The notes below the pieces were generated by a model, which was given only the letters and a program-made list of their open reading frames with translations, ran no database searches and had not been told where the DNA came from. DNA of 64,000 nucleotides. Source: Giardia intestinalis. Its lineage: Eukaryota. Of this stretch, positions 1 to 64,000 are shown one piece after another (positions within the stretch are counted from its first letter, which is position 1; each line of letters begins with the position of its first letter). A program made the position numbers and the translations under genes. The DNA is taken from the NCBI GenBank assembly GCA_000002435.2, contig CM018791.1; one strand, 5' to 3'.

Positions 1-49
1 TGTTGTATGGCAGTCGTTCTTCTCTGCCATCTACGGATTACATTCCGAA

Positions 50-2239
50 ATGCACAGGAATCCCAAGCCGGTGATAACCCATGTGTTCGATCAACTAAAT
101 AGCATAAATCAGGTGTCCAAGCCTACAATGGAGACGCTGTTTTCCGCTGCTACCACAAGCTTGACCTCTCTTTATAGCAGGGGATGTGCAGAAAGTGTTG
201 TTGCTGGATATTTGTCTGATCTTCTGGAGGCCGCCAAGCAGAAGCAACTGTACGATGAGATGCTTACGCAGATCTTGAGTAAGGCCCAGGATATTAAAGT
301 GTCTGCTAATAACGAGGCGTCGGCATTCTGTGACTTAGTACCAGATCTGGGTGTTGAGGCTTTGGAGCATGAATTCATGGAAACCACGACACATGTCGAA
401 AAAATACTCAATGCTTCTACGAATAAAACGCTGTTATCAACGGAGCTTAGCGTGCCAAGCATAGCCTTTGGCTGCTCTCAGGAGCCGGTCAAGGTGATAG
501 AGCAGGTGTTCCACAGCATCCCTAGTCAGGCATCCTCGGTGTTTTACCAAGACGGCTCCTCTCTACGGGTAGACGGCCGCCCATGCCATTTCATGCTAGT
601 CAATGTTTTGTCACGAAGGAACAGTCTTCTGTTAGCATTTCATAGTTATAGCCTACGATTTAATCAATGCGCCAACAGATACGCGTTGTTCTATAAGTCC
701 AGAAGAAGCGTAGCAGAGCTGAAGGGCGGGTGTTACTCCTGGCAGGGTATATCTGGTCATTGGCCAGAAAAGGAGCTCTTCAAGTACGCGACAGTTGACC
801 AGGCCATCAGGTCCTTCCACTCATATTTCAAGAAGAAGTCGGGCCTTAATTTTGTAGATTGCTGCACAAACGGGCTCTCCCAGGCATACTATGAAAGCGC
901 AGGAACCATGAAGGGAATAGTATGCTATGTAGGAAAAGACATTGTTGGGATCACGACCAGGTTCTTCGAGGTTACACCGACGATTAAGAGCCTCCTTCCC
1001 AACCTGTTCTTGTACGGAGTTGCATCCACGATTGCCGCTAAAATTGATTCCGCCATAATACCTAAGCTGCCGGCATCCGATCGTAAGGATTGGCGAGCCA
1101 TGAAAATAATATCCTCCATAGTATTGGCTGCTCTGTCCACTAGTTTAGTTCGAGATGAAGCTTATTATAATGAGGATCCTGGCTTCGACTGTACAATACT
1201 GTCTCTCAAGCAAGCCTTGAGCGCTTACGAGGAGGCGATCTTACCCGTTCTGGATGCGCCTGGGTTTCTAAAGACAGTCAGGGCGATAGAAAGCTCTGGC
1301 GATGCACCCGAGACTTCCAGGGAAACCATATTGAAGGCTTGTGGCATGGGATTATATATGCATGAGCTTTCGGGCCTTCCCATGCACCTACTTCCCATGT
1401 TTGTTGTCTGTTCACGTCTATCTTTGTACTATCTAAAGATGTACTTTTCTAACGTCAAGCTTGCACTTGACGGGGTACACCGTGGCTCACTGCTACTTCT
1501 AGCTAGCTTACGCAGCTTTGCAGAGTCACCGTCCAACATGTCCGTTAAGGCAGCTGTCACCCTGGTGGATCGTGTGTTGGGGGTGAAATTACAGGCTCTG
1601 GATAGGCAGACAGGCTTCTTGTTGCAGACCCTCAGTGATTTGCCAAAGAGAACGGTTATTTGCCGTGTCCGTGGGTGGAGCGACAGTAACGCAATCACAA
1701 ACTTGATAAATCGCACAAGGGAGTTTGTAACTGAGCTCTCTAAGGGCCGCAGCCAGTGCCCAGAGTCGTGGATCAATAGACGAGAGTGTCCAGAAAATAG
1801 TGAGAGTAAGAGCAACGTCGATTGGAGTGGTGCTAACCTTCTTTGGGTCTCCTCTGAATCTTCTATTAACGGCCTGGCAACGCTAGTATCTGGAATCCTT
1901 AGACCCTCCAGGTACGATCAGTGGAGCCCGTGCAACTATGGCTTCAATTTCAGCACGATCCCTCTGCATGGTGTTAGCGCATCTCCCTCGATATCCCCTG
2001 GTGCGTCTCTTCGCTTTGGGGTGATTGTTAATAATGTATCTAGCTTCCTTTGTGTGCCTCAATCAATCAACCCAGATGTCATGAAAGTGGCGCCTGGTGT
2101 CTTCTGGTCACTAGGCAGAGACGGACCTGTTCAAGAATACACTGCAGCTGGTTTCAGATACAATTGGCCGAACCAGCGTGTAACGGCTGTCTCTTTCACG
2201 CCAGAGGATATGCACATCCAGTACGTTGCCCTCCTCTAG
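50..2239 (+). CDS. Hypothetical protein, 729 aa. ATG at 50, but the frame stays open back to the window start, so the true start may lie upstream.
   Basis: The 2.2-kb uninterrupted ORF is far longer than chance. No recognisable domain motif. Confidence 0.55.
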   Translation: MHRNPKPVITHVFDQLNSINQVSKPTMETLFSAATTSLTSLYSRGCAESVVAGYLSDLLEAAKQKQLYDEMLTQILSKAQDIKVSANNEASAFCDLVPDLGVEALEHEFMETTTHVEKILNASTNKTLLSTELSVPSIAFGCSQEPVKVIEQVFHSIPSQASSVFYQDGSSLRVDGRPCHFMLVNVLSRRNSLLLAFHSYSLRFNQCANRYALFYKSRRSVAELKGGCYSWQGISGHWPEKELFKYATVDQAIRSFHSYFKKKSGLNFVDCCTNGLSQAYYESAGTMKGIVCYVGKDIVGITTRFFEVTPTIKSLLPNLFLYGVASTIAAKIDSAIIPKLPASDRKDWRAMKIISSIVLAALSTSLVRDEAYYNEDPGFDCTILSLKQALSAYEEAILPVLDAPGFLKTVRAIESSGDAPETSRETILKACGMGLYMHELSGLPMHLLPMFVVCSRLSLYYLKMYFSNVKLALDGVHRGSLLLLASLRSFAESPSNMSVKAAVTLVDRVLGVKLQALDRQTGFLLQTLSDLPKRTVICRVRGWSDSNAITNLINRTREFVTELSKGRSQCPESWINRRECPENSESKSNVDWSGANLLWVSSESSINGLATLVSGILRPSRYDQWSPCNYGFNFSTIPLHGVSASPSISPGASLRFGVIVNNVSSFLCVPQSINPDVMKVAPGVFWSLGRDGPVQEYTAAGFRYNWPNQRVTAVSFTPEDMHIQYVALL

Positions 2240-2395
2240 GTCATTAGTCAGCTAACGTTGTCTATTAGAGATTGTCTAACAGAGATTGATAACTGTATGT
2301 AAAATAGTAGTTATTTTTGTATAACCTCCAAACGTTTTGGTAAGGCTGGAAATCCTCCCAGAGAGCTTTCTAAAAAACTGATGCTTGAAATCTAA

Positions 2396-3730
2396 ATGCC
2401 GGAGATACTTTTGTATTACCTGGCGCAGCCGCGCAGCCTCTATATCCAAGCGACTACAACCGTCTCTGAGGCACTGTACAACGCTTTTGACAAAGAAGAG
2501 TTTTTCAATGACAATCTAAAGTGCTTTAGTATTATTGCCGCCTACGGGGATGACCGTGAAAGCTGCCACTTTATCCTTCTCCAGCCACATGACTACTTGA
2601 TCAGACATTATGGAAAGGCGAGCACCTTCATTGTTGCCTTGACCGTCCCGCCCCGCATGACGGAGTATCAGAGCTATCTGAAGGAAACAGAAGACTTTCT
2701 TCACGCGCTGTACTCTAACGTGAGATTGTCTCTAAAGCTGGGCCTCCTCTCTTTGGGGTCTGGCGTTGTGTCTCGGCTCATTGCGCAGAGCATCCTGATC
2801 GACTACGGTCTGGATAAGTCTGCACCGTTTCGCCAGGACGTTTCTCGCATCATGGACGTACTCTACGATTACTTGCCAGAAACCTACTTCCACAATCTAC
2901 TCGGTGTCGGCCCGAAGACCCGAGCCCGAAGGATCAAACGATGCGAGCAGGAGTTCCTGATCGACGTCTTTCGCTATTTGCAGCTGCAGCACCTTACGCG
3001 CTCGAGTACCAAGATCTACATAATTAACTACCTAGTTATGGTGAAGAAGGGCACAGTACATCGTGATTCCATACACTTCTATGGCACGTGTTCAAGGAGG
3101 ACTGGAAGACAGACAGGAGTCCCTTGCAAGATAAGCGTTTCGTATGAAACTAAGGAGCTATCCATTGTTCTACTGAAGCCAACTGGGCTCTCAATATATA
3201 GGCGTAGGCTGAATGGATCTAATGTACGCGAGGCTGTACACATCAGGCGATTCATACACAACTATGGAGCAGAGAACGCCCTAAAGGCCCTCCGAAGAGA
3301 CACCCACACAGCAATGTCAAACGCCATGGACAAACCAGTATTGGATTCATGCAATCCACTACTGCAGATGTTCTACTTGAACCCGTATATCTTCTATCGC
3401 AATGGGAGGGTGTACTCTCTCGACGCCTCTAGCCGTAAGGGTGTAGAGATAGTAGACGCTAATCTACTGATGCTGTCCATAGCCGTAGGAGACACCTTGC
3501 GTAACGTATTTGTCTGGACACCTGGGGCCTCTGTGATAGCAGGGCTACTGGCGTTGTCTTGCTCGGCTACAGAGCACCGGGACGTGTCATTCAGTTCCCC
3601 AGGTATTGCTCCAGGACAGTCCGTCTCAGAGGATTCTCCCGTAGTATCTGTGATCACCGCTCCGTCGTCTCTTCTACGTGCACAGCGGACCGTGGACCTG
3701 CGACCAGAGCCACAGCGGACAACACACTGA
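2396..3730 (+). CDS. Hypothetical protein, 444 aa.
   Basis: Long ORF starting at ATG 2396, with the AT-rich initiator 'aatctaaATG' typical of Giardia. No recognised domain. Confidence 0.55.
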   Translation: MPEILLYYLAQPRSLYIQATTTVSEALYNAFDKEEFFNDNLKCFSIIAAYGDDRESCHFILLQPHDYLIRHYGKASTFIVALTVPPRMTEYQSYLKETEDFLHALYSNVRLSLKLGLLSLGSGVVSRLIAQSILIDYGLDKSAPFRQDVSRIMDVLYDYLPETYFHNLLGVGPKTRARRIKRCEQEFLIDVFRYLQLQHLTRSSTKIYIINYLVMVKKGTVHRDSIHFYGTCSRRTGRQTGVPCKISVSYETKELSIVLLKPTGLSIYRRRLNGSNVREAVHIRRFIHNYGAENALKALRRDTHTAMSNAMDKPVLDSCNPLLQMFYLNPYIFYRNGRVYSLDASSRKGVEIVDANLLMLSIAVGDTLRNVFVWTPGASVIAGLLALSCSATEHRDVSFSSPGIAPGQSVSEDSPVVSVITAPSSLLRAQRTVDLRPEPQRTTH

Positions 3731-3991
3731 TCAAGGCTCCATAATTTACTAGTTTGCCAGCAGGCCGTCGAATCTGCATTATCACCAGTGCTGGAAGTCA
3801 CTCCAGCCTCTGTAGCATTTGTATATATGCATCTGTAGGTTCCTTGTTCCATGCCTCTTGCCACGTATCCTTGCTCAAGATAGCTTCAGTCAAAGCCTTT
3901 TCAGGATCCTGAAGAACGCCAAATTCTTCGAACTCGTCATACATCAGGACCTCTGCACGGACATCATCTTTTGCTTCTATCATACTTTTTA

Positions 3992-6900
3992 ATGAATAAT
4001 TTAACGAATGAGGACATCAAAGCCTTTGCCAATAAGCCCCTCACAGAGCTAGTGGCACTTGCTGGATCATACTACATGGATGGAAATGACGAAGAGGTCG
4101 TTGTTTGCTTCAATCATCTGGCTAAGAGGCTCGAACTCGAGGAGAAGTACACGCGCGCCCTGGACTATGCACTCGCCGATGCGCACCTCTCGGCAACTAT
4201 CTCCGACTATGCTAGCAGCGCAATATCTCTATCGCAGGTTGCAAACCTTCTCAACGCCCAGGATGACGCGACTGACAGGTGTACTCTTCCTGCATATTAT
4301 ACGTCAGTAATGTCCATGAAACACTTAATGGGGCTACACTACCTGTCGCTGGACGACTCCGTTCCCCCAGTGGTCTCGGAGGACACCCTTGAGCGCTTCC
4401 TACTGTACAAAAAAATCAATCTTAATTCTATTTCTCAAAACGTTGACTATTCGTTTTCTATTCATGCAATCCTTGCACGGTTTGTATTGGATGGACATGA
4501 CACGTGTATACGGCACGTTTACCACAATCTTAAGTCAAGCCTGCTGTACTTTGATGCTATTATCAAGGCAAGCAAGCGCACTGCAGGCCTGCTAGAGTCA
4601 AACAACGTGTTGCTGAATGCAGCAGTGACACATGTGCGTCTCTTGATAATGCGTTATCGCGATTCTGAGGAGTTTATCAAGAATGCGAAGATGATATCTG
4701 TAAAGCTGCTCGATAGAGACCTGAGGCCAAGCTACCACATGGCTGTGTGCACTCACGCCTGTATGCACTATTCTTCACGGCTATTTTGGAAGGGACTCCT
4801 ACAAAGCAGCATTACTTTCCCAGCGGCCAAGGAAAGGGTTCCCCTAAGTGTCATTCTCTCAAAATTAAACCACTCGGCATCTGATACACAGGGAGAATCG
4901 TCTATTTTTCGAAAACTTGACATTATTTTCGCCGATCTTCTATCGAGTTTGCAGATTAGCAATTGTAGCGCAATTGTGCGTGATAATGCAATCCTGGAGT
5001 TTGTAGAACTACTAGGAAAGTACCCTCTTCTCACGCATTCATTTGTTCCGTTCGTGGAGGACAAGCTAAGGGTCTTGGATCATGATGCAGTCGATGAGGC
5101 CCAGGAGGCTTTCAGCTCTGCCCTTAAGAGATACCGCTATTTTAGTGAGAGCATTGTAAGGATGGATCAGAGCATAGTTGCAGACTTTTCTGACCTTGTT
5201 GAAATTACTGAGGCCGATAACGCTAGAGAGTGTATCGCTCTTATCCCGGGGCTCACAGTGTTTTCTACTGCGAGTCCAGGTGTTGTGGCCATAATCTATA
5301 ACTTCTTGCAGTCAATACATGCGCTCAAAGAGGGTCTCTATTTCTCTGTCAAGCCCGAAGGCAGTGAGGTGCACTCCAGCTCCAGGGAGCTCAGTGGTAT
5401 CATGGCCTACACTGATTCCCTCAAGTCCCTGTTCTCTACGTCCATCGACGGTACATTCTTTGACAAGACTCTCTTCCACTTTGCATGGTTTTTGTTGAAA
5501 GACTATGACGCTAACGTTGAAGAAAGGGTTGTTAAGGTAATGCCACCAAAATTGGCCTTGTTGTTTCTAGAAACGATCGTGTTGGCTGGGCAGTACGTTT
5601 TTGTTATTCTACAAGAATTGGAAGGCTCGACGGTCACAGACACCCTACAGACGCTTTGTGAAAAGGTTGTGTTTACGATGGATAACAATATTGACTTATT
5701 GTCCTTGTCCACAACTACTCACAAGGTGCTACTGTCGGTGCTCCTGAACTTGTTGGACAGCGATAATTTTCAAAGTGGATCCGAGGACGTGTTCGGCATC
5801 ACCTCTGCAACATACGTGCTCATTTGTGATGTCCTATCTTATAAAGAGCCTATTTCCAACTATGGGCGGTTTCTTCGAACCGTACTGCATTCTTTTTACA
5901 CGACACCGAGCATTGTAACTGCGGCTAAGGAAAGCTGCAGCTGGCAGAAGGAGTTATTGGACCTACTGCAGAGCCTTTATAACATGGGAACCATGTATTG
6001 TCTCGATATTCGATTCGAACAGATTTTGTCCAGAGAAAATGGGTCGGCCTCCACCGCCGACGTCTCCTTTGGACAGATACAGGCCTTACTGATTAAAATG
6101 ACAAATGACTTTGGCATCTCTTGCTCACTGCTGGCAACACGTGAACTGTTCTCCTATCGCCAGGAATTCGATCTAGACAGATGGATGGTAAAGCGTCGAA
6201 TCGTAAAATACCCAAGACCCCATAGAACACGTGAGTTGTTTCTAGATAAGCATCCATACATTCAATCCACAATCCGCATGTTGGACACAAATTCTGCCTA
6301 CGGAGGCAGGAACAGCATATTCAGAAGCAAAGTACAAGCACGCCCATTCACTGAAAAAGAAAAAGAAAGCAAGACGCCCGATTCGTCCGATAGTCAGGAG
6401 CCCGCCTCCCATCCTACAGAGGATCATTCAGGGTCATTTAAAGAAGACATTAGTACTGCTGACTCCAGTGATAACTCCAACGATAAGGTAATAGAGCCGG
6501 AGATTAAGACGATACCCGTCAAGATGGATGCAGCAGAGCTATTTGCACCTCCCAGAGAAGAGCAGACTATGCAAACAATCCTTTTGAACGTATATTCTAA
6601 CTATGGGCTACGGCCACGAGACCTAGTTACCATGAGTGTTCTGCCAGGCGAGCGCCTTGTTGCTCTAGACAGCTCACGTATTGTGAAGTATGTCCCAGAC
6701 TCTGACAATTTTGCCTTTATCTGTTATCTTGTCAAGCAGCTTTTAACCGCAGAAGACATCACAGCCTCAGCACTTTCAGGGGGTCGAGTCTGTGAAACTG
6801 TACGATTATCTCTGGGTCAGGTGGATGCATCCGAAGCCCAAATGCATGAACTATTGAACTTTCTACTTCTCCGGGGGAGCAAGTTGAGCCTTCATTTGGC

Positions 6901-7519
6901 TAACTCCTCTGTCCCCTGTGCCCTCTTTGCAACGCTCACTCAGATGATCCTCAATCCCTCGCACTGTAAGAACATGGGCCATGGTCTATTTGCAGAGGGA
7001 ACGGAGCTATGTATAAAAGAGTCCAGGGTCCCTCTCTCCCTTCTCTTCGTCTTTCTAACCGGAGTTGGATCGCTGTGTAGAAGGACTGAAGTGTCTATAT
7101 CCCAGTGTACAAGTGTGCCAGACAGTAAAGGGGTTTTATCTGGCGAGATTCAGACAGCTCATGCTCTCCCAGAGGGTGCCACGCTCACCTTTCTGGACCT
7201 CACGGGCACCGATTTACGGGATGTGAACTTTTGCACGATTAGGTCAACCCTCGCCATTGAGAAGCTTTACTTGAATGGGGCGATCTTCTCGCCTACTTTG
7301 TTTTCTGCCCTGATAGCTTGCTCCATCAACGTTGCGGAGATTCATATGAAAAGCATCTCTCTCGATTGCTTTAAAATAGCTTCTAGAATTAATTATGAAG
7401 ATATACCTGGATTGAAGACGATTGAGGTATCTTCTGTGGACCGTGAGGGCTCTCTTCCTTACCGTCCTGTTTTTGAGACATTCAGAAGTTTCGGAATAGA
7501 GGTGCGCCTCAGTGATTAG
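3992..7519 (+). CDS. Large hypothetical protein, about 1175 aa. The ORF track starts at a TTG (3971); the first ATG is codon 8.
   Basis: 3.5-kb open frame. The AT-rich sequence 'ctttttaATGaataattta' surrounds the first ATG. No recognised catalytic motif. Confidence 0.6.
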   Translation: MNNLTNEDIKAFANKPLTELVALAGSYYMDGNDEEVVVCFNHLAKRLELEEKYTRALDYALADAHLSATISDYASSAISLSQVANLLNAQDDATDRCTLPAYYTSVMSMKHLMGLHYLSLDDSVPPVVSEDTLERFLLYKKINLNSISQNVDYSFSIHAILARFVLDGHDTCIRHVYHNLKSSLLYFDAIIKASKRTAGLLESNNVLLNAAVTHVRLLIMRYRDSEEFIKNAKMISVKLLDRDLRPSYHMAVCTHACMHYSSRLFWKGLLQSSITFPAAKERVPLSVILSKLNHSASDTQGESSIFRKLDIIFADLLSSLQISNCSAIVRDNAILEFVELLGKYPLLTHSFVPFVEDKLRVLDHDAVDEAQEAFSSALKRYRYFSESIVRMDQSIVADFSDLVEITEADNARECIALIPGLTVFSTASPGVVAIIYNFLQSIHALKEGLYFSVKPEGSEVHSSSRELSGIMAYTDSLKSLFSTSIDGTFFDKTLFHFAWFLLKDYDANVEERVVKVMPPKLALLFLETIVLAGQYVFVILQELEGSTVTDTLQTLCEKVVFTMDNNIDLLSLSTTTHKVLLSVLLNLLDSDNFQSGSEDVFGITSATYVLICDVLSYKEPISNYGRFLRTVLHSFYTTPSIVTAAKESCSWQKELLDLLQSLYNMGTMYCLDIRFEQILSRENGSASTADVSFGQIQALLIKMTNDFGISCSLLATRELFSYRQEFDLDRWMVKRRIVKYPRPHRTRELFLDKHPYIQSTIRMLDTNSAYGGRNSIFRSKVQARPFTEKEKESKTPDSSDSQEPASHPTEDHSGSFKEDISTADSSDNSNDKVIEPEIKTIPVKMDAAELFAPPREEQTMQTILLNVYSNYGLRPRDLVTMSVLPGERLVALDSSRIVKYVPDSDNFAFICYLVKQLLTAEDITASALSGGRVCETVRLSLGQVDASEAQMHELLNFLLLRGSKLSLHLANSSVPCALFATLTQMILNPSHCKNMGHGLFAEGTELCIKESRVPLSLLFVFLTGVGSLCRRTEVSISQCTSVPDSKGVLSGEIQTAHALPEGATLTFLDLTGTDLRDVNFCTIRSTLAIEKLYLNGAIFSPTLFSALIACSINVAEIHMKSISLDCFKIASRINYEDIPGLKTIEVSSVDREGSLPYRPVFETFRSFGIEVRLSD

Positions 7520-7575
7520 CAGACCGAGGCCCTACTCTGCTCCGCCCGTAAACGTTTCTAAAACTTTTTTACCGT

Positions 7576-8388
7576 ATGCCGCCTGCTCCTCAGCCCGCCG
7601 CCCCCGGGGACCTGGACGCCCCTGTAAATGCCGTTTATATTAAAGGCATCTGTGCAGGGTTTGTGAGGTTTAAGCTTGCTAGGCCCCCAACTAAGGACGT
7701 GGCGTGGCATTGCTGGACCATCTTCCTCGCATCTAACTGTGGCCTGGACCTCTCTCCTTTCGTCGAAAAAGTTACCTTTGTTATCCACAAGGACTTCAGT
7801 TCATACGTTCGCTCTGTTTATGACCCGCCCTACGAGACAACAGTCATAGGACAGCTGGGCTTCGAGGCCTTTATCCACATAACATACCGTGATTCTAAAC
7901 TGCCGTCTTCTATCATAAGCATCAGCATTGTTATAGACGGGGATGACTACACCCGACGAATCTACCCGGACATGCTTGTCTTTGTCAATCCACGGTTTTG
8001 GTTTTCTCGCTTGCTGGACATAGAGCGGATATGTACCAAGCAATCGAGCATCCTTCACCACTTGAGCATGCAGCAGTTTATTCGCCAGGAGAACGCGATG
8101 GGCCACATTCCCCATGTCTTCGACAGCTCCACAAAGGTAGCACTCAGTGATGATGTGCCACTAGAGGAAGCTGTCAAGCGGGAGGGGTCCCCACGGAACG
8201 GAACAGCCTTCTACAGAACCGACAGCCTGCAAGCAGAATATCTATACCCTCCTGCAGGCGAGTCTGTGGGTCTCTACCACTGCTGTTCTGCAGCGACCAA
8301 TATATTCAAGGATACCATTGATCGCTCGGCAGAGTTCATAGCCAAATATGTATCCGACATCTGTGTCCGCAAGACAGATCAACACTAA
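7576..8388 (+). CDS. YEATS-domain protein (Yaf9/Taf14-like chromatin reader).
   Basis: The motif string 'HCWTIFLAS...LSPFVEKVTFVIHKDFSSYVRSVYDPPYETTVIGQLGFEAFIHITY' matches the conserved YEATS core pattern (H.W.V....FV.KV.F.LH.SF..P.R....PP+E.TE.GWG.F.I.I.I.F). Confidence 0.55.
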   Translation: MPPAPQPAAPGDLDAPVNAVYIKGICAGFVRFKLARPPTKDVAWHCWTIFLASNCGLDLSPFVEKVTFVIHKDFSSYVRSVYDPPYETTVIGQLGFEAFIHITYRDSKLPSSIISISIVIDGDDYTRRIYPDMLVFVNPRFWFSRLLDIERICTKQSSILHHLSMQQFIRQENAMGHIPHVFDSSTKVALSDDVPLEEAVKREGSPRNGTAFYRTDSLQAEYLYPPAGESVGLYHCCSAATNIFKDTIDRSAEFIAKYVSDICVRKTDQH

Positions 8389-8465
8389 CAATAAAAGAAC
8401 AACATTCCAATTCACAAGTCATGACACTCCAACTACAAAGCAATAGGGTCTTACCGCTAGATTAG

Positions 8466-10625
8466 TTACTGCATCCACATGAGGGCCGGGGAAGGTGAGC
8501 TGCTGTTCTGTGCCAGCATCGCTTGTGCAATATCTACGACATTGGTTACAGTCATGTTGAAATGGCGGGCCAAATCATCTGGCTTTCCAGAGAATGAAAA
8601 GTCCTCTATCGAGACAGACTTATGTGCATATTTGCCCGCAATTCCGAAAGAGGTATATGGCTCTACACTCAGACACGGAATACCAGGGGTTGTAAGGCAT
8701 GGGAGAACGGCATTCTGTTCAGAGAAGGGCTGGGAGTTGAATATCGTGTAGGATGGCATGGAGACGACACGCACAGAAGCTTCTGGGATCTGCTTGACAA
8801 GGGCATCAGTCGCTTTAAGACACAAACCCACCTCAGACCCGGATGACAAAAGAATGAGATGCTTTCCATCTGTTATGTTTGTTGTAAAGGCACCGAGACC
8901 GCCAGTTTCATGAACCGAATAGGCACCTTTCAACACTGCACGAGCAGATGAATTAGGTACGTCGTCAAGAGCCTGACGGGATAGGCATACGATATGCTGA
9001 AGCTTGGACATGGGGTACGTGTGGGGGTCCTTTGCTTGGAGACCCGTTCCATTGCCGTGTATGGTGATCTTCACATCATCTGCCAGAGCTGTCATGTACA
9101 CACCATAAACCTCAGCCAGGCTGCAAGGGCGCCAATCTATCACTCGTGGCATAGAGCGGATCCAAGCAACAGTTTCTATGGGGTGGTGCGTACCTCCGTC
9201 TTCACCAAGGAAGAAGCTGTCGTGGGTAAAAACATGAATGGCAGGGACTTCGCTAAGTGCTCCGTTACGAATTCCTGCACAGCAGTAGCTAAAGAACATC
9301 AGGAAGGTTGCATCGAAGGAGACAAACCCACCGTGCGCACCAATACCATTCGATATCGCTGCCATCGCGTGCTCGCGAACACCATAATTGACATAATTGC
9401 TGCCCTTAGTGAAGCCATCAGCGACCGCTGTAAATGCGCTAACCTTTGTGAGGTTCGAGGAAGCAAGATCCGCACTGCCAATAAGCATCGAGTCTCCAAG
9501 CACATGGGTAGCGAGGAGGTCCAGAATTTGTTGGCTCATCTGACGAGAAGCCAAGCGCTTCCCCACGTTTGCTGCAACGAGCTTTTCATATTCATGATCT
9601 GCCTTCGCAAACAGCTCACTAAGAGTGCGGTGCTCAAGGCCCTTGAAGCGGCGTTCAATGGTGACGCGTACATCTGGAGCAAGGCGCTCAAAAACATTTT
9701 TGGTCCACTTAGCGTGTGCAGCCTTTTTCTTTGCTATGATGGACTCAAAGTTATTGCGAACTTCGTCAGAGACATGGAACTCCAAGTCCGGGTTGACACC
9801 GATAAGCTCCTTGAACTGACGGGTGCTCTCTCCCAGCGGAGCTCCGTGGACAGCAGCGGTACCCTGCTTGGCGGTTCCATACCCTATAGTTGTCTTGATG
9901 ATGACCAGGGTCGGACAACTCAGGAGACTCGTGTATGCCTTGCCAATGACACTTCTGAGCTCCTCCAAACCAGTGTTTCCATTCTTCACCTCAAGAACTT
10001 GCCACCCGTATGCTTGGTAGCGGCGTGCCACGTCTTCCGTGAAGCTGATCGCAGTTTTACCGTCTATCGTGATTCCATTATCATCATAAAGAACGATCAA
10101 ATTATTAAGCTGCAGGCGCCCTGCAAGGCTGGATGCTTCCGCACTGACGCCCTCTTGAAGACAACCATCGCCAACGACGCAAATAACCTTATTGGTGAAG
10201 ACGCCCGGATATTGCGCAGCAGCGCACTTGGAGGCCAAAGCCATGCCAACGGCGCTCCCGATGCCTTGGCCAAGAGCACCCGTCGTTATCTCAATCCCAC
10301 GAGAGATGTCTCTCTCAGGATGACCAGGTGTGTGACTGCCAAGCTGGCGGAAGTGACGAAGATCATCCATAGAAAGGTTATACCCAAATAGATGTAGAAG
10401 GGAGTAAATTAATGGAGACGCGTGCCCATTTGACAATACAAAGCGGTCCCTGTTGATCCAGAGAGGGTCGCTGGGATCGAATTGGAGAAACTCCTTGAAT
10501 AGGATATATGCGGCCGGGGCAAACCCAATAGGCGTCCCTGGGTGCCCAGAATTTGCGGCATTGACCTGGTCCACAGAAAGACAGCGGATGGCGTTGATAC
10601 AGCGCCCGTCTATTCCGTCAAGCAT
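8466..10625 (-). CDS. Transketolase.
   Basis: The N-terminus 'VDQVNAANSGHPGTPIGFAPAAYILF...LSNGHASPLIYSLLHLFGY...LRHFRQLGSHTPGHPE' carries the canonical TPP-binding motifs of transketolase. ORF of 719 aa; the ATG at 10625 was verified. Confidence 0.9.
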   Translation of the reverse strand: MLDGIDGRCINAIRCLSVDQVNAANSGHPGTPIGFAPAAYILFKEFLQFDPSDPLWINRDRFVLSNGHASPLIYSLLHLFGYNLSMDDLRHFRQLGSHTPGHPERDISRGIEITTGALGQGIGSAVGMALASKCAAAQYPGVFTNKVICVVGDGCLQEGVSAEASSLAGRLQLNNLIVLYDDNGITIDGKTAISFTEDVARRYQAYGWQVLEVKNGNTGLEELRSVIGKAYTSLLSCPTLVIIKTTIGYGTAKQGTAAVHGAPLGESTRQFKELIGVNPDLEFHVSDEVRNNFESIIAKKKAAHAKWTKNVFERLAPDVRVTIERRFKGLEHRTLSELFAKADHEYEKLVAANVGKRLASRQMSQQILDLLATHVLGDSMLIGSADLASSNLTKVSAFTAVADGFTKGSNYVNYGVREHAMAAISNGIGAHGGFVSFDATFLMFFSYCCAGIRNGALSEVPAIHVFTHDSFFLGEDGGTHHPIETVAWIRSMPRVIDWRPCSLAEVYGVYMTALADDVKITIHGNGTGLQAKDPHTYPMSKLQHIVCLSRQALDDVPNSSARAVLKGAYSVHETGGLGAFTTNITDGKHLILLSSGSEVGLCLKATDALVKQIPEASVRVVSMPSYTIFNSQPFSEQNAVLPCLTTPGIPCLSVEPYTSFGIAGKYAHKSVSIEDFSFSGKPDDLARHFNMTVTNVVDIAQAMLAQNSSSPSPALMWMQ

Positions 10626-11028
10626 TTTTAAAAGCTAAGTGTATATTATAGTTTGAAGATATGCTTTCTGGTAGCACGTTTTGTAAATTGATAAGAGGAG
10701 TCTTCAAGAATAATCTTACTTTTCCAAGCTATTCAATATGCACCCGTTACAAACAAAGGTATAGCTCCGTTTATGGCTACTTTAATAGGAGAAACTAGCC
10801 TGCATGCTCTTTTACTTTAAAGGATGGCCCTTCCGCAAGATTAGCTCCATCCTTTTTCCAGTCAGATCCTTCAGGTAAATCAAAGTGAGGCATTATTAGC
10901 AGGGCAAACTTCTGTCCTAAGAGCAGAACATGTATAGAGCAAATTTTACGAGCTGAAGAAAGCGCCATGCAACACAGTTTAGTTGCTCCAAATCGTAGAA
11001 ATAAAAATCCAAAGCAAAATTCATATCT
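10626..11028. promoter_or_regulatory. Divergent intergenic region of about 400 bp between the transketolase (-) and coiled-coil (+) gene starts. It presumably holds both promoters.
   Basis: Two ATGs face away from each other. The AT-rich stretch 'aaataaaaatccaaagcaaaattcatatctATG' lies immediately upstream of 11029. Giardia promoters are short AT-rich elements within about 50 bp of the ATG (established knowledge). Confidence 0.3.
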
Positions 11029-12687
11029 ATGGAAGCGCCCCCCAACATTAATCTGAAGGTGGATCATACATCCCACCTCAACATCCACGGAGACAATGAG
11101 CCTAAGACTCAGAAGGATCTCCTCGAGCTCTCTCGTAAGTACAGGCACATGGAAGGTGACCGCAAGATGTACGCAGACGAAGCACAGCTGACGATACGTC
11201 GCCAGAACCAAGTAATGGAGCGTCTTACTAATGAAAATAACCAGCTTCGTGAACGGGTAGCCGAGGCGACCCACAAGGCGGGCGGCAACGCATCTCGGTT
11301 TTCAGAGGCTGAAGCGCTGATTGCGAAAAAGGCTCTTTTCGAGCAAAAGATAGCTCAAGAGCGTGAAGCAATCCGTGCTGTTGAGCGAAAGCTCAAGGCC
11401 GCCGACAAGGCGATGGATGATCTGCGGCGTGAGCGTGCCACGGCAGAGGCAGCCAGACCGACTGCGGCAACGGTGGAGAAACACGTCGGCCTCTTGGAAA
11501 ATCGATTGCAGCAGGCGTCATGCAAATATAACGACATACTGGCAGAAAACCGCAAGCTACGCTCTGAAATCGAGAATCTCCGATCAGAGCATCTTGCATT
11601 CGAGAAGATACATTCTGGTTTGGTCAAGGATTCAGAGGCAAAGATAGCGGAGATGACAAAGCTCATGGATCGCGCCCGCGAGGAGTTCAAACATCGCGAA
11701 GACACGCAGGAGCAGCTTATTAGGCTTAGAGAGCAATCTCAAAAAGAAGCGAGCGCATTCCAAGAGGAGTGGACAGAGCTGGGGCGCATTTTGGAGCGAG
11801 ACGCTAGGCGACGTCAGCTCCAACAACAACAATTAGAACAGCAAAGACAGCACCTTCAGGACCAAGCAGCCACTAAGATGAATGCGACTGCGAAGTCTGA
11901 GGGAGAGTTGGAGCAAGCCGACAAGGTCAGTGACGAAGCAGCTTATGAGCGGGCCTTCCGTGCTATTATTGAAAGCGGGTGCTATCCTGCTGTCAATCAG
12001 GCAATTCGCGAAGCACATGGAGACAGCATACCGAACTACTCTTCAATGCGCCTTACAGAGGGAATGATTAACCACATTGTTGACTCGTTCATAGTTGGAG
12101 AAGAGCATAACTTTTCTCTCTTTACACTCACTAACGAGTTGAGAGCCGAATTGGAGACCAAAGAAGAAGAGCTCTACAAGCTTAAGTCAGATTTAGTATC
12201 TGCGAAACGTCGCAAGCAGGAGGCAGATTCAAACATGAAATCCGAGATTCAAGCTTTGGAATCACAGCTCGCAGCCATCAAAGCAACCGGCGAGGGCTTC
12301 GAGCAACAGTTTGACAGGCTCAATGCAAGCATGAATACAATCTATGAGCTAATAGAGTATATCTTCCGAGAGTCTGGATGTGAGAACATAGGAGGAATCA
12401 GTGCTATCAGTGATAACATTGAGAGTAACTTTGTCACCAGTGAAAATGTGATCATTCACCTCAGCGCCGTCGAATCTGCAGTTGATGGCTTGATCGGGAA
12501 GCTTCTTATGCTCCTAAATACAAACGCTATATCCCGAGAGTCTGCGCGCGACATCCTACACATGGAGCTAAGCAACGACGTCGTCTCTACCCTTGCACCT
12601 GCCGCTGCCGCGCTGCTGAAAACGGTTAACAAACCTCTAGACGACCATATAAGCTTTGGAGATTTTGCTGGTGACGAGCTTATTTAA
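11029..12687 (+). CDS. Coiled-coil protein. It is possibly an outer-dynein-arm docking-complex family member (CCDC63/CCDC114/DC2-like).
   Basis: 552 aa, heptad-rich and Q/E/R-rich throughout. The N-terminal block 'LSRKYRHMEGDRKMYADEAQLTIRRQNQVMERL' resembles the conserved ODA-DC N-terminal signature. The family assignment is from memory only. Confidence 0.6.
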   Translation: MEAPPNINLKVDHTSHLNIHGDNEPKTQKDLLELSRKYRHMEGDRKMYADEAQLTIRRQNQVMERLTNENNQLRERVAEATHKAGGNASRFSEAEALIAKKALFEQKIAQEREAIRAVERKLKAADKAMDDLRRERATAEAARPTAATVEKHVGLLENRLQQASCKYNDILAENRKLRSEIENLRSEHLAFEKIHSGLVKDSEAKIAEMTKLMDRAREEFKHREDTQEQLIRLREQSQKEASAFQEEWTELGRILERDARRRQLQQQQLEQQRQHLQDQAATKMNATAKSEGELEQADKVSDEAAYERAFRAIIESGCYPAVNQAIREAHGDSIPNYSSMRLTEGMINHIVDSFIVGEEHNFSLFTLTNELRAELETKEEELYKLKSDLVSAKRRKQEADSNMKSEIQALESQLAAIKATGEGFEQQFDRLNASMNTIYELIEYIFRESGCENIGGISAISDNIESNFVTSENVIIHLSAVESAVDGLIGKLLMLLNTNAISRESARDILHMELSNDVVSTLAPAAAALLKTVNKPLDDHISFGDFAGDELI

Positions 12688-12782
12688 GCTTTCTATCTGT
12701 CAGGTAAATTTCCCTGCGACAATTTCCCTGTCATGCGTTGTGTTGGTTTTTAAAAAATCTGGGGCGCCAAACTTGTTGAACC

Positions 12783-14852
12783 ATGACTGTCTATCGCGAT
12801 AACATACACGGATCTATAGAGATTGAACCGTATGCCATGCTCATTATCAACACACCGCATTTCACGCGACTTCGTTATCTTTCTCAGTTAGGCTCAACTA
12901 GATATATTTACTCGTCTGCAACACATTCCAGATACGAGCACTCTATCGGTGTCTATCACCTCACAAAACTGCTGCTGGACGTAATTTACTCTTCAAAGAA
13001 GCAGTGCCACCGGCGGCTCCGTCAGCTTGTCTGTATCGCGGCCCTGTGCCATGATCTAGGCCACGGGCCCTTTTCGCACCTTTTTGATCTGCTTCTAACA
13101 GCTCACTACCCATCTGCACCACTGCACGAGCATCGGTCTTGTGTTATCTTTGAGGATCTGCTGAAGTATATTAGAGACAATCATCCAGAGGAATACCAAA
13201 CCCATCTTAGTATAGATTCTTCAGAACTAGAAGCCATCCGCTCGCTGATCCTCGGAAAGCTCCCAGCGAGTGAGGATTTCAGGAAACGGGAGTATCTGTG
13301 TAGAATCGTGAGCAACTCCGTGTGCGGAATAGACATGGATCGCCTGGATTACCTGCTTCGAGATAGTAAGGCACTGGGCCTTGGGGTCACGATTGACCTG
13401 ATAGAGCTGATCAAGTCGGTAACATTGCGGAGCATTAAGCCGAAGTCAATCGGGGCTTCTGAGGGTTGTCAACAGCAGCAATCTAGGTGTGTTATTTGTT
13501 ATCCTAGTAGGCTATCTTTTGAGATAAGCCAGATTTTTCATACGCGGTATAGCTTATTCAAGATGGCATACAATTCACCGGCTTCTCGCTCTGTTGACGC
13601 TATGCTTAAAGATATCTTGACACTTGCAACTGATGCGGGATTTTTAAATTTAGGCCAGGTTATTGAAGAACCCTTGACAATCAATAAGTTGGACGATCGC
13701 ATTATCTATACTATTCGACAATCTCTTGACCTTCTTCCCGCTGATAATCACAGTGAGCTGAGGAGTTTGTTGCGACGCTTTGACGTCAACGATTTTTACA
13801 TGGTCCTTTTCTCGCACTCCTTCCCTGCAGACGCGCATCAACATCCCTTGGGCGATCCATCAGTAAGCTGTAGCTGCAAAGTAGAGTTTGTGCGGTACCT
13901 TCTTTCTGCAGTTATGTCCGACGAAGAAATTCGCGCCAACATAATAATAGATGCCTGTGATCTTCACCACGGAAAGAAAGCAGCCAACCCAAATTTATAT
14001 GTACCGTATTACAACGGTGACTTTACTGACATAACTGATGAGCTTATGACGGAGCTGTTTCCAACGCTTCCGCCGAGCACGTCCACGATACAGCACAACA
14101 TAGTTCTTAAGCCGATCGACGCTGGTAGCCAATACACAGATTTAGGTATTCAAAATAGCCGTCAATTCAATCCCGGGTTGCAAGATGATGTTTCTACCAT
14201 GGAGCTGTTATTGATTGAGCAGAACTTTAACGTTGATCAGCGGACCCAAGACTTAATAGAAGCACCAGACAATGTGCTCACCAATTCTCCTCCACAATAT
14301 CAGAGCCATAGCCAAATGTACAGTAACGATGATTACTCTGCGCCAGCATCTACTTCTGTTGACAGTTTAATAGCAGGATACATCAAGGCCTCTCAAAAGA
14401 AGGACGCAGAAAGCAATGCTCTCGAAACAGAACAGCGGTCAAATGTGAGGTCCTATGAGGCGCAAGGGATGCTGAGCGTAAGCAGTTTCCAAGAGACAAT
14501 GATTAATATCTATCTTCGACCATCAAAGCATTCTCCCGACTTTTCTGCGCTTCTAGAAAGATGTCTGCGCCAAATCATGACGGCCTTTATTAGGTACATG
14601 CGGGTTTACAATCTGTGGTTTAACATGTTGGCAGCTATCCCTGGTGACTGCACCAAGCTCTTCACAAACCCTCAAGAACTACACATAGAAAAAAAGATTG
14701 CCTATCACATAACTGGGGAAAGACATCTATCAACTCCTCCGGCCACCAGAGAGTCAGTTCGGCACCCCTTTTCATCTGCCAGCTCATTGAACGACTCAGA
14801 CGAGCTGGATGAGGATATGCCAGAGCCCCACATCAAGTACCAAAAGCCATGA
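12783..14852 (+). CDS. HD-domain phosphohydrolase, SAMHD1/dGTPase-like (putative dNTP triphosphohydrolase).
   Basis: 'HSRYEHSIGVYHL' (H..H metal-binding) followed by 'CHDLGHGPFSH' (HD motif) and 'DMDRLDYLLRDS' downstream. This is the characteristic motif order of SAMHD1-type HD hydrolases. Confidence 0.7.
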   Translation: MTVYRDNIHGSIEIEPYAMLIINTPHFTRLRYLSQLGSTRYIYSSATHSRYEHSIGVYHLTKLLLDVIYSSKKQCHRRLRQLVCIAALCHDLGHGPFSHLFDLLLTAHYPSAPLHEHRSCVIFEDLLKYIRDNHPEEYQTHLSIDSSELEAIRSLILGKLPASEDFRKREYLCRIVSNSVCGIDMDRLDYLLRDSKALGLGVTIDLIELIKSVTLRSIKPKSIGASEGCQQQQSRCVICYPSRLSFEISQIFHTRYSLFKMAYNSPASRSVDAMLKDILTLATDAGFLNLGQVIEEPLTINKLDDRIIYTIRQSLDLLPADNHSELRSLLRRFDVNDFYMVLFSHSFPADAHQHPLGDPSVSCSCKVEFVRYLLSAVMSDEEIRANIIIDACDLHHGKKAANPNLYVPYYNGDFTDITDELMTELFPTLPPSTSTIQHNIVLKPIDAGSQYTDLGIQNSRQFNPGLQDDVSTMELLLIEQNFNVDQRTQDLIEAPDNVLTNSPPQYQSHSQMYSNDDYSAPASTSVDSLIAGYIKASQKKDAESNALETEQRSNVRSYEAQGMLSVSSFQETMINIYLRPSKHSPDFSALLERCLRQIMTAFIRYMRVYNLWFNMLAAIPGDCTKLFTNPQELHIEKKIAYHITGERHLSTPPATRESVRHPFSSASSLNDSDELDEDMPEPHIKYQKP

Positions 14853-14889
14853 CAGGTCTGGTACCTGTGACATGCACTTGTGATGTCCC

Positions 14890-15306
14890 TTATAAGCCCT
14901 CGAAAAGAAGCTCTGCTTTCTTCCTATTTTCCTCTGTATAATCTACCTGAGCATTCTCTATATCCATTTTAATTTGCGCATTAAGCTCTTCAATGCCGGA
15001 AAATTTTATAGGAGAGCGGAGGCGGCGCTGGATAGTTGTGTATAAAGTGGCTCCATAAAAGTCCTCGGGGAACGTAGCGAGAATGTGCACCTCCAACGTT
15101 TTGCTTTTATTAGCAAATGTGGGGTTCTTACCGTATGAAATGACTGCGGGGAGAACGTCTCCGCTTAATTCCACACGCGCCCAGCCGCTAAAGACCCCGT
15201 CTTCTAGTTGATCCTGATTTGATAAGACGAGGTTGGCTGTTTTGAAATTAATCACCCGGCCTCGCTGGAAGCCCCTCACGACCGTCCCCTTTGTGCAAAA
15301 GATCAT
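14890..15306 (-). CDS. Riboflavin kinase (flavokinase).
   Basis: 'GTVVRGFQRGRVINFKTANL' (G.V.RG..RG.....PTAN), 'EVHILATFPEDFYGATL' and 'FSGIEELNAQIKMDIENA' match the riboflavin kinase signature. 138 aa is the typical size. The ATG at 15306 was verified. Confidence 0.75.
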   Translation of the reverse strand: MIFCTKGTVVRGFQRGRVINFKTANLVLSNQDQLEDGVFSGWARVELSGDVLPAVISYGKNPTFANKSKTLEVHILATFPEDFYGATLYTTIQRRLRSPIKFSGIEELNAQIKMDIENAQVDYTEENRKKAELLFEGL

Positions 15307-15395
15307 AATTCTATCCTTTACTCGCTTCTGTTGTATTCTGTTATGTATTTGTAATATAAAGTAAAATGTCCAATTTTAATTTAACTTGACCCTTC

Positions 15396-18300
15396 ATGAA
15401 AACCATGCTCCAAGGGAAGGCCCAGGAGAAGAGTCCTGCCCAGCTTGACGAGCTTCTCCTCTGTGCAATGAACTGCTACCACAATGGGCATTATGAAAAG
15501 GCGCTCACTGTCTTTCAGATTATCGCTCTGAGTGTGAAGGTGATACCATCATCCCTTTGGCTTGCGTGCGCCGCATGCCTCGCCGAAATCGGGCATGTGT
15601 CGGAGTGCATCCTCGTCGTGCAATATGTCTGCAGCCAGCAGCTCAGTAGAGAGCTCCGCCTCGAGGCACTGACAATCGTGATATCTGCCATCCTGAACGA
15701 GACCTTGTCCACAAGAAACACTCAACATCTTCTTCAATTAGAAGCATACATATTTGAGCTACGGGCCATAGACGAGACAAATCCTTTGATCTTCATAACC
15801 TATGCTCTATTCTTTACTCGCACATACAGCTTGGCTCTTCCAAGCTACTTTACCAGCGAGTACATTGAAACTGTCACCTCCCAGTCTCTTCTAGCAGAGT
15901 TCTACAGAGCCCGGCTTCTCCACACCATGGGCAAGGTGTCTGCTGCCAATGAGCTATATGAAAAGGTCTATCACTCCACGGAGATTTTGTGTCGTGATAC
16001 GCACACGCTACAATATGAGCATTACAAAGCCCTTTATAATGCAGCCCTGGAGGGATCGCTTATCTCTGAGCTGTACATATACTGTGTGCTAAAAGGACGG
16101 ACAGAGATGTGCTCTCTCGGCTATGTAGACCTACATGCCAATGGGGACGACAGTGGTCTGTTCACAGATGTGGATGAACAACAGGAGGACTCTCGCACGG
16201 TACACAAATCTGTTCGTGTCGAGTCCCAGATTTCTAGAGTACAAACGCGAATCCATATGCACTACGCCGCTTTGGCCAAAAGCGGTATATCTCTAGCGCC
16301 AAACATTGTAATGCTTGTCGCATTAGTAACGCAAGGAAGTGACATTCTCGTCAAGCAGGTCTCTGGGTCCATCAACCCTCTTCTCATCACCCCCATACTA
16401 CATCTCAATCGCTTTTCATACTCCAACGCAAAGGATTTAGTATTAGCCATTGCCTCTAGCTTATCATACCTGCTCTTGATAAACGTACAGCCAAATGACC
16501 ATGGCATGGGCGAACAATCAAGTCGCATACAGTATATTAGGTTAGTTGATCATCCAGGATATCGCTCAATACTTAATAATGGTGCTCGAACAGCGATGAA
16601 TGACCTCCGGTGGCATGAGTTCCCCTGTTTTGCCGCAGAGGGCTCACAAGGTCTTTCGTCTTTCTTGACACCTTTTTTATCTCTGGATTTAGATACTCTT
16701 TTAATACTTATACGTGAGGGGAACTTTGAGGATTCTTTTGCGAGAGATTTTATAGCAATCTTTCCCGATTTGTTTTATAACATTGCGCTCATAGCACTGC
16801 GCGCTTCTGACTATTCTATCACGCTCCTCTTCCTCTGCATCAGTATATATGCATCTGCTGTGAAGTTTCTGCTGTTAGGTGGGGTTGCCAATGCGCCCTT
16901 GTCAAACATCAGTGCAACTAAGCTGCACCTTGTCAGCATTGCTTCTTCCATCAAGCTCTTCCACGACTCACCAGCAATTCTCGAGACACGCCCAGACATC
17001 TTGAAGATTCTTCTCCATGCACCCTTTGATACCTGCTACGCACTCTGCTACTTCCTTAAGACCTTCGGCTTCTCCAGGCCATCCCTATACTTAGCTATTA
17101 CGCTCTCTCATCTGTATTTCACCCCAAAGCTTCCCATTTTCATAGCCAATCTGCTGCGTGCAGAGGGGGCTCCTCCCCTTATCCAGGCGTTCTATTTATT
17201 TGGTCCCAGAGCCACAGCAGTTCTGTCCACTAACAGCACAGATTCTAGAACTATTTGGAATTTGGAGGCTCTGAACTCCATACATCCTCGTCTGCTTGCT
17301 TACCTTGCACTTTTGGTAGATCCTACGGATCAGTCCGAGTCTATATCCGTGTACCAGAAGGCACTAAGCACAAGCATAAAGGCTCAAGAAAAGAATAAGA
17401 TCAGTCAGCTCTTTTGTGAAACAGCCATGATTTACCTCGTTACAACGAAGATATGCTACTACGTCTCTCAGAAGTATCTAGTGAGGAATTTGCACTCAGA
17501 TTTCGGCAAAGATATCTCGTTATTTAACAGAATTGCGCAGGATAATGAGGACGTTGTAAGGTTTTTGACTAAATTGATAGTGGGCTTAAATGAGAAGCTC
17601 GCAAATTACGAAAAGACAGTCGATTACTATTACAAATACTTGAACACTGAGTCGTACACAAAGCATAGGTCGTTTGACTATTCACCAACTGTTTTCAACC
17701 TAAAGATGTGTCTTACCAACTTAACATCAGCAAAAGCTGCGCTCTGTGGAGTGTACGGTCAGTCTCTTCTTAACATGACGTGTCTCCTTAATCATATTAG
17801 TTCTCCTGCTTCATGTGATAGGAAGGCTTACATGGGATATACGTTCACAGCCGGCTGCATAGGTCTTGCACATAGCAGCCCTACAGCTGCTTCATATTTT
17901 CAAAACGCACTAATCTCAGGGCTTCTTATGTGTGTGCTTCCTAGATCTACCACTGACCAGTCCGGTGCCTATCTCCTGTCAGTGCTTACACATGCCAACA
18001 AGAACTACGAACGGATACTAGAAATCTATAATTCTAGCGCACAGGGCGCTGAAGGAAGGACAAAGGAGCCTATCTGTCTTACGTCCCCCGAAGTCGATGC
18101 GGAAATTCGAAATATCTCTCCGATAATCCCCCTTTCTCTCCTTCTCTATCTATCTGTCGCTCTCTATGACGCTGGAAGCTATATGGAATGTCTGTCTATT
18201 TTGAAAACACTACTACTGCAGTATCCTCTCCCAAGATACCCTCTACTGAGCACCCTACTAGTCACAGTATTGGAGGCTGTAATTGCTCCTATGAGCGAGC

Positions 18301-19544
18301 ACGTAATAGGAAGGAAGGTCAAGCTTTTGCAGGCGGAGCTGCGGAGAGTACTTTTTGAGCAGCAACTTGACAGCAACAAAGAGTATGATTGGCTCTTCGC
18401 AAACCAATCTGGTGCCCAGTCCAGATTAAGCAATAAGGCCGTTCTGCCGGAGATAGAGAAGACACAGAAACTATGTGAAGATCTCAATTCTCTCACAGGA
18501 ATGCCATCAAACGATATACTATTGAAAATGTCAGAAACCTATGCAAGAACTGAAAATGGATATAGTCCACTCAGTGTTATCCGGGAAAAGATAATCGCTG
18601 CAATCAACGAGCAGCTGGAGGCTATCAGTTCTTTAAAAACACGGTTCAGTGTGCAGCTAGACAATCTCATGGAATTATACAAGACCACGGCTAATCTATT
18701 TCAACTGACCAAACAAGATGCAGAGCTCTGCATAATGTACCTGGGCGTAATGAGTAGCTTGATACAGGAGACGGCGTCTTGTGTGCAGAGCGATGCCTCG
18801 ACGGTTGGATCAGAGTCGTTGTTCCTTAATATACCCTCCTATCCATGGCTCTCAGCAACATATCCAAGGTTCCTGAGCAAAATAGGATCGTCTAAGTCCA
18901 CCTTCTCCATGTACTTATCTCCAGATACCGATTACAACTCCTACCAACTGGAGGCCATGTCTGATAGATATGGGGTTCCCGTATATGTGGAGTCCTTTGT
19001 AAGGAGCTATATGTCTATCCACAGAATACCTCTTATTCGTAAGGTGAGAGATTATTATGCATATTACCTTAAGGAAGTAGAAAATATCAATAGAACAGAC
19101 GCCCTGGTAAAACGGCTCAAAGACTTGGAAAAGATGCTCATAAAGGCAATAATAACCTGCCAAACAGTTGTGAGGAATGCGCAGTACACTAAGTCTGCGG
19201 TAAAGCTGGATATACACGCTATAGCAAGACAAAACGAAGAGCTTATGAGACGGAACGACGAGGCCATCGGATTGCATGACCAGCACCGCTACAGGCTTGG
19301 TGAAAGAGCATCAAAGGAGCATCAGAAGAAACGAAGAGTACAGCACCCTCTGGATGCAGAGCTGGAGCAGAGAGATGAGTACTTATGGGAGGTGCATAAT
19401 ACTGAGGTGGGAGTAGGGTCTGATAGACATGATAGCACACCTATAAGCTCGCGAGACAATGTGTATGAGGAGAATGACCTTCTGGATCCCCAGATGCCCT
19501 TAAATATGGAAGGCACAAGGCTCGACGAGAATGACGACATTTAA
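15396..19544 (+). CDS. Large hypothetical protein, 1382 aa.
   Basis: 4.1-kb uninterrupted ORF. The AT-rich initiator 'gtaaaatgtccaattttaatttaacttgacccttcATG' lies upstream. No recognised domain. Confidence 0.6.
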   Translation: MKTMLQGKAQEKSPAQLDELLLCAMNCYHNGHYEKALTVFQIIALSVKVIPSSLWLACAACLAEIGHVSECILVVQYVCSQQLSRELRLEALTIVISAILNETLSTRNTQHLLQLEAYIFELRAIDETNPLIFITYALFFTRTYSLALPSYFTSEYIETVTSQSLLAEFYRARLLHTMGKVSAANELYEKVYHSTEILCRDTHTLQYEHYKALYNAALEGSLISELYIYCVLKGRTEMCSLGYVDLHANGDDSGLFTDVDEQQEDSRTVHKSVRVESQISRVQTRIHMHYAALAKSGISLAPNIVMLVALVTQGSDILVKQVSGSINPLLITPILHLNRFSYSNAKDLVLAIASSLSYLLLINVQPNDHGMGEQSSRIQYIRLVDHPGYRSILNNGARTAMNDLRWHEFPCFAAEGSQGLSSFLTPFLSLDLDTLLILIREGNFEDSFARDFIAIFPDLFYNIALIALRASDYSITLLFLCISIYASAVKFLLLGGVANAPLSNISATKLHLVSIASSIKLFHDSPAILETRPDILKILLHAPFDTCYALCYFLKTFGFSRPSLYLAITLSHLYFTPKLPIFIANLLRAEGAPPLIQAFYLFGPRATAVLSTNSTDSRTIWNLEALNSIHPRLLAYLALLVDPTDQSESISVYQKALSTSIKAQEKNKISQLFCETAMIYLVTTKICYYVSQKYLVRNLHSDFGKDISLFNRIAQDNEDVVRFLTKLIVGLNEKLANYEKTVDYYYKYLNTESYTKHRSFDYSPTVFNLKMCLTNLTSAKAALCGVYGQSLLNMTCLLNHISSPASCDRKAYMGYTFTAGCIGLAHSSPTAASYFQNALISGLLMCVLPRSTTDQSGAYLLSVLTHANKNYERILEIYNSSAQGAEGRTKEPICLTSPEVDAEIRNISPIIPLSLLLYLSVALYDAGSYMECLSILKTLLLQYPLPRYPLLSTLLVTVLEAVIAPMSEHVIGRKVKLLQAELRRVLFEQQLDSNKEYDWLFANQSGAQSRLSNKAVLPEIEKTQKLCEDLNSLTGMPSNDILLKMSETYARTENGYSPLSVIREKIIAAINEQLEAISSLKTRFSVQLDNLMELYKTTANLFQLTKQDAELCIMYLGVMSSLIQETASCVQSDASTVGSESLFLNIPSYPWLSATYPRFLSKIGSSKSTFSMYLSPDTDYNSYQLEAMSDRYGVPVYVESFVRSYMSIHRIPLIRKVRDYYAYYLKEVENINRTDALVKRLKDLEKMLIKAIITCQTVVRNAQYTKSAVKLDIHAIARQNEELMRRNDEAIGLHDQHRYRLGERASKEHQKKRRVQHPLDAELEQRDEYLWEVHNTEVGVGSDRHDSTPISSRDNVYEENDLLDPQMPLNMEGTRLDENDDI

Positions 19545-19569
19545 TGGAGCTCCCGAATTATCTAGCACT

Positions 19570-21762
19570 TCACAGTGATTTTTCATAGAGCATGCGGTAA
19601 GAAGATCCGCACATCGCATAGTTTATTTCATGCAGCGTGCAGAGGCCACTCCCTTCTAGGATCTCGTGACATATGGCTGTGGGAGTGGGGATGGGTCGAG
19701 GGTCTACAATGAATGCAGATCCCTCCATAACCGAGCAGCTTTTGTAATGTCTCGCGTTCTCTCTTGTATCTTGTATCAACGAATCAAACCTCTCCAGAAA
19801 CATCTTTGCCTTTTCCTTGTTTGCCTCTTCAGAAGATTCTATAACGTCTAAATCTGCGTTCTTCTCTAGGTAGGGCGGGGGTGGCGGCAATGCGTGACCA
19901 TTTATTGCCTTTAGATAGCCTATTTCCTTGAGCAATTTTTCGTTTTCCCGCTCAAGAATTGCAAGCTTCTCTTCAAGAAATGATCTTTCTATCACAAAAT
20001 CGGCTGGCAAAATCTGCTTATCTAAATTGAGTACATCCTCCAACTGTCTGCAACGGTCCTGCAACTTATTCGAGCGTTCTAGCTCAGTATTTAAGCGCTC
20101 CTTCACACTACTGAGTGCCTGTACACTTTCCTTGTGCATCATCACGAGTGCTTTGATGTCTCTTCGAGCCGCCAAGATCTCCCGCTGGAGGGCTGACCTT
20201 TCCGACTCTGCACTCATTATGGCATTCTGTAGAGTTAGTATCCGCTTATCTCGTAAAAGAGCGTCATTTCGACTAGCAAGCTCCTGCTTTATGGCGGCTA
20301 GTTCTGCAATCGTGGCATTGTGTGCGTCAATTCTGGACTCATAAGCTATTTTAAGCTGCTTAATTGTTTCATGGGCATCTGCCAGCTGTTGTGTGAATTT
20401 CTCGCGCTCTGCTATGAGCGTCTCCTCGCACTTATTCTTCTCGTGTAGCAGTTTGTTGACGTGGACAGGGTGAACAGCCGGCTCGTGCTTGTTCGCTACA
20501 AGAAAGGACGTATATATCTGCTCTAAGCGTTGTAGTTCTTCACGTGCGGTTGAAAACCTCTTCTCCAACATTGCAAGGGCCGAAGTGGCATGCTCCAGAT
20601 CCATACTAAGCTTCTCAATATGAGCGTTTTTCATGTCCACCTGTGCTGCTAGATTTTGCAGTTGCATATCTTTTCTAGTATCTTCTGGTGCCATAGATTC
20701 CACCAATAAAGTAGAATTGGAAACGCCTATAAGCTTGTGCTTGTTGACATTATTAATCATTTGCTGAACAACTCCGTTTCTTTCTTCGGGCAAGTACTCG
20801 GGCTCCTCAGTCTGAGAGCTGGTTTCAAGAATACGCAGAGACGATATGCTTCCACTAAGGTTCTTCTGCCGAATGATATTCTCACATAGACTACACATCT
20901 TAGGGTCAGTCATAGGATCCCCGGAAAATGCATCATCAGCTACTATTGCTACCCCCTTTATAGAGATGTCCACTAACGTTGCTAATTCTATTCGCGTGGT
21001 AGACTCCACAGCTAGCATCCAGTGGGCAAGGTGCAGAAGCGAGTTACTGTATGGAAAGCGGCGCAAGGTAATTATGTCCTGCCTTATAGGTTGTGCCTTG
21101 TCAGCATAGAGAGGCTCTCCCGAAAGAAACTCGCAAAGAACACACCCAAGTGACCAGATATCAAAGCTTGGAGCAATGTCTACTGTAGAATAGAATTCCT
21201 TCGGTTGATAAAGACGAGAGGTCTGGACTGATGAATGCAACGCACTTAGAGTTGTCACACTGGTAAGAAAGTGCGGGCATATGCCGACATCCGTAAAGAC
21301 ATATATCCCTTCTGGAGTCGATATAATATTCTGAGGCTTTATATTGCCGTGACAAATGCCCTTCTTGGTGTGTTGCTGAAGGTACAGGAGTGCACTGGAT
21401 AAGTCACGTATAAGCTTCCAGGCCTTAACCTCAAGCGCTCTTGGATGCTCATTCTTGTTTGTCGGAATGATGAGATCCAGGGAGTTTCCTTCTATGTAAT
21501 CTCGAGCATAGTAAAGATCAGCGCCGAAGAGATCATTCGGTTCAAAGCACCTATCAAGCCTATATGTTGGTAGTGAGCTATGAGATACGGTACTAAGGCT
21601 ATCTAATATCCCACGGAGAATACCCAATCGCTTTTGATAAAACCATTCAGAAAGCCCTAAATTCTTAATAAAGTAAAGCTTTACGACTACACGATTGCCA
21701 CTGTCTTCGGCAAAAAATGTCGTACATGATGGAGAACTGCTCACTGGCCGCAGTGCCTTCAT
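19570..21762 (-). CDS. NEK-like protein kinase with a long C-terminal coiled coil. It is likely a pseudokinase (HGN instead of HRD).
   Basis: Kinase subdomains 'CHGNIKPQNII', 'DIWSLGCVLCEFLSGEPLY' and 'FTDVGI' are present. About 350 aa of heptad coiled coil follow. The initiator 'gaaaaaATG' was verified on the minus strand. Confidence 0.8.
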   Translation of the reverse strand: MKALRPVSSSPSCTTFFAEDSGNRVVVKLYFIKNLGLSEWFYQKRLGILRGILDSLSTVSHSSLPTYRLDRCFEPNDLFGADLYYARDYIEGNSLDLIIPTNKNEHPRALEVKAWKLIRDLSSALLYLQQHTKKGICHGNIKPQNIISTPEGIYVFTDVGICPHFLTSVTTLSALHSSVQTSRLYQPKEFYSTVDIAPSFDIWSLGCVLCEFLSGEPLYADKAQPIRQDIITLRRFPYSNSLLHLAHWMLAVESTTRIELATLVDISIKGVAIVADDAFSGDPMTDPKMCSLCENIIRQKNLSGSISSLRILETSSQTEEPEYLPEERNGVVQQMINNVNKHKLIGVSNSTLLVESMAPEDTRKDMQLQNLAAQVDMKNAHIEKLSMDLEHATSALAMLEKRFSTAREELQRLEQIYTSFLVANKHEPAVHPVHVNKLLHEKNKCEETLIAEREKFTQQLADAHETIKQLKIAYESRIDAHNATIAELAAIKQELASRNDALLRDKRILTLQNAIMSAESERSALQREILAARRDIKALVMMHKESVQALSSVKERLNTELERSNKLQDRCRQLEDVLNLDKQILPADFVIERSFLEEKLAILERENEKLLKEIGYLKAINGHALPPPPPYLEKNADLDVIESSEEANKEKAKMFLERFDSLIQDTRENARHYKSCSVMEGSAFIVDPRPIPTPTAICHEILEGSGLCTLHEINYAMCGSSYRMLYEKSL

Positions 21763-22024
21763 TTTTTCGGGCAGGATTTATTATTGACCAGAGGCTTTGT
21801 GGCACTCCTCTAGAGAAGATCTCAGTGTCAGCTTTAGGCCACTCCCATGGACATCGTCTGTTCCTGATCTCAGGGGCCCGTCAGGCTTCTCACGCTACCT
21901 CGCGGCTCCTCCGGGCGCGCGGCCCTGCTACTTCAAAGAGACTCGACTCCCAAGCCCCGCCTGGCCACCGAGCGGCCTGCAGGGTCCTTGCGCCCCCTGG
22001 GCCCGTGATGTGGCACATGGATGC

Positions 22025-22039
22025 GTTTACTACCTGAGT
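22025..22039 (-). promoter_or_regulatory. Conserved VSP 3' processing/polyadenylation motif (ACTYAGRTAGTRAAY), minus strand.
   Basis: The plus strand reads 'gtttactacctgagt', which is the reverse complement of ACTCAGGTAGTAAAC. It sits 2 nt after the VSP stop. AGTAAAY is the Giardia polyA signal (established knowledge). Confidence 0.6.
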
Positions 22040-22041
22040 AT

Positions 22042-24063
22042 CTACGCTTTGCCTCTGCAGATGAACCACCAGCAGAGGAACCCGACGAGCCCCCCGACTA
22101 CGACAATCACAGCAACAGAGATGCCGGCGATGGCCCCAGTGGAGAGGCCGCTCTTGTTCGTGCTTCCACCGGTGTTGTCGCTAGTGCCATCGCCCATCTC
22201 AAGGCACATGAACGCATCGGTGGATGACACCGTGCACTGCCTGCACCCAGCGAGCCCCTCAGAGCACGGATTACACTTTGTCCCAGCACTCTGCGGTTTG
22301 TAATATCCAGTGCTGCATGTAGCACAGGCGTTAGCGTCGTTAGCAGCCGTGCATGTCTCGCAGCTAAGATGGCACCTTTTATTGGAACAATCGCCATTAT
22401 CAGCCGTTAGACCACTGGCACATTTTGTACATTTTCCTCCCTGCACTGTAGTACACACTTGTTTACCAGGCTGTCTATTTGTTTGATAGCAACCGCCATC
22501 TTTGAGGAAGTAGTTATTTTCACATTGAGTGCATGCTCCATTACTCACCGTAGTGCAAAATCGTGTTCGCGTATTGGCCGCACAGTTGCCATCCAGTGGC
22601 GCTTGCTGAGCGTTCTTGCACTTTGAGCAGTATGCAGTTCCTCCTATCTGAGCCCCACACTCTGCGCATCCATCGTTTGTAGAACTCACACTGCACTGGT
22701 TCATGCACGTGCCCCCATTGGCAGGAGTATCAGCATCTGTATACTGAAGCATCTTCCCAGCAGGACAGGCCGTGCACTTATCAGCGCCCTCACCCTTGCA
22801 CTCTACGCACGCATCGTTGCACTTCTTGCAGGTCTTTTTGCCACTATCGTCTCCGTAGTAGCCCTTGAGGGTCGTGCAGTCAGATACGCATTGACTGGTT
22901 GGGGTGAGGTAGTACTCAGACAGACACTTTGTACAGACCTCCTTATCAGCGCCTTCACCGGTGCACTCCAAACAGTGCTCTGTGTTACAGTTACTGATTG
23001 GTCGGCATTCAGTCGATTCAGTATTAGGCTGGAGTCCTTCGTTGCACTCGCACACTTGGCTATCCTGTCCGGTGGCCTTGGGGGTAGAGTTAGCAGGGCA
23101 ACTAGCAACGCACGACTTTTTGTTGAGGCCAAAGATGGTCTTATCAGAATCGGGGCACTCTTTGCATACTGCTCCGTCGCCGTTCTTTTCACAAGTCTTA
23201 CAATCTTTTGCCCCGCCCGATGTGCAGGTAGTGCAGGTCTTCGCTGCTTCATCTATGTAGTGTGTTGCTGGGCAATCGCCCTGATTAACGCACGTGCCTG
23301 TCTCACTGTCATCCTCCTTCTTCAGGTAGGGCGTGGCTTCAGTACACGAGGTACACTGCGTCTCTGTATTCTCGCATGTCTTACAGCTGGAAGCACATTT
23401 GCTGCACTTCTTTCCATTACGTGAGTCCACAAAATACCCATTATTGCAATCGGCCTCCTCGACACACGACGTTACGCCGTCGACTGTCTTGACAATCTTA
23501 CCGCCTCCACATGCATTACATGTAGCGGCTTTTGGTGCATCAGTCGCCTGCTCTGGCTTCTCGCAGGTGGTGCACCCATCTACGCCTGTGTACTTCTTAC
23601 CATCGCCAAGCGTCACTCCTTCGACGTCTCCACACCAGACAACCGACTGGTCTGTTTTGGTGGCCCCTGGAACAACAAAGTAGTTCTTTGTGGTAGCAGC
23701 CTCAGCGCATATCCCGTTTGTGGTAACCGTTTTACACATTTGATTGCCAGGTGTAGCGTCTTTTGAGTAACACCCGCCTTTGTACAAGAAATGATTTGCC
23801 GCATCGCACTGCTCGCACCTAACACTCGAAGCGTCAACGTTATCACCTGCCTTCTTTTTGCACCCGGCAGTTGTGACGGCGTTGTCATTTTGTGGTTTAC
23901 ATATTCCGTCAATAGGAACATTTCCTTGGTCTTTACACTCTGTGCATATCTCAGTGCTGCCAGCCATTTCACACATATTTTCCTTACATTTGCCAACCTG
24001 AGTATCTGCAGAACACGTCGCTGCGAGTGTACTCAGTGCAAAACAAAATGCCACCAACAACAT
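22042..24063 (-). CDS. vsp: Variant-specific surface protein (VSP), 673 aa, copy 1.
   Basis: Signal peptide 'MLLVAFCFALSTLAATCSA', dozens of CXXC motifs, GGCY motifs ('YKGGCY', 'KDGGCY'), a C-terminal TM helix, and the invariant tail 'CRGKA-stop'. Confidence 0.95.
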   Translation of the reverse strand: MLLVAFCFALSTLAATCSADTQVGKCKENMCEMAGSTEICTECKDQGNVPIDGICKPQNDNAVTTAGCKKKAGDNVDASSVRCEQCDAANHFLYKGGCYSKDATPGNQMCKTVTTNGICAEAATTKNYFVVPGATKTDQSVVWCGDVEGVTLGDGKKYTGVDGCTTCEKPEQATDAPKAATCNACGGGKIVKTVDGVTSCVEEADCNNGYFVDSRNGKKCSKCASSCKTCENTETQCTSCTEATPYLKKEDDSETGTCVNQGDCPATHYIDEAAKTCTTCTSGGAKDCKTCEKNGDGAVCKECPDSDKTIFGLNKKSCVASCPANSTPKATGQDSQVCECNEGLQPNTESTECRPISNCNTEHCLECTGEGADKEVCTKCLSEYYLTPTSQCVSDCTTLKGYYGDDSGKKTCKKCNDACVECKGEGADKCTACPAGKMLQYTDADTPANGGTCMNQCSVSSTNDGCAECGAQIGGTAYCSKCKNAQQAPLDGNCAANTRTRFCTTVSNGACTQCENNYFLKDGGCYQTNRQPGKQVCTTVQGGKCTKCASGLTADNGDCSNKRCHLSCETCTAANDANACATCSTGYYKPQSAGTKCNPCSEGLAGCRQCTVSSTDAFMCLEMGDGTSDNTGGSTNKSGLSTGAIAGISVAVIVVVGGLVGFLCWWFICRGKA

Positions 24064-24649
24064 TGTATTGTGGATTGGATTGCAATAAGATTCTGTTGGT
24101 GGTTGGACTGCTCCTGATAAGAAGACTCCATGCTTGCTAGTTCTTAATCAGCTTGAGACTCTTAGTCATTCATCTCAGAGGACAAAACCGGCATGTTCAG
24201 TAATGAGTGCACTGGCTCTCAAGCCGTACCACGTGTGCCGCTGGGGCCTACCTACATGTATGGTCCAGAAGTCTCACGGGCAAGCCTCGCTCAGTCCCTG
24301 GCCAGTCCGGAGGAGAGGGCTGGCCGCGGGTCGTAACGATAACCACAGCGGTGATAGGGAAGAGCTCCCTCCGTTTGTGGATCTGGGGTCTGTGCGTTCC
24401 TCGGCTGTTCCGCGGGCGTACGTGTCGATCTTTTCGAGGTTTTCTTACGGGCTCACTGTTCTACTGAGGGTGCCTCTCCTTGGTCTCTCTTCATAGTAGG
24501 TGAAGCTCTGGTCGTTGTCTTTTTAGATGCCCCCATCTGTCACAACTACTGCCGTCAGGGCTCTCTCCACCGGCTGAGATTCCACTCGATTGTGTGTCCG
24601 GTCTTGCGCCCCTTCTCGATCGTTGTCGTCGGGTCCCGGGGATGGACTC

Positions 24650-26450
24650 ATTCGGTTGTCAGAAGTAGGATGACAGGAGACGGTCGCTCTGGGTGACCAG
24701 GCTTTCGGCCCGGCCGCGTCTGATCAGCTTCGTCGGGTGCTCGTTCGCCTCTGCAGCCATGTGGGCGATGGCGAAGGCAGCCCGGACAGAGGTCCACGTG
24801 GAGCTCCTCGAGGTGCCCCTTGGACTTGGGGTGGAGGGATCCGTCTGTCTCGTCCCTGTACTTCTTGACCTTCTCGTTGTAGTAGGCATCCATCTGGCGG
24901 GGCTGGATGACACCCACGTCCACTGCCTTGCACTTGTCGACGAGCCAGATGTCGGGCTTCTGGTTCTGGTCGCTGAGGTGGCTGTGGGTCTCGACTTCCA
25001 GCTCTGCGTTGAACTTCCCTGAGACGCGGAGGTACAGGCACGCGACGATCATGTCGTGCCTTGTGGCAGCCCGGGCAGGTGCCTCTTGTCTGCGCCATGA
25101 TCGAGCCGCCCTTCTCCTTCAGGGCCCTTTCCTCCTCGGTCAGCACGCCGCACATCTGCAGACAGTACGCCGCCGCTCTATCCGGAAGCTGGTGTGTGCG
25201 CGTGAGGAGGCGGTTGGAGTAGGTCCCCTTCCCCTGCAGTGCCTGACCGCCCACCGACAGCTCCACCGGGTCCCTGGTCCCCTTGTTGACGTCCGGGGAG
25301 GCCCATGCCCTCCGCAGCTCGTCGTGGCAGAGCTCCGGCATGAGCAGGCCCGGGCCGCCCTTCTCCTTCGGGTACGCCAGGAAGTCGACCAGGCGATCGC
25401 AGCTTCTGTTGGTTAGTGCCTGAAGCCTTGTGCGACGCGTCTGTTGAGCTCCTCGTAGTCCGCCTTGTTCGATGTCATCTCGACCAGGGGGGCGTAGTTC
25501 ACCATCGGGACCACACAGAGTGACAGCAGGATGAGCTTCTGGTGGATGGTTATGGGGGCATTCTCAATCTTCCTCAGGGCAGTCTCGGCACCTGCGATGG
25601 CCTTCGGCGCGAGACTGGTAGGGATGGGGGACACCGGGTGGTTGAGGAAGGTCACCTCCTCGCCCGCCACGGTGGACTTGCATTTGTCGCTCCTGATCGT
25701 CAGGCCCATAGCCTGCTGTACTATTGCGCCTGCTGGGTACCCCTCGTCGTGGAGCGCCACGATGTCGTCCGCATAGGCAAGGAAGGTGATGCCCCTCCTT
25801 GAGGCGTCTCAGGAGGCGCTCGGTGGCCATGCAGAAGAGGAACATGCTGAGCGGGTCGCCCTGGGAGACGCCGCAGACCTCGCACTTCACGTCCCGGCTG
25901 TGCCTCGGCTCGAGGAAGTTCCTGATGTAGTCGATCAGGACCTTCGGGATGCCCGCCTCGTTCAGGGCTCTGACGACCTCTGCCCTCGGGAGCGAGTTGA
26001 GGGCGTTCTTTGTGTCGAGGGAGACGGCGTGCACCCCCGGCCTGCTGATGAGCTCGTGGGCCCTCCTCACGCCTACCGCGTATGCGTTCTGCATGAAGGC
26101 GATCTGTTCGCATGAGGGGTAGTTGGCATGCCTGATCAGTCGCTTCAGCAGGATGCGGTGGAAGATGCTTGTCACCGTCTCGCCATCGCGATCGGGGGTA
26201 TCCATCGGACTCCTTCAGGGTGGGTGGTCAGCTCGTTGTACGCCTGCGTGAGGTACTTCACGAAGCTGTCGTTCTGCTTCATCGCCTGAGCTGGACCGCC
26301 CGAGACCAGACAGGCCTTGTTGAGGGTTCCAAACAGGGCCTTCCTCATTTCTTCTTCGGTTGCCGGCTCCAGCCCCGTCGAGCTCATCGATGGAGGGCAG
26401 TCAAAGCCAACGTAGCCTTCGGGGAGGACGCACGGGTGTAGCGCGCTGAG
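24650..26450 (-). mobile_element. Degenerate non-LTR retrotransposon remnant (Giardia GilM/GilD-like). The RT and restriction-like endonuclease domains are split over at least 4 frames. It may extend 5' to about 27060.
   Basis: Minus-strand RT motifs 'FHRILLKRL', 'SQGDPLS' (about 25845) and 'FLAYADDIV' (about 25770, in a +1 shifted frame). Downstream are C..C/H..C clusters and the RLE motif 'KPDIWLVDKCKAVDVGV' (about 24959). The region is GC-rich relative to its flanks. Confidence 0.6.
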
Positions 26451-27364
26451 GGCGGTCGGCCTTCTTCGGCTTGTCTACCATGGGTGTGCCATCAAGGGCG
26501 CGGAGAGCCTTAGCAACTGCCCCGAAGCTCAGCGCGTTGTTCACCCTGTTTGCTATCCGGCGCCTCGCCCTCTCTGGATCTGGGTCCGACTTGCCTGGGA
26601 CTGCTCCGGGTGTTGCTTGAGTCTTCTAGCAGTTTCCTACCAAGGCGTCTAGACCCCTGATAGCGGGGAGCGCGACCCCAGTCCCTGCCTGCTCGATGCT
26701 CGCGATCATGCGCGCACCCTGGTGGATGAGCATGGCAGCTGTCTGATTCGGTATGTGGGACGGAATGATCAGTTTGTCGTCACCTAGTACTCTGTGTCTG
26801 TCATCATTTGCTTCTCTCAGGTGCTCGGTTAGTTGTTTAGCCTCTCGCACGGCAGGCCACAGAGCCAGCGTGTGTGTCCTGCTGAGAGAGTAAATGTCTT
26901 CGGAGTGGTCTCCCAAGTAGAGACTCACGGCTTGCTGTTTGGGGTCTCGGAGGTACGATCTTGCGTTCATAATGTGGATCGGGTCCTCGCGGGCTCTCCT
27001 TCGCCTCAGGTCCAGCTGTGTGCACGCCCGCGGAACAGCCAAGACACAAGACCCCAGATCCACAAACGGAGGGAGCTCCTCCTATCACCACTGTGGCTAT
27101 CACTGCGACCTTCGCCTTCGAGCTGGCCAGGGACTGAGCGAGGCTTGCCCGTGAGACTTCTGGACCATACATGTAGGTAGGCCCCAGCGGCACACGTGGT
27201 ACGGCTTGAGAGCCAGTGCACTCATTACTGAACATGCCGGTTTTGTCCTCTGAGATGAATGACTAAGAGTCTCAAGCTGATTAAGAACTAGCAAGCATGG
27301 AGTCTTCTTATCAGGAGCAGTCCAACCACCAACAGAATCTTATTGCAATCCAATCCACAATACA

Positions 27365-29386
27365 ATGTTGTTGGTGGCATTTTGTTTTGCACTGAGTACA
27401 CTCGCAGCGACGTGTTCTGCAGATACTCAGGTTGGCAAATGTAAGGAAAATATGTGTGAAATGGCTGGCAGCACTGAGATATGCACAGAGTGTAAAGACC
27501 AAGGAAATGTTCCTATTGACGGAATATGTAAACCACAAAATGACAACGCCGTCACAACTGCCGGGTGCAAAAAGAAGGCAGGTGATAACGTTGACGCTTC
27601 GAGTGTTAGGTGCGAGCAGTGCGATGCGGCAAATCATTTCTTGTACAAAGGCGGGTGTTACTCAAAAGACGCTACACCTGGCAATCAAATGTGTAAAACG
27701 GTTACCACAAACGGGATATGCGCTGAGGCTGCTACCACAAAGAACTACTTTGTTGTTCCAGGGGCCACCAAAACAGACCAGTCGGTTGTCTGGTGTGGAG
27801 ACGTCGAAGGAGTGACGCTTGGCGATGGTAAGAAGTACACAGGCGTAGATGGGTGCACCACCTGCGAGAAGCCAGAGCAGGCGACTGATGCACCAAAAGC
27901 CGCTACATGTAATGCATGTGGAGGCGGTAAGATTGTCAAGACAGTCGACGGCGTAACGTCGTGTGTCGAGGAGGCCGATTGCAATAATGGGTATTTTGTG
28001 GACTCACGTAATGGAAAGAAGTGCAGCAAATGTGCTTCCAGCTGTAAGACATGCGAGAATACAGAGACGCAGTGTACCTCGTGTACTGAAGCCACGCCCT
28101 ACCTGAAGAAGGAGGATGACAGTGAGACAGGCACGTGCGTTAATCAGGGCGATTGCCCAGCAACACACTACATAGATGAAGCAGCGAAGACCTGCACTAC
28201 CTGCACATCGGGCGGGGCAAAAGATTGTAAGACTTGTGAAAAGAACGGCGACGGAGCAGTATGCAAAGAGTGCCCCGATTCTGATAAGACCATCTTTGGC
28301 CTCAACAAAAAGTCGTGCGTTGCTAGTTGCCCTGCTAACTCTACCCCCAAGGCCACCGGACAGGATAGCCAAGTGTGCGAGTGCAACGAAGGACTCCAGC
28401 CTAATACTGAATCGACTGAATGCCGACCAATCAGTAACTGTAACACAGAGCACTGTTTGGAGTGCACCGGTGAAGGCGCTGATAAGGAGGTCTGTACAAA
28501 GTGTCTGTCTGAGTACTACCTCACCCCAACCAGTCAATGCGTATCTGACTGCACGACCCTCAAGGGCTACTACGGAGACGATAGTGGCAAAAAGACCTGC
28601 AAGAAGTGCAACGATGCGTGCGTAGAGTGCAAGGGTGAGGGCGCTGATAAGTGCACGGCCTGTCCTGCTGGGAAGATGCTTCAGTATACAGATGCTGATA
28701 CTCCTGCCAATGGGGGCACGTGCATGAACCAGTGCAGTGTGAGTTCTACAAACGATGGATGCGCAGAGTGTGGGGCTCAGATAGGAGGAACTGCATACTG
28801 CTCAAAGTGCAAGAACGCTCAGCAAGCGCCACTGGATGGCAACTGTGCGGCCAATACGCGAACACGATTTTGCACTACGGTGAGTAATGGAGCATGCACT
28901 CAATGTGAAAATAACTACTTCCTCAAAGATGGCGGTTGCTATCAAACAAATAGACAGCCTGGTAAACAAGTGTGTACTACAGTGCAGGGAGGAAAATGTA
29001 CAAAATGTGCCAGTGGTCTAACGGCTGATAATGGCGATTGTTCCAATAAAAGGTGCCATCTTAGCTGCGAGACATGCACGGCTGCTAACGACGCTAACGC
29101 CTGTGCTACATGCAGCACTGGATATTACAAACCGCAGAGTGCTGGGACAAAGTGTAATCCGTGCTCTGAGGGGCTCGCTGGGTGCAGGCAGTGCACGGTG
29201 TCATCCACCGATGCGTTCATGTGCCTTGAGATGGGCGATGGCACTAGCGACAACACCGGTGGAAGCACGAACAAGAGCGGCCTCTCCACTGGGGCCATCG
29301 CCGGCATCTCTGTTGCTGTGATTGTCGTAGTCGGGGGGCTCGTCGGGTTCCTCTGCTGGTGGTTCATCTGCAGAGGCAAAGCGTAG
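27365..29386 (+). CDS. vsp: Variant-specific surface protein (VSP), 673 aa, copy 2. It is 100% identical to copy 1.
   Basis: Protein identical to 22042..24063. CRGKA tail, signal peptide and CXXC/GGCY motifs are all present. Confidence 0.95.
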   Translation: MLLVAFCFALSTLAATCSADTQVGKCKENMCEMAGSTEICTECKDQGNVPIDGICKPQNDNAVTTAGCKKKAGDNVDASSVRCEQCDAANHFLYKGGCYSKDATPGNQMCKTVTTNGICAEAATTKNYFVVPGATKTDQSVVWCGDVEGVTLGDGKKYTGVDGCTTCEKPEQATDAPKAATCNACGGGKIVKTVDGVTSCVEEADCNNGYFVDSRNGKKCSKCASSCKTCENTETQCTSCTEATPYLKKEDDSETGTCVNQGDCPATHYIDEAAKTCTTCTSGGAKDCKTCEKNGDGAVCKECPDSDKTIFGLNKKSCVASCPANSTPKATGQDSQVCECNEGLQPNTESTECRPISNCNTEHCLECTGEGADKEVCTKCLSEYYLTPTSQCVSDCTTLKGYYGDDSGKKTCKKCNDACVECKGEGADKCTACPAGKMLQYTDADTPANGGTCMNQCSVSSTNDGCAECGAQIGGTAYCSKCKNAQQAPLDGNCAANTRTRFCTTVSNGACTQCENNYFLKDGGCYQTNRQPGKQVCTTVQGGKCTKCASGLTADNGDCSNKRCHLSCETCTAANDANACATCSTGYYKPQSAGTKCNPCSEGLAGCRQCTVSSTDAFMCLEMGDGTSDNTGGSTNKSGLSTGAIAGISVAVIVVVGGLVGFLCWWFICRGKA

Positions 29387-29388
29387 AT

Positions 29389-29403
29389 ACTCAGGTAGTA
29401 AAC
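29389..29403 (+). promoter_or_regulatory. Conserved VSP 3' processing/polyadenylation motif ACTCAGGTAGTAAAC.
   Basis: The sequence 'gcgTAGatACTCAGGTAGTAAACgcatcc' lies immediately after the CRGKA stop codon. Confidence 0.6.
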
Positions 29404-30098
29404 GCATCCATGTGCCACATCACGGGCCCAGGGGGCGCAAGGACCCTGCAGGCCGCTCGGTGGCCAGGCGGGGCTTGGGAGTCGAGTCTCTTTGAAGTAG
29501 CAGGGCCGCGCGCCCGGAGGAGCCGCGGACACGTCTCAGGCAGGGCGACGGCCTCCGGTGCCCAAGACCGGTTACACACGGCGGGGTGGACAGAAATTAT
29601 AGTTTCATATGGCTCCTTTTGTCTAGGGAAGCAACTCGTAGTTATTTGGCTTCTATTTCAGAATATCTTTACTGAGCGTCAATTCTTGTGATACTACATA
29701 CTGAAGAGTTATAAAAAGTACTCAGAATATATTGTCAAGAGAATACGAAGCGCCTATACAATAGAGTGTACGCATATTATGCACGTATTCAGGCTCACTT
29801 TGCTTAGTTTAGTTGTATTTAGCTATAACTTTTCAGAGAACTTTACACTGGATTGCAAAGGCGCTCAGTGGTAAGTGACATTAGGATGAACGCAGATCTG
29901 GGTTATTTCTATTCATGGCATGGCTTGCACCTAACTAACCAGTAGAACTAATAGCTAATATCCATGAAATACTAGATACGTAGTTTACTGCACAACCTCA
30001 ATTAGAGCAAGTGGTAAGTACACTGCGATACGCTTCTTCAGCTGTGTACTCTTGAGTAGATATTTATAAGTAAAGCATCTGAGTATTAAGCATAGTGC

Positions 30099-33065
30099 TT
30101 ATTCTTTCACAAGGCCTCGCAGTATCTCTAATTGATCTCTTCGCAAAAACGCCGTAGCAAAGATAACGCCCTGAGTCCGTGGAATCTTGGTTTTAACGGC
30201 TCGCGGAGCAACTTGGAGAGAATATACTACAGCAATAAGACAAAATGCCACCAGCAGCGGATTATCCTTAAAATGTGAAGTGCAGTAGGTTAGAAGAGTA
30301 TCTACTGACAAACCGGCTATCATGAACAAGCGAAGAATCTCCGACCCGACCCCCTCTAAAGCAGTATTAAATGTTCTGTAGACAAGAATCTCACTCAAAG
30401 GGACGATGTCAGGTGACATCGCTGCCGTACGTAGAAGATAAATAAACAGTCTATCCACAGGAGACACAAACACAGATGGGTTTTCCAAGGCTAGCGCATA
30501 AGCAGTTTTAATCATCCTGAAGTCTCCTGCGCTGAGACCAATTGTTTCGCCCCCAGACTGCGAGGATGCAACTAGCCTACATAGCTCGTTCCTAGAGGCA
30601 GGGCCATCAAAAGCCCCCTGGCCTAAATTAACTATTGTCGCTGCACGCTCTGAGTACCAAGCTGCGTAGGAATATATCTTATTCCACTGGTAGCAAAGCA
30701 AAATTAGTTCAGGCGACTCTGCAGAGGCCTTCAAAATAAGGTAAAGCGATGTTCTAGAAAGGTTGTCCCTAAGAAATGGGTAATTTGACTTTGACTTGAC
30801 TTGAAGAGCTACATACAGCTGAAGTATATAAATAGAATCCGGATCTGGTTTGTTCGCAGGTCCATAGCTAGCCAGTACGAAGTCCTCAGTAAGCTGGTGG
30901 ACTTCTTTCTTAGTCGGACTAGAGAGGACAAAAGTTTTAGCGTCGACCAAAGAACGAATAACATTACGTGAGCAAGCTTCGAGTGGACTCGTTGATGCAT
31001 TTGGCAGAGTAGAGTCTTCTTGCATTTTGTTTTCCTCAGAACTATATGATGACAAACAAGAAGAGGCTAGATGCACTCCGGGATGCAGCACCGCTTGTAT
31101 CGCATCGTACATGCTATAGAGGTGAGATGAGCTCTTGTCTGTGAGCGTGCCGTTAACTCTGTCTAAAAGCTCATTGAGGGCTTGCTTAAAGGATGCGACT
31201 TGCAAACACACGCCTCCATAATTGAAATAGGTAAGAATGGAAAGGGTTAGATACTGAAAATTATGCTTAGCTATTAACGATGCAGAAGTGTGTTGCTTCC
31301 ACGTCTGCAGGAGCAAATCAACAAGACGACCAAATGCTCCATGGTCAAGGGGGAAAATACAATCAAGCACAGCATCATCAAGACTGCTATAGAGCGAACC
31401 CTGCTTCCCCAGAAACCCAATCTTTGTTGTGAAAATAAGAGATGAGTCAGAAAGCCCTGTGAGATCAACAACAATTTCCTTCAGCTTTTCAAAATCGTAC
31501 GTTTTGATATCATATTTGAACATCACTAGATATAAGTTGACTGTCGCTAAGCGCAACTCATTGATAGTGAGAATCCTATCTGGAAGCGGTTTTATCAAAG
31601 CGTATATGCATTCAAAAATTTCGCCTATTGCTTTCACATGAAGAGACTGAGAAAACGCATCGAAAAGAGCAACAAACCTTTCAAGGCAACGCGCAAAGAC
31701 AGAATCTAGCCCCTCGTGGCGCGACTCAGTGTAGTTCTTGGTCCACTTCATGTGCGTAGCAAGTGTACGGAAGAATGTGACTAGCACACTATTATAGCAG
31801 TCGACAAATGCCTCTGGAACATTATCTGGGAAGCTCTTTGCTATGCGTACAAGGCCGATAAGCAGTTTTTCAAAGCCAGCCAGCATGGTCATGTAGCTGT
31901 TTTCCGGGGGCTTTGCCCGAGCACTGTGTCCGTGCAGTTGGGGTTTTGGAGAGTTTAGCCCGGAAAATATCCGATCGCTGACACTCGCAATGATCAGAAG
32001 AAGTTCGAGGGAGAAAAATATTGATCGCTCGGTCTGTTTCGAAGAGACGACATCTGGATAAAGCTGGGGGTGGGAAACTAGCCTATGTGCAAGTAAAACT
32101 AAAGAAGAAAGAGTACCCATTAAAATTTCAATAGGGTCACCGTTGGAATTACTTAGAAAATGGTCCCAAAAGGAAACATAGTCTGCCCAACTGATGACTG
32201 TCTTAGTCCCGGTGATGTGGAGTATTGGATTGTGGCCTTCCTTGACATTGGTTGGAGCTGCTTTCCCATTTTTCCCTTGCTCAAGGGGTTGCAAAGTCAG
32301 ATAATTGAGGCTATATGTAGGCATGTAAGAACTATTAGCATACGAAGCACTTATACCAACGAGCTCTGGAACCGACAGTTCCAGCACTCTATAGATAACG
32401 AGTTCCAGCATCTGCCAGAATAGCGCTGACATGGTGATAAATAGTGGGTCTGCACGCTTCTTTCCATGCGCAGATGCTTCAGAGCCAACAGGCCTGTGAC
32501 TATTCAAACCAGTTGCAGCTGTGGATGCGGATCGGCGATCAATATTGGCGAATTGAAAGAGAAGACTGGTCTCTATAGAGTTGGCTAAAATGACATTCTG
32601 ACCCAGAACACGGATGGTCCTTGTAAGTAAGTACGCCGAATCATGTCCCAAGGCGCAGTGCAATAGGAGATTTGTGACAGCCAGGAAAGTCATATCTTGT
32701 TGATTTCCTGTTATTGCAGAAAGAAAAGTCAAGAGAGTATTCCTGTGCTCTGGTCTCCAAAGGGGAAGAAGGGCGAGAATGGGAAGGTCCAGGTCTATGT
32801 GCATGTGGTGACGCAGAAGATAGTCAATAATTACCTGCCTGCAAGAACTATCAGTTGTTAACAGGAGAATGCGTAGAAGTTCACGTGTAACTCTGTTGTC
32901 TGTGAGCATGGATGTGTCCTCAACCCTTTCTACAATACCGGATGGATCGACTGTTTCGCCACTGTTTAACGATTGCACAGTCTTCCTCAAAAAATCAATT
33001 GCTTCTTTCACCTTCAAGCAACCGCTATTGAGTCGTAGAAGGCCCGATTTGTGCACATCAAACAT
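30099..33065 (-). CDS. Large hypothetical protein, about 988 aa from the first ATG. The ORF track starts at a TTG (33095). It may be joined to the 103-aa ORF upstream (see findings).
   Basis: 3-kb open frame with no recognised domain. The first codon of the tracked ORF is TTG, and the first ATG is codon 11. Confidence 0.55.
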   Translation of the reverse strand: MFDVHKSGLLRLNSGCLKVKEAIDFLRKTVQSLNSGETVDPSGIVERVEDTSMLTDNRVTRELLRILLLTTDSSCRQVIIDYLLRHHMHIDLDLPILALLPLWRPEHRNTLLTFLSAITGNQQDMTFLAVTNLLLHCALGHDSAYLLTRTIRVLGQNVILANSIETSLLFQFANIDRRSASTAATGLNSHRPVGSEASAHGKKRADPLFITMSALFWQMLELVIYRVLELSVPELVGISASYANSSYMPTYSLNYLTLQPLEQGKNGKAAPTNVKEGHNPILHITGTKTVISWADYVSFWDHFLSNSNGDPIEILMGTLSSLVLLAHRLVSHPQLYPDVVSSKQTERSIFFSLELLLIIASVSDRIFSGLNSPKPQLHGHSARAKPPENSYMTMLAGFEKLLIGLVRIAKSFPDNVPEAFVDCYNSVLVTFFRTLATHMKWTKNYTESRHEGLDSVFARCLERFVALFDAFSQSLHVKAIGEIFECIYALIKPLPDRILTINELRLATVNLYLVMFKYDIKTYDFEKLKEIVVDLTGLSDSSLIFTTKIGFLGKQGSLYSSLDDAVLDCIFPLDHGAFGRLVDLLLQTWKQHTSASLIAKHNFQYLTLSILTYFNYGGVCLQVASFKQALNELLDRVNGTLTDKSSSHLYSMYDAIQAVLHPGVHLASSCLSSYSSEENKMQEDSTLPNASTSPLEACSRNVIRSLVDAKTFVLSSPTKKEVHQLTEDFVLASYGPANKPDPDSIYILQLYVALQVKSKSNYPFLRDNLSRTSLYLILKASAESPELILLCYQWNKIYSYAAWYSERAATIVNLGQGAFDGPASRNELCRLVASSQSGGETIGLSAGDFRMIKTAYALALENPSVFVSPVDRLFIYLLRTAAMSPDIVPLSEILVYRTFNTALEGVGSEILRLFMIAGLSVDTLLTYCTSHFKDNPLLVAFCLIAVVYSLQVAPRAVKTKIPRTQGVIFATAFLRRDQLEILRGLVKE

Positions 33066-33116
33066 CGAGCCAATTAATTGAAAAACACTCTGCAATTCAG
33101 TGTAAAATGGCCTTTT

Positions 33117-33428
33117 TCACACTTCATTTTGTTTGTCTAGTCTGTACATATGGATGAGACGCGGATCTGTGACTTCCACCTCCTTCAGACGGTTACACAG
33201 ATTGGAGTACTGCTGCTTGGAAAGAGCCCGTGGGTTTAGGACGGAAGCTAGCCGCTCCACTATCGATTTACCGAATTGATGGAAATCAATGAAACAAGAA
33301 TTGTAGATGCAGTCTATGATAATTTGACAGCATAGATCTTCATTCTTATTCAAGGACAGCATCCCGAGGATCATGGAGCGGGCTATCTGTGGGGATCCCG
33401 ATGGTGGTCTTATACTTGTCGGGGTCAT
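33117..33428 (-). CDS. Small hypothetical protein, 103 aa. It is in the same frame as the downstream 998-aa ORF, separated by a single TGA.
   Basis: ATG at 33428 with the strong AT-rich initiator 'gttaaaaaataaATG'. The stop TGA at 33117-33119 is in frame with the 30099..33095 ORF. Confidence 0.4.
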   Translation of the reverse strand: MTPTSIRPPSGSPQIARSMILGMLSLNKNEDLCCQIIIDCIYNSCFIDFHQFGKSIVERLASVLNPRALSKQQYSNLCNRLKEVEVTDPRLIHMYRLDKQNEV

Positions 33429-33481
33429 TTATTTTTTAACAGAATCAAGATCGTAGCTATTCACGGGCCTACGCCTTAACC
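33429..33481. promoter_or_regulatory. 53-bp bidirectional promoter region between divergent ATGs (33428 minus, 33482 plus).
   Basis: The AT-rich 'tttattttttaac' abuts the minus-strand ATG. Giardia promoters are short AT-rich initiators (established knowledge). Confidence 0.35.
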
Positions 33482-35353
33482 ATGGCACATCCATACGCAG
33501 CATTCTTACTACTATTGCTAGTCTTTTATGCTGGAGCAGCAGCAGTGTTATACATGCTCGGGCATCGGCGGCGATTAAGCACGGGAACGATGACGCTTCA
33601 CAGACGGCTTCAAGTCGAATACGGGCTCTATCAAGATAGAGGAAGAAGGCCGACCATGGAGGACGCCCATACCGTCGTGTCATCGCTGCCCATTCCGCAG
33701 CTTGAGGAGCAAGACGAGGGCAATACCACTGTTTCTCTTTTTGCGATAATGGACGGTCACTGCGGTGACTCTGCATCGTACTACTCTGCAGCACAACTAG
33801 CCTCTAAGGTATCCGAGTGCTGGCCGTGCTGCATGACAACCTCTTCTATTGTGAGTTCACTACATAATGCTCACATATTGATGGATGCACAGTTCTTGGA
33901 AATAGCCCGTTCTTCAAATATTCTTGCTGGATGCACGTGTCTTTCCACTGTTATAGTTACAGAAGCCCATAGAATCCGCATTTTCACGGCCAACCTCGGA
34001 GACAGCCGGGCTATTCTGTGCAGGCATGGGGCCTTTTCAGCGTGGCTTAAGTTTTCTCCACCAAGTGCTGCCGCAGAAGCCAATGCCAATCGGCTTAATT
34101 TGATTTCCTTCTTTCCTGGGTCGCGCCTTGTCATACCTCTTTCACTGGATCAAAAACCAAACATTTCTCCGGACAGAGAGCGAATAGAAGCTGCAGGTGC
34201 ATTTACTTATCCATCGCTAATTAAGTATAAAGATAAGATAGCCATTAGGGGGCCCCATCGCATTTTCCCGGGCGGATTAGCTGTACCCCGTGCTATTGGT
34301 GATCTTCCTTATAAGGATATGACATACCTCAACTCCCTTGGCGTGTCGGCGCCGCTGGTTTCTAGCGACCCCGTTATTTCCATCTATGACCTTACAGAGC
34401 AAGACGAGTTTATTCTGCAAGCCTGTGACGGCCTCTGGGACGTAATATCCTCAAAAGAAGCGGCTATTTTTGCCTCAGTCATGCACTATATTCATCAATT
34501 GGCTCGAATGCCACACAAGGCCTTTAAGAAACTCCGGCGGCCCCTCAAGCAAATTCTTTTCAAGATGGGCGTCACGTCCTACTACTCACCTACAAGTGTG
34601 GCAGTCGCAGAGGCGCTCTGTAACCATGCAAAGCTGCGTGGGAGTCAGGATAACGTTACTGTGTCTGTTATATTTCCAGAGTTCATTAAATCAAAATCCT
34701 CGATTATTGATGCACGGTTAAGCGCACCACGCAATATTTTAAATTATAAAACTAACAAACCTATGCTCCATCAAGATCTTGAAGCCCCTTCTCTCAATCT
34801 GTCTATGCCTGCACAGAGTCCACATAGCTCTCAAACTCCTCAATCTTCCCAGGATACCTTCCCTTCTGAGTACTCCTGCTGCTCTCCTAGTTCCATCCTG
34901 AGCACGTTTCAAGGCATTCGAGGCTCGGCTAAAGTCACCGACATTGACTCGCTGGTATCAGCGGCTAATCTTATTATAGAGCTTTTCTCGAACATCAACA
35001 ACTTTGATGATCTTGTAGACGTATTTTCAAATGTATTTCTAGACGATATTTTCTCTGTGGAGTCATACGTGTCCGAATCGATGGCCTGTCTATGTAATGA
35101 ACACCCTTTGGCATCAGGCGAGATCGACCTGGATCTAGATGTGTCACATTCTAAAGAATATCAAAGCACCCACGGCAATAGTGTTATCTTTGTCGATACA
35201 ACTAAAGGTGGAGAACCCTTGACGAAAATACAAGAAAAGACATTGGATCTCTGGAACGATTGTTTTAGGAAGGAGATGACAATGAGCACTTTGCGAGAAA
35301 AGCCTCACCTCACGGGAATCACAGTTGCTATGTCTGATTTTATTGAAATTTAA
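33482..35353 (+). CDS. Protein phosphatase 2C (PPM family).
   Basis: PP2C motifs 'GRRPTMEDAH', 'FAIMDGHCG', 'ACDGLWDVISSKEA' and 'GSQDNVTVSVI'. Confidence 0.88.
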   Translation: MAHPYAAFLLLLLVFYAGAAAVLYMLGHRRRLSTGTMTLHRRLQVEYGLYQDRGRRPTMEDAHTVVSSLPIPQLEEQDEGNTTVSLFAIMDGHCGDSASYYSAAQLASKVSECWPCCMTTSSIVSSLHNAHILMDAQFLEIARSSNILAGCTCLSTVIVTEAHRIRIFTANLGDSRAILCRHGAFSAWLKFSPPSAAAEANANRLNLISFFPGSRLVIPLSLDQKPNISPDRERIEAAGAFTYPSLIKYKDKIAIRGPHRIFPGGLAVPRAIGDLPYKDMTYLNSLGVSAPLVSSDPVISIYDLTEQDEFILQACDGLWDVISSKEAAIFASVMHYIHQLARMPHKAFKKLRRPLKQILFKMGVTSYYSPTSVAVAEALCNHAKLRGSQDNVTVSVIFPEFIKSKSSIIDARLSAPRNILNYKTNKPMLHQDLEAPSLNLSMPAQSPHSSQTPQSSQDTFPSEYSCCSPSSILSTFQGIRGSAKVTDIDSLVSAANLIIELFSNINNFDDLVDVFSNVFLDDIFSVESYVSESMACLCNEHPLASGEIDLDLDVSHSKEYQSTHGNSVIFVDTTKGGEPLTKIQEKTLDLWNDCFRKEMTMSTLREKPHLTGITVAMSDFIEI

Positions 35354-35413
35354 TTACTAGATTGTTAAGCACCACATCCATCGGTTTATTAACCTGAAAA
35401 TCAGCATCACCAT

Positions 35414-37381
35414 TCACTCCATTTTTGCATCTGAGTGCTTTCTCAATAGGGTATAGCACTTATTCTTATTAGTCCTATCTCCTTTGGCATTGGGACTGAG
35501 AGCCCACTCGAGTGCTGACTTTCCACTGTCTTGTCGCAATCCGAATTCTACAGGCATTAGTATGCACAAAGACTCTAATGAGCCCATTTCAGCTGCTGCC
35601 ATCAGAGCTGTGTATCCAGCTCCGCGACAGTTTGAGCTATTCGTTTGCATGCCTGCCTCTACATCAATAAGCTCGTTAACAACCGTAAAGTTATTAAGCG
35701 TGGCTGCTGCCATGAGCGCCGTCCACCCGTCTGGTCTTGCCAATTTGGCTTCATAGCTTTTAAGCATTCGAGCAGAGTTAATGTGGCCCTTCAGAGACGC
35801 TATCATTAAGGCTGTATATCCAAAGCTGTCTTTAGCTCCCTTCTCAACAGGCAATAGAACCCTCAGAACCTCATCCATGTCGTTCCACGCGGCATAATGA
35901 ATAGCCTTTCGTCCAGATTGGTCTTGCATCCCAGCTTCGACGGGAGCCAGAAGCTTTGCAGAGTCAGCAGATCCTGCCTCTATTGCTATCATGAGGGCTG
36001 TCTTGCCGTTGGTAGTTGTTTTCTTTGCCTCTTCACCCATCAACATCTTCACCAGATCAGTGCTATCAACAGATGCAGCGAGCATCAAGGCTGTTTGCCC
36101 GTGGACATCCTGCTTACCAGCCTCCAAGTCTGCCAAGAATCTAGCCGCTTCCAGAAATCCTGTGGATATAGAGATCATCAGAGCAGTCGCGCCAGAAGAG
36201 TTTTGCCTCGAAGCCTGCGAGAACATATATGCCTTGACAAGACTCATCTTCTTGTTCATTACCGCATGCATTAACGGAGTGTTTCCATCTTCGTCAACCT
36301 GTATCTCCTCCTCATCCTCTTCTTCATTTCGTTGTGCATCACCTTTTCTCATTGGAAAGTTTATTCGCCGGACAGACATGGAGGTATCTTCTAAAATAGT
36401 TTGGTCGGTTATTAGTATTGTAGGGTCCAGGATTGAATATAATGCAAACCTTTCGTTGTCAGCTGCGGTATCTTGCAGGTCCACTGAGTATGTATTTTGG
36501 GTCAGCCCTATTGGGTTTGCTTGGTTGGTGGATGCCTGCCCCGAGGACTGAGGCTTAGGAGGCATATGTGTCAGCTCGTCATAAGACCGCCTCTTGTCAG
36601 TCACTTGACTGTCTCTTTTGTAAGCTTTTGACTCTGCCAACAATGCCTCGTATTTGGCAAGTAATCTTGTGTATTCTTCTCTTGATACGGTGTCACTTCC
36701 AGGACCCTGGTTAGGCCTATTATTGACAATGAAGGATGAAAGCCCGCTCGTCAGCGCCGTAACCTCATCAAGGGCGGCTCGAAGGGTAGAGCGACAGAGA
36801 GAACAGTGTGGGCACTCAGTAACAACACCCTGTCTGATGTAGCCATAAAGCAGTTCCGTCATCGACGCTAGGGACGCCCTCTTTGCAACACCAAACGCAA
36901 TAGTCAAGTCCTGAGTGGTCCACGTAGTTGTCTTAAGCAGTTCATGAACACAATCTACATGGTTTTTAGAAACGGCGTAGTCGAGCGCTGACCATTTAAA
37001 TTCATCTCGCTCGTTACTATAGAATACCAGGAGAGCCTTTACCGATTCGGTGCACCCAGAATCAGCGGCCAACATGAGGGGGGTCCGCTTATTTGGGAGC
37101 AGCACGTCCTTCTCATAAATGGCCAAAAGCTTGCAGAGTTCAAAATTGTTTTCAAGCGCTGCAATGGAGAGAGCAGTCAGTCCTGCCTTGGTGGTGATTG
37201 AGTGCTCGTAGCGCACAAGCATCTTGACCAAGAACAGATCCTTTTCAAGGACGGCCTTCATCAGCGCTGTTTGCCCGAGTGAATCCACTGACCTCTGAAA
37301 CAAGGGTATTGCCGCTTGAATTTCCGCGTGCGCATGGGCTTTTACAGCTGAGAACCACTCTCGAACAGTTCCGATGGGCAT
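35414..37381 (-). CDS. Ankyrin-repeat protein of the Giardia Protein 21.1 family.
   Basis: At least 12 ankyrin repeats of the Giardia type, for example 'GQTALMKAV', 'GNTPLMHAVMNKK', 'GQTALMLAASVDSTDLVKML' and 'GYTALMAAAEMGSLESL'. The ATG at 37381 was verified. Confidence 0.85.
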   Translation of the reverse strand: MPIGTVREWFSAVKAHAHAEIQAAIPLFQRSVDSLGQTALMKAVLEKDLFLVKMLVRYEHSITTKAGLTALSIAALENNFELCKLLAIYEKDVLLPNKRTPLMLAADSGCTESVKALLVFYSNERDEFKWSALDYAVSKNHVDCVHELLKTTTWTTQDLTIAFGVAKRASLASMTELLYGYIRQGVVTECPHCSLCRSTLRAALDEVTALTSGLSSFIVNNRPNQGPGSDTVSREEYTRLLAKYEALLAESKAYKRDSQVTDKRRSYDELTHMPPKPQSSGQASTNQANPIGLTQNTYSVDLQDTAADNERFALYSILDPTILITDQTILEDTSMSVRRINFPMRKGDAQRNEEEDEEEIQVDEDGNTPLMHAVMNKKMSLVKAYMFSQASRQNSSGATALMISISTGFLEAARFLADLEAGKQDVHGQTALMLAASVDSTDLVKMLMGEEAKKTTTNGKTALMIAIEAGSADSAKLLAPVEAGMQDQSGRKAIHYAAWNDMDEVLRVLLPVEKGAKDSFGYTALMIASLKGHINSARMLKSYEAKLARPDGWTALMAAATLNNFTVVNELIDVEAGMQTNSSNCRGAGYTALMAAAEMGSLESLCILMPVEFGLRQDSGKSALEWALSPNAKGDRTNKNKCYTLLRKHSDAKME

Positions 37382-37448
37382 ATATGGAGCTTATCGAAGT
37401 GCTTCACAAGAAAGAAAAGGCGCTGTTTAATGCACTTGAAAAAAATTG

Positions 37449-38930
37449 ATGTGCACCTCGGTGCTTCTTCTCGGCCTTAACCTGGCGATTCTTGCTTCCC
37501 AGAGGTGGCCGCGCGCGGCAGACTCAGCAACCTACTTACTGGATCTGCATGGTGTCACAGAAGGTAAGTTTCTGGTGCCAGAGCTGGTTTCTTTTACTAG
37601 GCGACACGGACCAGCGCTTACACCCCTCCAAAAAGATAGCTTGGCGACTAACTTATTATTATACCATCCAAATCTTTATTTTCTAGCAAAGGACATAGCA
37701 GCCCAGAATGGCATAGGGGTCCATGATGTCATGTACTATTCCCTTGTGGTTGAGCTTCTTCAAGACGACTTCTTAGTAGGTGTTCATGGCAGTGAGGGTT
37801 TAGGCGGTTACCTCGCGATCTCCCAATCGTTGGGCCAAGTCTGTAACTCAAGCGCCAACCCTCTCTGCGTTGACTTCGCCAAGAATGGGGGCGCCGACGA
37901 GATCTCCCACTGGAGGTCAGACATTACTAAGTACTTCCGTGAAGCCACCTTTCTCTCCGCGCGTACAGGCCAAGTTCTGAGCCAGGCTTCTTACATGCAT
38001 GGCACCCTTAACACACAAATGCTAACCCTCAAGGACTACGTTTGCACCAGACTTCTTGGTAACACATCTACAACACCATACTTAATAGACTTCCCCACAC
38101 TAGATAAGTTTGTTGAGTTTACGCACAATCAATTTATGCTCATCAATGGACAGAGGGTTCCACTGGCTTGGCGTCTCACAGAACTGCTGCTTCAGCAGGA
38201 CTCCAGAGTTGCCTATCTTGAGGGTCATTTCTACAGCCTAGACAAAGCCCATGTACACTCCAGCTCACTCTCTTCACATCTTCTTTCATCAGAAAGCAAC
38301 GCACTCCCGTACTATCTCGCGTCCTTAGTCGCTACTCAGTCAACGTTCAAGGGTTCGTTAACAGGGGTACAGATTCCAGTCACGGACTTCAGCCCAAAAC
38401 AATTCTCTTCAACTTCGTCCTCTTATTACTTTTATCAGGCAGGTTGCACAGACTCTACAATTGAAAAGTGCAGAGCACTCAATCTAGCTATGAAAAACAA
38501 GTTACTGGAACTAAAAAATACAAGCACCCTGGCTGAGTTTTCTAATGCCATGAAGATATTCCCCATCCGTACAACCCGAACGTATGCCGTTACCACGTCC
38601 TTAGTGGGTGATATGTATCGTTACTCGAGCCAACTACAGAAGTGCACGGAGATATATGATGCCGCTAAGAAGCCTGTCGGGTGCACCGACCCACCTGTGC
38701 CCACGAATTGGCTTGTTGTCATAGGGAGTCTACTCCTTATTGGCTTAACTATAACAGCGTGGGTATATGGAATTAGATTTTCTAAGAAACTTGAGACCGG
38801 GGCATTTGACGAAGTACAGAAGAAGCTTTCAGAAAAGGCACTGGCTAGAGAGAAGGTTATTCGCGAGAACCGAGAGAAACGGTGCATATATAAGGAGTAT
38901 ATCAACCATATGAAAGAAACATCCAAATAA
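37449..38930 (+). CDS. Predicted type-I membrane protein (signal peptide plus a single C-terminal TM helix and a basic tail). The ORF track starts at a TTG (37446).
   Basis: N-terminal hydrophobic 'MMCTSVLLLGLNLAILAS', C-terminal 'WLVVIGSLLLIGLTITAWVYGI' followed by a K/R/E-rich tail. The upstream initiator is 'gaaaaaaattgATG'. Confidence 0.55.
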   Translation: MCTSVLLLGLNLAILASQRWPRAADSATYLLDLHGVTEGKFLVPELVSFTRRHGPALTPLQKDSLATNLLLYHPNLYFLAKDIAAQNGIGVHDVMYYSLVVELLQDDFLVGVHGSEGLGGYLAISQSLGQVCNSSANPLCVDFAKNGGADEISHWRSDITKYFREATFLSARTGQVLSQASYMHGTLNTQMLTLKDYVCTRLLGNTSTTPYLIDFPTLDKFVEFTHNQFMLINGQRVPLAWRLTELLLQQDSRVAYLEGHFYSLDKAHVHSSSLSSHLLSSESNALPYYLASLVATQSTFKGSLTGVQIPVTDFSPKQFSSTSSSYYFYQAGCTDSTIEKCRALNLAMKNKLLELKNTSTLAEFSNAMKIFPIRTTRTYAVTTSLVGDMYRYSSQLQKCTEIYDAAKKPVGCTDPPVPTNWLVVIGSLLLIGLTITAWVYGIRFSKKLETGAFDEVQKKLSEKALAREKVIRENREKRCIYKEYINHMKETSK

Positions 38931-38978
38931 GTCCGGATGGAGAATAACCACTCAACCGGGTAAATTCTTAACAAATCA

Positions 38979-39542
38979 TTATGTGCTTTTGGACGACTTG
39001 TGATTGGTAATAGAGGGAAGGTGTGGGCTTTCGCGACTATTAAAGTCATGTCTTGGTAGGGTACCAAGCACACTCTTTTCTGCAGGAGAAGACGGGGGAA
39101 GAAACTGGCAAGATATGGGTGTTCCTGTTTTGTTAATGAAGCACTCGTATGGAGTCAAATGAACAGGCGAGCCACGGGGATGGGGATAGAACTTTTTCCC
39201 TGACTCATAGACCAAGACCTGACCTTGTTGCTGAAGCTTAGACCGCGTGTTCGGCTGGCAAGAGGGAGTTTTCGGATCATAGGGTCCACAAGCCATCATA
39301 GAAACACTTAAAGGTGGGTCATAGAGACACGAAGTAGTTGATGAAGTGGCACTCAATGAAGGCGTGGCCAGCCTTGATAAAGTTGAGGAGTCTACCTCTT
39401 GCGAGAGGGGGGATAATCTAGAATAAGGCAAAGTGGTTGAAGAAGGCCCAGATGGCTGAAAAGTTGACGAATGTGGCACTGTATCTGACTCAGAAGATGG
39501 TTGCCGGACATGCGGTATGTTTGACTTACGAGATTCCGCCAT
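38979..39542 (-). CDS. Hypothetical S/P/T-rich low-complexity protein, 187 aa.
   Basis: ATG at 39542 with the AT-rich initiator 'cttaaaaaactggcaaaaATG'. Low-complexity composition. It lies directly adjacent to the start of the 51-bp array. Confidence 0.35.
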   Translation of the reverse strand: MAESRKSNIPHVRQPSSESDTVPHSSTFQPSGPSSTTLPYSRLSPLSQEVDSSTLSRLATPSLSATSSTTSCLYDPPLSVSMMACGPYDPKTPSCQPNTRSKLQQQGQVLVYESGKKFYPHPRGSPVHLTPYECFINKTGTPISCQFLPPSSPAEKSVLGTLPRHDFNSRESPHLPSITNHKSSKST

Positions 39543-39706
39543 TTTTGCCAGTTTTTTAAGATCCGAATAACAAGAAACGCACGGGGTGTAAAGAAAAATG
39601 AGATAGAATACATACGGTTAAAGAGCAGTTAGCTTTAGACTGTGAACAAAACGCAGGTGGCACTATTATATAATATGGTCGAGGCGTAGAGGTCCACTAG
39701 AAACGT

Positions 39707-42700
39707 CCAACCTGTCCTGGCATGCTGTTTCCCCGGTCAACGAGGTATGTCGATGGGCCAACCTGTCCTGGCATGCTGTTTCCCCGGTCAACGAGGTGCG
39801 TCGATGGGCCAACCTGTCCTGGCATGCTGTTTCCCCGGTCAACGAGGTGCGTCGATGGGCCAACCTGTCCTGGCATGCTGTTTCCCCGGTCAACGAGGTG
39901 CGTCGATGGGCCACCTGTCCTGGCATGCTGTTTCCCCGGTCAACGAGGTGCGTCGATGGGCCAACCTGTCCTGGCATGCTGTTTCCCCGGTCAACGAGGT
40001 GCGTCGATGGGCCAACCTGTCCTGGCATGCTGTTTCCCCGGTCAACGAGGTGCGTCGATGGGCCAACCTGTCCTGGCATGCTGTTTCCCCGGTCAACGAG
40101 GTGCGTCGATGGGCCAACCTGTCCTGGCATGCTGTTTCCCCGGTCAACGAGGTGCGTCGATGGGCCAACCTGTCCTGGCATGCTGTTTCCCCGGTCAACG
40201 AGGTGCGTCGATGGGCCAACCTGTCCTGGCATGCTGTTTCCCCGGTCAACGAGGTGCGTCGATGGGCCAACCTGTCCTGGCATGCTGTTTCCCCGGTCAA
40301 CGAGGTGCGTCGATGGGCCTGGCATGCTGTTTCCCGGTCAACGAGGTGCGTCGATGGGCCAACCTGTCCTGGCATGCTGTTTCCCCGGTCAACGAGGTGC
40401 GTCGATGGGCCAACCTGTCCTGGCATGCTGTTTCCCCGGTCAACGAGGTGCGTCGATGGGCCAACCTGTCCTGGCATGCTGTTTCCCCGGTCAACGAGGT
40501 GCGTCGATGGGCCAACCTGTCCTGGCATGCTGTTTCCCCGGTCAACGAGGTGCGTCGATGGGCCTAGCTGGCCCGGAGTCCCATTTCCCCGGTCAACGAG
40601 GTGCGTCGATGGGCCAACCTGTCCTGGCATGCTGTTTCCCCGGTCAACGAGGTATGTCGATGGGCCAACCTGTCCTGGCATGCTGTTTCCCCGGTCAACG
40701 AGGTGCGTCGATGGGCCAACCTGTCCTGGCATGCTGTTTCCCCGGTCAACGAGGTGCGTCGATGGGCCAACCTGTCCTGGCATGCTGTTTCCCCGGTCAA
40801 CGAGGTTGTCGATGGGCCTAGCTGGCCCGGAGTCCCATTTCCCCGGTCAACGAGGTGCGTCGATGGGCCAACCTGTCCTGGCATGCTGTTTCCCCGGTCA
40901 ACGAGGTGCGTCGATGGGCCAACCTGTCTGGCATGCTGTTCCCCGGTCAACGAGGTGCCGATGGCCAGCTGCGGGTTCCCCGGTCAACGAGGTGCGTCGA
41001 TGGGCCAACCTGTCCTGGCATGCTGTTCCCCGGTCAACGAGGTGCGTCGATGGGCCAGCCTGCCGGCATCCTTTCCCCCGGTCAACGAGGTGCGTCGATG
41101 GGCCAACCTGTCCTGGCATGCTGTTTCCCCGGTCAACGAGGTGCGTCGATGGGCCACCTGTCCTGGCATGCTGTTTCCCCGGTCAACGAGTGCGTCGATG
41201 GCCAACCTGTCCTGGCATGCTGTTTCCCCGGTCAACGAGGTGCGTCGATGGGCCAACCTGTCCTGGCATGCGTTTCCCCGGTCAACGAGGTGCGTCGATG
41301 GGCCAACCTGTCCTGGCATGCTGTTTCCCCGGTCAACGAGGTGCGTCGATGGGCCAACCTGTCCTGGCATGCTGTTTCCCCGGTCAACGAGGTGCGTCGA
41401 TGGGCCAACCTGTCCTGGCATGCTGTTTCCCCGGTCAACGAGGTGCGTCGATGGGCCAACCTGTCCTGGCATGCTGTTTCCCCGGTCAACGAGGTGCGTC
41501 GATGGGCCAACCTGTCCTGGCATGCTGTTTCCCCGGTCAACGAGGTGCGTCGATGGGCCAACCTGTCCTGGCATCCGTTTCCCCGGTCAACGAGGTGCGT
41601 CGATGGGCCAACCTGTCCTGGCATGCTGTTTCCCCGGTCAACGAGGTGCGTCGATGGGCCAACCTGTCCTGGCATGCTGTTTCCCCGGTCAACGAGGTGC
41701 GTCGATGGGCCACCTGCCTGGAGCGTTTCCCCGTCCGAGGTGCTCGATGGCCCTGTCCCTGTTTTCCCCGGTCAACGAGGTGCGTCGATGGGCCAACCTG
41801 TCCTGGCATGCTGTTTCCCCGGTCAACGAGGTGCGTCGATGGGCCACCTGTCCTGGCATGCCTGTTTCCCCGGTCAACGAGGTGCGTCGATGGGCCAACC
41901 TGTCCTGGCATGCTGTTTCCCCGGTCAACGAGGTGCGTCGATGGGCCAACCTGTCCTGGCATGCTGTTTCCCCGGTCAACGAGGTGCGTCGATGGGCCCT
42001 GCTGGCAGTCCATTTCCCCGGTCAACGAGGTATGTCGATGGGCCTAGCTGGCCCGGAGTCCTTTCCCCGGTCAACGAGGTGCGTCGATGGGCCAACCTGT
42101 CCTGGCATGCTGTTTCCCCGGTCAACGAGGTGCGTCGATGGGCCAACCTGTCTGGCATGCTGTTTCCCCGGTCAACGAGGTGCGTCGATGGGCAACCTGT
42201 CCTGGCATGCTGTTTCCCCGGTCAACGAGGTGCGTCGATGGGCCTAGCTGGCCCGGAGTCCCATTTCCCGGTCAACGAGGTACGTCGATGGGCCTAGCTG
42301 GCCCGGAGTCCATTCCCCGGTCAACGAGGTGCGTCGATGGGCCAACCTGTCCTGGCATGCTGTTTCCCCGTCAACGAGGTGCGTCGATGGGCCAACCTGT
42401 CCTGGCATGCTGTTTCCCCGGTCAACGAGGTGCGTCGATGGGCCTAGCTGGCCCGGAGTCCCATTTCCCCGGTCAACGAGGTATGTCGATGGGCCTAGCT
42501 GGCCCGGAGTCCCATTTCCCGGTCAACGAGGTGCGTCGATGGGCCAACCTGTCCTGGCATGCTGTTTCCCCGGTCAACGAGGTGCGTCGATGGCCACCTG
42601 TCCTGGCATGCTGTTCCCCGGTCACGAGGTGCGTCGATGGGCCAACCTGTCCTGGCATGCTGTTTCCCCGGTCAACGAGGTGCGTCGATGGGCCAGCTGG

Positions 42701-43718
42701 CCCGGAGTCCATTTCCCGGTCAACGAGGTGCGTCGATGGGCCCTGTCCTGGCAGTGTTCCCCGGTCAACGAGGTGCGTCGATGGGCCAGCTGGCCGGAGT
42801 CTTTTCCCGGTCAACGAGGTGCGTCGATGGGCCAACCTGTCCTGGCATGCTGTTTCCCCGGTCAACGAGGTGCGTCGATGGGCCAACCTGTCCTGGCATG
42901 CTGTTTCCCCGGTCAACGAGGTATTCGATGGGCCTGCTGGCCGGAGTCCATTTCCCCGGTCAACGAGGATGCGTCGATGGGCCATAGCTGGCCCGGAGTC
43001 CTTTCCCCGGTCAACGAGGTGCGTCGATGGGCCTAGCTGGCCCGGAGTCCTTTCCCCGGTCAACGAGGTGCGTCGATGGGCCAACCTGTCCTGGCATGCT
43101 GTTTCCCCGGTCAACGAGGTGCGTCGATGGGCCAACCTGTCCTGGCATGCTGTTTCCCCGGTCAACGAGGTGCGTCGATGGGCCAACCTGTCCTGGCATG
43201 CTGTTTCCCCGGTCAACGAGGTATGCTCGATGGGCCTAGTGGCCCGGAGTCCATTTCCCCGGTCAACGAGGTGCGTCGATGGGCCAACCTGTCCTGGCAT
43301 GCTGTTTCCCCGGTCAACGAGGTTGCTCGATGGGCCAACCTGTCCTGGCATGCTGTTTCCCCGGTCAACGAGGTGCGTCGATGGGCCAACCTGTCCTGGC
43401 ATGCTGTTCCCGGTCAACGAGGTGCGTCGATGGGCCAACCTGTCCTGGCATGCTGTTTCCCCGGTCAACGAGGCTATGTCGATGGGCCAACCTGTCCTGG
43501 CATGCTGTTTCCCCGGTCAACGAGGTGCGTCGATGGGCCAACCTGTCCTGGCATGCTGTTTCCCCGGTCAACGAGGTCGTCGATGGGCCAACCTGTCCTG
43601 GCATGCTGTTTCCCCGTCAACGAGGTTGTCGATGGGCCTAGCTGGCCCGGAGTCCCATTTCCCGGTCAACGAGGTTATGTCGATGGCCTAGCTGGCCGGA
43701 GTCCCATTTCCGGTCAAC
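39707..43718. repeat. 51-bp tandem repeat array, proximal part (about 79 units) up to the assembly gap.
   Basis: Period of 51 bp verified ('catgctg' at 39721 and again at 39772). Unit A is 'ccaacctgtcctggcatgctgtttccccggtcaacgaggtgcgtcgatggg'. Unit B is 'cctagctggcccggagtcccatttccccggtcaacgaggtatgtcgatggg'. There are many 1-nt homopolymer-length variants. Confidence 0.95.
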
Positions 43719-46700
43719 NNNNNNNNNNNNNNNNNNNNNNNNNNNNNNNNNNNNNNNNNNNNNNNNNNNNNNNNNNNNNNNNNNNNNNNNNNNNNNNNNN
43801 NNNNNNNNNNNNNNNNNNNNNNNNNNNNNNNNNNNNNNNNNNNNNNNNNNNNNNNNNNNNNNNNNNNNNNNNNNNNNNNNNNNNNNNNNNNNNNNNNNNN
43901 NNNNNNNNNNNNNNNNNNNNNNNNNNNNNNNNNNNNNNNNNNNNNNNNNNNNNNNNNNNNNNNNNNNNNNNNNNNNNNNNNNNNNNNNNNNNNNNNNNNN
44001 NNNNNNNNNNNNNNNNNNNNNNNNNNNNNNNNNNNNNNNNNNNNNNNNNNNNNNNNNNNNNNNNNNNNNNNNNNNNNNNNNNNNNNNNNNNNNNNNNNNN
44101 NNNNNNNNNNNNNNNNNNNNNNNNNNNNNNNNNNNNNNNNNNNNNNNNNNNNNNNNNNNNNNNNNNNNNNNNNNNNNNNNNNNNNNNNNNNNNNNNNNNN
44201 NNNNNNNNNNNNNNNNNNNNNNNNNNNNNNNNNNNNNNNNNNNNNNNNNNNNNNNNNNNNNNNNNNNNNNNNNNNNNNNNNNNNNNNNNNNNNNNNNNNN
44301 NNNNNNNNNNNNNNNNNNNNNNNNNNNNNNNNNNNNNNNNNNNNNNNNNNNNNNNNNNNNNNNNNNNNNNNNNNNNNNNNNNNNNNNNNNNNNNNNNNNN
44401 NNNNNNNNNNNNNNNNNNNNNNNNNNNNNNNNNNNNNNNNNNNNNNNNNNNNNNNNNNNNNNNNNNNNNNNNNNNNNNNNNNNNNNNNNNNNNNNNNNNN
44501 NNNNNNNNNNNNNNNNNNNNNNNNNNNNNNNNNNNNNNNNNNNNNNNNNNNNNNNNNNNNNNNNNNNNNNNNNNNNNNNNNNNNNNNNNNNNNNNNNNNN
44601 NNNNNNNNNNNNNNNNNNNNNNNNNNNNNNNNNNNNNNNNNNNNNNNNNNNNNNNNNNNNNNNNNNNNNNNNNNNNNNNNNNNNNNNNNNNNNNNNNNNN
44701 NNNNNNNNNNNNNNNNNNNNNNNNNNNNNNNNNNNNNNNNNNNNNNNNNNNNNNNNNNNNNNNNNNNNNNNNNNNNNNNNNNNNNNNNNNNNNNNNNNNN
44801 NNNNNNNNNNNNNNNNNNNNNNNNNNNNNNNNNNNNNNNNNNNNNNNNNNNNNNNNNNNNNNNNNNNNNNNNNNNNNNNNNNNNNNNNNNNNNNNNNNNN
44901 NNNNNNNNNNNNNNNNNNNNNNNNNNNNNNNNNNNNNNNNNNNNNNNNNNNNNNNNNNNNNNNNNNNNNNNNNNNNNNNNNNNNNNNNNNNNNNNNNNNN
45001 NNNNNNNNNNNNNNNNNNNNNNNNNNNNNNNNNNNNNNNNNNNNNNNNNNNNNNNNNNNNNNNNNNNNNNNNNNNNNNNNNNNNNNNNNNNNNNNNNNNN
45101 NNNNNNNNNNNNNNNNNNNNNNNNNNNNNNNNNNNNNNNNNNNNNNNNNNNNNNNNNNNNNNNNNNNNNNNNNNNNNNNNNNNNNNNNNNNNNNNNNNNN
45201 NNNNNNNNNNNNNNNNNNNNNNNNNNNNNNNNNNNNNNNNNNNNNNNNNNNNNNNNNNNNNNNNNNNNNNNNNNNNNNNNNNNNNNNNNNNNNNNNNNNN
45301 NNNNNNNNNNNNNNNNNNNNNNNNNNNNNNNNNNNNNNNNNNNNNNNNNNNNNNNNNNNNNNNNNNNNNNNNNNNNNNNNNNNNNNNNNNNNNNNNNNNN
45401 NNNNNNNNNNNNNNNNNNNNNNNNNNNNNNNNNNNNNNNNNNNNNNNNNNNNNNNNNNNNNNNNNNNNNNNNNNNNNNNNNNNNNNNNNNNNNNNNNNNN
45501 NNNNNNNNNNNNNNNNNNNNNNNNNNNNNNNNNNNNNNNNNNNNNNNNNNNNNNNNNNNNNNNNNNNNNNNNNNNNNNNNNNNNNNNNNNNNNNNNNNNN
45601 NNNNNNNNNNNNNNNNNNNNNNNNNNNNNNNNNNNNNNNNNNNNNNNNNNNNNNNNNNNNNNNNNNNNNNNNNNNNNNNNNNNNNNNNNNNNNNNNNNNN
45701 NNNNNNNNNNNNNNNNNNNNNNNNNNNNNNNNNNNNNNNNNNNNNNNNNNNNNNNNNNNNNNNNNNNNNNNNNNNNNNNNNNNNNNNNNNNNNNNNNNNN
45801 NNNNNNNNNNNNNNNNNNNNNNNNNNNNNNNNNNNNNNNNNNNNNNNNNNNNNNNNNNNNNNNNNNNNNNNNNNNNNNNNNNNNNNNNNNNNNNNNNNNN
45901 NNNNNNNNNNNNNNNNNNNNNNNNNNNNNNNNNNNNNNNNNNNNNNNNNNNNNNNNNNNNNNNNNNNNNNNNNNNNNNNNNNNNNNNNNNNNNNNNNNNN
46001 NNNNNNNNNNNNNNNNNNNNNNNNNNNNNNNNNNNNNNNNNNNNNNNNNNNNNNNNNNNNNNNNNNNNNNNNNNNNNNNNNNNNNNNNNNNNNNNNNNNN
46101 NNNNNNNNNNNNNNNNNNNNNNNNNNNNNNNNNNNNNNNNNNNNNNNNNNNNNNNNNNNNNNNNNNNNNNNNNNNNNNNNNNNNNNNNNNNNNNNNNNNN
46201 NNNNNNNNNNNNNNNNNNNNNNNNNNNNNNNNNNNNNNNNNNNNNNNNNNNNNNNNNNNNNNNNNNNNNNNNNNNNNNNNNNNNNNNNNNNNNNNNNNNN
46301 NNNNNNNNNNNNNNNNNNNNNNNNNNNNNNNNNNNNNNNNNNNNNNNNNNNNNNNNNNNNNNNNNNNNNNNNNNNNNNNNNNNNNNNNNNNNNNNNNNNN
46401 NNNNNNNNNNNNNNNNNNNNNNNNNNNNNNNNNNNNNNNNNNNNNNNNNNNNNNNNNNNNNNNNNNNNNNNNNNNNNNNNNNNNNNNNNNNNNNNNNNNN
46501 NNNNNNNNNNNNNNNNNNNNNNNNNNNNNNNNNNNNNNNNNNNNNNNNNNNNNNNNNNNNNNNNNNNNNNNNNNNNNNNNNNNNNNNNNNNNNNNNNNNN
46601 NNNNNNNNNNNNNNNNNNNNNNNNNNNNNNNNNNNNNNNNNNNNNNNNNNNNNNNNNNNNNNNNNNNNNNNNNNNNNNNNNNNNNNNNNNNNNNNNNNNN

Positions 46701-49700
46701 NNNNNNNNNNNNNNNNNNNNNNNNNNNNNNNNNNNNNNNNNNNNNNNNNNNNNNNNNNNNNNNNNNNNNNNNNNNNNNNNNNNNNNNNNNNNNNNNNNNN
46801 NNNNNNNNNNNNNNNNNNNNNNNNNNNNNNNNNNNNNNNNNNNNNNNNNNNNNNNNNNNNNNNNNNNNNNNNNNNNNNNNNNNNNNNNNNNNNNNNNNNN
46901 NNNNNNNNNNNNNNNNNNNNNNNNNNNNNNNNNNNNNNNNNNNNNNNNNNNNNNNNNNNNNNNNNNNNNNNNNNNNNNNNNNNNNNNNNNNNNNNNNNNN
47001 NNNNNNNNNNNNNNNNNNNNNNNNNNNNNNNNNNNNNNNNNNNNNNNNNNNNNNNNNNNNNNNNNNNNNNNNNNNNNNNNNNNNNNNNNNNNNNNNNNNN
47101 NNNNNNNNNNNNNNNNNNNNNNNNNNNNNNNNNNNNNNNNNNNNNNNNNNNNNNNNNNNNNNNNNNNNNNNNNNNNNNNNNNNNNNNNNNNNNNNNNNNN
47201 NNNNNNNNNNNNNNNNNNNNNNNNNNNNNNNNNNNNNNNNNNNNNNNNNNNNNNNNNNNNNNNNNNNNNNNNNNNNNNNNNNNNNNNNNNNNNNNNNNNN
47301 NNNNNNNNNNNNNNNNNNNNNNNNNNNNNNNNNNNNNNNNNNNNNNNNNNNNNNNNNNNNNNNNNNNNNNNNNNNNNNNNNNNNNNNNNNNNNNNNNNNN
47401 NNNNNNNNNNNNNNNNNNNNNNNNNNNNNNNNNNNNNNNNNNNNNNNNNNNNNNNNNNNNNNNNNNNNNNNNNNNNNNNNNNNNNNNNNNNNNNNNNNNN
47501 NNNNNNNNNNNNNNNNNNNNNNNNNNNNNNNNNNNNNNNNNNNNNNNNNNNNNNNNNNNNNNNNNNNNNNNNNNNNNNNNNNNNNNNNNNNNNNNNNNNN
47601 NNNNNNNNNNNNNNNNNNNNNNNNNNNNNNNNNNNNNNNNNNNNNNNNNNNNNNNNNNNNNNNNNNNNNNNNNNNNNNNNNNNNNNNNNNNNNNNNNNNN
47701 NNNNNNNNNNNNNNNNNNNNNNNNNNNNNNNNNNNNNNNNNNNNNNNNNNNNNNNNNNNNNNNNNNNNNNNNNNNNNNNNNNNNNNNNNNNNNNNNNNNN
47801 NNNNNNNNNNNNNNNNNNNNNNNNNNNNNNNNNNNNNNNNNNNNNNNNNNNNNNNNNNNNNNNNNNNNNNNNNNNNNNNNNNNNNNNNNNNNNNNNNNNN
47901 NNNNNNNNNNNNNNNNNNNNNNNNNNNNNNNNNNNNNNNNNNNNNNNNNNNNNNNNNNNNNNNNNNNNNNNNNNNNNNNNNNNNNNNNNNNNNNNNNNNN
48001 NNNNNNNNNNNNNNNNNNNNNNNNNNNNNNNNNNNNNNNNNNNNNNNNNNNNNNNNNNNNNNNNNNNNNNNNNNNNNNNNNNNNNNNNNNNNNNNNNNNN
48101 NNNNNNNNNNNNNNNNNNNNNNNNNNNNNNNNNNNNNNNNNNNNNNNNNNNNNNNNNNNNNNNNNNNNNNNNNNNNNNNNNNNNNNNNNNNNNNNNNNNN
48201 NNNNNNNNNNNNNNNNNNNNNNNNNNNNNNNNNNNNNNNNNNNNNNNNNNNNNNNNNNNNNNNNNNNNNNNNNNNNNNNNNNNNNNNNNNNNNNNNNNNN
48301 NNNNNNNNNNNNNNNNNNNNNNNNNNNNNNNNNNNNNNNNNNNNNNNNNNNNNNNNNNNNNNNNNNNNNNNNNNNNNNNNNNNNNNNNNNNNNNNNNNNN
48401 NNNNNNNNNNNNNNNNNNNNNNNNNNNNNNNNNNNNNNNNNNNNNNNNNNNNNNNNNNNNNNNNNNNNNNNNNNNNNNNNNNNNNNNNNNNNNNNNNNNN
48501 NNNNNNNNNNNNNNNNNNNNNNNNNNNNNNNNNNNNNNNNNNNNNNNNNNNNNNNNNNNNNNNNNNNNNNNNNNNNNNNNNNNNNNNNNNNNNNNNNNNN
48601 NNNNNNNNNNNNNNNNNNNNNNNNNNNNNNNNNNNNNNNNNNNNNNNNNNNNNNNNNNNNNNNNNNNNNNNNNNNNNNNNNNNNNNNNNNNNNNNNNNNN
48701 NNNNNNNNNNNNNNNNNNNNNNNNNNNNNNNNNNNNNNNNNNNNNNNNNNNNNNNNNNNNNNNNNNNNNNNNNNNNNNNNNNNNNNNNNNNNNNNNNNNN
48801 NNNNNNNNNNNNNNNNNNNNNNNNNNNNNNNNNNNNNNNNNNNNNNNNNNNNNNNNNNNNNNNNNNNNNNNNNNNNNNNNNNNNNNNNNNNNNNNNNNNN
48901 NNNNNNNNNNNNNNNNNNNNNNNNNNNNNNNNNNNNNNNNNNNNNNNNNNNNNNNNNNNNNNNNNNNNNNNNNNNNNNNNNNNNNNNNNNNNNNNNNNNN
49001 NNNNNNNNNNNNNNNNNNNNNNNNNNNNNNNNNNNNNNNNNNNNNNNNNNNNNNNNNNNNNNNNNNNNNNNNNNNNNNNNNNNNNNNNNNNNNNNNNNNN
49101 NNNNNNNNNNNNNNNNNNNNNNNNNNNNNNNNNNNNNNNNNNNNNNNNNNNNNNNNNNNNNNNNNNNNNNNNNNNNNNNNNNNNNNNNNNNNNNNNNNNN
49201 NNNNNNNNNNNNNNNNNNNNNNNNNNNNNNNNNNNNNNNNNNNNNNNNNNNNNNNNNNNNNNNNNNNNNNNNNNNNNNNNNNNNNNNNNNNNNNNNNNNN
49301 NNNNNNNNNNNNNNNNNNNNNNNNNNNNNNNNNNNNNNNNNNNNNNNNNNNNNNNNNNNNNNNNNNNNNNNNNNNNNNNNNNNNNNNNNNNNNNNNNNNN
49401 NNNNNNNNNNNNNNNNNNNNNNNNNNNNNNNNNNNNNNNNNNNNNNNNNNNNNNNNNNNNNNNNNNNNNNNNNNNNNNNNNNNNNNNNNNNNNNNNNNNN
49501 NNNNNNNNNNNNNNNNNNNNNNNNNNNNNNNNNNNNNNNNNNNNNNNNNNNNNNNNNNNNNNNNNNNNNNNNNNNNNNNNNNNNNNNNNNNNNNNNNNNN
49601 NNNNNNNNNNNNNNNNNNNNNNNNNNNNNNNNNNNNNNNNNNNNNNNNNNNNNNNNNNNNNNNNNNNNNNNNNNNNNNNNNNNNNNNNNNNNNNNNNNNN

Positions 49701-52700
49701 NNNNNNNNNNNNNNNNNNNNNNNNNNNNNNNNNNNNNNNNNNNNNNNNNNNNNNNNNNNNNNNNNNNNNNNNNNNNNNNNNNNNNNNNNNNNNNNNNNNN
49801 NNNNNNNNNNNNNNNNNNNNNNNNNNNNNNNNNNNNNNNNNNNNNNNNNNNNNNNNNNNNNNNNNNNNNNNNNNNNNNNNNNNNNNNNNNNNNNNNNNNN
49901 NNNNNNNNNNNNNNNNNNNNNNNNNNNNNNNNNNNNNNNNNNNNNNNNNNNNNNNNNNNNNNNNNNNNNNNNNNNNNNNNNNNNNNNNNNNNNNNNNNNN
50001 NNNNNNNNNNNNNNNNNNNNNNNNNNNNNNNNNNNNNNNNNNNNNNNNNNNNNNNNNNNNNNNNNNNNNNNNNNNNNNNNNNNNNNNNNNNNNNNNNNNN
50101 NNNNNNNNNNNNNNNNNNNNNNNNNNNNNNNNNNNNNNNNNNNNNNNNNNNNNNNNNNNNNNNNNNNNNNNNNNNNNNNNNNNNNNNNNNNNNNNNNNNN
50201 NNNNNNNNNNNNNNNNNNNNNNNNNNNNNNNNNNNNNNNNNNNNNNNNNNNNNNNNNNNNNNNNNNNNNNNNNNNNNNNNNNNNNNNNNNNNNNNNNNNN
50301 NNNNNNNNNNNNNNNNNNNNNNNNNNNNNNNNNNNNNNNNNNNNNNNNNNNNNNNNNNNNNNNNNNNNNNNNNNNNNNNNNNNNNNNNNNNNNNNNNNNN
50401 NNNNNNNNNNNNNNNNNNNNNNNNNNNNNNNNNNNNNNNNNNNNNNNNNNNNNNNNNNNNNNNNNNNNNNNNNNNNNNNNNNNNNNNNNNNNNNNNNNNN
50501 NNNNNNNNNNNNNNNNNNNNNNNNNNNNNNNNNNNNNNNNNNNNNNNNNNNNNNNNNNNNNNNNNNNNNNNNNNNNNNNNNNNNNNNNNNNNNNNNNNNN
50601 NNNNNNNNNNNNNNNNNNNNNNNNNNNNNNNNNNNNNNNNNNNNNNNNNNNNNNNNNNNNNNNNNNNNNNNNNNNNNNNNNNNNNNNNNNNNNNNNNNNN
50701 NNNNNNNNNNNNNNNNNNNNNNNNNNNNNNNNNNNNNNNNNNNNNNNNNNNNNNNNNNNNNNNNNNNNNNNNNNNNNNNNNNNNNNNNNNNNNNNNNNNN
50801 NNNNNNNNNNNNNNNNNNNNNNNNNNNNNNNNNNNNNNNNNNNNNNNNNNNNNNNNNNNNNNNNNNNNNNNNNNNNNNNNNNNNNNNNNNNNNNNNNNNN
50901 NNNNNNNNNNNNNNNNNNNNNNNNNNNNNNNNNNNNNNNNNNNNNNNNNNNNNNNNNNNNNNNNNNNNNNNNNNNNNNNNNNNNNNNNNNNNNNNNNNNN
51001 NNNNNNNNNNNNNNNNNNNNNNNNNNNNNNNNNNNNNNNNNNNNNNNNNNNNNNNNNNNNNNNNNNNNNNNNNNNNNNNNNNNNNNNNNNNNNNNNNNNN
51101 NNNNNNNNNNNNNNNNNNNNNNNNNNNNNNNNNNNNNNNNNNNNNNNNNNNNNNNNNNNNNNNNNNNNNNNNNNNNNNNNNNNNNNNNNNNNNNNNNNNN
51201 NNNNNNNNNNNNNNNNNNNNNNNNNNNNNNNNNNNNNNNNNNNNNNNNNNNNNNNNNNNNNNNNNNNNNNNNNNNNNNNNNNNNNNNNNNNNNNNNNNNN
51301 NNNNNNNNNNNNNNNNNNNNNNNNNNNNNNNNNNNNNNNNNNNNNNNNNNNNNNNNNNNNNNNNNNNNNNNNNNNNNNNNNNNNNNNNNNNNNNNNNNNN
51401 NNNNNNNNNNNNNNNNNNNNNNNNNNNNNNNNNNNNNNNNNNNNNNNNNNNNNNNNNNNNNNNNNNNNNNNNNNNNNNNNNNNNNNNNNNNNNNNNNNNN
51501 NNNNNNNNNNNNNNNNNNNNNNNNNNNNNNNNNNNNNNNNNNNNNNNNNNNNNNNNNNNNNNNNNNNNNNNNNNNNNNNNNNNNNNNNNNNNNNNNNNNN
51601 NNNNNNNNNNNNNNNNNNNNNNNNNNNNNNNNNNNNNNNNNNNNNNNNNNNNNNNNNNNNNNNNNNNNNNNNNNNNNNNNNNNNNNNNNNNNNNNNNNNN
51701 NNNNNNNNNNNNNNNNNNNNNNNNNNNNNNNNNNNNNNNNNNNNNNNNNNNNNNNNNNNNNNNNNNNNNNNNNNNNNNNNNNNNNNNNNNNNNNNNNNNN
51801 NNNNNNNNNNNNNNNNNNNNNNNNNNNNNNNNNNNNNNNNNNNNNNNNNNNNNNNNNNNNNNNNNNNNNNNNNNNNNNNNNNNNNNNNNNNNNNNNNNNN
51901 NNNNNNNNNNNNNNNNNNNNNNNNNNNNNNNNNNNNNNNNNNNNNNNNNNNNNNNNNNNNNNNNNNNNNNNNNNNNNNNNNNNNNNNNNNNNNNNNNNNN
52001 NNNNNNNNNNNNNNNNNNNNNNNNNNNNNNNNNNNNNNNNNNNNNNNNNNNNNNNNNNNNNNNNNNNNNNNNNNNNNNNNNNNNNNNNNNNNNNNNNNNN
52101 NNNNNNNNNNNNNNNNNNNNNNNNNNNNNNNNNNNNNNNNNNNNNNNNNNNNNNNNNNNNNNNNNNNNNNNNNNNNNNNNNNNNNNNNNNNNNNNNNNNN
52201 NNNNNNNNNNNNNNNNNNNNNNNNNNNNNNNNNNNNNNNNNNNNNNNNNNNNNNNNNNNNNNNNNNNNNNNNNNNNNNNNNNNNNNNNNNNNNNNNNNNN
52301 NNNNNNNNNNNNNNNNNNNNNNNNNNNNNNNNNNNNNNNNNNNNNNNNNNNNNNNNNNNNNNNNNNNNNNNNNNNNNNNNNNNNNNNNNNNNNNNNNNNN
52401 NNNNNNNNNNNNNNNNNNNNNNNNNNNNNNNNNNNNNNNNNNNNNNNNNNNNNNNNNNNNNNNNNNNNNNNNNNNNNNNNNNNNNNNNNNNNNNNNNNNN
52501 NNNNNNNNNNNNNNNNNNNNNNNNNNNNNNNNNNNNNNNNNNNNNNNNNNNNNNNNNNNNNNNNNNNNNNNNNNNNNNNNNNNNNNNNNNNNNNNNNNNN
52601 NNNNNNNNNNNNNNNNNNNNNNNNNNNNNNNNNNNNNNNNNNNNNNNNNNNNNNNNNNNNNNNNNNNNNNNNNNNNNNNNNNNNNNNNNNNNNNNNNNNN

Positions 52701-53065
52701 NNNNNNNNNNNNNNNNNNNNNNNNNNNNNNNNNNNNNNNNNNNNNNNNNNNNNNNNNNNNNNNNNNNNNNNNNNNNNNNNNNNNNNNNNNNNNNNNNNNN
52801 NNNNNNNNNNNNNNNNNNNNNNNNNNNNNNNNNNNNNNNNNNNNNNNNNNNNNNNNNNNNNNNNNNNNNNNNNNNNNNNNNNNNNNNNNNNNNNNNNNNN
52901 NNNNNNNNNNNNNNNNNNNNNNNNNNNNNNNNNNNNNNNNNNNNNNNNNNNNNNNNNNNNNNNNNNNNNNNNNNNNNNNNNNNNNNNNNNNNNNNNNNNN
53001 NNNNNNNNNNNNNNNNNNNNNNNNNNNNNNNNNNNNNNNNNNNNNNNNNNNNNNNNNNNNNNNNN
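43719..53065. other. Assembly gap: a run of 9347 N, presumably unresolved continuation of the 51-bp array.
   Basis: Continuous 'n' from 43719 to 53065. Identical repeat units occur on both sides. Confidence 0.98.
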
Positions 53066-55107
53066 GTTTCCCGGTCAACGAGGTATGTCGATGGGCCTAG
53101 GCTGGCCCGGAGTCCCATTTCCCCCGGTCAACGAGGTATGTCGATGGGCCTAGCTGGCCCGGAGTTCCTGTTTCCCCGGTCAACGAGGTGCGTCGATGGG
53201 CCAACCTGTCCTGGCATGCTGTTTCCCCGGTCAACGAGGTGCGTCGATGGGCCAACCTGTCCTGGCATGCTGTTTCCCCGGTCAACGAGGTGCGTCGATG
53301 GGCCAACCTGTCCTGGCATGCCTGTTTTCCCCGGTCAACGGGTGGTCGATGGGCAACTTCCTGGCTCTTTTCCCCGGTCACGAGGTGTCGATGGGCCTAG
53401 CTGGCCGGGTCCCATTTCCCCGGTCAACGAGGTGCGTCGATGGGCCAACCTGTCCTGGCATGCCTGTTTCCCGGTCAACGAGGTGCGTCGATGGGCCAAC
53501 CTGTCCGGCATGTCCGTTTCCCCCGGTCAACGAGGTGCGTCGATGGGCCAACCTGTCCTGGCATGCGTTTCCCCGGTCAACGAGGTGCGTCGATGGGCCA
53601 ACCTGTCCTGGCATGCTGTTTCCCCGGTCAACGAGGTATGTCGATGGGCCTAGCTGGCCCGGAGTCCCATTTCCCCGGTCAACGAGGTGCGTCGATGGGC
53701 CAACCTGTCCCGGCATGCCTTTCCCCGGTCAACGAGGTGCGTCGATGGGCCAGCTGGCCCGGATCCTTTTCCCCGGTCAACGAGGTGCGTCGATGGGCCA
53801 ACCTGTCCTGGCATGCTGTTTCCCCCGGTCAACGAGGTGCGTCGATGGGCCAACCTGTCCTGGCAGCTGTTTCCCCGGTCAACGAGGTGCGTCGATGGGC
53901 CAACCTGTCCTGGCATGCTGTTTCCCCGGTCAACGAGGTATGTCGATGGGCCAGCTGCCCGGATCCCATTTCCCCGGTCAACGAGGTGCGTCGATGGGCC
54001 AACCTGTCCTGGCATGCTGTTTCCCCGGTCAACGAGGGTGATGGCCCCCCCGAGGTGCGTCGATGGGCCAACCTGTCCTGGCATGCTGTTTCCCCGGTCA
54101 ACGAGGTATGTCGATGGCCAACCTGTCCTGGCATGCTGTTTCCCCGGTCAACGAGGTGCGTCGATGGGCCAACCTGTCCTGGCATGCTGTTTCCCCGGTC
54201 AACGAGGTATGTCGATGGGCCAACCTGTCCTGGCATGCTGTTTCCCCGGTCAACGAGGTAGTCGATGGGCCACTGCCGGATCCTTCCCCGGTCAACGAGG
54301 TATGTCGATGGGCCTAGCTGGCCCGGAGTCCCATTTCCCCGGTCAACGAGGTGCGTTCGAGGGCCGTCGATGGGCCAACCTGTCCTGGCATGCTGTTTCC
54401 CCGGTCAACGAGGTGCGTCGATGGGCCAACCTGTCCTGGCATGCTGTTTCCCCGGTCAACGAGGTGCGTCGATGGGCCAACCTGTCCTGGCATGCTGTTT
54501 CCCCGGTCAACGAGGTATGTCGATGGGCCTAGCTGGCCCGGAGTCCCATTTCCCCGGTCAACGAGGTATGTCGATGGGCCTAGCTGGCCCGGAGTCCCAT
54601 TTCCCCGGTCAACGAGGTGCGTCGATGGGCCAACCTGTCCTGGCATGCTGTTTCCCCGGTCAACGAGGTGCGTCGATGGGCCAACCTGTCCTGGCATGCT
54701 GTTTCCCCGGTCAACGAGGTGCGTCGATGGGCCAACCTGTCCTGGCATGCTGTTTCCCCGGTCAACGAGGTGCGTCGATGGGCCAACCTGTCCTGGCATG
54801 CTGTTTCCCCGGTCAACGAGGTATGTCGATGGGCCAACCTGTCCTGGCATGCTGTTTCCCCGGTCAACGAGGTGCGTCGATGGGCCAACCTGTCCTGGCA
54901 TGCTGTTTCCCCGGTCAACGAGGTGCGTCGATGGGCCAACCTGTCCTGGCATGCTGTTTCCCCGGTCAACGAGGTGCGTCGATGGGCCAACCTGTCCTGG
55001 CATGCTGTTTCCCCGGTCAACGAGGTGCGTCGATGGGCCAACCTGTCCTGGCATGCTGTTTCCCCGGTCAACGAGGTGCGTCGATGGGCCAACCTGTCCT
55101 GGCATGA
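53066..55107. repeat. 51-bp tandem repeat array, distal part (about 40 units). It becomes nearly perfect type-A units at 54600-55107.
   Basis: Same 51-bp units as the proximal part. It ends abruptly at '...ggcatgatatctatctgagac', where the unique kinase-gene sequence begins. Confidence 0.95.
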
Positions 55108-57631
55108 TATCTATCTGAGACTTATCATTACTATACTTAGGTGGCATATTATATGTTCCTTTAACTAGATAATGATTCAGATTAGAAACATTTTGGGCTC
55201 CAATGTCATAATAGCTAGATTGCTGATTCTTTTGATGACTCACTGAATTTTGCATCAAGGAGCAATTGACACCCTTATCAACAAGCACTTGATTAATTTC
55301 GCAAGTAGAACCATTGTGAATAAATGCACCATCGTTTAAATCTCCGCTTAGATTTGTAGACGGATCAGCTAATGATTTAACACTCAAATGCTCCTCTTTC
55401 CATGCTACATGGCTTGATTGCTGGCTTAGGACTTCCGCCTCCCTCTGCGATTCGTACTGCATACTGGGATCTTTGGCTTGTAAAACACTTCTGTTGCTAA
55501 GGTAATTAAGCTCAGGTGTGTAACCACTTAATTGGCGTGTGTTTTCATTTGGCAAAGTATCATACAATGTGCTATCTTTAACAGAGAAAAGAGAGCTGTT
55601 ATCTCCCCTATACCCTTGCTGGTTAGATACGCTTAGCTCCCGAGCGCCGGAGATACTTATGGTATTGTAAGGTGTATTGTCTTCATGAGATAGCTCCTTC
55701 ACAGTCTCGTTTTCTCCCGGTTCTGGGTTAACAAGTGTGCTATAGCTCAAACCCCGTGCATGAGACGCCGTGATGGTAACATCATAAGGTGCTGATGGTG
55801 AAACCTGTGAACGCACGGGAAGATTTGGATCCCAACAATAGCTATGATCATACGGTGATACTGCTGTTAGAGGGGTGTTTATTTCTGACGTACTAATGTC
55901 GGACCTATCTGGCTTCTGCATCAATGTATTCTTATACTCCGTTGTATTATAAGTTGCTCTCTTCGTTTGTCGTGTGTAATCAGTCATATCATGGATTGTC
56001 TCAGCCTTGTCGTCTGGGCGCGCAGGGAATGTGTCTCCTGGCTTTCCGTATGCATAGCTCAGTACGCGGGCGCTTTTTACTAAAATCGGCCCGTCATTTC
56101 TATAAGGCGTGAGCCCCATATCGCTTCCAACTAGATTAGTTTCCATATCAGAAAAGATATCCTTCTGTGTTTTCTCTTTGTAGTCTTTTACGAGTTTATT
56201 CTCGTCTAACAATTCTTCTCTTGTTTGTGCTACCTTCTCCAGTTTATCTTTCCAATAGTTAGCCCATGATATGTCGTCAGAAATAGTGACGGGCAGTGTT
56301 CCTGAAGTAGTACTGAGAACATTCTGTGTGTCTCCAGCCACAATTGCTGTGGGCATTGTAGCCAGCAGTGTTGCATTAGGTGTAAGTGCTATCTTCTTAG
56401 TGTCTTCAGATAACTGTACTTGGTGATCAATTGCGGTTGATTTCCCCGGTTCTATTGAATTACTTACATTCCTAAATAATGTCTGTAAATTGCTTGTTGC
56501 AGCGGCACTATATCCATAGTTCTCTGGGCAGGTATTACTGTAATCGTTAGATTTGAATGTCTGCTGCTGAGACTTTGTCGCTACTAATTGATCTTGTGGA
56601 GCAGGTTTCGAAGAAGCTAAGTTGCCATATTGAGATTGGTGTAATGGGACAGTGATAAGGGGGTCTTGCTGAGATTTCGTCCAGTATGCCGGTGCTTTGG
56701 AAACCTGGCTTCGTAGGCTTTCAAACGCGGAGGGGAGCTGAGGAGGAGGCACGATGGGGCCGTGCTCCTTCAAATAGTCACGGTACACAGACCATGCTTT
56801 ATGTATTCGTGGATGCTTGAGTAACTCATCTGCAGGAGGACGACTCCTGGGGTTATGATCGAGAAGCAGATTAATTATTCTGGTTAGCTCTGCACTGTAG
56901 CCGTGATATGATGTCTTTACAAAGGAACTGAGAGATTGTATGGCTTCCTGCTTGTTGGCACATGTCTCTCTGTACCGGCGAAGCGTGCACATTTCGTGTA
57001 GTACACATCCTAACATGAACATGTCGACCTTCGCCCCATACTTATGCCCCAAGAGCATTTCAGGCGCCATGTAAACATAATCGCCAACCTGTTCAGAGAT
57101 CTCAGACGCCTGACTCAAAGAGACTGCTTGACGCATACCGCCTAAAACACACGCTGTGTTGTTAGACAAGAATATGGTTTCTGGACGTATGTTTCGATGA
57201 ATTACTATTCCGACTTCGGGACAATTCAATTTATAAGGTGAATGTAGGTAGGCAAGCACATCGCAGAGCTGGGCAAGAACCATCCAAATAGTGCTTTCGT
57301 CATAGAGATGCGCAGCCTCAAATCTGTCAACGATTTGCTGCCGTAAGCTCTGGCTTAAATATGCATCCATGAAGACATAGTACGTGTGGCGGAACTGGTC
57401 GTGGAAAACATTATGAATCTGAAGAATTCCTGGGTGCTGAAGTCTCTGTGTTAGTTGATACTGTCGATCTACATGCTCTCGAAGAGTAGTTGCAGATTGA
57501 GTGTAGTCTATAACTTTGCAGACAACGTCGTGTGAGGTCCACGTATCGTGCGCCCAATGAATCCTAGAATGCTGCCCATGGGTAAGAAGAGGCCCAAGGC
57601 GGTACCTATCCATCAGGAGAGTCGTGAGCAT
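54314..57631 (-). CDS. NEK-like pseudokinase with a long S/T/N/Y-rich linker. Its 3' end reads at least 16 copies of a 17-aa repeat (SMPGQVGPSTHLVDRGN) from the satellite.
   Basis: N-terminal kinase-like domain ('LAYLHSP', 'IVIHRNIRPETIFL', 'YMAPEMLLGHKYGAKVDMFMLGCVLHEMC'). The stop-free frame continues for 1.6 kb of unique sequence before entering the array. The ATG at 57631 was verified. Confidence 0.7.
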   Translation of the reverse strand: MLTTLLMDRYRLGPLLTHGQHSRIHWAHDTWTSHDVVCKVIDYTQSATTLREHVDRQYQLTQRLQHPGILQIHNVFHDQFRHTYYVFMDAYLSQSLRQQIVDRFEAAHLYDESTIWMVLAQLCDVLAYLHSPYKLNCPEVGIVIHRNIRPETIFLSNNTACVLGGMRQAVSLSQASEISEQVGDYVYMAPEMLLGHKYGAKVDMFMLGCVLHEMCTLRRYRETCANKQEAIQSLSSFVKTSYHGYSAELTRIINLLLDHNPRSRPPADELLKHPRIHKAWSVYRDYLKEHGPIVPPPQLPSAFESLRSQVSKAPAYWTKSQQDPLITVPLHQSQYGNLASSKPAPQDQLVATKSQQQTFKSNDYSNTCPENYGYSAAATSNLQTLFRNVSNSIEPGKSTAIDHQVQLSEDTKKIALTPNATLLATMPTAIVAGDTQNVLSTTSGTLPVTISDDISWANYWKDKLEKVAQTREELLDENKLVKDYKEKTQKDIFSDMETNLVGSDMGLTPYRNDGPILVKSARVLSYAYGKPGDTFPARPDDKAETIHDMTDYTRQTKRATYNTTEYKNTLMQKPDRSDISTSEINTPLTAVSPYDHSYCWDPNLPVRSQVSPSAPYDVTITASHARGLSYSTLVNPEPGENETVKELSHEDNTPYNTISISGARELSVSNQQGYRGDNSSLFSVKDSTLYDTLPNENTRQLSGYTPELNYLSNRSVLQAKDPSMQYESQREAEVLSQQSSHVAWKEEHLSVKSLADPSTNLSGDLNDGAFIHNGSTCEINQVLVDKGVNCSLMQNSVSHQKNQQSSYYDIGAQNVSNLNHYLVKGTYNMPPKYSNDKSQIDIMPGQVGPSTHLVDRGNSMPGQVGPSTHLVDRGNSMPGQVGPSTHLVDRGNSMPGQVGPSTHLVDRGNSMPGQVGPSTHLVDRGNSMPGQVGPSTYLVDRGNSMPGQVGPSTHLVDRGNSMPGQVGPSTHLVDRGNSMPGQVGPSTHLVDRGNSMPGQVGPSTHLVDRGNGTPGQLGPSTYLVDRGNGTPGQLGPSTYLVDRGNSMPGQVGPSTHLVDRGNSMPGQVGPSTHLVDRGNSMPGQVGPSTALERTSLTGEMGLRAS

Positions 57632-57655
57632 TGAGAGGCAAATTTAAGAATAAAT

Positions 57656-59113
57656 TTACTCATTTTGGATAGCATCATCGACGAATTGAGACATATATGG
57701 TGTTTTGACACTAAATACAGAAGAATCAAGCCAATTTCTTTTCAAGATAGGCGATGCTTGAGCAGAATTGTTGTCTTGTTCTATTGTTCTAGTATGGTTA
57801 TCCTGGCCACCATCAAAATAGGCCATAGTATTAGATTGACGTATGGCTTGCAAAGTGTGATCATCGGCAGAGCTACATGATTGAATTTTATGCTGCTCTT
57901 TATCTTGAACGAAGTCCTGTACGATTGGTCTAAGATGACTAGGGCTCTGCTTCCTTTGTCGTTTATGCTTTAATGCATGCGATTGCTGCTTGTTGATCAG
58001 TAAGCTATCATCAAGAATAGAGCAACCACGCTTCTCTTCAAAGTCAAGAAGCAGAATATCATTGTAACGCGCCACGTAGTGAGCCTTGATGTTCGCAGCA
58101 GAGCCAGCTGAAGCACTTGCAAGCTCGGAAGACTCGTGGCTTTCAATGCTTGCTTGCGTGCACAAGAGATTGATGGACGAATCATCGTCTGCATGAACAC
58201 TACAAAACTGAGCATCCTGTGGCTGTAGCTCTTCTTCCTTTTCCTCTTCTTCTGTAAGCCCGTAAGTCCCCAAGCGAGCCTTATATGATTGAATCATTTC
58301 GCGAATAATTCCGTTAACAGATAGCACATCAACTGCTAGGCGGCATTCAGGCTCTAGTTCTAGGAAGGTGTTTATTATAGACGTCAAACTAGTGGAGTAC
58401 AGGGGCATCTGCACCTTTCTCTGCAGCTTTCCTAGCTTTTGTAAGGCATCCATTGGGTTTAGTGCAAGACAGAAAGGCCTAAACGTACAGAGTTCATATA
58501 TTATGCAACCCAAAGACCAAATGTCAGATTTTGTAGTAGCAACCCCTGTCCGCAGTAGCTCCGGTGCTCTATACTCTGCTGTGTGCACAGGAAAGCACTT
58601 GTAATACATGAGCTTGCGGGAGAGACTCAGAAAGCTCACAGTAATGATATCTAAGTTATCGATAAAGATAGATTCTGGTGTCAATGCATAAAGTAAAGCC
58701 TGGTCATGATTGGGCCCAACATCGTGTAGATAAGATAGAAGATCAATGAACTGAGATAGTATATACCAGACGCTCCGTTCTGGAAGGTGCGAGCCCCGAT
58801 CCAGAGCCTTTCGGCGTCTGATGTATTGACTCAGGGTCTCCTGCTTAACTTGCTCCATAAACAGGAAGTAACGTTGACCAGCACGATCATGCAACACGCT
58901 GAGATAATGAACAAGCAGAGGGTGTCGAAGCCGCTTAATTAGAGCAACCTCTCTGTGGAGCACAGCGGCCTCATGTGGAGACAGCCGACCGTACTCATAA
59001 ACCTTACAGAGACATGACTTCTGAATGCGTAGATCCGCTGCTTCGTATATTATGCTGTAGGAGCATGCCTTGAAGGGTTTTCCAAGACAAAACCTGTCGA
59101 GAATTCTAATCAT
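57656..59113 (-). CDS. NEK-like (pseudo)kinase. The ORF track starts at a TTG (59209); the first ATG is codon 33.
   Basis: Kinase-like subdomains 'CLCKVYEYG', 'LSYLHDVG' and 'DIWSLGCIIYELCTFRPF' are present. The HRD motif is absent ('LTPESIFID'). The initiator 'aaaaaacggttagaattaATG' is AT-rich. Confidence 0.75.
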   Translation of the reverse strand: MIRILDRFCLGKPFKACSYSIIYEAADLRIQKSCLCKVYEYGRLSPHEAAVLHREVALIKRLRHPLLVHYLSVLHDRAGQRYFLFMEQVKQETLSQYIRRRKALDRGSHLPERSVWYILSQFIDLLSYLHDVGPNHDQALLYALTPESIFIDNLDIITVSFLSLSRKLMYYKCFPVHTAEYRAPELLRTGVATTKSDIWSLGCIIYELCTFRPFCLALNPMDALQKLGKLQRKVQMPLYSTSLTSIINTFLELEPECRLAVDVLSVNGIIREMIQSYKARLGTYGLTEEEEKEEELQPQDAQFCSVHADDDSSINLLCTQASIESHESSELASASAGSAANIKAHYVARYNDILLLDFEEKRGCSILDDSLLINKQQSHALKHKRQRKQSPSHLRPIVQDFVQDKEQHKIQSCSSADDHTLQAIRQSNTMAYFDGGQDNHTRTIEQDNNSAQASPILKRNWLDSSVFSVKTPYMSQFVDDAIQNE

Positions 59114-59214
59114 TAATTCTAACCGTTTTTTGATCCTTTGATTCAAGTCAGAGCCCGCGGACGAGCTGCAAACAGACAGCGAAATAATTACGCTCACTAC
59201 CCTCCACAAACAAC

Positions 59215-60354
59215 TTAGTCGGCAAGAATTGTCCCTGGAGCAGTTAGTATCGACGACGTACCATGTTCAGACGACACTGTGGGGATACGCTTTGACCTTT
59301 CTGATGATGTTAGCCCAAACTGGGACACCAGCTCTCGATTTAACGTACAGCAGTTTCCCACTGGCTTCCCACAAACACAAAGAAGATCATGTTGGATCTC
59401 ACTGGAGAGCATTGGAGATTGAGCAGGTTGTGTCTTCCGTAGTGCTTCGTTATGAGAAATGACCCGCCTATACGTTCTCCATATATCGCAGACTGTATTC
59501 AGCTTCAAGATTTGCTTTGCATAGATACGCTGGCTAGGCTCTGGAGCAAGCATCTGAGAAAGAAGCGAGATTATATTGGCATCTTTACCGGTCAGTAGAG
59601 GGTCACTTTTGAAGGAGGGCGGTGCTGAGATGGAGTGTAGAATCTCTGACAAGCACGTCCCTTGAATGTACGGCACTCCGAGATAGAACTCATACATGAA
59701 GCATCCTAAGGACCAGATGTCTGAAGCCCACGTAGCTTGCTTACCCATCAAGATCTCTGGAGAAAGGTAGCGGGCGGTATTTGCAGACTGGCAATCAACG
59801 TTATTCGTTTCAATGTATTTGGACATTCGTATCTGTGCCACCGTTACCACTCCCAGATTATCCAGATAAATGCCAGCAGGGTCTAGAGAGCGCAGAATGA
59901 CTGTACTGATGTCCGGTGCATTTCTCTTAGACGGACTATGAAGATAAGCAAGAAGTTCCGCCAATTGCATCAGGACGAGCCAAAAGGTCTGCTTACTTGG
60001 GCTGGAAAATGTAGGGAGCTGATAGCTTCCTGTTCCAAAACGTAACCGTTGGTGCATCTTTAAACTATCTGTGCGCATGTCCTTCATGACCAAAAACGAT
60101 GAACCTATAGAGTCTCCCTCAGCTATCTCCAAATATTCCATCAAATTTGGATGTCTAAGTGTGCGCGTCAGTGATATATTCAAGTGCAACTGCGAGAGCA
60201 ACGAGAGTGAGAGCTTTGAGTAAATCAATCTCTTACACACACACGGTCTATAAGTATACCGATCAACAGCTAAATATAGAAACCCATGAGCTGTCTTCTG
60301 GCAAACGCTCCCCAGCTCGTACCGTTTCCCTATTACGATGCTAGTTTTCATCAT
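59215..60354 (-). CDS. NEK-like (pseudo)kinase, 379 aa.
   Basis: 'LAYLHSPSKRNAPDISTVILRSLDPAGIYLDN' and 'DIWSLGCFMYEF' are present. The catalytic Asp is absent. ATG verified. It lies only 5 bp from the upstream gene. Confidence 0.75.
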   Translation of the reverse strand: MMKTSIVIGKRYELGSVCQKTAHGFLYLAVDRYTYRPCVCKRLIYSKLSLSLLSQLHLNISLTRTLRHPNLMEYLEIAEGDSIGSSFLVMKDMRTDSLKMHQRLRFGTGSYQLPTFSSPSKQTFWLVLMQLAELLAYLHSPSKRNAPDISTVILRSLDPAGIYLDNLGVVTVAQIRMSKYIETNNVDCQSANTARYLSPEILMGKQATWASDIWSLGCFMYEFYLGVPYIQGTCLSEILHSISAPPSFKSDPLLTGKDANIISLLSQMLAPEPSQRIYAKQILKLNTVCDIWRTYRRVISHNEALRKTQPAQSPMLSSEIQHDLLCVCGKPVGNCCTLNRELVSQFGLTSSERSKRIPTVSSEHGTSSILTAPGTILAD

Positions 60355-60418
60355 CTGCCCACACAGTTTTTGAAAACCGTAGGCTTAAAGCATTAACAAG
60401 GGATCAAAACAAATATCT

Positions 60419-62206
60419 TTACTGCATACTAGATTGAATAGATGAGATGTGCATAGATGACGGTTGTTCTCTATACCTATTGGGTCTGCCCTCATAAACG
60501 TCTGCTGGTTGCACAGAATTGTAAGAAATCTGTGCCTTGTATGATTGAATAGGGGAAGTGGCGACAGATTGCTTAAGAAAGTTGGGGCTGCAATGCACAG
60601 CATTGTGCTGTGTTGATGGCTTAACGAGTTTTCTAGCACTTGGGTGCAAATGCTGAGAAGATATGAATCCGTGTGTGTTAGGAGGAATGATCCTGTCTCG
60701 AATGAGCTCTAAGGATGGAACATCAGTTATAATATCCTGAAGCGTTACTGGAGAAGGCGTTCCAACCCCCTGATCACACATGTACTGATCCTGAATGGCA
60801 GGTTGATGCATAGTCTCAGGCTTATCGTCGACAGTGATTTCCTGAGAGTGCCTGCTCGGGAATGAAGACTGTTGTACCGGCTGTTCGTTCATTGATACCG
60901 AGCCACTTGAAGAAAAGCTAGCAGTGGGACTGAAACTAGAGATAGAGCTGCCTTGAAGCAGGTTTGCATTGTCGCTAAAGACTGATGGTTGCTCACTTAT
61001 CTGATTATACTGGATAGGGCGCCTAGCTCCGAGGGGCCGCGTGCGTGGCTCTGCAAACACTTTGCTGAGCATGTAGCGACGATGATGCCCTTTGCCCTGC
61101 TTAGATATCCAGTTGTTAACAATAGTGTAAGTATTCCCAGATGAATTTGCAACACGCGTATAGGAAACATTATGTGAATACGGGGGTTCTGCAGCAAGTT
61201 TCTTTAGGTACCGGCGATAGCCACAGCAATCGTCCATATTTCCTCCACATGCACAGGTACTCATTCGGGCTATACGTGGTTTGCGCTTATAGTAATGGAC
61301 CCGCAAGAGCTCCTTATATGTAATCATTAGCTCAGCTATTGGGGGGCGTGCAATAAGGTCATCGGTGCTGGGCCGCCTTTCTGGGCGTGGATTCAAAAGG
61401 TCTGTAATGAAGTCTGACAACTTTCTTGAATACTTAAACTTTGTGTTTGCTGGATTGGTTGTTAGTTCAACCGTTATGTTGGGAGGTGCAAGACTTAGTT
61501 CTAGCACTTGCTGTCTTGTCCAGCCAGTAACATATGGTCTGCGCATGCATAGCTCAAAGAGCGTTGCGCCTAGTGACCAGATGTCCATAGTGTGGAAAGG
61601 CCTAGCACCTGCTAAGAGCTCTGGGGCATTATAACAAGGGGTCTCGTAGTCAGCTGACTCCGGAAATATATCAAAACGTGCTAGTCGAACTGTGTCCACG
61701 AGAACAAAGCCCATTTCGCTAATATATATGCAAGACGGCCTCAAATCCAGGAGAACTTTGTCTTTTGTGGCTGTCTGAGATGAGTAGTCTGCCAAGAACT
61801 TAATGAGTTGAGTGGCGATCATCCAAATGGTGTCTTCGGAGAAAAAGAAGTCGTCCATAATAGCAGTATCCAACTGGGTTCGCAGGTCTCCGTACTTATG
61901 TAGATCTACAAGAGCAGCAAGGTTTCCACCTTTTTGGTCCAAGACTACGCTGCTGTATTTCATCTGTCCCGGAAATGTAGATTTCTGGGCCAAGGCTGCT
62001 TCGTAACGAATGAGCTCAATCTGGTGGCTTGTCAGCTTTGCAAGTGGAAACTTCTTACAGCTAAATTGCCGCTGCGACGTGATGTCTTTCATACAGAATA
62101 TGTGTGAGTATTTGCCACGAAAAATCTCAGACTCTTGCCGATACCTTCCTAAGAGAAGTTGGTCCTCGGCAGCAGGCTGTGTGGCAGGATAGTTGACTGC
62201 TAACAT
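60419..62206 (-). CDS. NEK-like (pseudo)kinase with a C-terminal low-complexity tail, 595 aa.
   Basis: 'LLDLRPSCIYISEMG', 'YNAPELLAGARPFHTMDIWSLGATLFELC'. The polyA signal AGTAAAG lies 6 nt after the stop. ATG verified. Confidence 0.75.
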   Translation of the reverse strand: MLAVNYPATQPAAEDQLLLGRYRQESEIFRGKYSHIFCMKDITSQRQFSCKKFPLAKLTSHQIELIRYEAALAQKSTFPGQMKYSSVVLDQKGGNLAALVDLHKYGDLRTQLDTAIMDDFFFSEDTIWMIATQLIKFLADYSSQTATKDKVLLDLRPSCIYISEMGFVLVDTVRLARFDIFPESADYETPCYNAPELLAGARPFHTMDIWSLGATLFELCMRRPYVTGWTRQQVLELSLAPPNITVELTTNPANTKFKYSRKLSDFITDLLNPRPERRPSTDDLIARPPIAELMITYKELLRVHYYKRKPRIARMSTCACGGNMDDCCGYRRYLKKLAAEPPYSHNVSYTRVANSSGNTYTIVNNWISKQGKGHHRRYMLSKVFAEPRTRPLGARRPIQYNQISEQPSVFSDNANLLQGSSISSFSPTASFSSSGSVSMNEQPVQQSSFPSRHSQEITVDDKPETMHQPAIQDQYMCDQGVGTPSPVTLQDIITDVPSLELIRDRIIPPNTHGFISSQHLHPSARKLVKPSTQHNAVHCSPNFLKQSVATSPIQSYKAQISYNSVQPADVYEGRPNRYREQPSSMHISSIQSSMQ

Positions 62207-62688
62207 CTAGCCTTGAACTCTGTGTGTCCACTGCAGAGACTGTGCTAATTTAAAAACTCTTCAGGCTATTGGGGTTACAGAGTTTGTTTTTGAAACACAG
62301 ACCTAGCTTACAACGTAGAGTAACAACCACTCGCCTACAGCTAGGTCGTTTTCATTTACTTCACATAAAACGGTCAACCTAAAGAAGCAGAATAATTTAT
62401 ATAAATTAAACTAAGAGTTTTTAATCCGCTCAAGATACACCCAAAGGTACAGCTTATGCATAACCTGTAACTATAATTAAGAATACACAACAATACATGC
62501 GTTGAGAGCTACCCGTTTTGGTCGAGATTGTCTGATTTGATAGTAGCTTCGTAGCAATCTTCGCAATGATTTAAAATTTTGCCTGCGTGCTAGTGCTTAT
62601 GATGACATAGGTTCACCATAGCCTTGCTTCTATCAAGACAGGAGATGTCACAGTGTTCGTACCGCACAGTAAAAAGCGCTGACAAGAC

Positions 62689-64000
62689 CTAGCCACCACC
62701 CTTGAGAGTGTGACTAGATCGCACATGCTGTATTGGGGACATTTCCACCACTACCGGAGAAACTGACTTCTGCGAGTGCCGACGACTCTGTTGTCGGTCA
62801 TTTTCATAGGATACTGACTCTAGGACAACAGGATCTTTTGAATAATGAAACGTCTTCTGGCCGGCATACATTAGGCTGTCAACAGATGGGTGAGGCCGTA
62901 ATGACATCGAAAAACCCTGAGTGTCTGGAGACACCTTTTTGTGCTGCAGAACATTGTCGAACGACTCCTTGACAGATAGAGATTGTGTGTTAGGGTCATT
63001 TGTCCTATCACTCTTTGGAAGAGAGTCGGTAGTAGCCCCCTTCCAGTACCTTCTGTCAAAAGGAGAAAAGTTTCTAACATCATCGTCACGATACACGTTA
63101 CTTCCTTTGTTGTCGCCTGTGCATCCATGCGGAAGGCTGAAATCCATAATGCTATAGTCGTTTTTAGCGTGTATTTTCGGATCTTTATTCATGGCTGTAA
63201 CAGTTAGCTGAGACTTAGAAGAAGATATTGGCTCCATAGGCCGTGTCTCAACGTGCCAAGTAGCAGCTCCTTTCTTCAGTGACTCTAGGGGTACTTGCCT
63301 ATCTGTGTGGTCGGCTAGACCATAAGAAAGTGCCTCCGCCGCGTCTGCGTAATTCCTGTGCACAAACGTTGGACAAAAACAATCTGTTTGAAGATCACAG
63401 CATACCTTTCCGTTTCCGCCACAGGAACATACTCCGTTCCCGGCACACACAAGCATTTCTTTATAATGCTGCAACGTGGAATTCTTTAGTAAGTATTCCG
63501 GAGACGCTCGACTGCTCGCTATGGGATCCAGCATAGTACTAAGCAGATCCTGCATCTCACGTGAATATCCCCTCAGGTTAAAGGTTGGTCTCGCATCTTT
63601 AATAAGCCCAAACAGCTCGCTGACATCCAGCAGCTCATAAAGAGGCCGCAAAGTACACATTTCATACGCAATGCAGGCCACAGACCATACATCTGACTTG
63701 ATAGACCAGTTCTTGCCCCCAATTACTTCTGGCGCATGATAGCACGGTGTAAGCTTTGGTTTATTTGTCCGAAAGTGTTCATACTTACCTAGATGAAAGC
63801 GATGGAGCTGAAAAATACCGTATTTGGAGACAAATATATTATCAGGGCGAATAACGTAATTGTGTGGACAAGAGAGGCTCTCGATATTAGAAGAACCGTG
63901 CAGAAGCACAAACAAGTCTAGCATAGAGGCCAAAAATATCCAAATGCTTGCCTCCTCAAATGGCTTCTGTATTGTTTTCCGGTGCCTAATTTGCTCGTAG
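62689..64000 (-). CDS. NEK-like (pseudo)kinase, 5'-partial. The frame stays open to the window end; the ORF-track 'M' at 63933 is a TTG.
   Basis: 'HNYVIRPDNIFV', 'YHAPEVIGGKNWSIKSDVWSVACIAYEMCTLRPLYE', then a C/G-rich region 'CAGNGVCSCGGNGKVCC'. The reading frame extends through 63934-64000 without a stop. Confidence 0.7.
   Translation of the reverse strand, partial: YEQIRHRKTIQKPFEEASIWIFLASMLDLFVLLHGSSNIESLSCPHNYVIRPDNIFVSKYGIFQLHRFHLGKYEHFRTNKPKLTPCYHAPEVIGGKNWSIKSDVWSVACIAYEMCTLRPLYELLDVSELFGLIKDARPTFNLRGYSREMQDLLSTMLDPIASSRASPEYLLKNSTLQHYKEMLVCAGNGVCSCGGNGKVCCDLQTDCFCPTFVHRNYADAAEALSYGLADHTDRQVPLESLKKGAATWHVETRPMEPISSSKSQLTVTAMNKDPKIHAKNDYSIMDFSLPHGCTGDNKGSNVYRDDDVRNFSPFDRRYWKGATTDSLPKSDRTNDPNTQSLSVKESFDNVLQHKKVSPDTQGFSMSLRPHPSVDSLMYAGQKTFHYSKDPVVLESVSYENDRQQSRRHSQKSVSPVVVEMSPIQHVRSSHTLKGGG

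What the first reader, a model, noticed from the sequence alone, without database searches (positions are those of the whole stretch)
21901..29528. Perfect head-to-head inverted duplication of a complete VSP gene around a 2.8-kb retroelement-bearing spacer
Two 100%-identical 673-aa VSP genes lie in mirror orientation: 22042..24063 on the minus strand and 27365..29386 on the plus strand. Their 5' ends face each other. Identity also covers 141 bp of 3' flank and about 235 bp of 5' flank on each side, giving about 2.4 kb per arm. This is a 7.6-kb quasi-palindrome. Perfect arm identity implies very recent duplication or ongoing gene conversion. Such a structure is prone to hairpin/cruciform formation and to fold-back rearrangement. 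Read-through transcription from one copy across the spacer into the other would give RNA complementary to the second copy. That matters because VSP expression switching has been linked to an RNAi-like mechanism (established knowledge; the link made here is inference). A GC-rich RT/RLE retroelement relic sits at the symmetry centre, which suggests the element was involved in generating or stabilising the palindrome.
Basis: partly seen in the sequence, partly recalled or inferred. Interest (0 to 1): 0.72.

Follow-up and report, generated by a model that had tools for sequence, protein, structure and literature searches.

The report
Known identical inverted VSP gene pair
This is a real mirror-image duplication of a Giardia surface-antigen (VSP) gene around a dead retroelement, but the locus (vsp168.1/168.2, GL50803_119707/119706) is already published; what is added here is evidence that the duplication grew out of the retroelement's own inverted ends and is kept identical by copying between the arms.

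Summary
Two identical 673-aa VSP genes (22042-24063 minus, 27365-29386 plus) sit in perfect 2405-nt inverted arms (21901-24305 / 27123-29527) around a 2817-nt GC-rich spacer that holds a frameshifted RT/endonuclease relic.

It is not new. The locus matches Giardia WB vsp168.1/168.2 (GL50803_119707/119706, chromosome 3):
- Adam 2010 lists it as a head-to-head identical pair.
- Xu 2020 (PacBio) lists 673 aa, 3301 bp and a pseudo-RT between the genes.
- A 2022 preprint describes it again.

So an assembly artefact is very unlikely.

What I add:
- The relic is one copy of a dispersed, roughly 3.1-kb dead element with its own terminal inverted repeats of about 170 nt.
- In this window the switch from 100% to 87% arm identity lies inside that repeat, so the VSP arms look like an outward extension of it.
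- Isolate DH (A2) has both outer junctions at the same base, while the flanks differ by 1.1-1.5%. The pair is therefore old and is homogenised by conversion or re-copying.
- A divergent Giardia lineage has an empty site here.

It remains untested.

The parts
21901..24305 (-). Left perfect arm: 141-nt 3' flank, VSP gene, 242-nt 5' flank
   Evidence: Zero mismatches to the reverse complement of 27123-29527.
22042..24063 (-). VSP copy 1, 673 aa (one of vsp168.1/168.2 = GL50803_119707/119706)
   Evidence: Identical translation to copy 2. Pfam VSP 3.7e-77. 79 Cys, 23 CXXC, CRGKA tail, Inr CAATGTT. These match the supplement of Adam 2010.
27123..29527 (+). Right perfect arm
27365..29386 (+). VSP copy 2, 673 aa, with AGTAAAC poly(A) signal at 29397
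24306..27122 (.). Spacer between the perfect arms (2817 nt, 57-64% GC)
   Evidence: It has no match elsewhere in the window.
24450..27043 (-). Body of a dead non-LTR retroelement (RT plus restriction-like endonuclease), broken by several frameshifts and stops
   Evidence: 85-87% nucleotide identity to three other copies in isolate DH (L001-L003). All 18 protein homologues are Giardia RT/endonuclease fragments. The three-frame translation shows YADD and the later motifs in different frames.
25564..26205 (-). Longest RT fragment
   Evidence: Pfam RVT_1, 2.8e-9. A more intact family member, P0001, hits R2 retrotransposon protein structures at 1.3e-6.
24651..25118 (-). Endonuclease fragment (KPDIWLVD...DVGV...EKVKKY); the CCHC knuckle upstream is partly deleted
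   Evidence: Motifs read directly. The intact CPGCHTARTLDHDMNC motif plus the same endonuclease motifs are present in P0001.
24233..24419 (-). 3' terminal inverted repeat (TIR) of the element; it straddles the 100%/87% identity breakpoint at 24305|24306
   Evidence: Colinear local alignment of 24233-24375 to the 170-nt TIR of L003: z=24.8, 0 of 1000 shuffles. The part inside the perfect arm alone gives z=6.9. Controls are null. See also alignment A2. 24329-24419 pairs with 27024-27110 at 87%.
27024..27195 (-). 5' terminal inverted repeat of the element (mirror of 24233-24419)
19570..21762 (-). Left boundary gene (730-aa protein kinase); its ATG lies 138 nt from the arm
   Evidence: Pfam Pkinase. 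The gene is syntenic in DH, P15 and L008.
30099..33095 (-). Right boundary gene (998 aa, no domain), transcribed towards the right VSP copy; 571-nt AT-rich intergenic region
   Evidence: In L008 this gene and the kinase lie 535 nt apart with no VSP between them.

Best explanation
The feature is the published head-to-head identical VSP pair vsp168.1/168.2 (GL50803_119707/119706) on chromosome 3 of Giardia intestinalis WB.

At its centre is one copy of a dispersed, dead, R2-like non-LTR retroelement. It carries RT plus a CCHC/PD-D-K endonuclease and is of the GilD / Genie-2 kind. Elsewhere this element is bounded only by its own terminal inverted repeats (TIRs) of 55-170 nt.

Proposed mechanism (inferred): a VSP gene lay next to one TIR. 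Intrachromosomal recombination or break-induced copying, primed within the TIR, copied that neighbour to the other side in mirror orientation. This extended the inverted repeat from about 170 nt to about 2.5 kb.

The pair already existed before sub-assemblages A1 and A2 split. Its present 100% identity is kept by arm-to-arm gene conversion or repeated re-copying. The tract ends inside the TIR, which leaves the innermost roughly 115 nt at about 87%.

The net effect is two co-evolving copies of one antigen gene. No regulatory role is shown.
For: Identity of the locus:
- ORF spacing is 3301/3302 bp, the 3' divergence point is 141 nt, and the protein has 673 aa, 79 Cys, 23 CXXC and Inr CAATGTT.
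- These match Adam 2010, Table 5 and supplement.
- Xu 2020, Table 2, lists chr 3, 119706/119707, divergent arrows, 673 aa, 3301 bp, psi-RT.

The element is a repeat family with its own TIRs:
- L001, L002 and L003 match window 24450-27043 at 85-87%.
- Each is flanked by inverted repeats of 119, 55 and 170 nt. These repeats are mostly 94-98% alike between copies; the degraded L002 5' arm is about 88%.

TIR homology runs into the perfect arms:
- It reaches about 24233, so the identity breakpoint lies within the TIR.
- A second case of outward growth is L009. There the inverted repeat is about 890 nt, rises from 86% identity (inner) to 99% (outer), and captures a VSP 3' end.

Age and conversion:
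- DH (L004) has both arm/flank junctions at the identical base.
- DH flanks are 98.5-98.9% identical to WB. Without homogenisation, about 27-36 arm-to-arm differences would be expected; none is seen.
- The two DH copies share a 759-nt 3' segment (2 mismatches) that is only 56-91% identical to WB in part.

Insertion status:
- A divergent Giardia contig (L008) has the two boundary genes 535 nt apart with no VSP.
Against: - The copying step itself is inferred from anatomy. No single-copy intermediate was found, so the original side is unknown.
- G. muris has identical head-to-head and tail-to-tail VSP pairs but almost no retroelements.
- In WB, 12 tail-to-tail pairs and 3 of 7 head-to-head pairs have no RT remnant. 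A retroelement is therefore not required for inverted VSP pairs in general.
- P15 (assemblage E) has, at the same site, a single VSP between 688-nt inverted repeats and no RT.
- DH and P15 are short-read assemblies and may be mis-joined inside repeats. The truncated second copy in DH (419 aa) and its missing half-relic could be artefacts.
- Assignment of the relic to GilD/Genie-2 rests on my memory of Arkhipova & Morrison 2001 and Burke et al. 2002. Neither paper nor a reference sequence could be read here.
Confidence: 0.6

Rival explanations
1. Assembly fold-back artefact: only one VSP copy exists and the second arm is a mis-join.
For: Perfect identity is what a computational duplication would give. 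Adam 2010 notes that such pairs terminated contigs prematurely, and the 2022 preprint says the pairs had been questioned as artefacts of the GL2.0 assembly.
Against: - The same pair with the same spacing appears in the Sanger assembly (3302 bp) and in the PacBio assembly (3301 bp).
- The DH contig carries both flank/arm junctions, and its arms differ at 2 of 759 positions.
- An independent Logan contig (L005) breaks 41 nt into the arm, as expected at a true repeat boundary.
- The imperfect inner repeat shows two physically distinct copies.
Confidence: 0.02
2. One very recent duplication in the WB lineage, with no gene conversion; identity simply reflects youth.
For: There are zero differences in 2405 nt. 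Adam 2010 favoured relatively recent duplication.
Against: - DH (A2) has the same two outer junctions to the base, although single-copy flanks have accumulated 1.1-1.5% divergence.
- The inner part of the repeat is only 87% identical.
- The DH copies share a replaced 3' segment.
Confidence: 0.1
3. The retroelement is a passenger. It inserted into, or was trapped in, the centre of a VSP palindrome that formed by an unrelated mechanism common to all Giardia VSP pairs.
For: Most WB pairs lack an RT remnant, and G. muris has such pairs with very few retroelements. P15 has inverted repeats here without RT.
Against: - Copies of the element away from VSP pairs (L001, L002, L003) carry the same terminal inverted repeats, so the repeat belongs to the element, not to a VSP palindrome.
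- In WB the repeat is colinear with those TIRs across the arm boundary.
- An insertion into the centre of a palindrome would not create homologous TIRs elsewhere.
Confidence: 0.2
4. The palindrome is a functional source of hairpin or antisense RNA that feeds RNAi-like VSP silencing. It would need inward transcription, for example read-through from the 998-aa gene on the minus strand.
For: - The 998-aa gene is transcribed towards the right VSP copy, with 571 nt between them.
- A transcript crossing the whole locus would fold into a 2.4-kb stem.
- RNAi components have been linked to VSP control (Prucca 2008, as cited).
Against: - Both VSP copies are transcribed outward, so their own read-through cannot give antisense RNA.
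- The 998-aa gene has its own AGTAAAC signal at 29989.
- The central pseudogene is described as non-transcribed.
- The papers I read that treat small RNAs do not mention inverted pairs.
- No RNA data were available.
Confidence: 0.1

Closest known systems
vsp168.1/168.2 (GL50803_119707/119706), one of the identical inverted vsp pairs of Giardia WB (Adam et al. 2010, PMC2996952; Xu et al. 2020, PMC7000408)
   Same: Everything measurable matches: head-to-head orientation, 673 aa, 79 Cys, 23 CXXC, Inr CAATGTT, 141-nt 3' divergence point, 3301/3302 bp between the ORFs, and a pseudo-RT between them.
   Different: Adam 2010 gives 158 nt for the 5' divergence point; here identity is perfect for 242 nt. 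The 2022 preprint calls the pair 'tail to tail', but the sequence and Xu's table show head to head.
GilD (Arkhipova & Morrison 2001) / Genie 2 (Burke et al. 2002): the dead non-LTR family of Giardia
   Same: The relic is Giardia-specific, multi-copy and degenerate. It has RT followed by CCHC and a restriction-like endonuclease, a unit of about 3 kb, and terminal inverted repeats up to 170 nt. From memory, Genie 2 was described as having inverted repeats up to 172 bp.
   Different: No reference sequence or paper could be read here, so the name is an assignment by description. In this copy the inverted repeat has grown to include a whole VSP gene.
Large palindromes kept identical by arm-to-arm gene conversion (for example human Y-chromosome ampliconic palindromes) and inverted-repeat expansion in plastid genomes
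   Same: It works alike: near-perfect arms persist despite age, there is a unique spacer, the identity boundary is sharp, and the repeat grows outward by copying flanking genes.
   Different: The organism and scale differ. Here the seed is a retroelement's terminal inverted repeat and the cargo is an antigen gene. This comparison rests on general knowledge, not on a test.
Identical VSP pairs of Giardia muris (Xu et al. 2020, PMC7641422)
   Same: Seven pairs of identical VSP genes, head-to-head or tail-to-tail, with intervening pseudogenes.
   Different: G. muris has very few retroelements; its spacers hold NEK, ankyrin or zinc-finger remnants rather than RT.

Membership tests
Giardia variant-specific surface protein (VSP) | Match to the VSP family profile | tested here: met
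   Pfam PF03302, E=3.7e-77, 260 bits against a cut-off of 31.4.
Giardia variant-specific surface protein (VSP) | Cysteine-rich ectodomain with many CXXC motifs | tested here: met
   79 Cys in 673 aa (11.7%) and 23 CXXC.
Giardia variant-specific surface protein (VSP) | C-terminal transmembrane segment followed by CRGKA | tested here: met
   The protein ends ...GAIAGISVAVIVVVGGLVGFLCWWFICRGKA*.
Giardia variant-specific surface protein (VSP) | VSP initiator element around the ATG, and AGTRAAY poly(A) signal after the stop | tested here: met
   CAATGTT at the start codon, and AGTAAAC 11 nt after the stop.
Giardia variant-specific surface protein (VSP) | N-terminal signal peptide | not tested
   A hydrophobic N-terminus (MLLVAFCFALSTLAATCSA) is visible, but no predictor was run.
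Identical inverted vsp pairs (Adam 2010) | Two identical ORFs in inverted orientation, 2-4 kb apart | tested here: met
   Identical 673-aa products with 3301 nt between the ORFs.
Identical inverted vsp pairs (Adam 2010) | Flanks identical up to an abrupt divergence point 139-729 nt from the coding region | tested here: met
   141 nt on the 3' side and 242 nt on the 5' side.
Identical inverted vsp pairs (Adam 2010) | Correspondence to a catalogued pair | tested here: met
   All tabulated values of vsp168.1/168.2 match except the 5' divergence point. A direct sequence comparison with GL50803_119706 was not possible.
GilD / Genie 2 dead non-LTR retrotransposon | Reverse transcriptase domain of the non-LTR (R2-like) type | tested here: met
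   RVT_1 2.8e-9. The YADD motif is present. Family member P0001 hits R2 protein structures at 1.3e-6.
GilD / Genie 2 dead non-LTR retrotransposon | CCHC motif and restriction-like endonuclease downstream of RT | tested here: met
   Motif-level only. KPDIWLVD...DVGV...EKVKKY is in the relic, and the full CCHC plus the same motifs are in P0001. No Pfam hit for this part.
GilD / Genie 2 dead non-LTR retrotransposon | All copies degenerate (frameshifts, stops, deletions) | tested here: met
   The WB copy needs at least 4 frame changes. The DH copies are split into several short ORFs.
GilD / Genie 2 dead non-LTR retrotransposon | Terminal inverted repeats (up to about 172 bp, from memory of Burke et al. 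2002) | tested here: met
   55-170 nt, homologous between copies. The WB copy retains them.
GilD / Genie 2 dead non-LTR retrotransposon | Sequence match to the published GilD/Genie 2 consensus | not testable with these tools
   The reference sequences and both papers are unavailable.
Hairpin-RNA / endo-siRNA locus | A transcript spanning both arms, or antisense transcripts and Dicer-sized small RNAs from the arms | not testable with these tools
   No expression data. The geometry argues against read-through from the VSP genes themselves. The preprint calls the central pseudogene non-transcribed.

The most novel reading that the evidence does not exclude
Dead GilD/Genie-2 elements may act as general seeds for antigen-gene duplication in Giardia. 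Their terminal inverted repeats would be extended outward by break-induced copying, mirror-duplicating whichever VSP lies next door (head-to-head here, tail-inward in DH contig L009). The resulting palindromes would then be kept identical for long periods by arm-to-arm conversion. This would give a defined, testable mechanism for part of the expansion and concerted evolution of the VSP repertoire.
Probability: 0.4. Interest if true: 0.5.

Novelty: already known. Interest (0 to 1): 0.25.

Why it matters
VSP genes drive antigenic variation in a major human gut parasite, and how the repertoire grows and stays intact is still unclear. The locus itself adds nothing new, because it has been catalogued three times.

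The small added value is mechanistic:
- The identity breakpoint sits inside the retroelement's own inverted repeat.
- The outer junctions are shared with an A2 isolate.
- An empty site exists in a divergent lineage.

Together these turn 'recent duplication near a retroelement relic' into a specific hypothesis: repeat-seeded mirror copying followed by conversion. It can be checked on existing long-read genomes.

Tried and rejected
- An exact-sequence lookup of the VSP in the contig index found nothing. The WB genome seems absent from that index, so other isolates were reached through the RT relic and the 998-aa neighbour instead.
- An Rfam scan of the whole window found nothing.
- I suspected the other GC-rich blocks (39.7-43.7 kb and 53.1-55.1 kb) were further retroelement copies. 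blastn shows no similarity to the spacer; they are a 51-bp tandem array.
- Arkhipova & Morrison 2001 could not be opened by DOI or PMC id. Text searches for 'GilD' and 'Genie 2' gave no description of the element's ends.
- Strict blastn failed to show that the perfect arms contain TIR sequence. A softer local alignment with shuffles and controls did show it.
- My first estimate of WB-DH flank divergence (about 4%, from the whole blast alignments) was wrong, because those alignments included the divergent arm and relic. Flanks alone are 98.5-98.9% identical.
- I looked for published small-RNA or gene-conversion statements about inverted pairs and found none specific to them.
Full report

Yes. 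The repeat finder reports a single inverted pair in 20-32 kb: 21901-24319 and 27109-29527, with 2789 nt between the arms. A base-by-base check shows zero mismatches over 21901-24305 versus 27123-29527, which is 2405 nt. The innermost 14 nt of the reported arms carry 5 mismatches. The spacer between the perfect arms is therefore 24306-27122, 2817 nt.

The two ORFs, 22042-24063 (minus) and 27365-29386 (plus), give the same 673-aa product. Identity extends 141 nt beyond each stop and 242 nt upstream of each ATG. The spacer is 57-64% GC against about 45% in the flanks. A match of this length cannot arise by chance.

It pairs 24329-24419 with 27024-27110 at 87%.

**2. What the parts are**

The protein is a textbook VSP:
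- Pfam VSP scores E=3.7e-77.
- It has 79 Cys and 23 CXXC motifs.
- It ends with a transmembrane segment and CRGKA.
- CAATGTT surrounds the ATG, and AGTAAAC lies just after the stop.

The spacer encodes, on the minus strand, a broken reverse transcriptase. RVT_1 scores 2.8e-9 for 25564-26205, and YADD is visible in another frame. Downstream lies a restriction-like endonuclease remnant (KPDIWLVD...DVGV...EKVKKY).

A reconstructed 483-aa translation finds 18 homologues. All are Giardia RT or RT/endonuclease fragments at 41-87% identity. The most intact one, P0001, has a full CCHC knuckle plus the same endonuclease motifs. Its best solved-structure matches are R2 retrotransposon proteins.

**3. 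It is a published locus**

- Adam et al. 2010 (PMC2996952) catalogued 14 identical inverted vsp pairs in isolate WB. Their head-to-head pair 168 has a 3' divergence point of 141 nt and 3302 bp between the ORFs.
- Their supplement lists 168.1/168.2 as GL50803_119707/119706, HHIP, chromosome 3, Inr CAATGTT, 673 aa, 79 Cys, 23 CXXC. Every value matches this window except the 5' divergence point, which is 158 nt there and 242 nt here.
- Xu et al. 2020 (PMC7000408, PacBio) list 'chr 3, 119706, 119707, <- ->, 673 aa, 3301 bp, psi-RT'. They state that 4 of 7 outward-pointing pairs have an RT remnant between them.
- A 2022 preprint (10.1101/2022.03.07.483299) describes this same 3,301-nt region as holding a non-transcribed pseudogene that matches non-LTR LINE relics.

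**4. What the centre really is**

Contigs of isolate DH (A2, GCA_000498715.1) that encode relatives of the RT show that window 24450-27043 is one copy of a dispersed unit. It is 85-87% identical to L001, L002 and L003.

Each of those copies is bounded by inverted repeats of 119, 55 and 170 nt, with 2.8-3.0 kb between the arms. These repeats are homologous between copies: mostly 94-98%, and about 88% for the degraded L002 5' arm. They therefore belong to the element.

This fits my recollection that Genie 2 (= GilD, the 'dead' family) has inverted repeats up to 172 bp. I could not read either primary paper, so that recollection is unverified.

In the window, the imperfect inner repeat is the inner part of this terminal inverted repeat (TIR). 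Homology continues colinearly into the perfect arms, to about 24233:
- The whole alignment gives z=24.8, with 0 of 1000 shuffles reaching the score.
- The part inside the perfect arm alone gives z=6.9.
- Two controls are null (see also alignments A1 and A2).

So the switch from 87% to 100% identity (24305|24306 and 27122|27123) lies inside the element's own TIR.

**5. Age and maintenance**

L004 is the syntenic DH locus. It carries, in mirror order, the same neighbours: the 1382-aa gene, the 730-aa kinase, the 998-aa protein, PP2C and the ankyrin protein. Both arm/flank junctions are at exactly the same base as in WB. The pair therefore predates the A1/A2 split.

Single-copy flanks are 98.9% and 98.5% identical between the isolates. 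Arms left to drift for that time should differ at roughly 27-36 of 2405 positions (inference from those figures). They differ at none.

In DH the two copies are identical over only 759 nt, with 2 mismatches. That shared segment is in part just 56-91% identical to WB. By contrast, the 5' 1.5 kb of the full DH copy is 97-100% identical to WB. A replaced segment present in both arms of one genome is what arm-to-arm conversion predicts.

Caveat: DH is a short-read assembly. Its second copy is truncated (419 aa), and window 25641-28435 has no counterpart there. This could be a real rearrangement or a mis-join.

**6. Other states of the site**

- P15 (assemblage E, L006) has, between the same two genes, a single and quite different VSP. 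It lies within 688-nt inverted repeats and has no RT.
- A Logan contig from a divergent Giardia (L008) has the 998-aa orthologue at 64% aa identity. There the kinase and the 998-aa gene lie 535 nt apart with no VSP. This is an empty site. The lineage is not identified.
- Contigs L005 and L007 stop at or just before the arm.
- In DH contig L009 the same element sits at the centre of an inverted repeat of about 890 nt. Identity rises outward from 86% to 99%, and the repeat takes in the 3' end of a VSP pointing inward. This is a second example of the TIR having grown outward over a VSP.

**7. Mechanism**

*Shown:*
- The element has its own TIRs.
- In WB the identity breakpoint lies within the TIR.
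- The outer junctions are ancient.
- The arms are nevertheless identical.

*Inferred:*
- A VSP lying beside the element was mirror-copied by recombination or break-induced synthesis primed in the TIR.
- Later conversion tracts, ending in the TIR, keep the arms identical.

*Against generality:*
- Most WB pairs have no RT remnant.
- G. muris has identical inverted VSP pairs with hardly any retroelements.

The element is therefore one possible seed, not the cause of inverted VSP pairs as a class.

**8. The functional idea**

Head-to-head genes are transcribed away from each other. Read-through from either VSP copy runs into the kinase gene or the 998-aa gene, never across the spacer.

Antisense or hairpin RNA would need inward transcription. 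One possible source is the 998-aa gene, which points at the right-hand copy from 571 nt away. That gene has its own poly(A)-like signal at 29989.

The preprint calls the central pseudogene non-transcribed. The small-RNA papers I could read do not mention inverted pairs.

**9. Verdict**

The added analysis gives a sharper hypothesis for origin and maintenance that can be tested. It does not change the category. Interest is low to moderate.

Noticed in passing
window 39707-43675 and 53066-55106, flanking the N run 43719-53065: A 51-bp tandem repeat array (about 80 and 40 copies, 81-90% matches, 63% GC) lies on both sides of a 9347-N assembly gap. If the gap holds the same repeat, the array is about 15.4 kb. 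The many long ORFs listed there in several frames are by-products of the repeat, and it shows no similarity to the retroelement spacer.
   Followed up: partly
L004 9878-11049 versus window 24450-25640 and L003: The RT relic at the syntenic DH locus is only 87.9% identical to the WB relic, although the flanks are 98.5-98.9% identical. It is 94-95.5% identical to another DH copy (L003). This suggests ectopic exchange between dispersed relic copies within a genome.
   Followed up: partly
L006 9886-13132 (P15, assemblage E): At the same intergenic site, P15 has one 387-aa VSP (10911-12074) between 688-nt, 99-100% inverted repeats (9929-10616 / 12051-12736). The repeats start in the last 24 nt of the VSP. 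There is no RT relic. This is either a different state of the site or a short-read collapse.
   Followed up: partly
L008 9755-10288 (Logan ERR3333382): A divergent Giardia lineage (998-aa orthologue 64% identical) has an empty site. The 998-aa gene and the kinase gene are separated by 535 nt of AT-rich DNA, with no VSP, no relic and no inverted repeat.
   Followed up: partly
L009 1-4773 (DH contig AHGT01000170.1): The same dead element (882-4056) lies at the centre of an inverted repeat of about 890 nt. Identity climbs outward (86, 95, 97, 99%) and the repeat reaches the contig end. A VSP 3' end (2-238) points towards the element, which is a tail-inward arrangement not reported with an RT remnant in WB.
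   Followed up: partly
window 28624-29324 versus L004 12680-13400: The WB and DH versions of this VSP are 97-100% identical over the 5' 1.5 kb. Identity drops to 56-91% over about 700 nt of the 3' ectodomain region, then returns to 94-96%. This is a mosaic pattern that suggests segmental replacement from another VSP.
   Followed up: partly
window 24064-24305 / 27123-27364, compared with the literature: There are small inconsistencies in the published descriptions. Adam 2010 gives 158 nt for the 5' divergence point of pair 168, whereas identity here is perfect for 242 nt. The 2022 preprint calls 119706/119707 'tail to tail', whereas the sequence and Xu 2020 show head to head.
   Followed up: no

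What the first reader, a model, noticed from the sequence alone, without database searches (positions are those of the whole stretch)
24650..27060. Frameshifted non-LTR retrotransposon relic (RT plus restriction-like endonuclease) at the centre of the VSP palindrome, away from any telomere repeat
On the minus strand the order is: RT motifs 0-2 (about 26200), 'SQGDPLS' (about 25845), 'FLAYADDIV' (about 25770, in a +1 frame), cysteine/histidine clusters (about 25080 and about 24767), and the PD-(D/E)xK-type motif 'KPDIWLVDKCKAVDVGV' (about 24959). This is the domain order of site-specific R2/NeSL/Genie-type elements, which in Giardia are GilM, GilT and GilD (established knowledge). The QGDPLS-to-YADD frameshift falls exactly at a GGGG homopolymer ('aaggaggggcatcacc'). 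It could therefore be a consensus error rather than real decay. The element appears 5'-truncated and no TAGGG telomere repeats are nearby. This places an RT-bearing element inside an antigen-gene duplication rather than in the usual subtelomeric arrays.
Basis: partly seen in the sequence, partly recalled or inferred. Interest (0 to 1): 0.55.

Follow-up and report, generated by a model that had tools for sequence, protein, structure and literature searches.

The report
Dead GilD retrotransposon between twin VSP genes
This is a decayed copy of Giardia's known "dead" retrotransposon family (GilD/Genie 2), lying between two identical back-to-back surface-antigen (VSP) genes; that is where such copies usually lie, and this locus is already listed in the literature.

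Summary
The minus strand of 24.2-27.2 kb carries a frameshifted reverse transcriptase plus CCHC/restriction-like endonuclease (RLE) relic. It fills the 2,789-nt spacer of a perfect 2,419-nt inverted repeat whose arms each hold a 673-aa VSP gene.

Three details are wrong:
- The copy is full length, not 5'-truncated. It is colinear with four other copies from the start codon (26970) to the stop (24659).
- The QGDPLS-to-YADD frameshift is a 2-nt deletion shared with an independently sequenced copy, so it is not a consensus error.
- The "Cys/His cluster" near 24767 is an out-of-frame artefact.

Every copy of the family carries its own terminal inverted repeats of about 170-190 nt. The window's perfect arms end inside that repeat.

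The family matches the published descriptions of GilD: all copies dead, microhomology deletions, non-telomeric, next to VSP genes. The genes are GL50803_00119706/119707 of isolate WB. A 2022 preprint already lists their 3,301-nt interval as holding "retrotransposon relics".

Verdict: correct call, already known, low interest. The one open idea is that the element's own inverted repeat seeded the VSP palindrome.

The parts
21901..24319 (.). Left arm of the perfect inverted repeat (2,419 nt)
   Evidence: the repeat finder, 100% complementary to 27109-29527
22042..24063 (-). VSP gene, 673 aa. One of GL50803_00119706/119707, which is vsp168.1/168.2 of isolate WB.
   Evidence: ORF list. The identical copy in the other arm matches Pfam VSP at E=3.7e-77. 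The sequence, the length and the 3,301-nt spacing match the supplementary tables of the preprint and of Adam et al. 2010.
24233..24419 (.). Family-wide terminal inverted repeat on the 3' side of the element. The outer 87 nt lie inside the perfect arm. The inner ~100 nt are only 87-89% complementary to the other side.
   Evidence: Alignment of the 5' and 3' repeats of five copies; blastn self-matches; motif coordinates
24420..24658 (-). 3' untranslated region of the relic; no poly(A) tail
   Evidence: Multi-copy alignment downstream of the shared TGA stop
24659..26970 (-). Decayed single ORF (about 827 aa when repaired): N-terminal region, RT, thumb/linker, CCHC, RLE. It now lies in frames -2/-3/-2/-3/-1.
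   Evidence: tblastn of the repaired consensus covers residues 1-827 in five frame-shifted pieces; translations
25640..26225 (-). Reverse transcriptase domain (approximate limits). Motif A 26002-26028, motif B SQGDPLS 25846-25866, motif C FLAYADDIV 25758-25784. Motif 0/1 is removed by a 53-nt deletion at about 26220.
   Evidence: Pfam RVT_1 at E=9.6e-16, and at 1.7e-25 on the repaired consensus; deletion catalogue
25785..25800 (-). Site of the frameshift between QGDPLS and YADD: a 2-nt deletion (AAGGAGAGAGGC to AAGGAGGGGC), shared with DH copy L001
   Evidence: Multi-copy alignment, columns 1770-1771; P0004 reads KEGHHLPCL
25044..25077 (-). Remnant of the CCHC motif (CPGCH) fused to the RH motif (RHDMIV). 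A 59-nt private deletion removed the H...C half.
   Evidence: Alignment columns 2527-2585; the intact form CPGCHTARTLDHDMNCPK...TRHD is seen in P0001 and P0003
24795..25056 (-). Restriction-like endonuclease remnant. RH, KPD (24945-24959), VDVGV (24909-24923) and EKVKKY (24858-24875) are kept. A 21-nt deletion at about 24852 removed beta-strand 4.
   Evidence: [quoted passage not shown]
24765..24788 (-).
   Evidence: It follows an 11-nt deletion shared by the window copy, L001 and L002. The true frame gives VRAAFAIAHMAAEANEH.
26971..27023 (-). Short 5' leader between the 5' inverted repeat and the start codon
   Evidence: Multi-copy alignment; coordinates
27024..27195 (.). Family-wide terminal inverted repeat on the 5' side of the element
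27109..29527 (.). Right arm of the perfect inverted repeat
27365..29386 (+). VSP gene, identical twin of 22042-24063, arranged head to head

Best explanation
The relic is one full-length but dead copy of Giardia's non-telomeric RLE-type non-LTR retrotransposon family. This is the family called GilD by Arkhipova and Morrison (2001) and, as I recall it, Genie 2 by Burke et al. (2002).

The ancestral element encoded a single protein of about 830 aa: an N-terminal region, then RT, thumb, a CCHC finger and a PD-(D/E)XK nuclease. By homology with R2, it would have nicked its target with the nuclease and copied its RNA by target-primed reverse transcription (inferred).

The window copy can do none of this. 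It has at least four frame changes and private deletions of 10, 53, 59 and 21 nt, which remove RT motif 0/1, half of the CCHC finger and nuclease strand beta-4 (shown).

Several lesions are shared with copies at other loci, so the family kept multiplying after it was already defective (shown). Whether that was by DNA-level duplication or by mobilisation in trans is not resolved.

Every copy carries its own terminal inverted repeats of about 170-190 nt (shown).

In the window that repeat is continued outwards by 2.3 kb of perfect inverted duplication, which includes a whole VSP gene. This makes the identical head-to-head pair GL50803_00119706/119707, with the relic as spacer (shown).

Most likely the element's built-in inverted repeat was the seed: a fold-back or a template switch at the repeat copied the neighbouring VSP gene to the other side. 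Exchange of sequence between the arms then kept them identical (inferred; I put this step at about 0.45).
For: Identity as an RT/RLE element:
- Pfam RVT_1 at E=9.6e-16 on the stitched translation and 1.7e-25 on the repaired consensus.
- The best solved-structure match by sequence is R2 protein 9nl2_A, E=1.4e-11, with three colinear stretches that include CCHC and RLE.
[quoted passage not shown] Its six best Foldseek matches in the PDB are all R2 proteins (E 1.6e-7 to 1.5e-6), followed by influenza PA PD-(D/E)XK nucleases.
- C199, C202, C214, H225, D260, D271 and K287 are invariant across 14 diplomonad homologues. These correspond to the CCHC, RH, PD, D and K..KY motifs defined for R2 in PMC4838377.

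Family behaviour:
- Five copies are 85.5-87.2% identical over about 2.7 kb.
- All five are frameshifted.
- Two of the three largest private deletions have 5-6 nt of junction microhomology.
- Shared lesions: 2-nt and 7-nt deletions (window + L001) and an 11-nt deletion (window + L001 + L002).
- There are no telomere repeats in the window.
- PMC2861651 describes GilD as disrupted by microhomology-mediated deletions and lying next to VSP genes.

Inverted repeats:
- Present at every copy and alignable between copies.
- L003 has a 170-nt, 98% complementary repeat with no VSP palindrome. L002 has arms that reach tail-to-tail VSP ends.
- The window's perfect arms stop 87 nt inside the family repeat.
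- Both window arms share a ~24-nt insertion absent from all other copies, which shows transfer of sequence between arms.

Locus history: the orthologous interval is 3.2 kb with one VSP and no element in isolate P15. It is 0.5 kb with neither in a more distant Giardia lineage.

Literature: the locus is already listed with 'Two retrotransposon relics'.
Against: - I could not compare the relic with the deposited GilD or Genie 2 sequences, and neither founding paper was readable. The assignment to GilD therefore rests on published descriptions and on elimination.
- My recollection that Burke et al. 2002 report inverted repeats of up to 172 bp on Genie 2 is unverified.
- No poly(A) tail, no target-site duplication and no N-terminal zinc-finger or Myb domain was found, so some textbook non-LTR features are absent.
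- For the seeding step there is no intermediate state, such as a single VSP next to a GilD at this locus.
- The position of the boundary between perfect and imperfect repeat is equally expected if the element had entered an older palindrome and gene conversion followed.
- In WB most tail-to-tail pairs are reported to hold a different 'VSP like' spacer, so GilD cannot explain all pairs.
Confidence: 0.85

Rival explanations
1. The element was inserted into the centre of a VSP palindrome that already existed. For example, its Holliday-junction-resolvase-like nuclease might prefer cruciform DNA. The flanking inverted repeats would then be target sequence rather than part of the element.
For: - No target-site duplication or poly(A) marks the element's true ends.
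- R2-type nucleases resemble archaeal Holliday junction resolvases (PMC4838377).
- The element sits exactly between the arms in the window and in L002.
Against: - The same ~190-nt repeat core flanks copies that have no VSP palindrome around them, at unrelated loci (L003, L001). The core therefore travels with the element.
- The locus-specific extensions differ in length (+35 nt, at least 750 nt, 2.3 kb) and in gene orientation.
- The perfect arms end inside the core, not at its edge.
Confidence: 0.08
2. The relic is a decayed fragment of the telomeric families GilM or GilT that was moved to an internal site.
For: It has the same overall domain order. A second Giardia RT/RLE protein (P0070) aligns colinearly with the repaired consensus, E=2e-50.
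Against: - Identity to that other Giardia family is only 28% over 617 aa.
- The unit is 2.96 kb, against 5,474 bp reported for GilM (PMC7000408).
- There are no tandem arrays and no telomere repeats.
- Five colinear copies share the same short ends.
Confidence: 0.03
3. The perfect 2.4-kb arms are an assembly artefact, and only one VSP gene is really present.
For: 100% identity over 2,419 nt is what a collapsed or mirrored assembly would give. Adam et al. note that such pairs broke the early assemblies.
Against: - The pair is reported independently in the 2010 Sanger assembly analysis (vsp168.1/168.2, head to head, 3,302 nt apart, 3' divergence at 141 nt) and in the later long-read assembly as analysed by the preprint.
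- The inner ~100 nt of the two arms differ by substitutions and an 11-nt indel, so the two sides are distinct sequences.
- The two outer junctions join different unique DNA that is syntenic with P15 on both sides.
Confidence: 0.02
4. The sequence is a functional or domesticated host RT gene, and the apparent frameshifts are sequencing errors.
For: One frameshift lies next to a G run.
Against: - The copy has at least four frame changes plus deletions of 10, 53, 59 and 21 nt that remove catalytic and structural motifs.
- Lesions are shared with independently sequenced copies.
- No copy in any isolate has an intact ORF.
Confidence: 0.01

Closest known systems
GilD (Arkhipova and Morrison 2001, PNAS 98:14497); I recall the same family being called Genie 2 (Burke, Malik, Rich and Eickbush 2002, MBE 19:619)
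   Same: - Giardia host, and non-telomeric.
- Every copy is dead, with frameshifts, substitutions and internal deletions, several of them with microhomology.
- It lies next to VSP genes (PMC2861651).
- It has flanking inverted repeats of about 170-190 nt. The figure 'up to 172 bp' for Genie 2 is from my memory and is unverified.
   Different: Nothing that I could test.
R2 elements (Bombyx mori R2Bm, and the bird and turtle R2 proteins with solved structures)
   Same: - A single ORF with the order RT, thumb, CCHC, PD-(D/E)XK nuclease.
- RH, PD, D and K..KY motifs are present.
- R2 proteins are the best sequence and fold matches.
   Different: - No recognisable N-terminal zinc-finger or Myb domain.
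- Not inserted in rDNA.
- No HDV-like ribozyme or any other Rfam match.
- Flanked by inverted repeats.
- The protein is about 830 aa, against about 1,100.
GilM and GilT, the telomeric Giardia retrotransposons
   Same: Same host and the same broad clade of diplomonad RLE-type elements. Related proteins are also found in Spironucleus and Hexamita.
   Different: Those families form head-to-tail subtelomeric arrays of potentially active units of about 5.5 kb. This family is dispersed, about 3 kb long, dead, and only about 28% identical in protein to the other Giardia RT family found.
Identical inverted vsp gene pairs of Giardia WB (Adam et al. 2010, PMC2996952; Lujan-laboratory preprint 10.1101/2022.03.07.483299)
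   Same: The window holds pair vsp168.1/168.2, which is GL50803_00119707/119706: head to head, 673 aa, 3,301-3,302 nt between ORFs, arms ending 141 nt past the stop codon.
   Different: - Adam et al. called the intervening DNA non-coding and the pairs 'cryptic'.
- The preprint notes 'retrotransposon relics' but does not describe the element's own inverted repeats.
- Neither notes that the perfect arms end inside those repeats.
Large palindromes that grow from short inverted repeats (Tetrahymena rDNA, yeast and mammalian fold-back amplification) and palindromes kept identical by arm-to-arm gene conversion (human Y chromosome). This comparison rests on established knowledge and was not tested here.
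   Same: - A short, older and diverged inverted repeat lies at the inner edge of long perfect arms.
- There is evidence of sequence transfer between arms.
   Different: The mechanism is only inferred for this locus. No intermediate or break junction was observed.

Membership tests
RLE-type non-LTR retrotransposon (R2/NeSL/Genie kind) | Reverse transcriptase domain of the non-LTR/group II type | tested here: met
   Pfam RVT_1 at E=9.6e-16 for the window translation and 1.7e-25 for the repaired consensus. The top PDB sequence hits are R2 proteins and group II intron RTs.
RLE-type non-LTR retrotransposon (R2/NeSL/Genie kind) | [quoted passage not shown] | tested here: met
   Family level: the residues are invariant in 14 homologues, the model has the expected topology, and the six best fold matches are all R2. 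Window copy: CxxC, RH, KPD, D and EKVKKY are kept; the H..C half and strand beta-4 are deleted.
RLE-type non-LTR retrotransposon (R2/NeSL/Genie kind) | N-terminal DNA-binding zinc-finger or Myb motifs | tested here: not met
   No Pfam domain in the first ~270 residues of the window translation or of the repaired consensus. This feature is not universal in the group.
RLE-type non-LTR retrotransposon (R2/NeSL/Genie kind) | Non-LTR ends: no terminal repeats, a 3' tail, and target-site duplication or deletion | tested here: not met
   All copies end in inverted repeats of about 170-190 nt, with no poly(A). No target-site duplication was seen by eye at L003, but this was not tested formally.
RLE-type non-LTR retrotransposon (R2/NeSL/Genie kind) | Site-specific insertion | tested here: inconclusive
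   The copies lie in different gene contexts, but always inside the same inverted-repeat core. That core could be either part of the element or its target.
GilD / Genie 2 of Giardia | Found in Giardia duodenalis, at internal rather than telomeric positions, next to vsp genes | tested here: met
   The VSP genes are GL50803_00119706/119707. There is no TAGGG repeat in 64 kb. L002 also lies between VSP ends. The published description is in PMC2861651.
GilD / Genie 2 of Giardia | Only dead copies, with frameshifts, substitutions and internal deletions, the deletions often showing microhomology | tested here: met
   All five copies are frameshifted. The window's 53-nt and 21-nt deletions have 5-nt and 6-nt microhomology. 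The 59-nt deletion has 0 nt, or 4 nt under an alternative placement I worked out by hand from the junction sequences shown.
GilD / Genie 2 of Giardia | Flanking inverted repeats of up to about 172 bp (recalled from Burke et al. 2002; unverified) | tested here: met
   L003 has 170 nt at 98% plus 34 nt. The window core is 24233-24419 and 27024-27195.
GilD / Genie 2 of Giardia | Nucleotide identity to the deposited GilD or Genie 2 reference sequences | not testable with these tools
   The reference sequences and both founding papers were unavailable.
GilM / GilT telomeric retrotransposons | Head-to-tail arrays next to telomere repeats; unit of about 5.5 kb; potentially intact ORF | tested here: not met
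   There is a single copy, no telomere repeats, a 2.96-kb unit and a broken ORF. The GilM length comes from PMC7000408.

The most novel reading that the evidence does not exclude
The dead retrotransposon is more than a passenger. Its built-in ~190-nt terminal inverted repeat is the structural seed from which identical inverted VSP (and CRMP, cysteine-rich membrane protein) gene pairs grow, by fold-back or template-switch copying of the flank. Arm-to-arm gene conversion then keeps the copies identical. A defunct mobile element would then be a recurrent engine of antigen-gene duplication in Giardia, and read-through of such palindromes could yield long hairpin RNAs that feed VSP silencing. The evidence here does not exclude this. 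The repeat exists without VSP arms at some loci, the perfect arms start inside it, and related isolates lack both the element and the duplication at this locus.
Probability: 0.3. Interest if true: 0.5.

Novelty: already known. Interest (0 to 1): 0.2.

Why it matters
As stated, the finding matters little. It correctly re-identifies a family described in 2001-2002, at a locus already tabulated in 2022.

The useful by-products are corrections to the annotation:
- The relic is full length.
- Its lesions are real and partly inherited.
- It carries terminal inverted repeats.

There is also one concrete, testable lead. Adam et al. (2010) called the identical inverted VSP pairs of Giardia 'cryptic'. 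These pairs may be palindromes nucleated by the element's own inverted repeat. If that held genome-wide, it would link a dead transposon to the growth of the antigenic-variation gene repertoire.

Tried and rejected
- Reading Arkhipova and Morrison 2001 and Burke et al. 2002 failed; neither is held. A search for 'Genie 1/Genie 2' found nothing.
- An exact look-up of the window's VSP protein in the contig index found no record. The genes were identified through the papers' supplementary tables instead.
- The first AlphaFold run, with a two-sequence alignment, gave pLDDT 37.5 and was discarded without a fold search. A 14-sequence alignment was then used.
- An Rfam scan of 24000-27500 at E up to 1, run to look for an R2-like HDV ribozyme among other things, found nothing.
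- A majority consensus of the five copies still contains frameshifts, because lesions are shared. The 827-aa 'repaired' protein was therefore stitched by hand from in-frame pieces and is only a working reconstruction.
- I considered whether DH copy L001, which also lies next to a kinase gene, is the orthologue of the window copy. I rejected this: its flanks do not match the window, and identity is 85.8%, against 98.6% for orthologous DNA of a closely related isolate.
- I considered the homopolymer-error explanation for the frameshift and rejected it.
- I looked for traces of the element in the orthologous intervals of P15 and two other lineages with sensitive blastn and tblastn, and found none.
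Full report
WHAT IS THERE

The window contains a perfect inverted repeat with arms 21901-24319 and 27109-29527: 2,419 nt, 100% complementary, 2,789 nt apart. Each arm carries a 673-aa ORF (22042-24063 on the minus strand, 27365-29386 on the plus strand). That ORF matches Pfam VSP at E=3.7e-77. The two genes are arranged head to head.

The spacer is GC-rich, 59-64% against 44-52% in the flanks. A frame-stitched translation hits Pfam RVT_1 at E=9.6e-16. No TAGGG repeat occurs anywhere in the window. The core observation is therefore real and far beyond chance.

RELATED COPIES, AND WHAT THEY CORRECT

A protein search found only Giardia duodenalis hypothetical proteins and unnamed metagenome proteins. 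All of them read as frameshifted fragments. I fetched their contigs.

The window segment 24433-27043 aligns end to end at 85.5-87.2% with three copies from isolate DH (L001-L003) and one metagenome copy (L004). A five-copy alignment gives four corrections:

- The window copy is not 5'-truncated. It is colinear with the others from the shared 5' end and start codon (26970) to the TGA stop (24659). tblastn of a repaired 827-aa consensus covers residues 1-827, in frames -2/-3/-2/-3/-1.
- The frameshift between QGDPLS and YADD is a 2-nt deletion within AAGGAGAGAGGC. The identical lesion is present in DH copy L001, whose annotated protein P0004 reads the same 'KEGHHLPCL'. It is inherited, not a consensus error.
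- The second 'Cys/His cluster' (24765-24788) exists only in a wrong frame, after an 11-nt deletion. Copies without that deletion read VRAAFAIAYMAAKANEH there.
- The window copy has private deletions of 10, 53, 59 and 21 nt. These remove RT motif 0/1, the H...C half of the CCHC finger and nuclease strand beta-4. The 53-nt and 21-nt deletions have 5-nt and 6-nt junction microhomology.

Lesions shared between copies at different loci show that the family went on multiplying after it was already defective. These are the 2-nt and 7-nt deletions (window + L001) and the 11-nt deletion (window + L001 + L002).

WHAT KIND OF ELEMENT IT IS

- The repaired consensus hits RVT_1 at E=1.7e-25.
- Its best solved-structure match by sequence is an R2 retrotransposon protein, 9nl2_A, at E=1.4e-11. 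The match has three colinear stretches, the last aligning CxxC...H...C, RH, KPD, D-V-x-V and EK..KY.
- An exhaustive HMMER search with the intact homologue P0001 found full-length relatives in Spironucleus salmonicida and Hexamita inflata (annotated 'Reverse_transcriptase/endonuclease'), and a second Giardia RT family.
- Across 14 of these proteins, C199, C202, C214, H225, D260, D271 and K287 are invariant. These are the CCHC, RH, PD, D and K..KY positions defined experimentally for the R2 nuclease (PMC4838377).
- A first AlphaFold model was unusable (pLDDT 37.5). [quoted passage not shown]
- The six best Foldseek matches of that model in the PDB are all R2 proteins (E 1.6e-7 to 1.5e-6), followed by influenza PA PD-(D/E)XK nucleases.

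The RT-plus-RLE reading is therefore supported at motif, sequence and fold level. Features not found are an N-terminal zinc-finger or Myb domain, a poly(A) tail and any Rfam family.

WHICH GIARDIA FAMILY

- The other Giardia RT/RLE protein found (P0070) is only 28% identical to the repaired consensus over 617 aa.
- GilM is reported as a 5,474-bp unit in subtelomeric arrays (PMC7000408).

The window relic fits GilD on every descriptor I could test. I could not compare it with the deposited sequences, and both founding papers were unavailable.

INVERTED REPEATS BELONG TO THE ELEMENT

Every copy is flanked by inverted repeats:

- L003 has 170 nt at 98% plus 34 nt, with no VSP palindrome around it.
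- L001 has degenerate repeats.
- L002 has arms 163-1083 and 3855-4773, running from 99% complementary at the outside to 81% at the inside. They reach tail-to-tail VSP ends at both ends of the contig.

Aligning the 5' and 3' repeats of all copies shows a shared core, from GTGTGCTGCTGGGGCC to GGCTGTTCCGCGGGCGT. In the window this core is 24233-24419 and 27024-27195. This agrees with my unverified recollection that Burke et al. (2002) reported inverted repeats of up to 172 bp on Genie 2.

The window's perfect arms end 87 nt inside this core. The inner ~100 nt are only 87-89% complementary and differ by an 11-nt indel. Both arms nevertheless share a ~24-nt insertion absent from all other copies, which shows that sequence has passed between the arms.

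THE LOCUS IN OTHER LINEAGES

The flanking genes are a 998-aa ORF and a 730-aa kinase.

- In isolate P15 they are syntenic up to window positions 29721 and 21846. There the interval is 3.2 kb, with one unrelated VSP and no trace of the element.
- In a more distant Giardia lineage the two genes are 0.5 kb apart, with neither VSP nor element.
- A contig from an isolate 98.6% identical to the window ends 40 nt inside the right arm. This is expected if the repeat is present there too.

LITERATURE STATUS

- The VSP sequence, length and spacing identify the pair as GL50803_00119706/119707, which is vsp168.1/168.2: head to head, 673 aa.
- Adam et al. (2010) list it with 3,302 nt between ORFs and divergence 141 nt past the stop codon. 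The window gives 3,301 nt and 141 nt. They treat the intervening DNA as non-coding and call the pairs 'cryptic'.
- The 2022 preprint 10.1101/2022.03.07.483299 lists this interval (3,301 nt) as 'Pseudogene / Two retrotransposon relics'. It reports the same for three other head-to-head VSP pairs and one head-to-head CRMP (cysteine-rich membrane protein) pair. It reports a different 'VSP like' spacer for most tail-to-tail pairs.

The finding is therefore already known.

MECHANISM

Shown:
- A dead, full-length GilD-type copy forms the spacer of a VSP palindrome.
- The element family carries its own inverted repeats.
- The perfect arms begin inside that repeat.
- Sequence has been exchanged between the arms.
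- Other lineages lack both the element and the duplication at this locus.

Inferred:
- The ancestral element moved by nuclease nicking and target-primed reverse transcription, as R2 does.
- The element's inverted repeat seeded a fold-back or template-switch copy of the neighbouring VSP gene, and gene conversion keeps the arms identical. I put this at about 0.45.

The main rival is insertion into an older palindrome. It is disfavoured because the same repeat core accompanies copies that have no VSP arms. It is not excluded.

VERDICT

Three details need correction: the supposed 5' truncation, the consensus-error idea and one spurious motif. The location is typical for the family rather than surprising.

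Interest is low (0.2) and the novelty class is 'already known'. The only lead worth following is the genome-wide test of whether GilD's inverted repeats nucleate the inverted VSP pairs.

Noticed in passing
window 39707-43675 and 53066-55106: Two arrays of the same 51-nt tandem repeat, about 80 and about 40 copies, in the same orientation. They flank a ~9.4-kb stretch with very long ORFs on both strands: 43076-53653 (+), 3,525 aa, and 43714-53118 (-), 3,134 aa.
   Followed up: no
window 21847-29720, compared with L006 9886-13132 and L009 9754-10289: The interval between the 998-aa gene and the 730-aa kinase is 7.9 kb here. It is 3.2 kb with one unrelated VSP in isolate P15, and 0.5 kb with no VSP in a more distant Giardia lineage. 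The site appears to be a recurrent landing place for VSP genes.
   Followed up: partly
L002 1-4773 (DH contig AHGT01000170.1): A tail-to-tail VSP pair in isolate DH has the same retroelement family at its centre. Arm identity falls from 99% at the outside to 81% next to the element, a gradient rather than the step seen in the window.
   Followed up: partly
window 24424-24565; L002 467-610 and 4345-4431; L001 5892-5966: A piece of about 75-145 nt of the element's 3' untranslated region recurs outside the repeat core. It appears in both extended arms of L002 and, inverted, upstream of the L001 copy. It may be left over from nested or tandem copies; it remains unexplained.
   Followed up: no
window 24367-24395 and 27048-27076 (approximate): Both inner repeat arms of the window carry the same ~24-nt insertion (CCCTCCGTTTGTGGATCTGGGGTCT), absent from all other copies. 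This is evidence that sequence has been copied from one arm to the other.
   Followed up: partly
L004 1-2870 (metagenome scaffold ERZ28627677): This is the least damaged copy of the family seen: three ORFs of 183, 267 and 367 aa, so only two frame breaks over about 2.4 kb. It comes from a metagenome rather than a cultured isolate.
   Followed up: no
proteins P0036, P0082, P0088, P0084: Apparently intact relatives of the RT-CCHC-RLE protein exist in Spironucleus salmonicida, in Hexamita inflata and in unnamed sequencing runs; one of these is 2,036 aa. The clade therefore seems to be spread across diplomonads and still active outside Giardia.
   Followed up: partly
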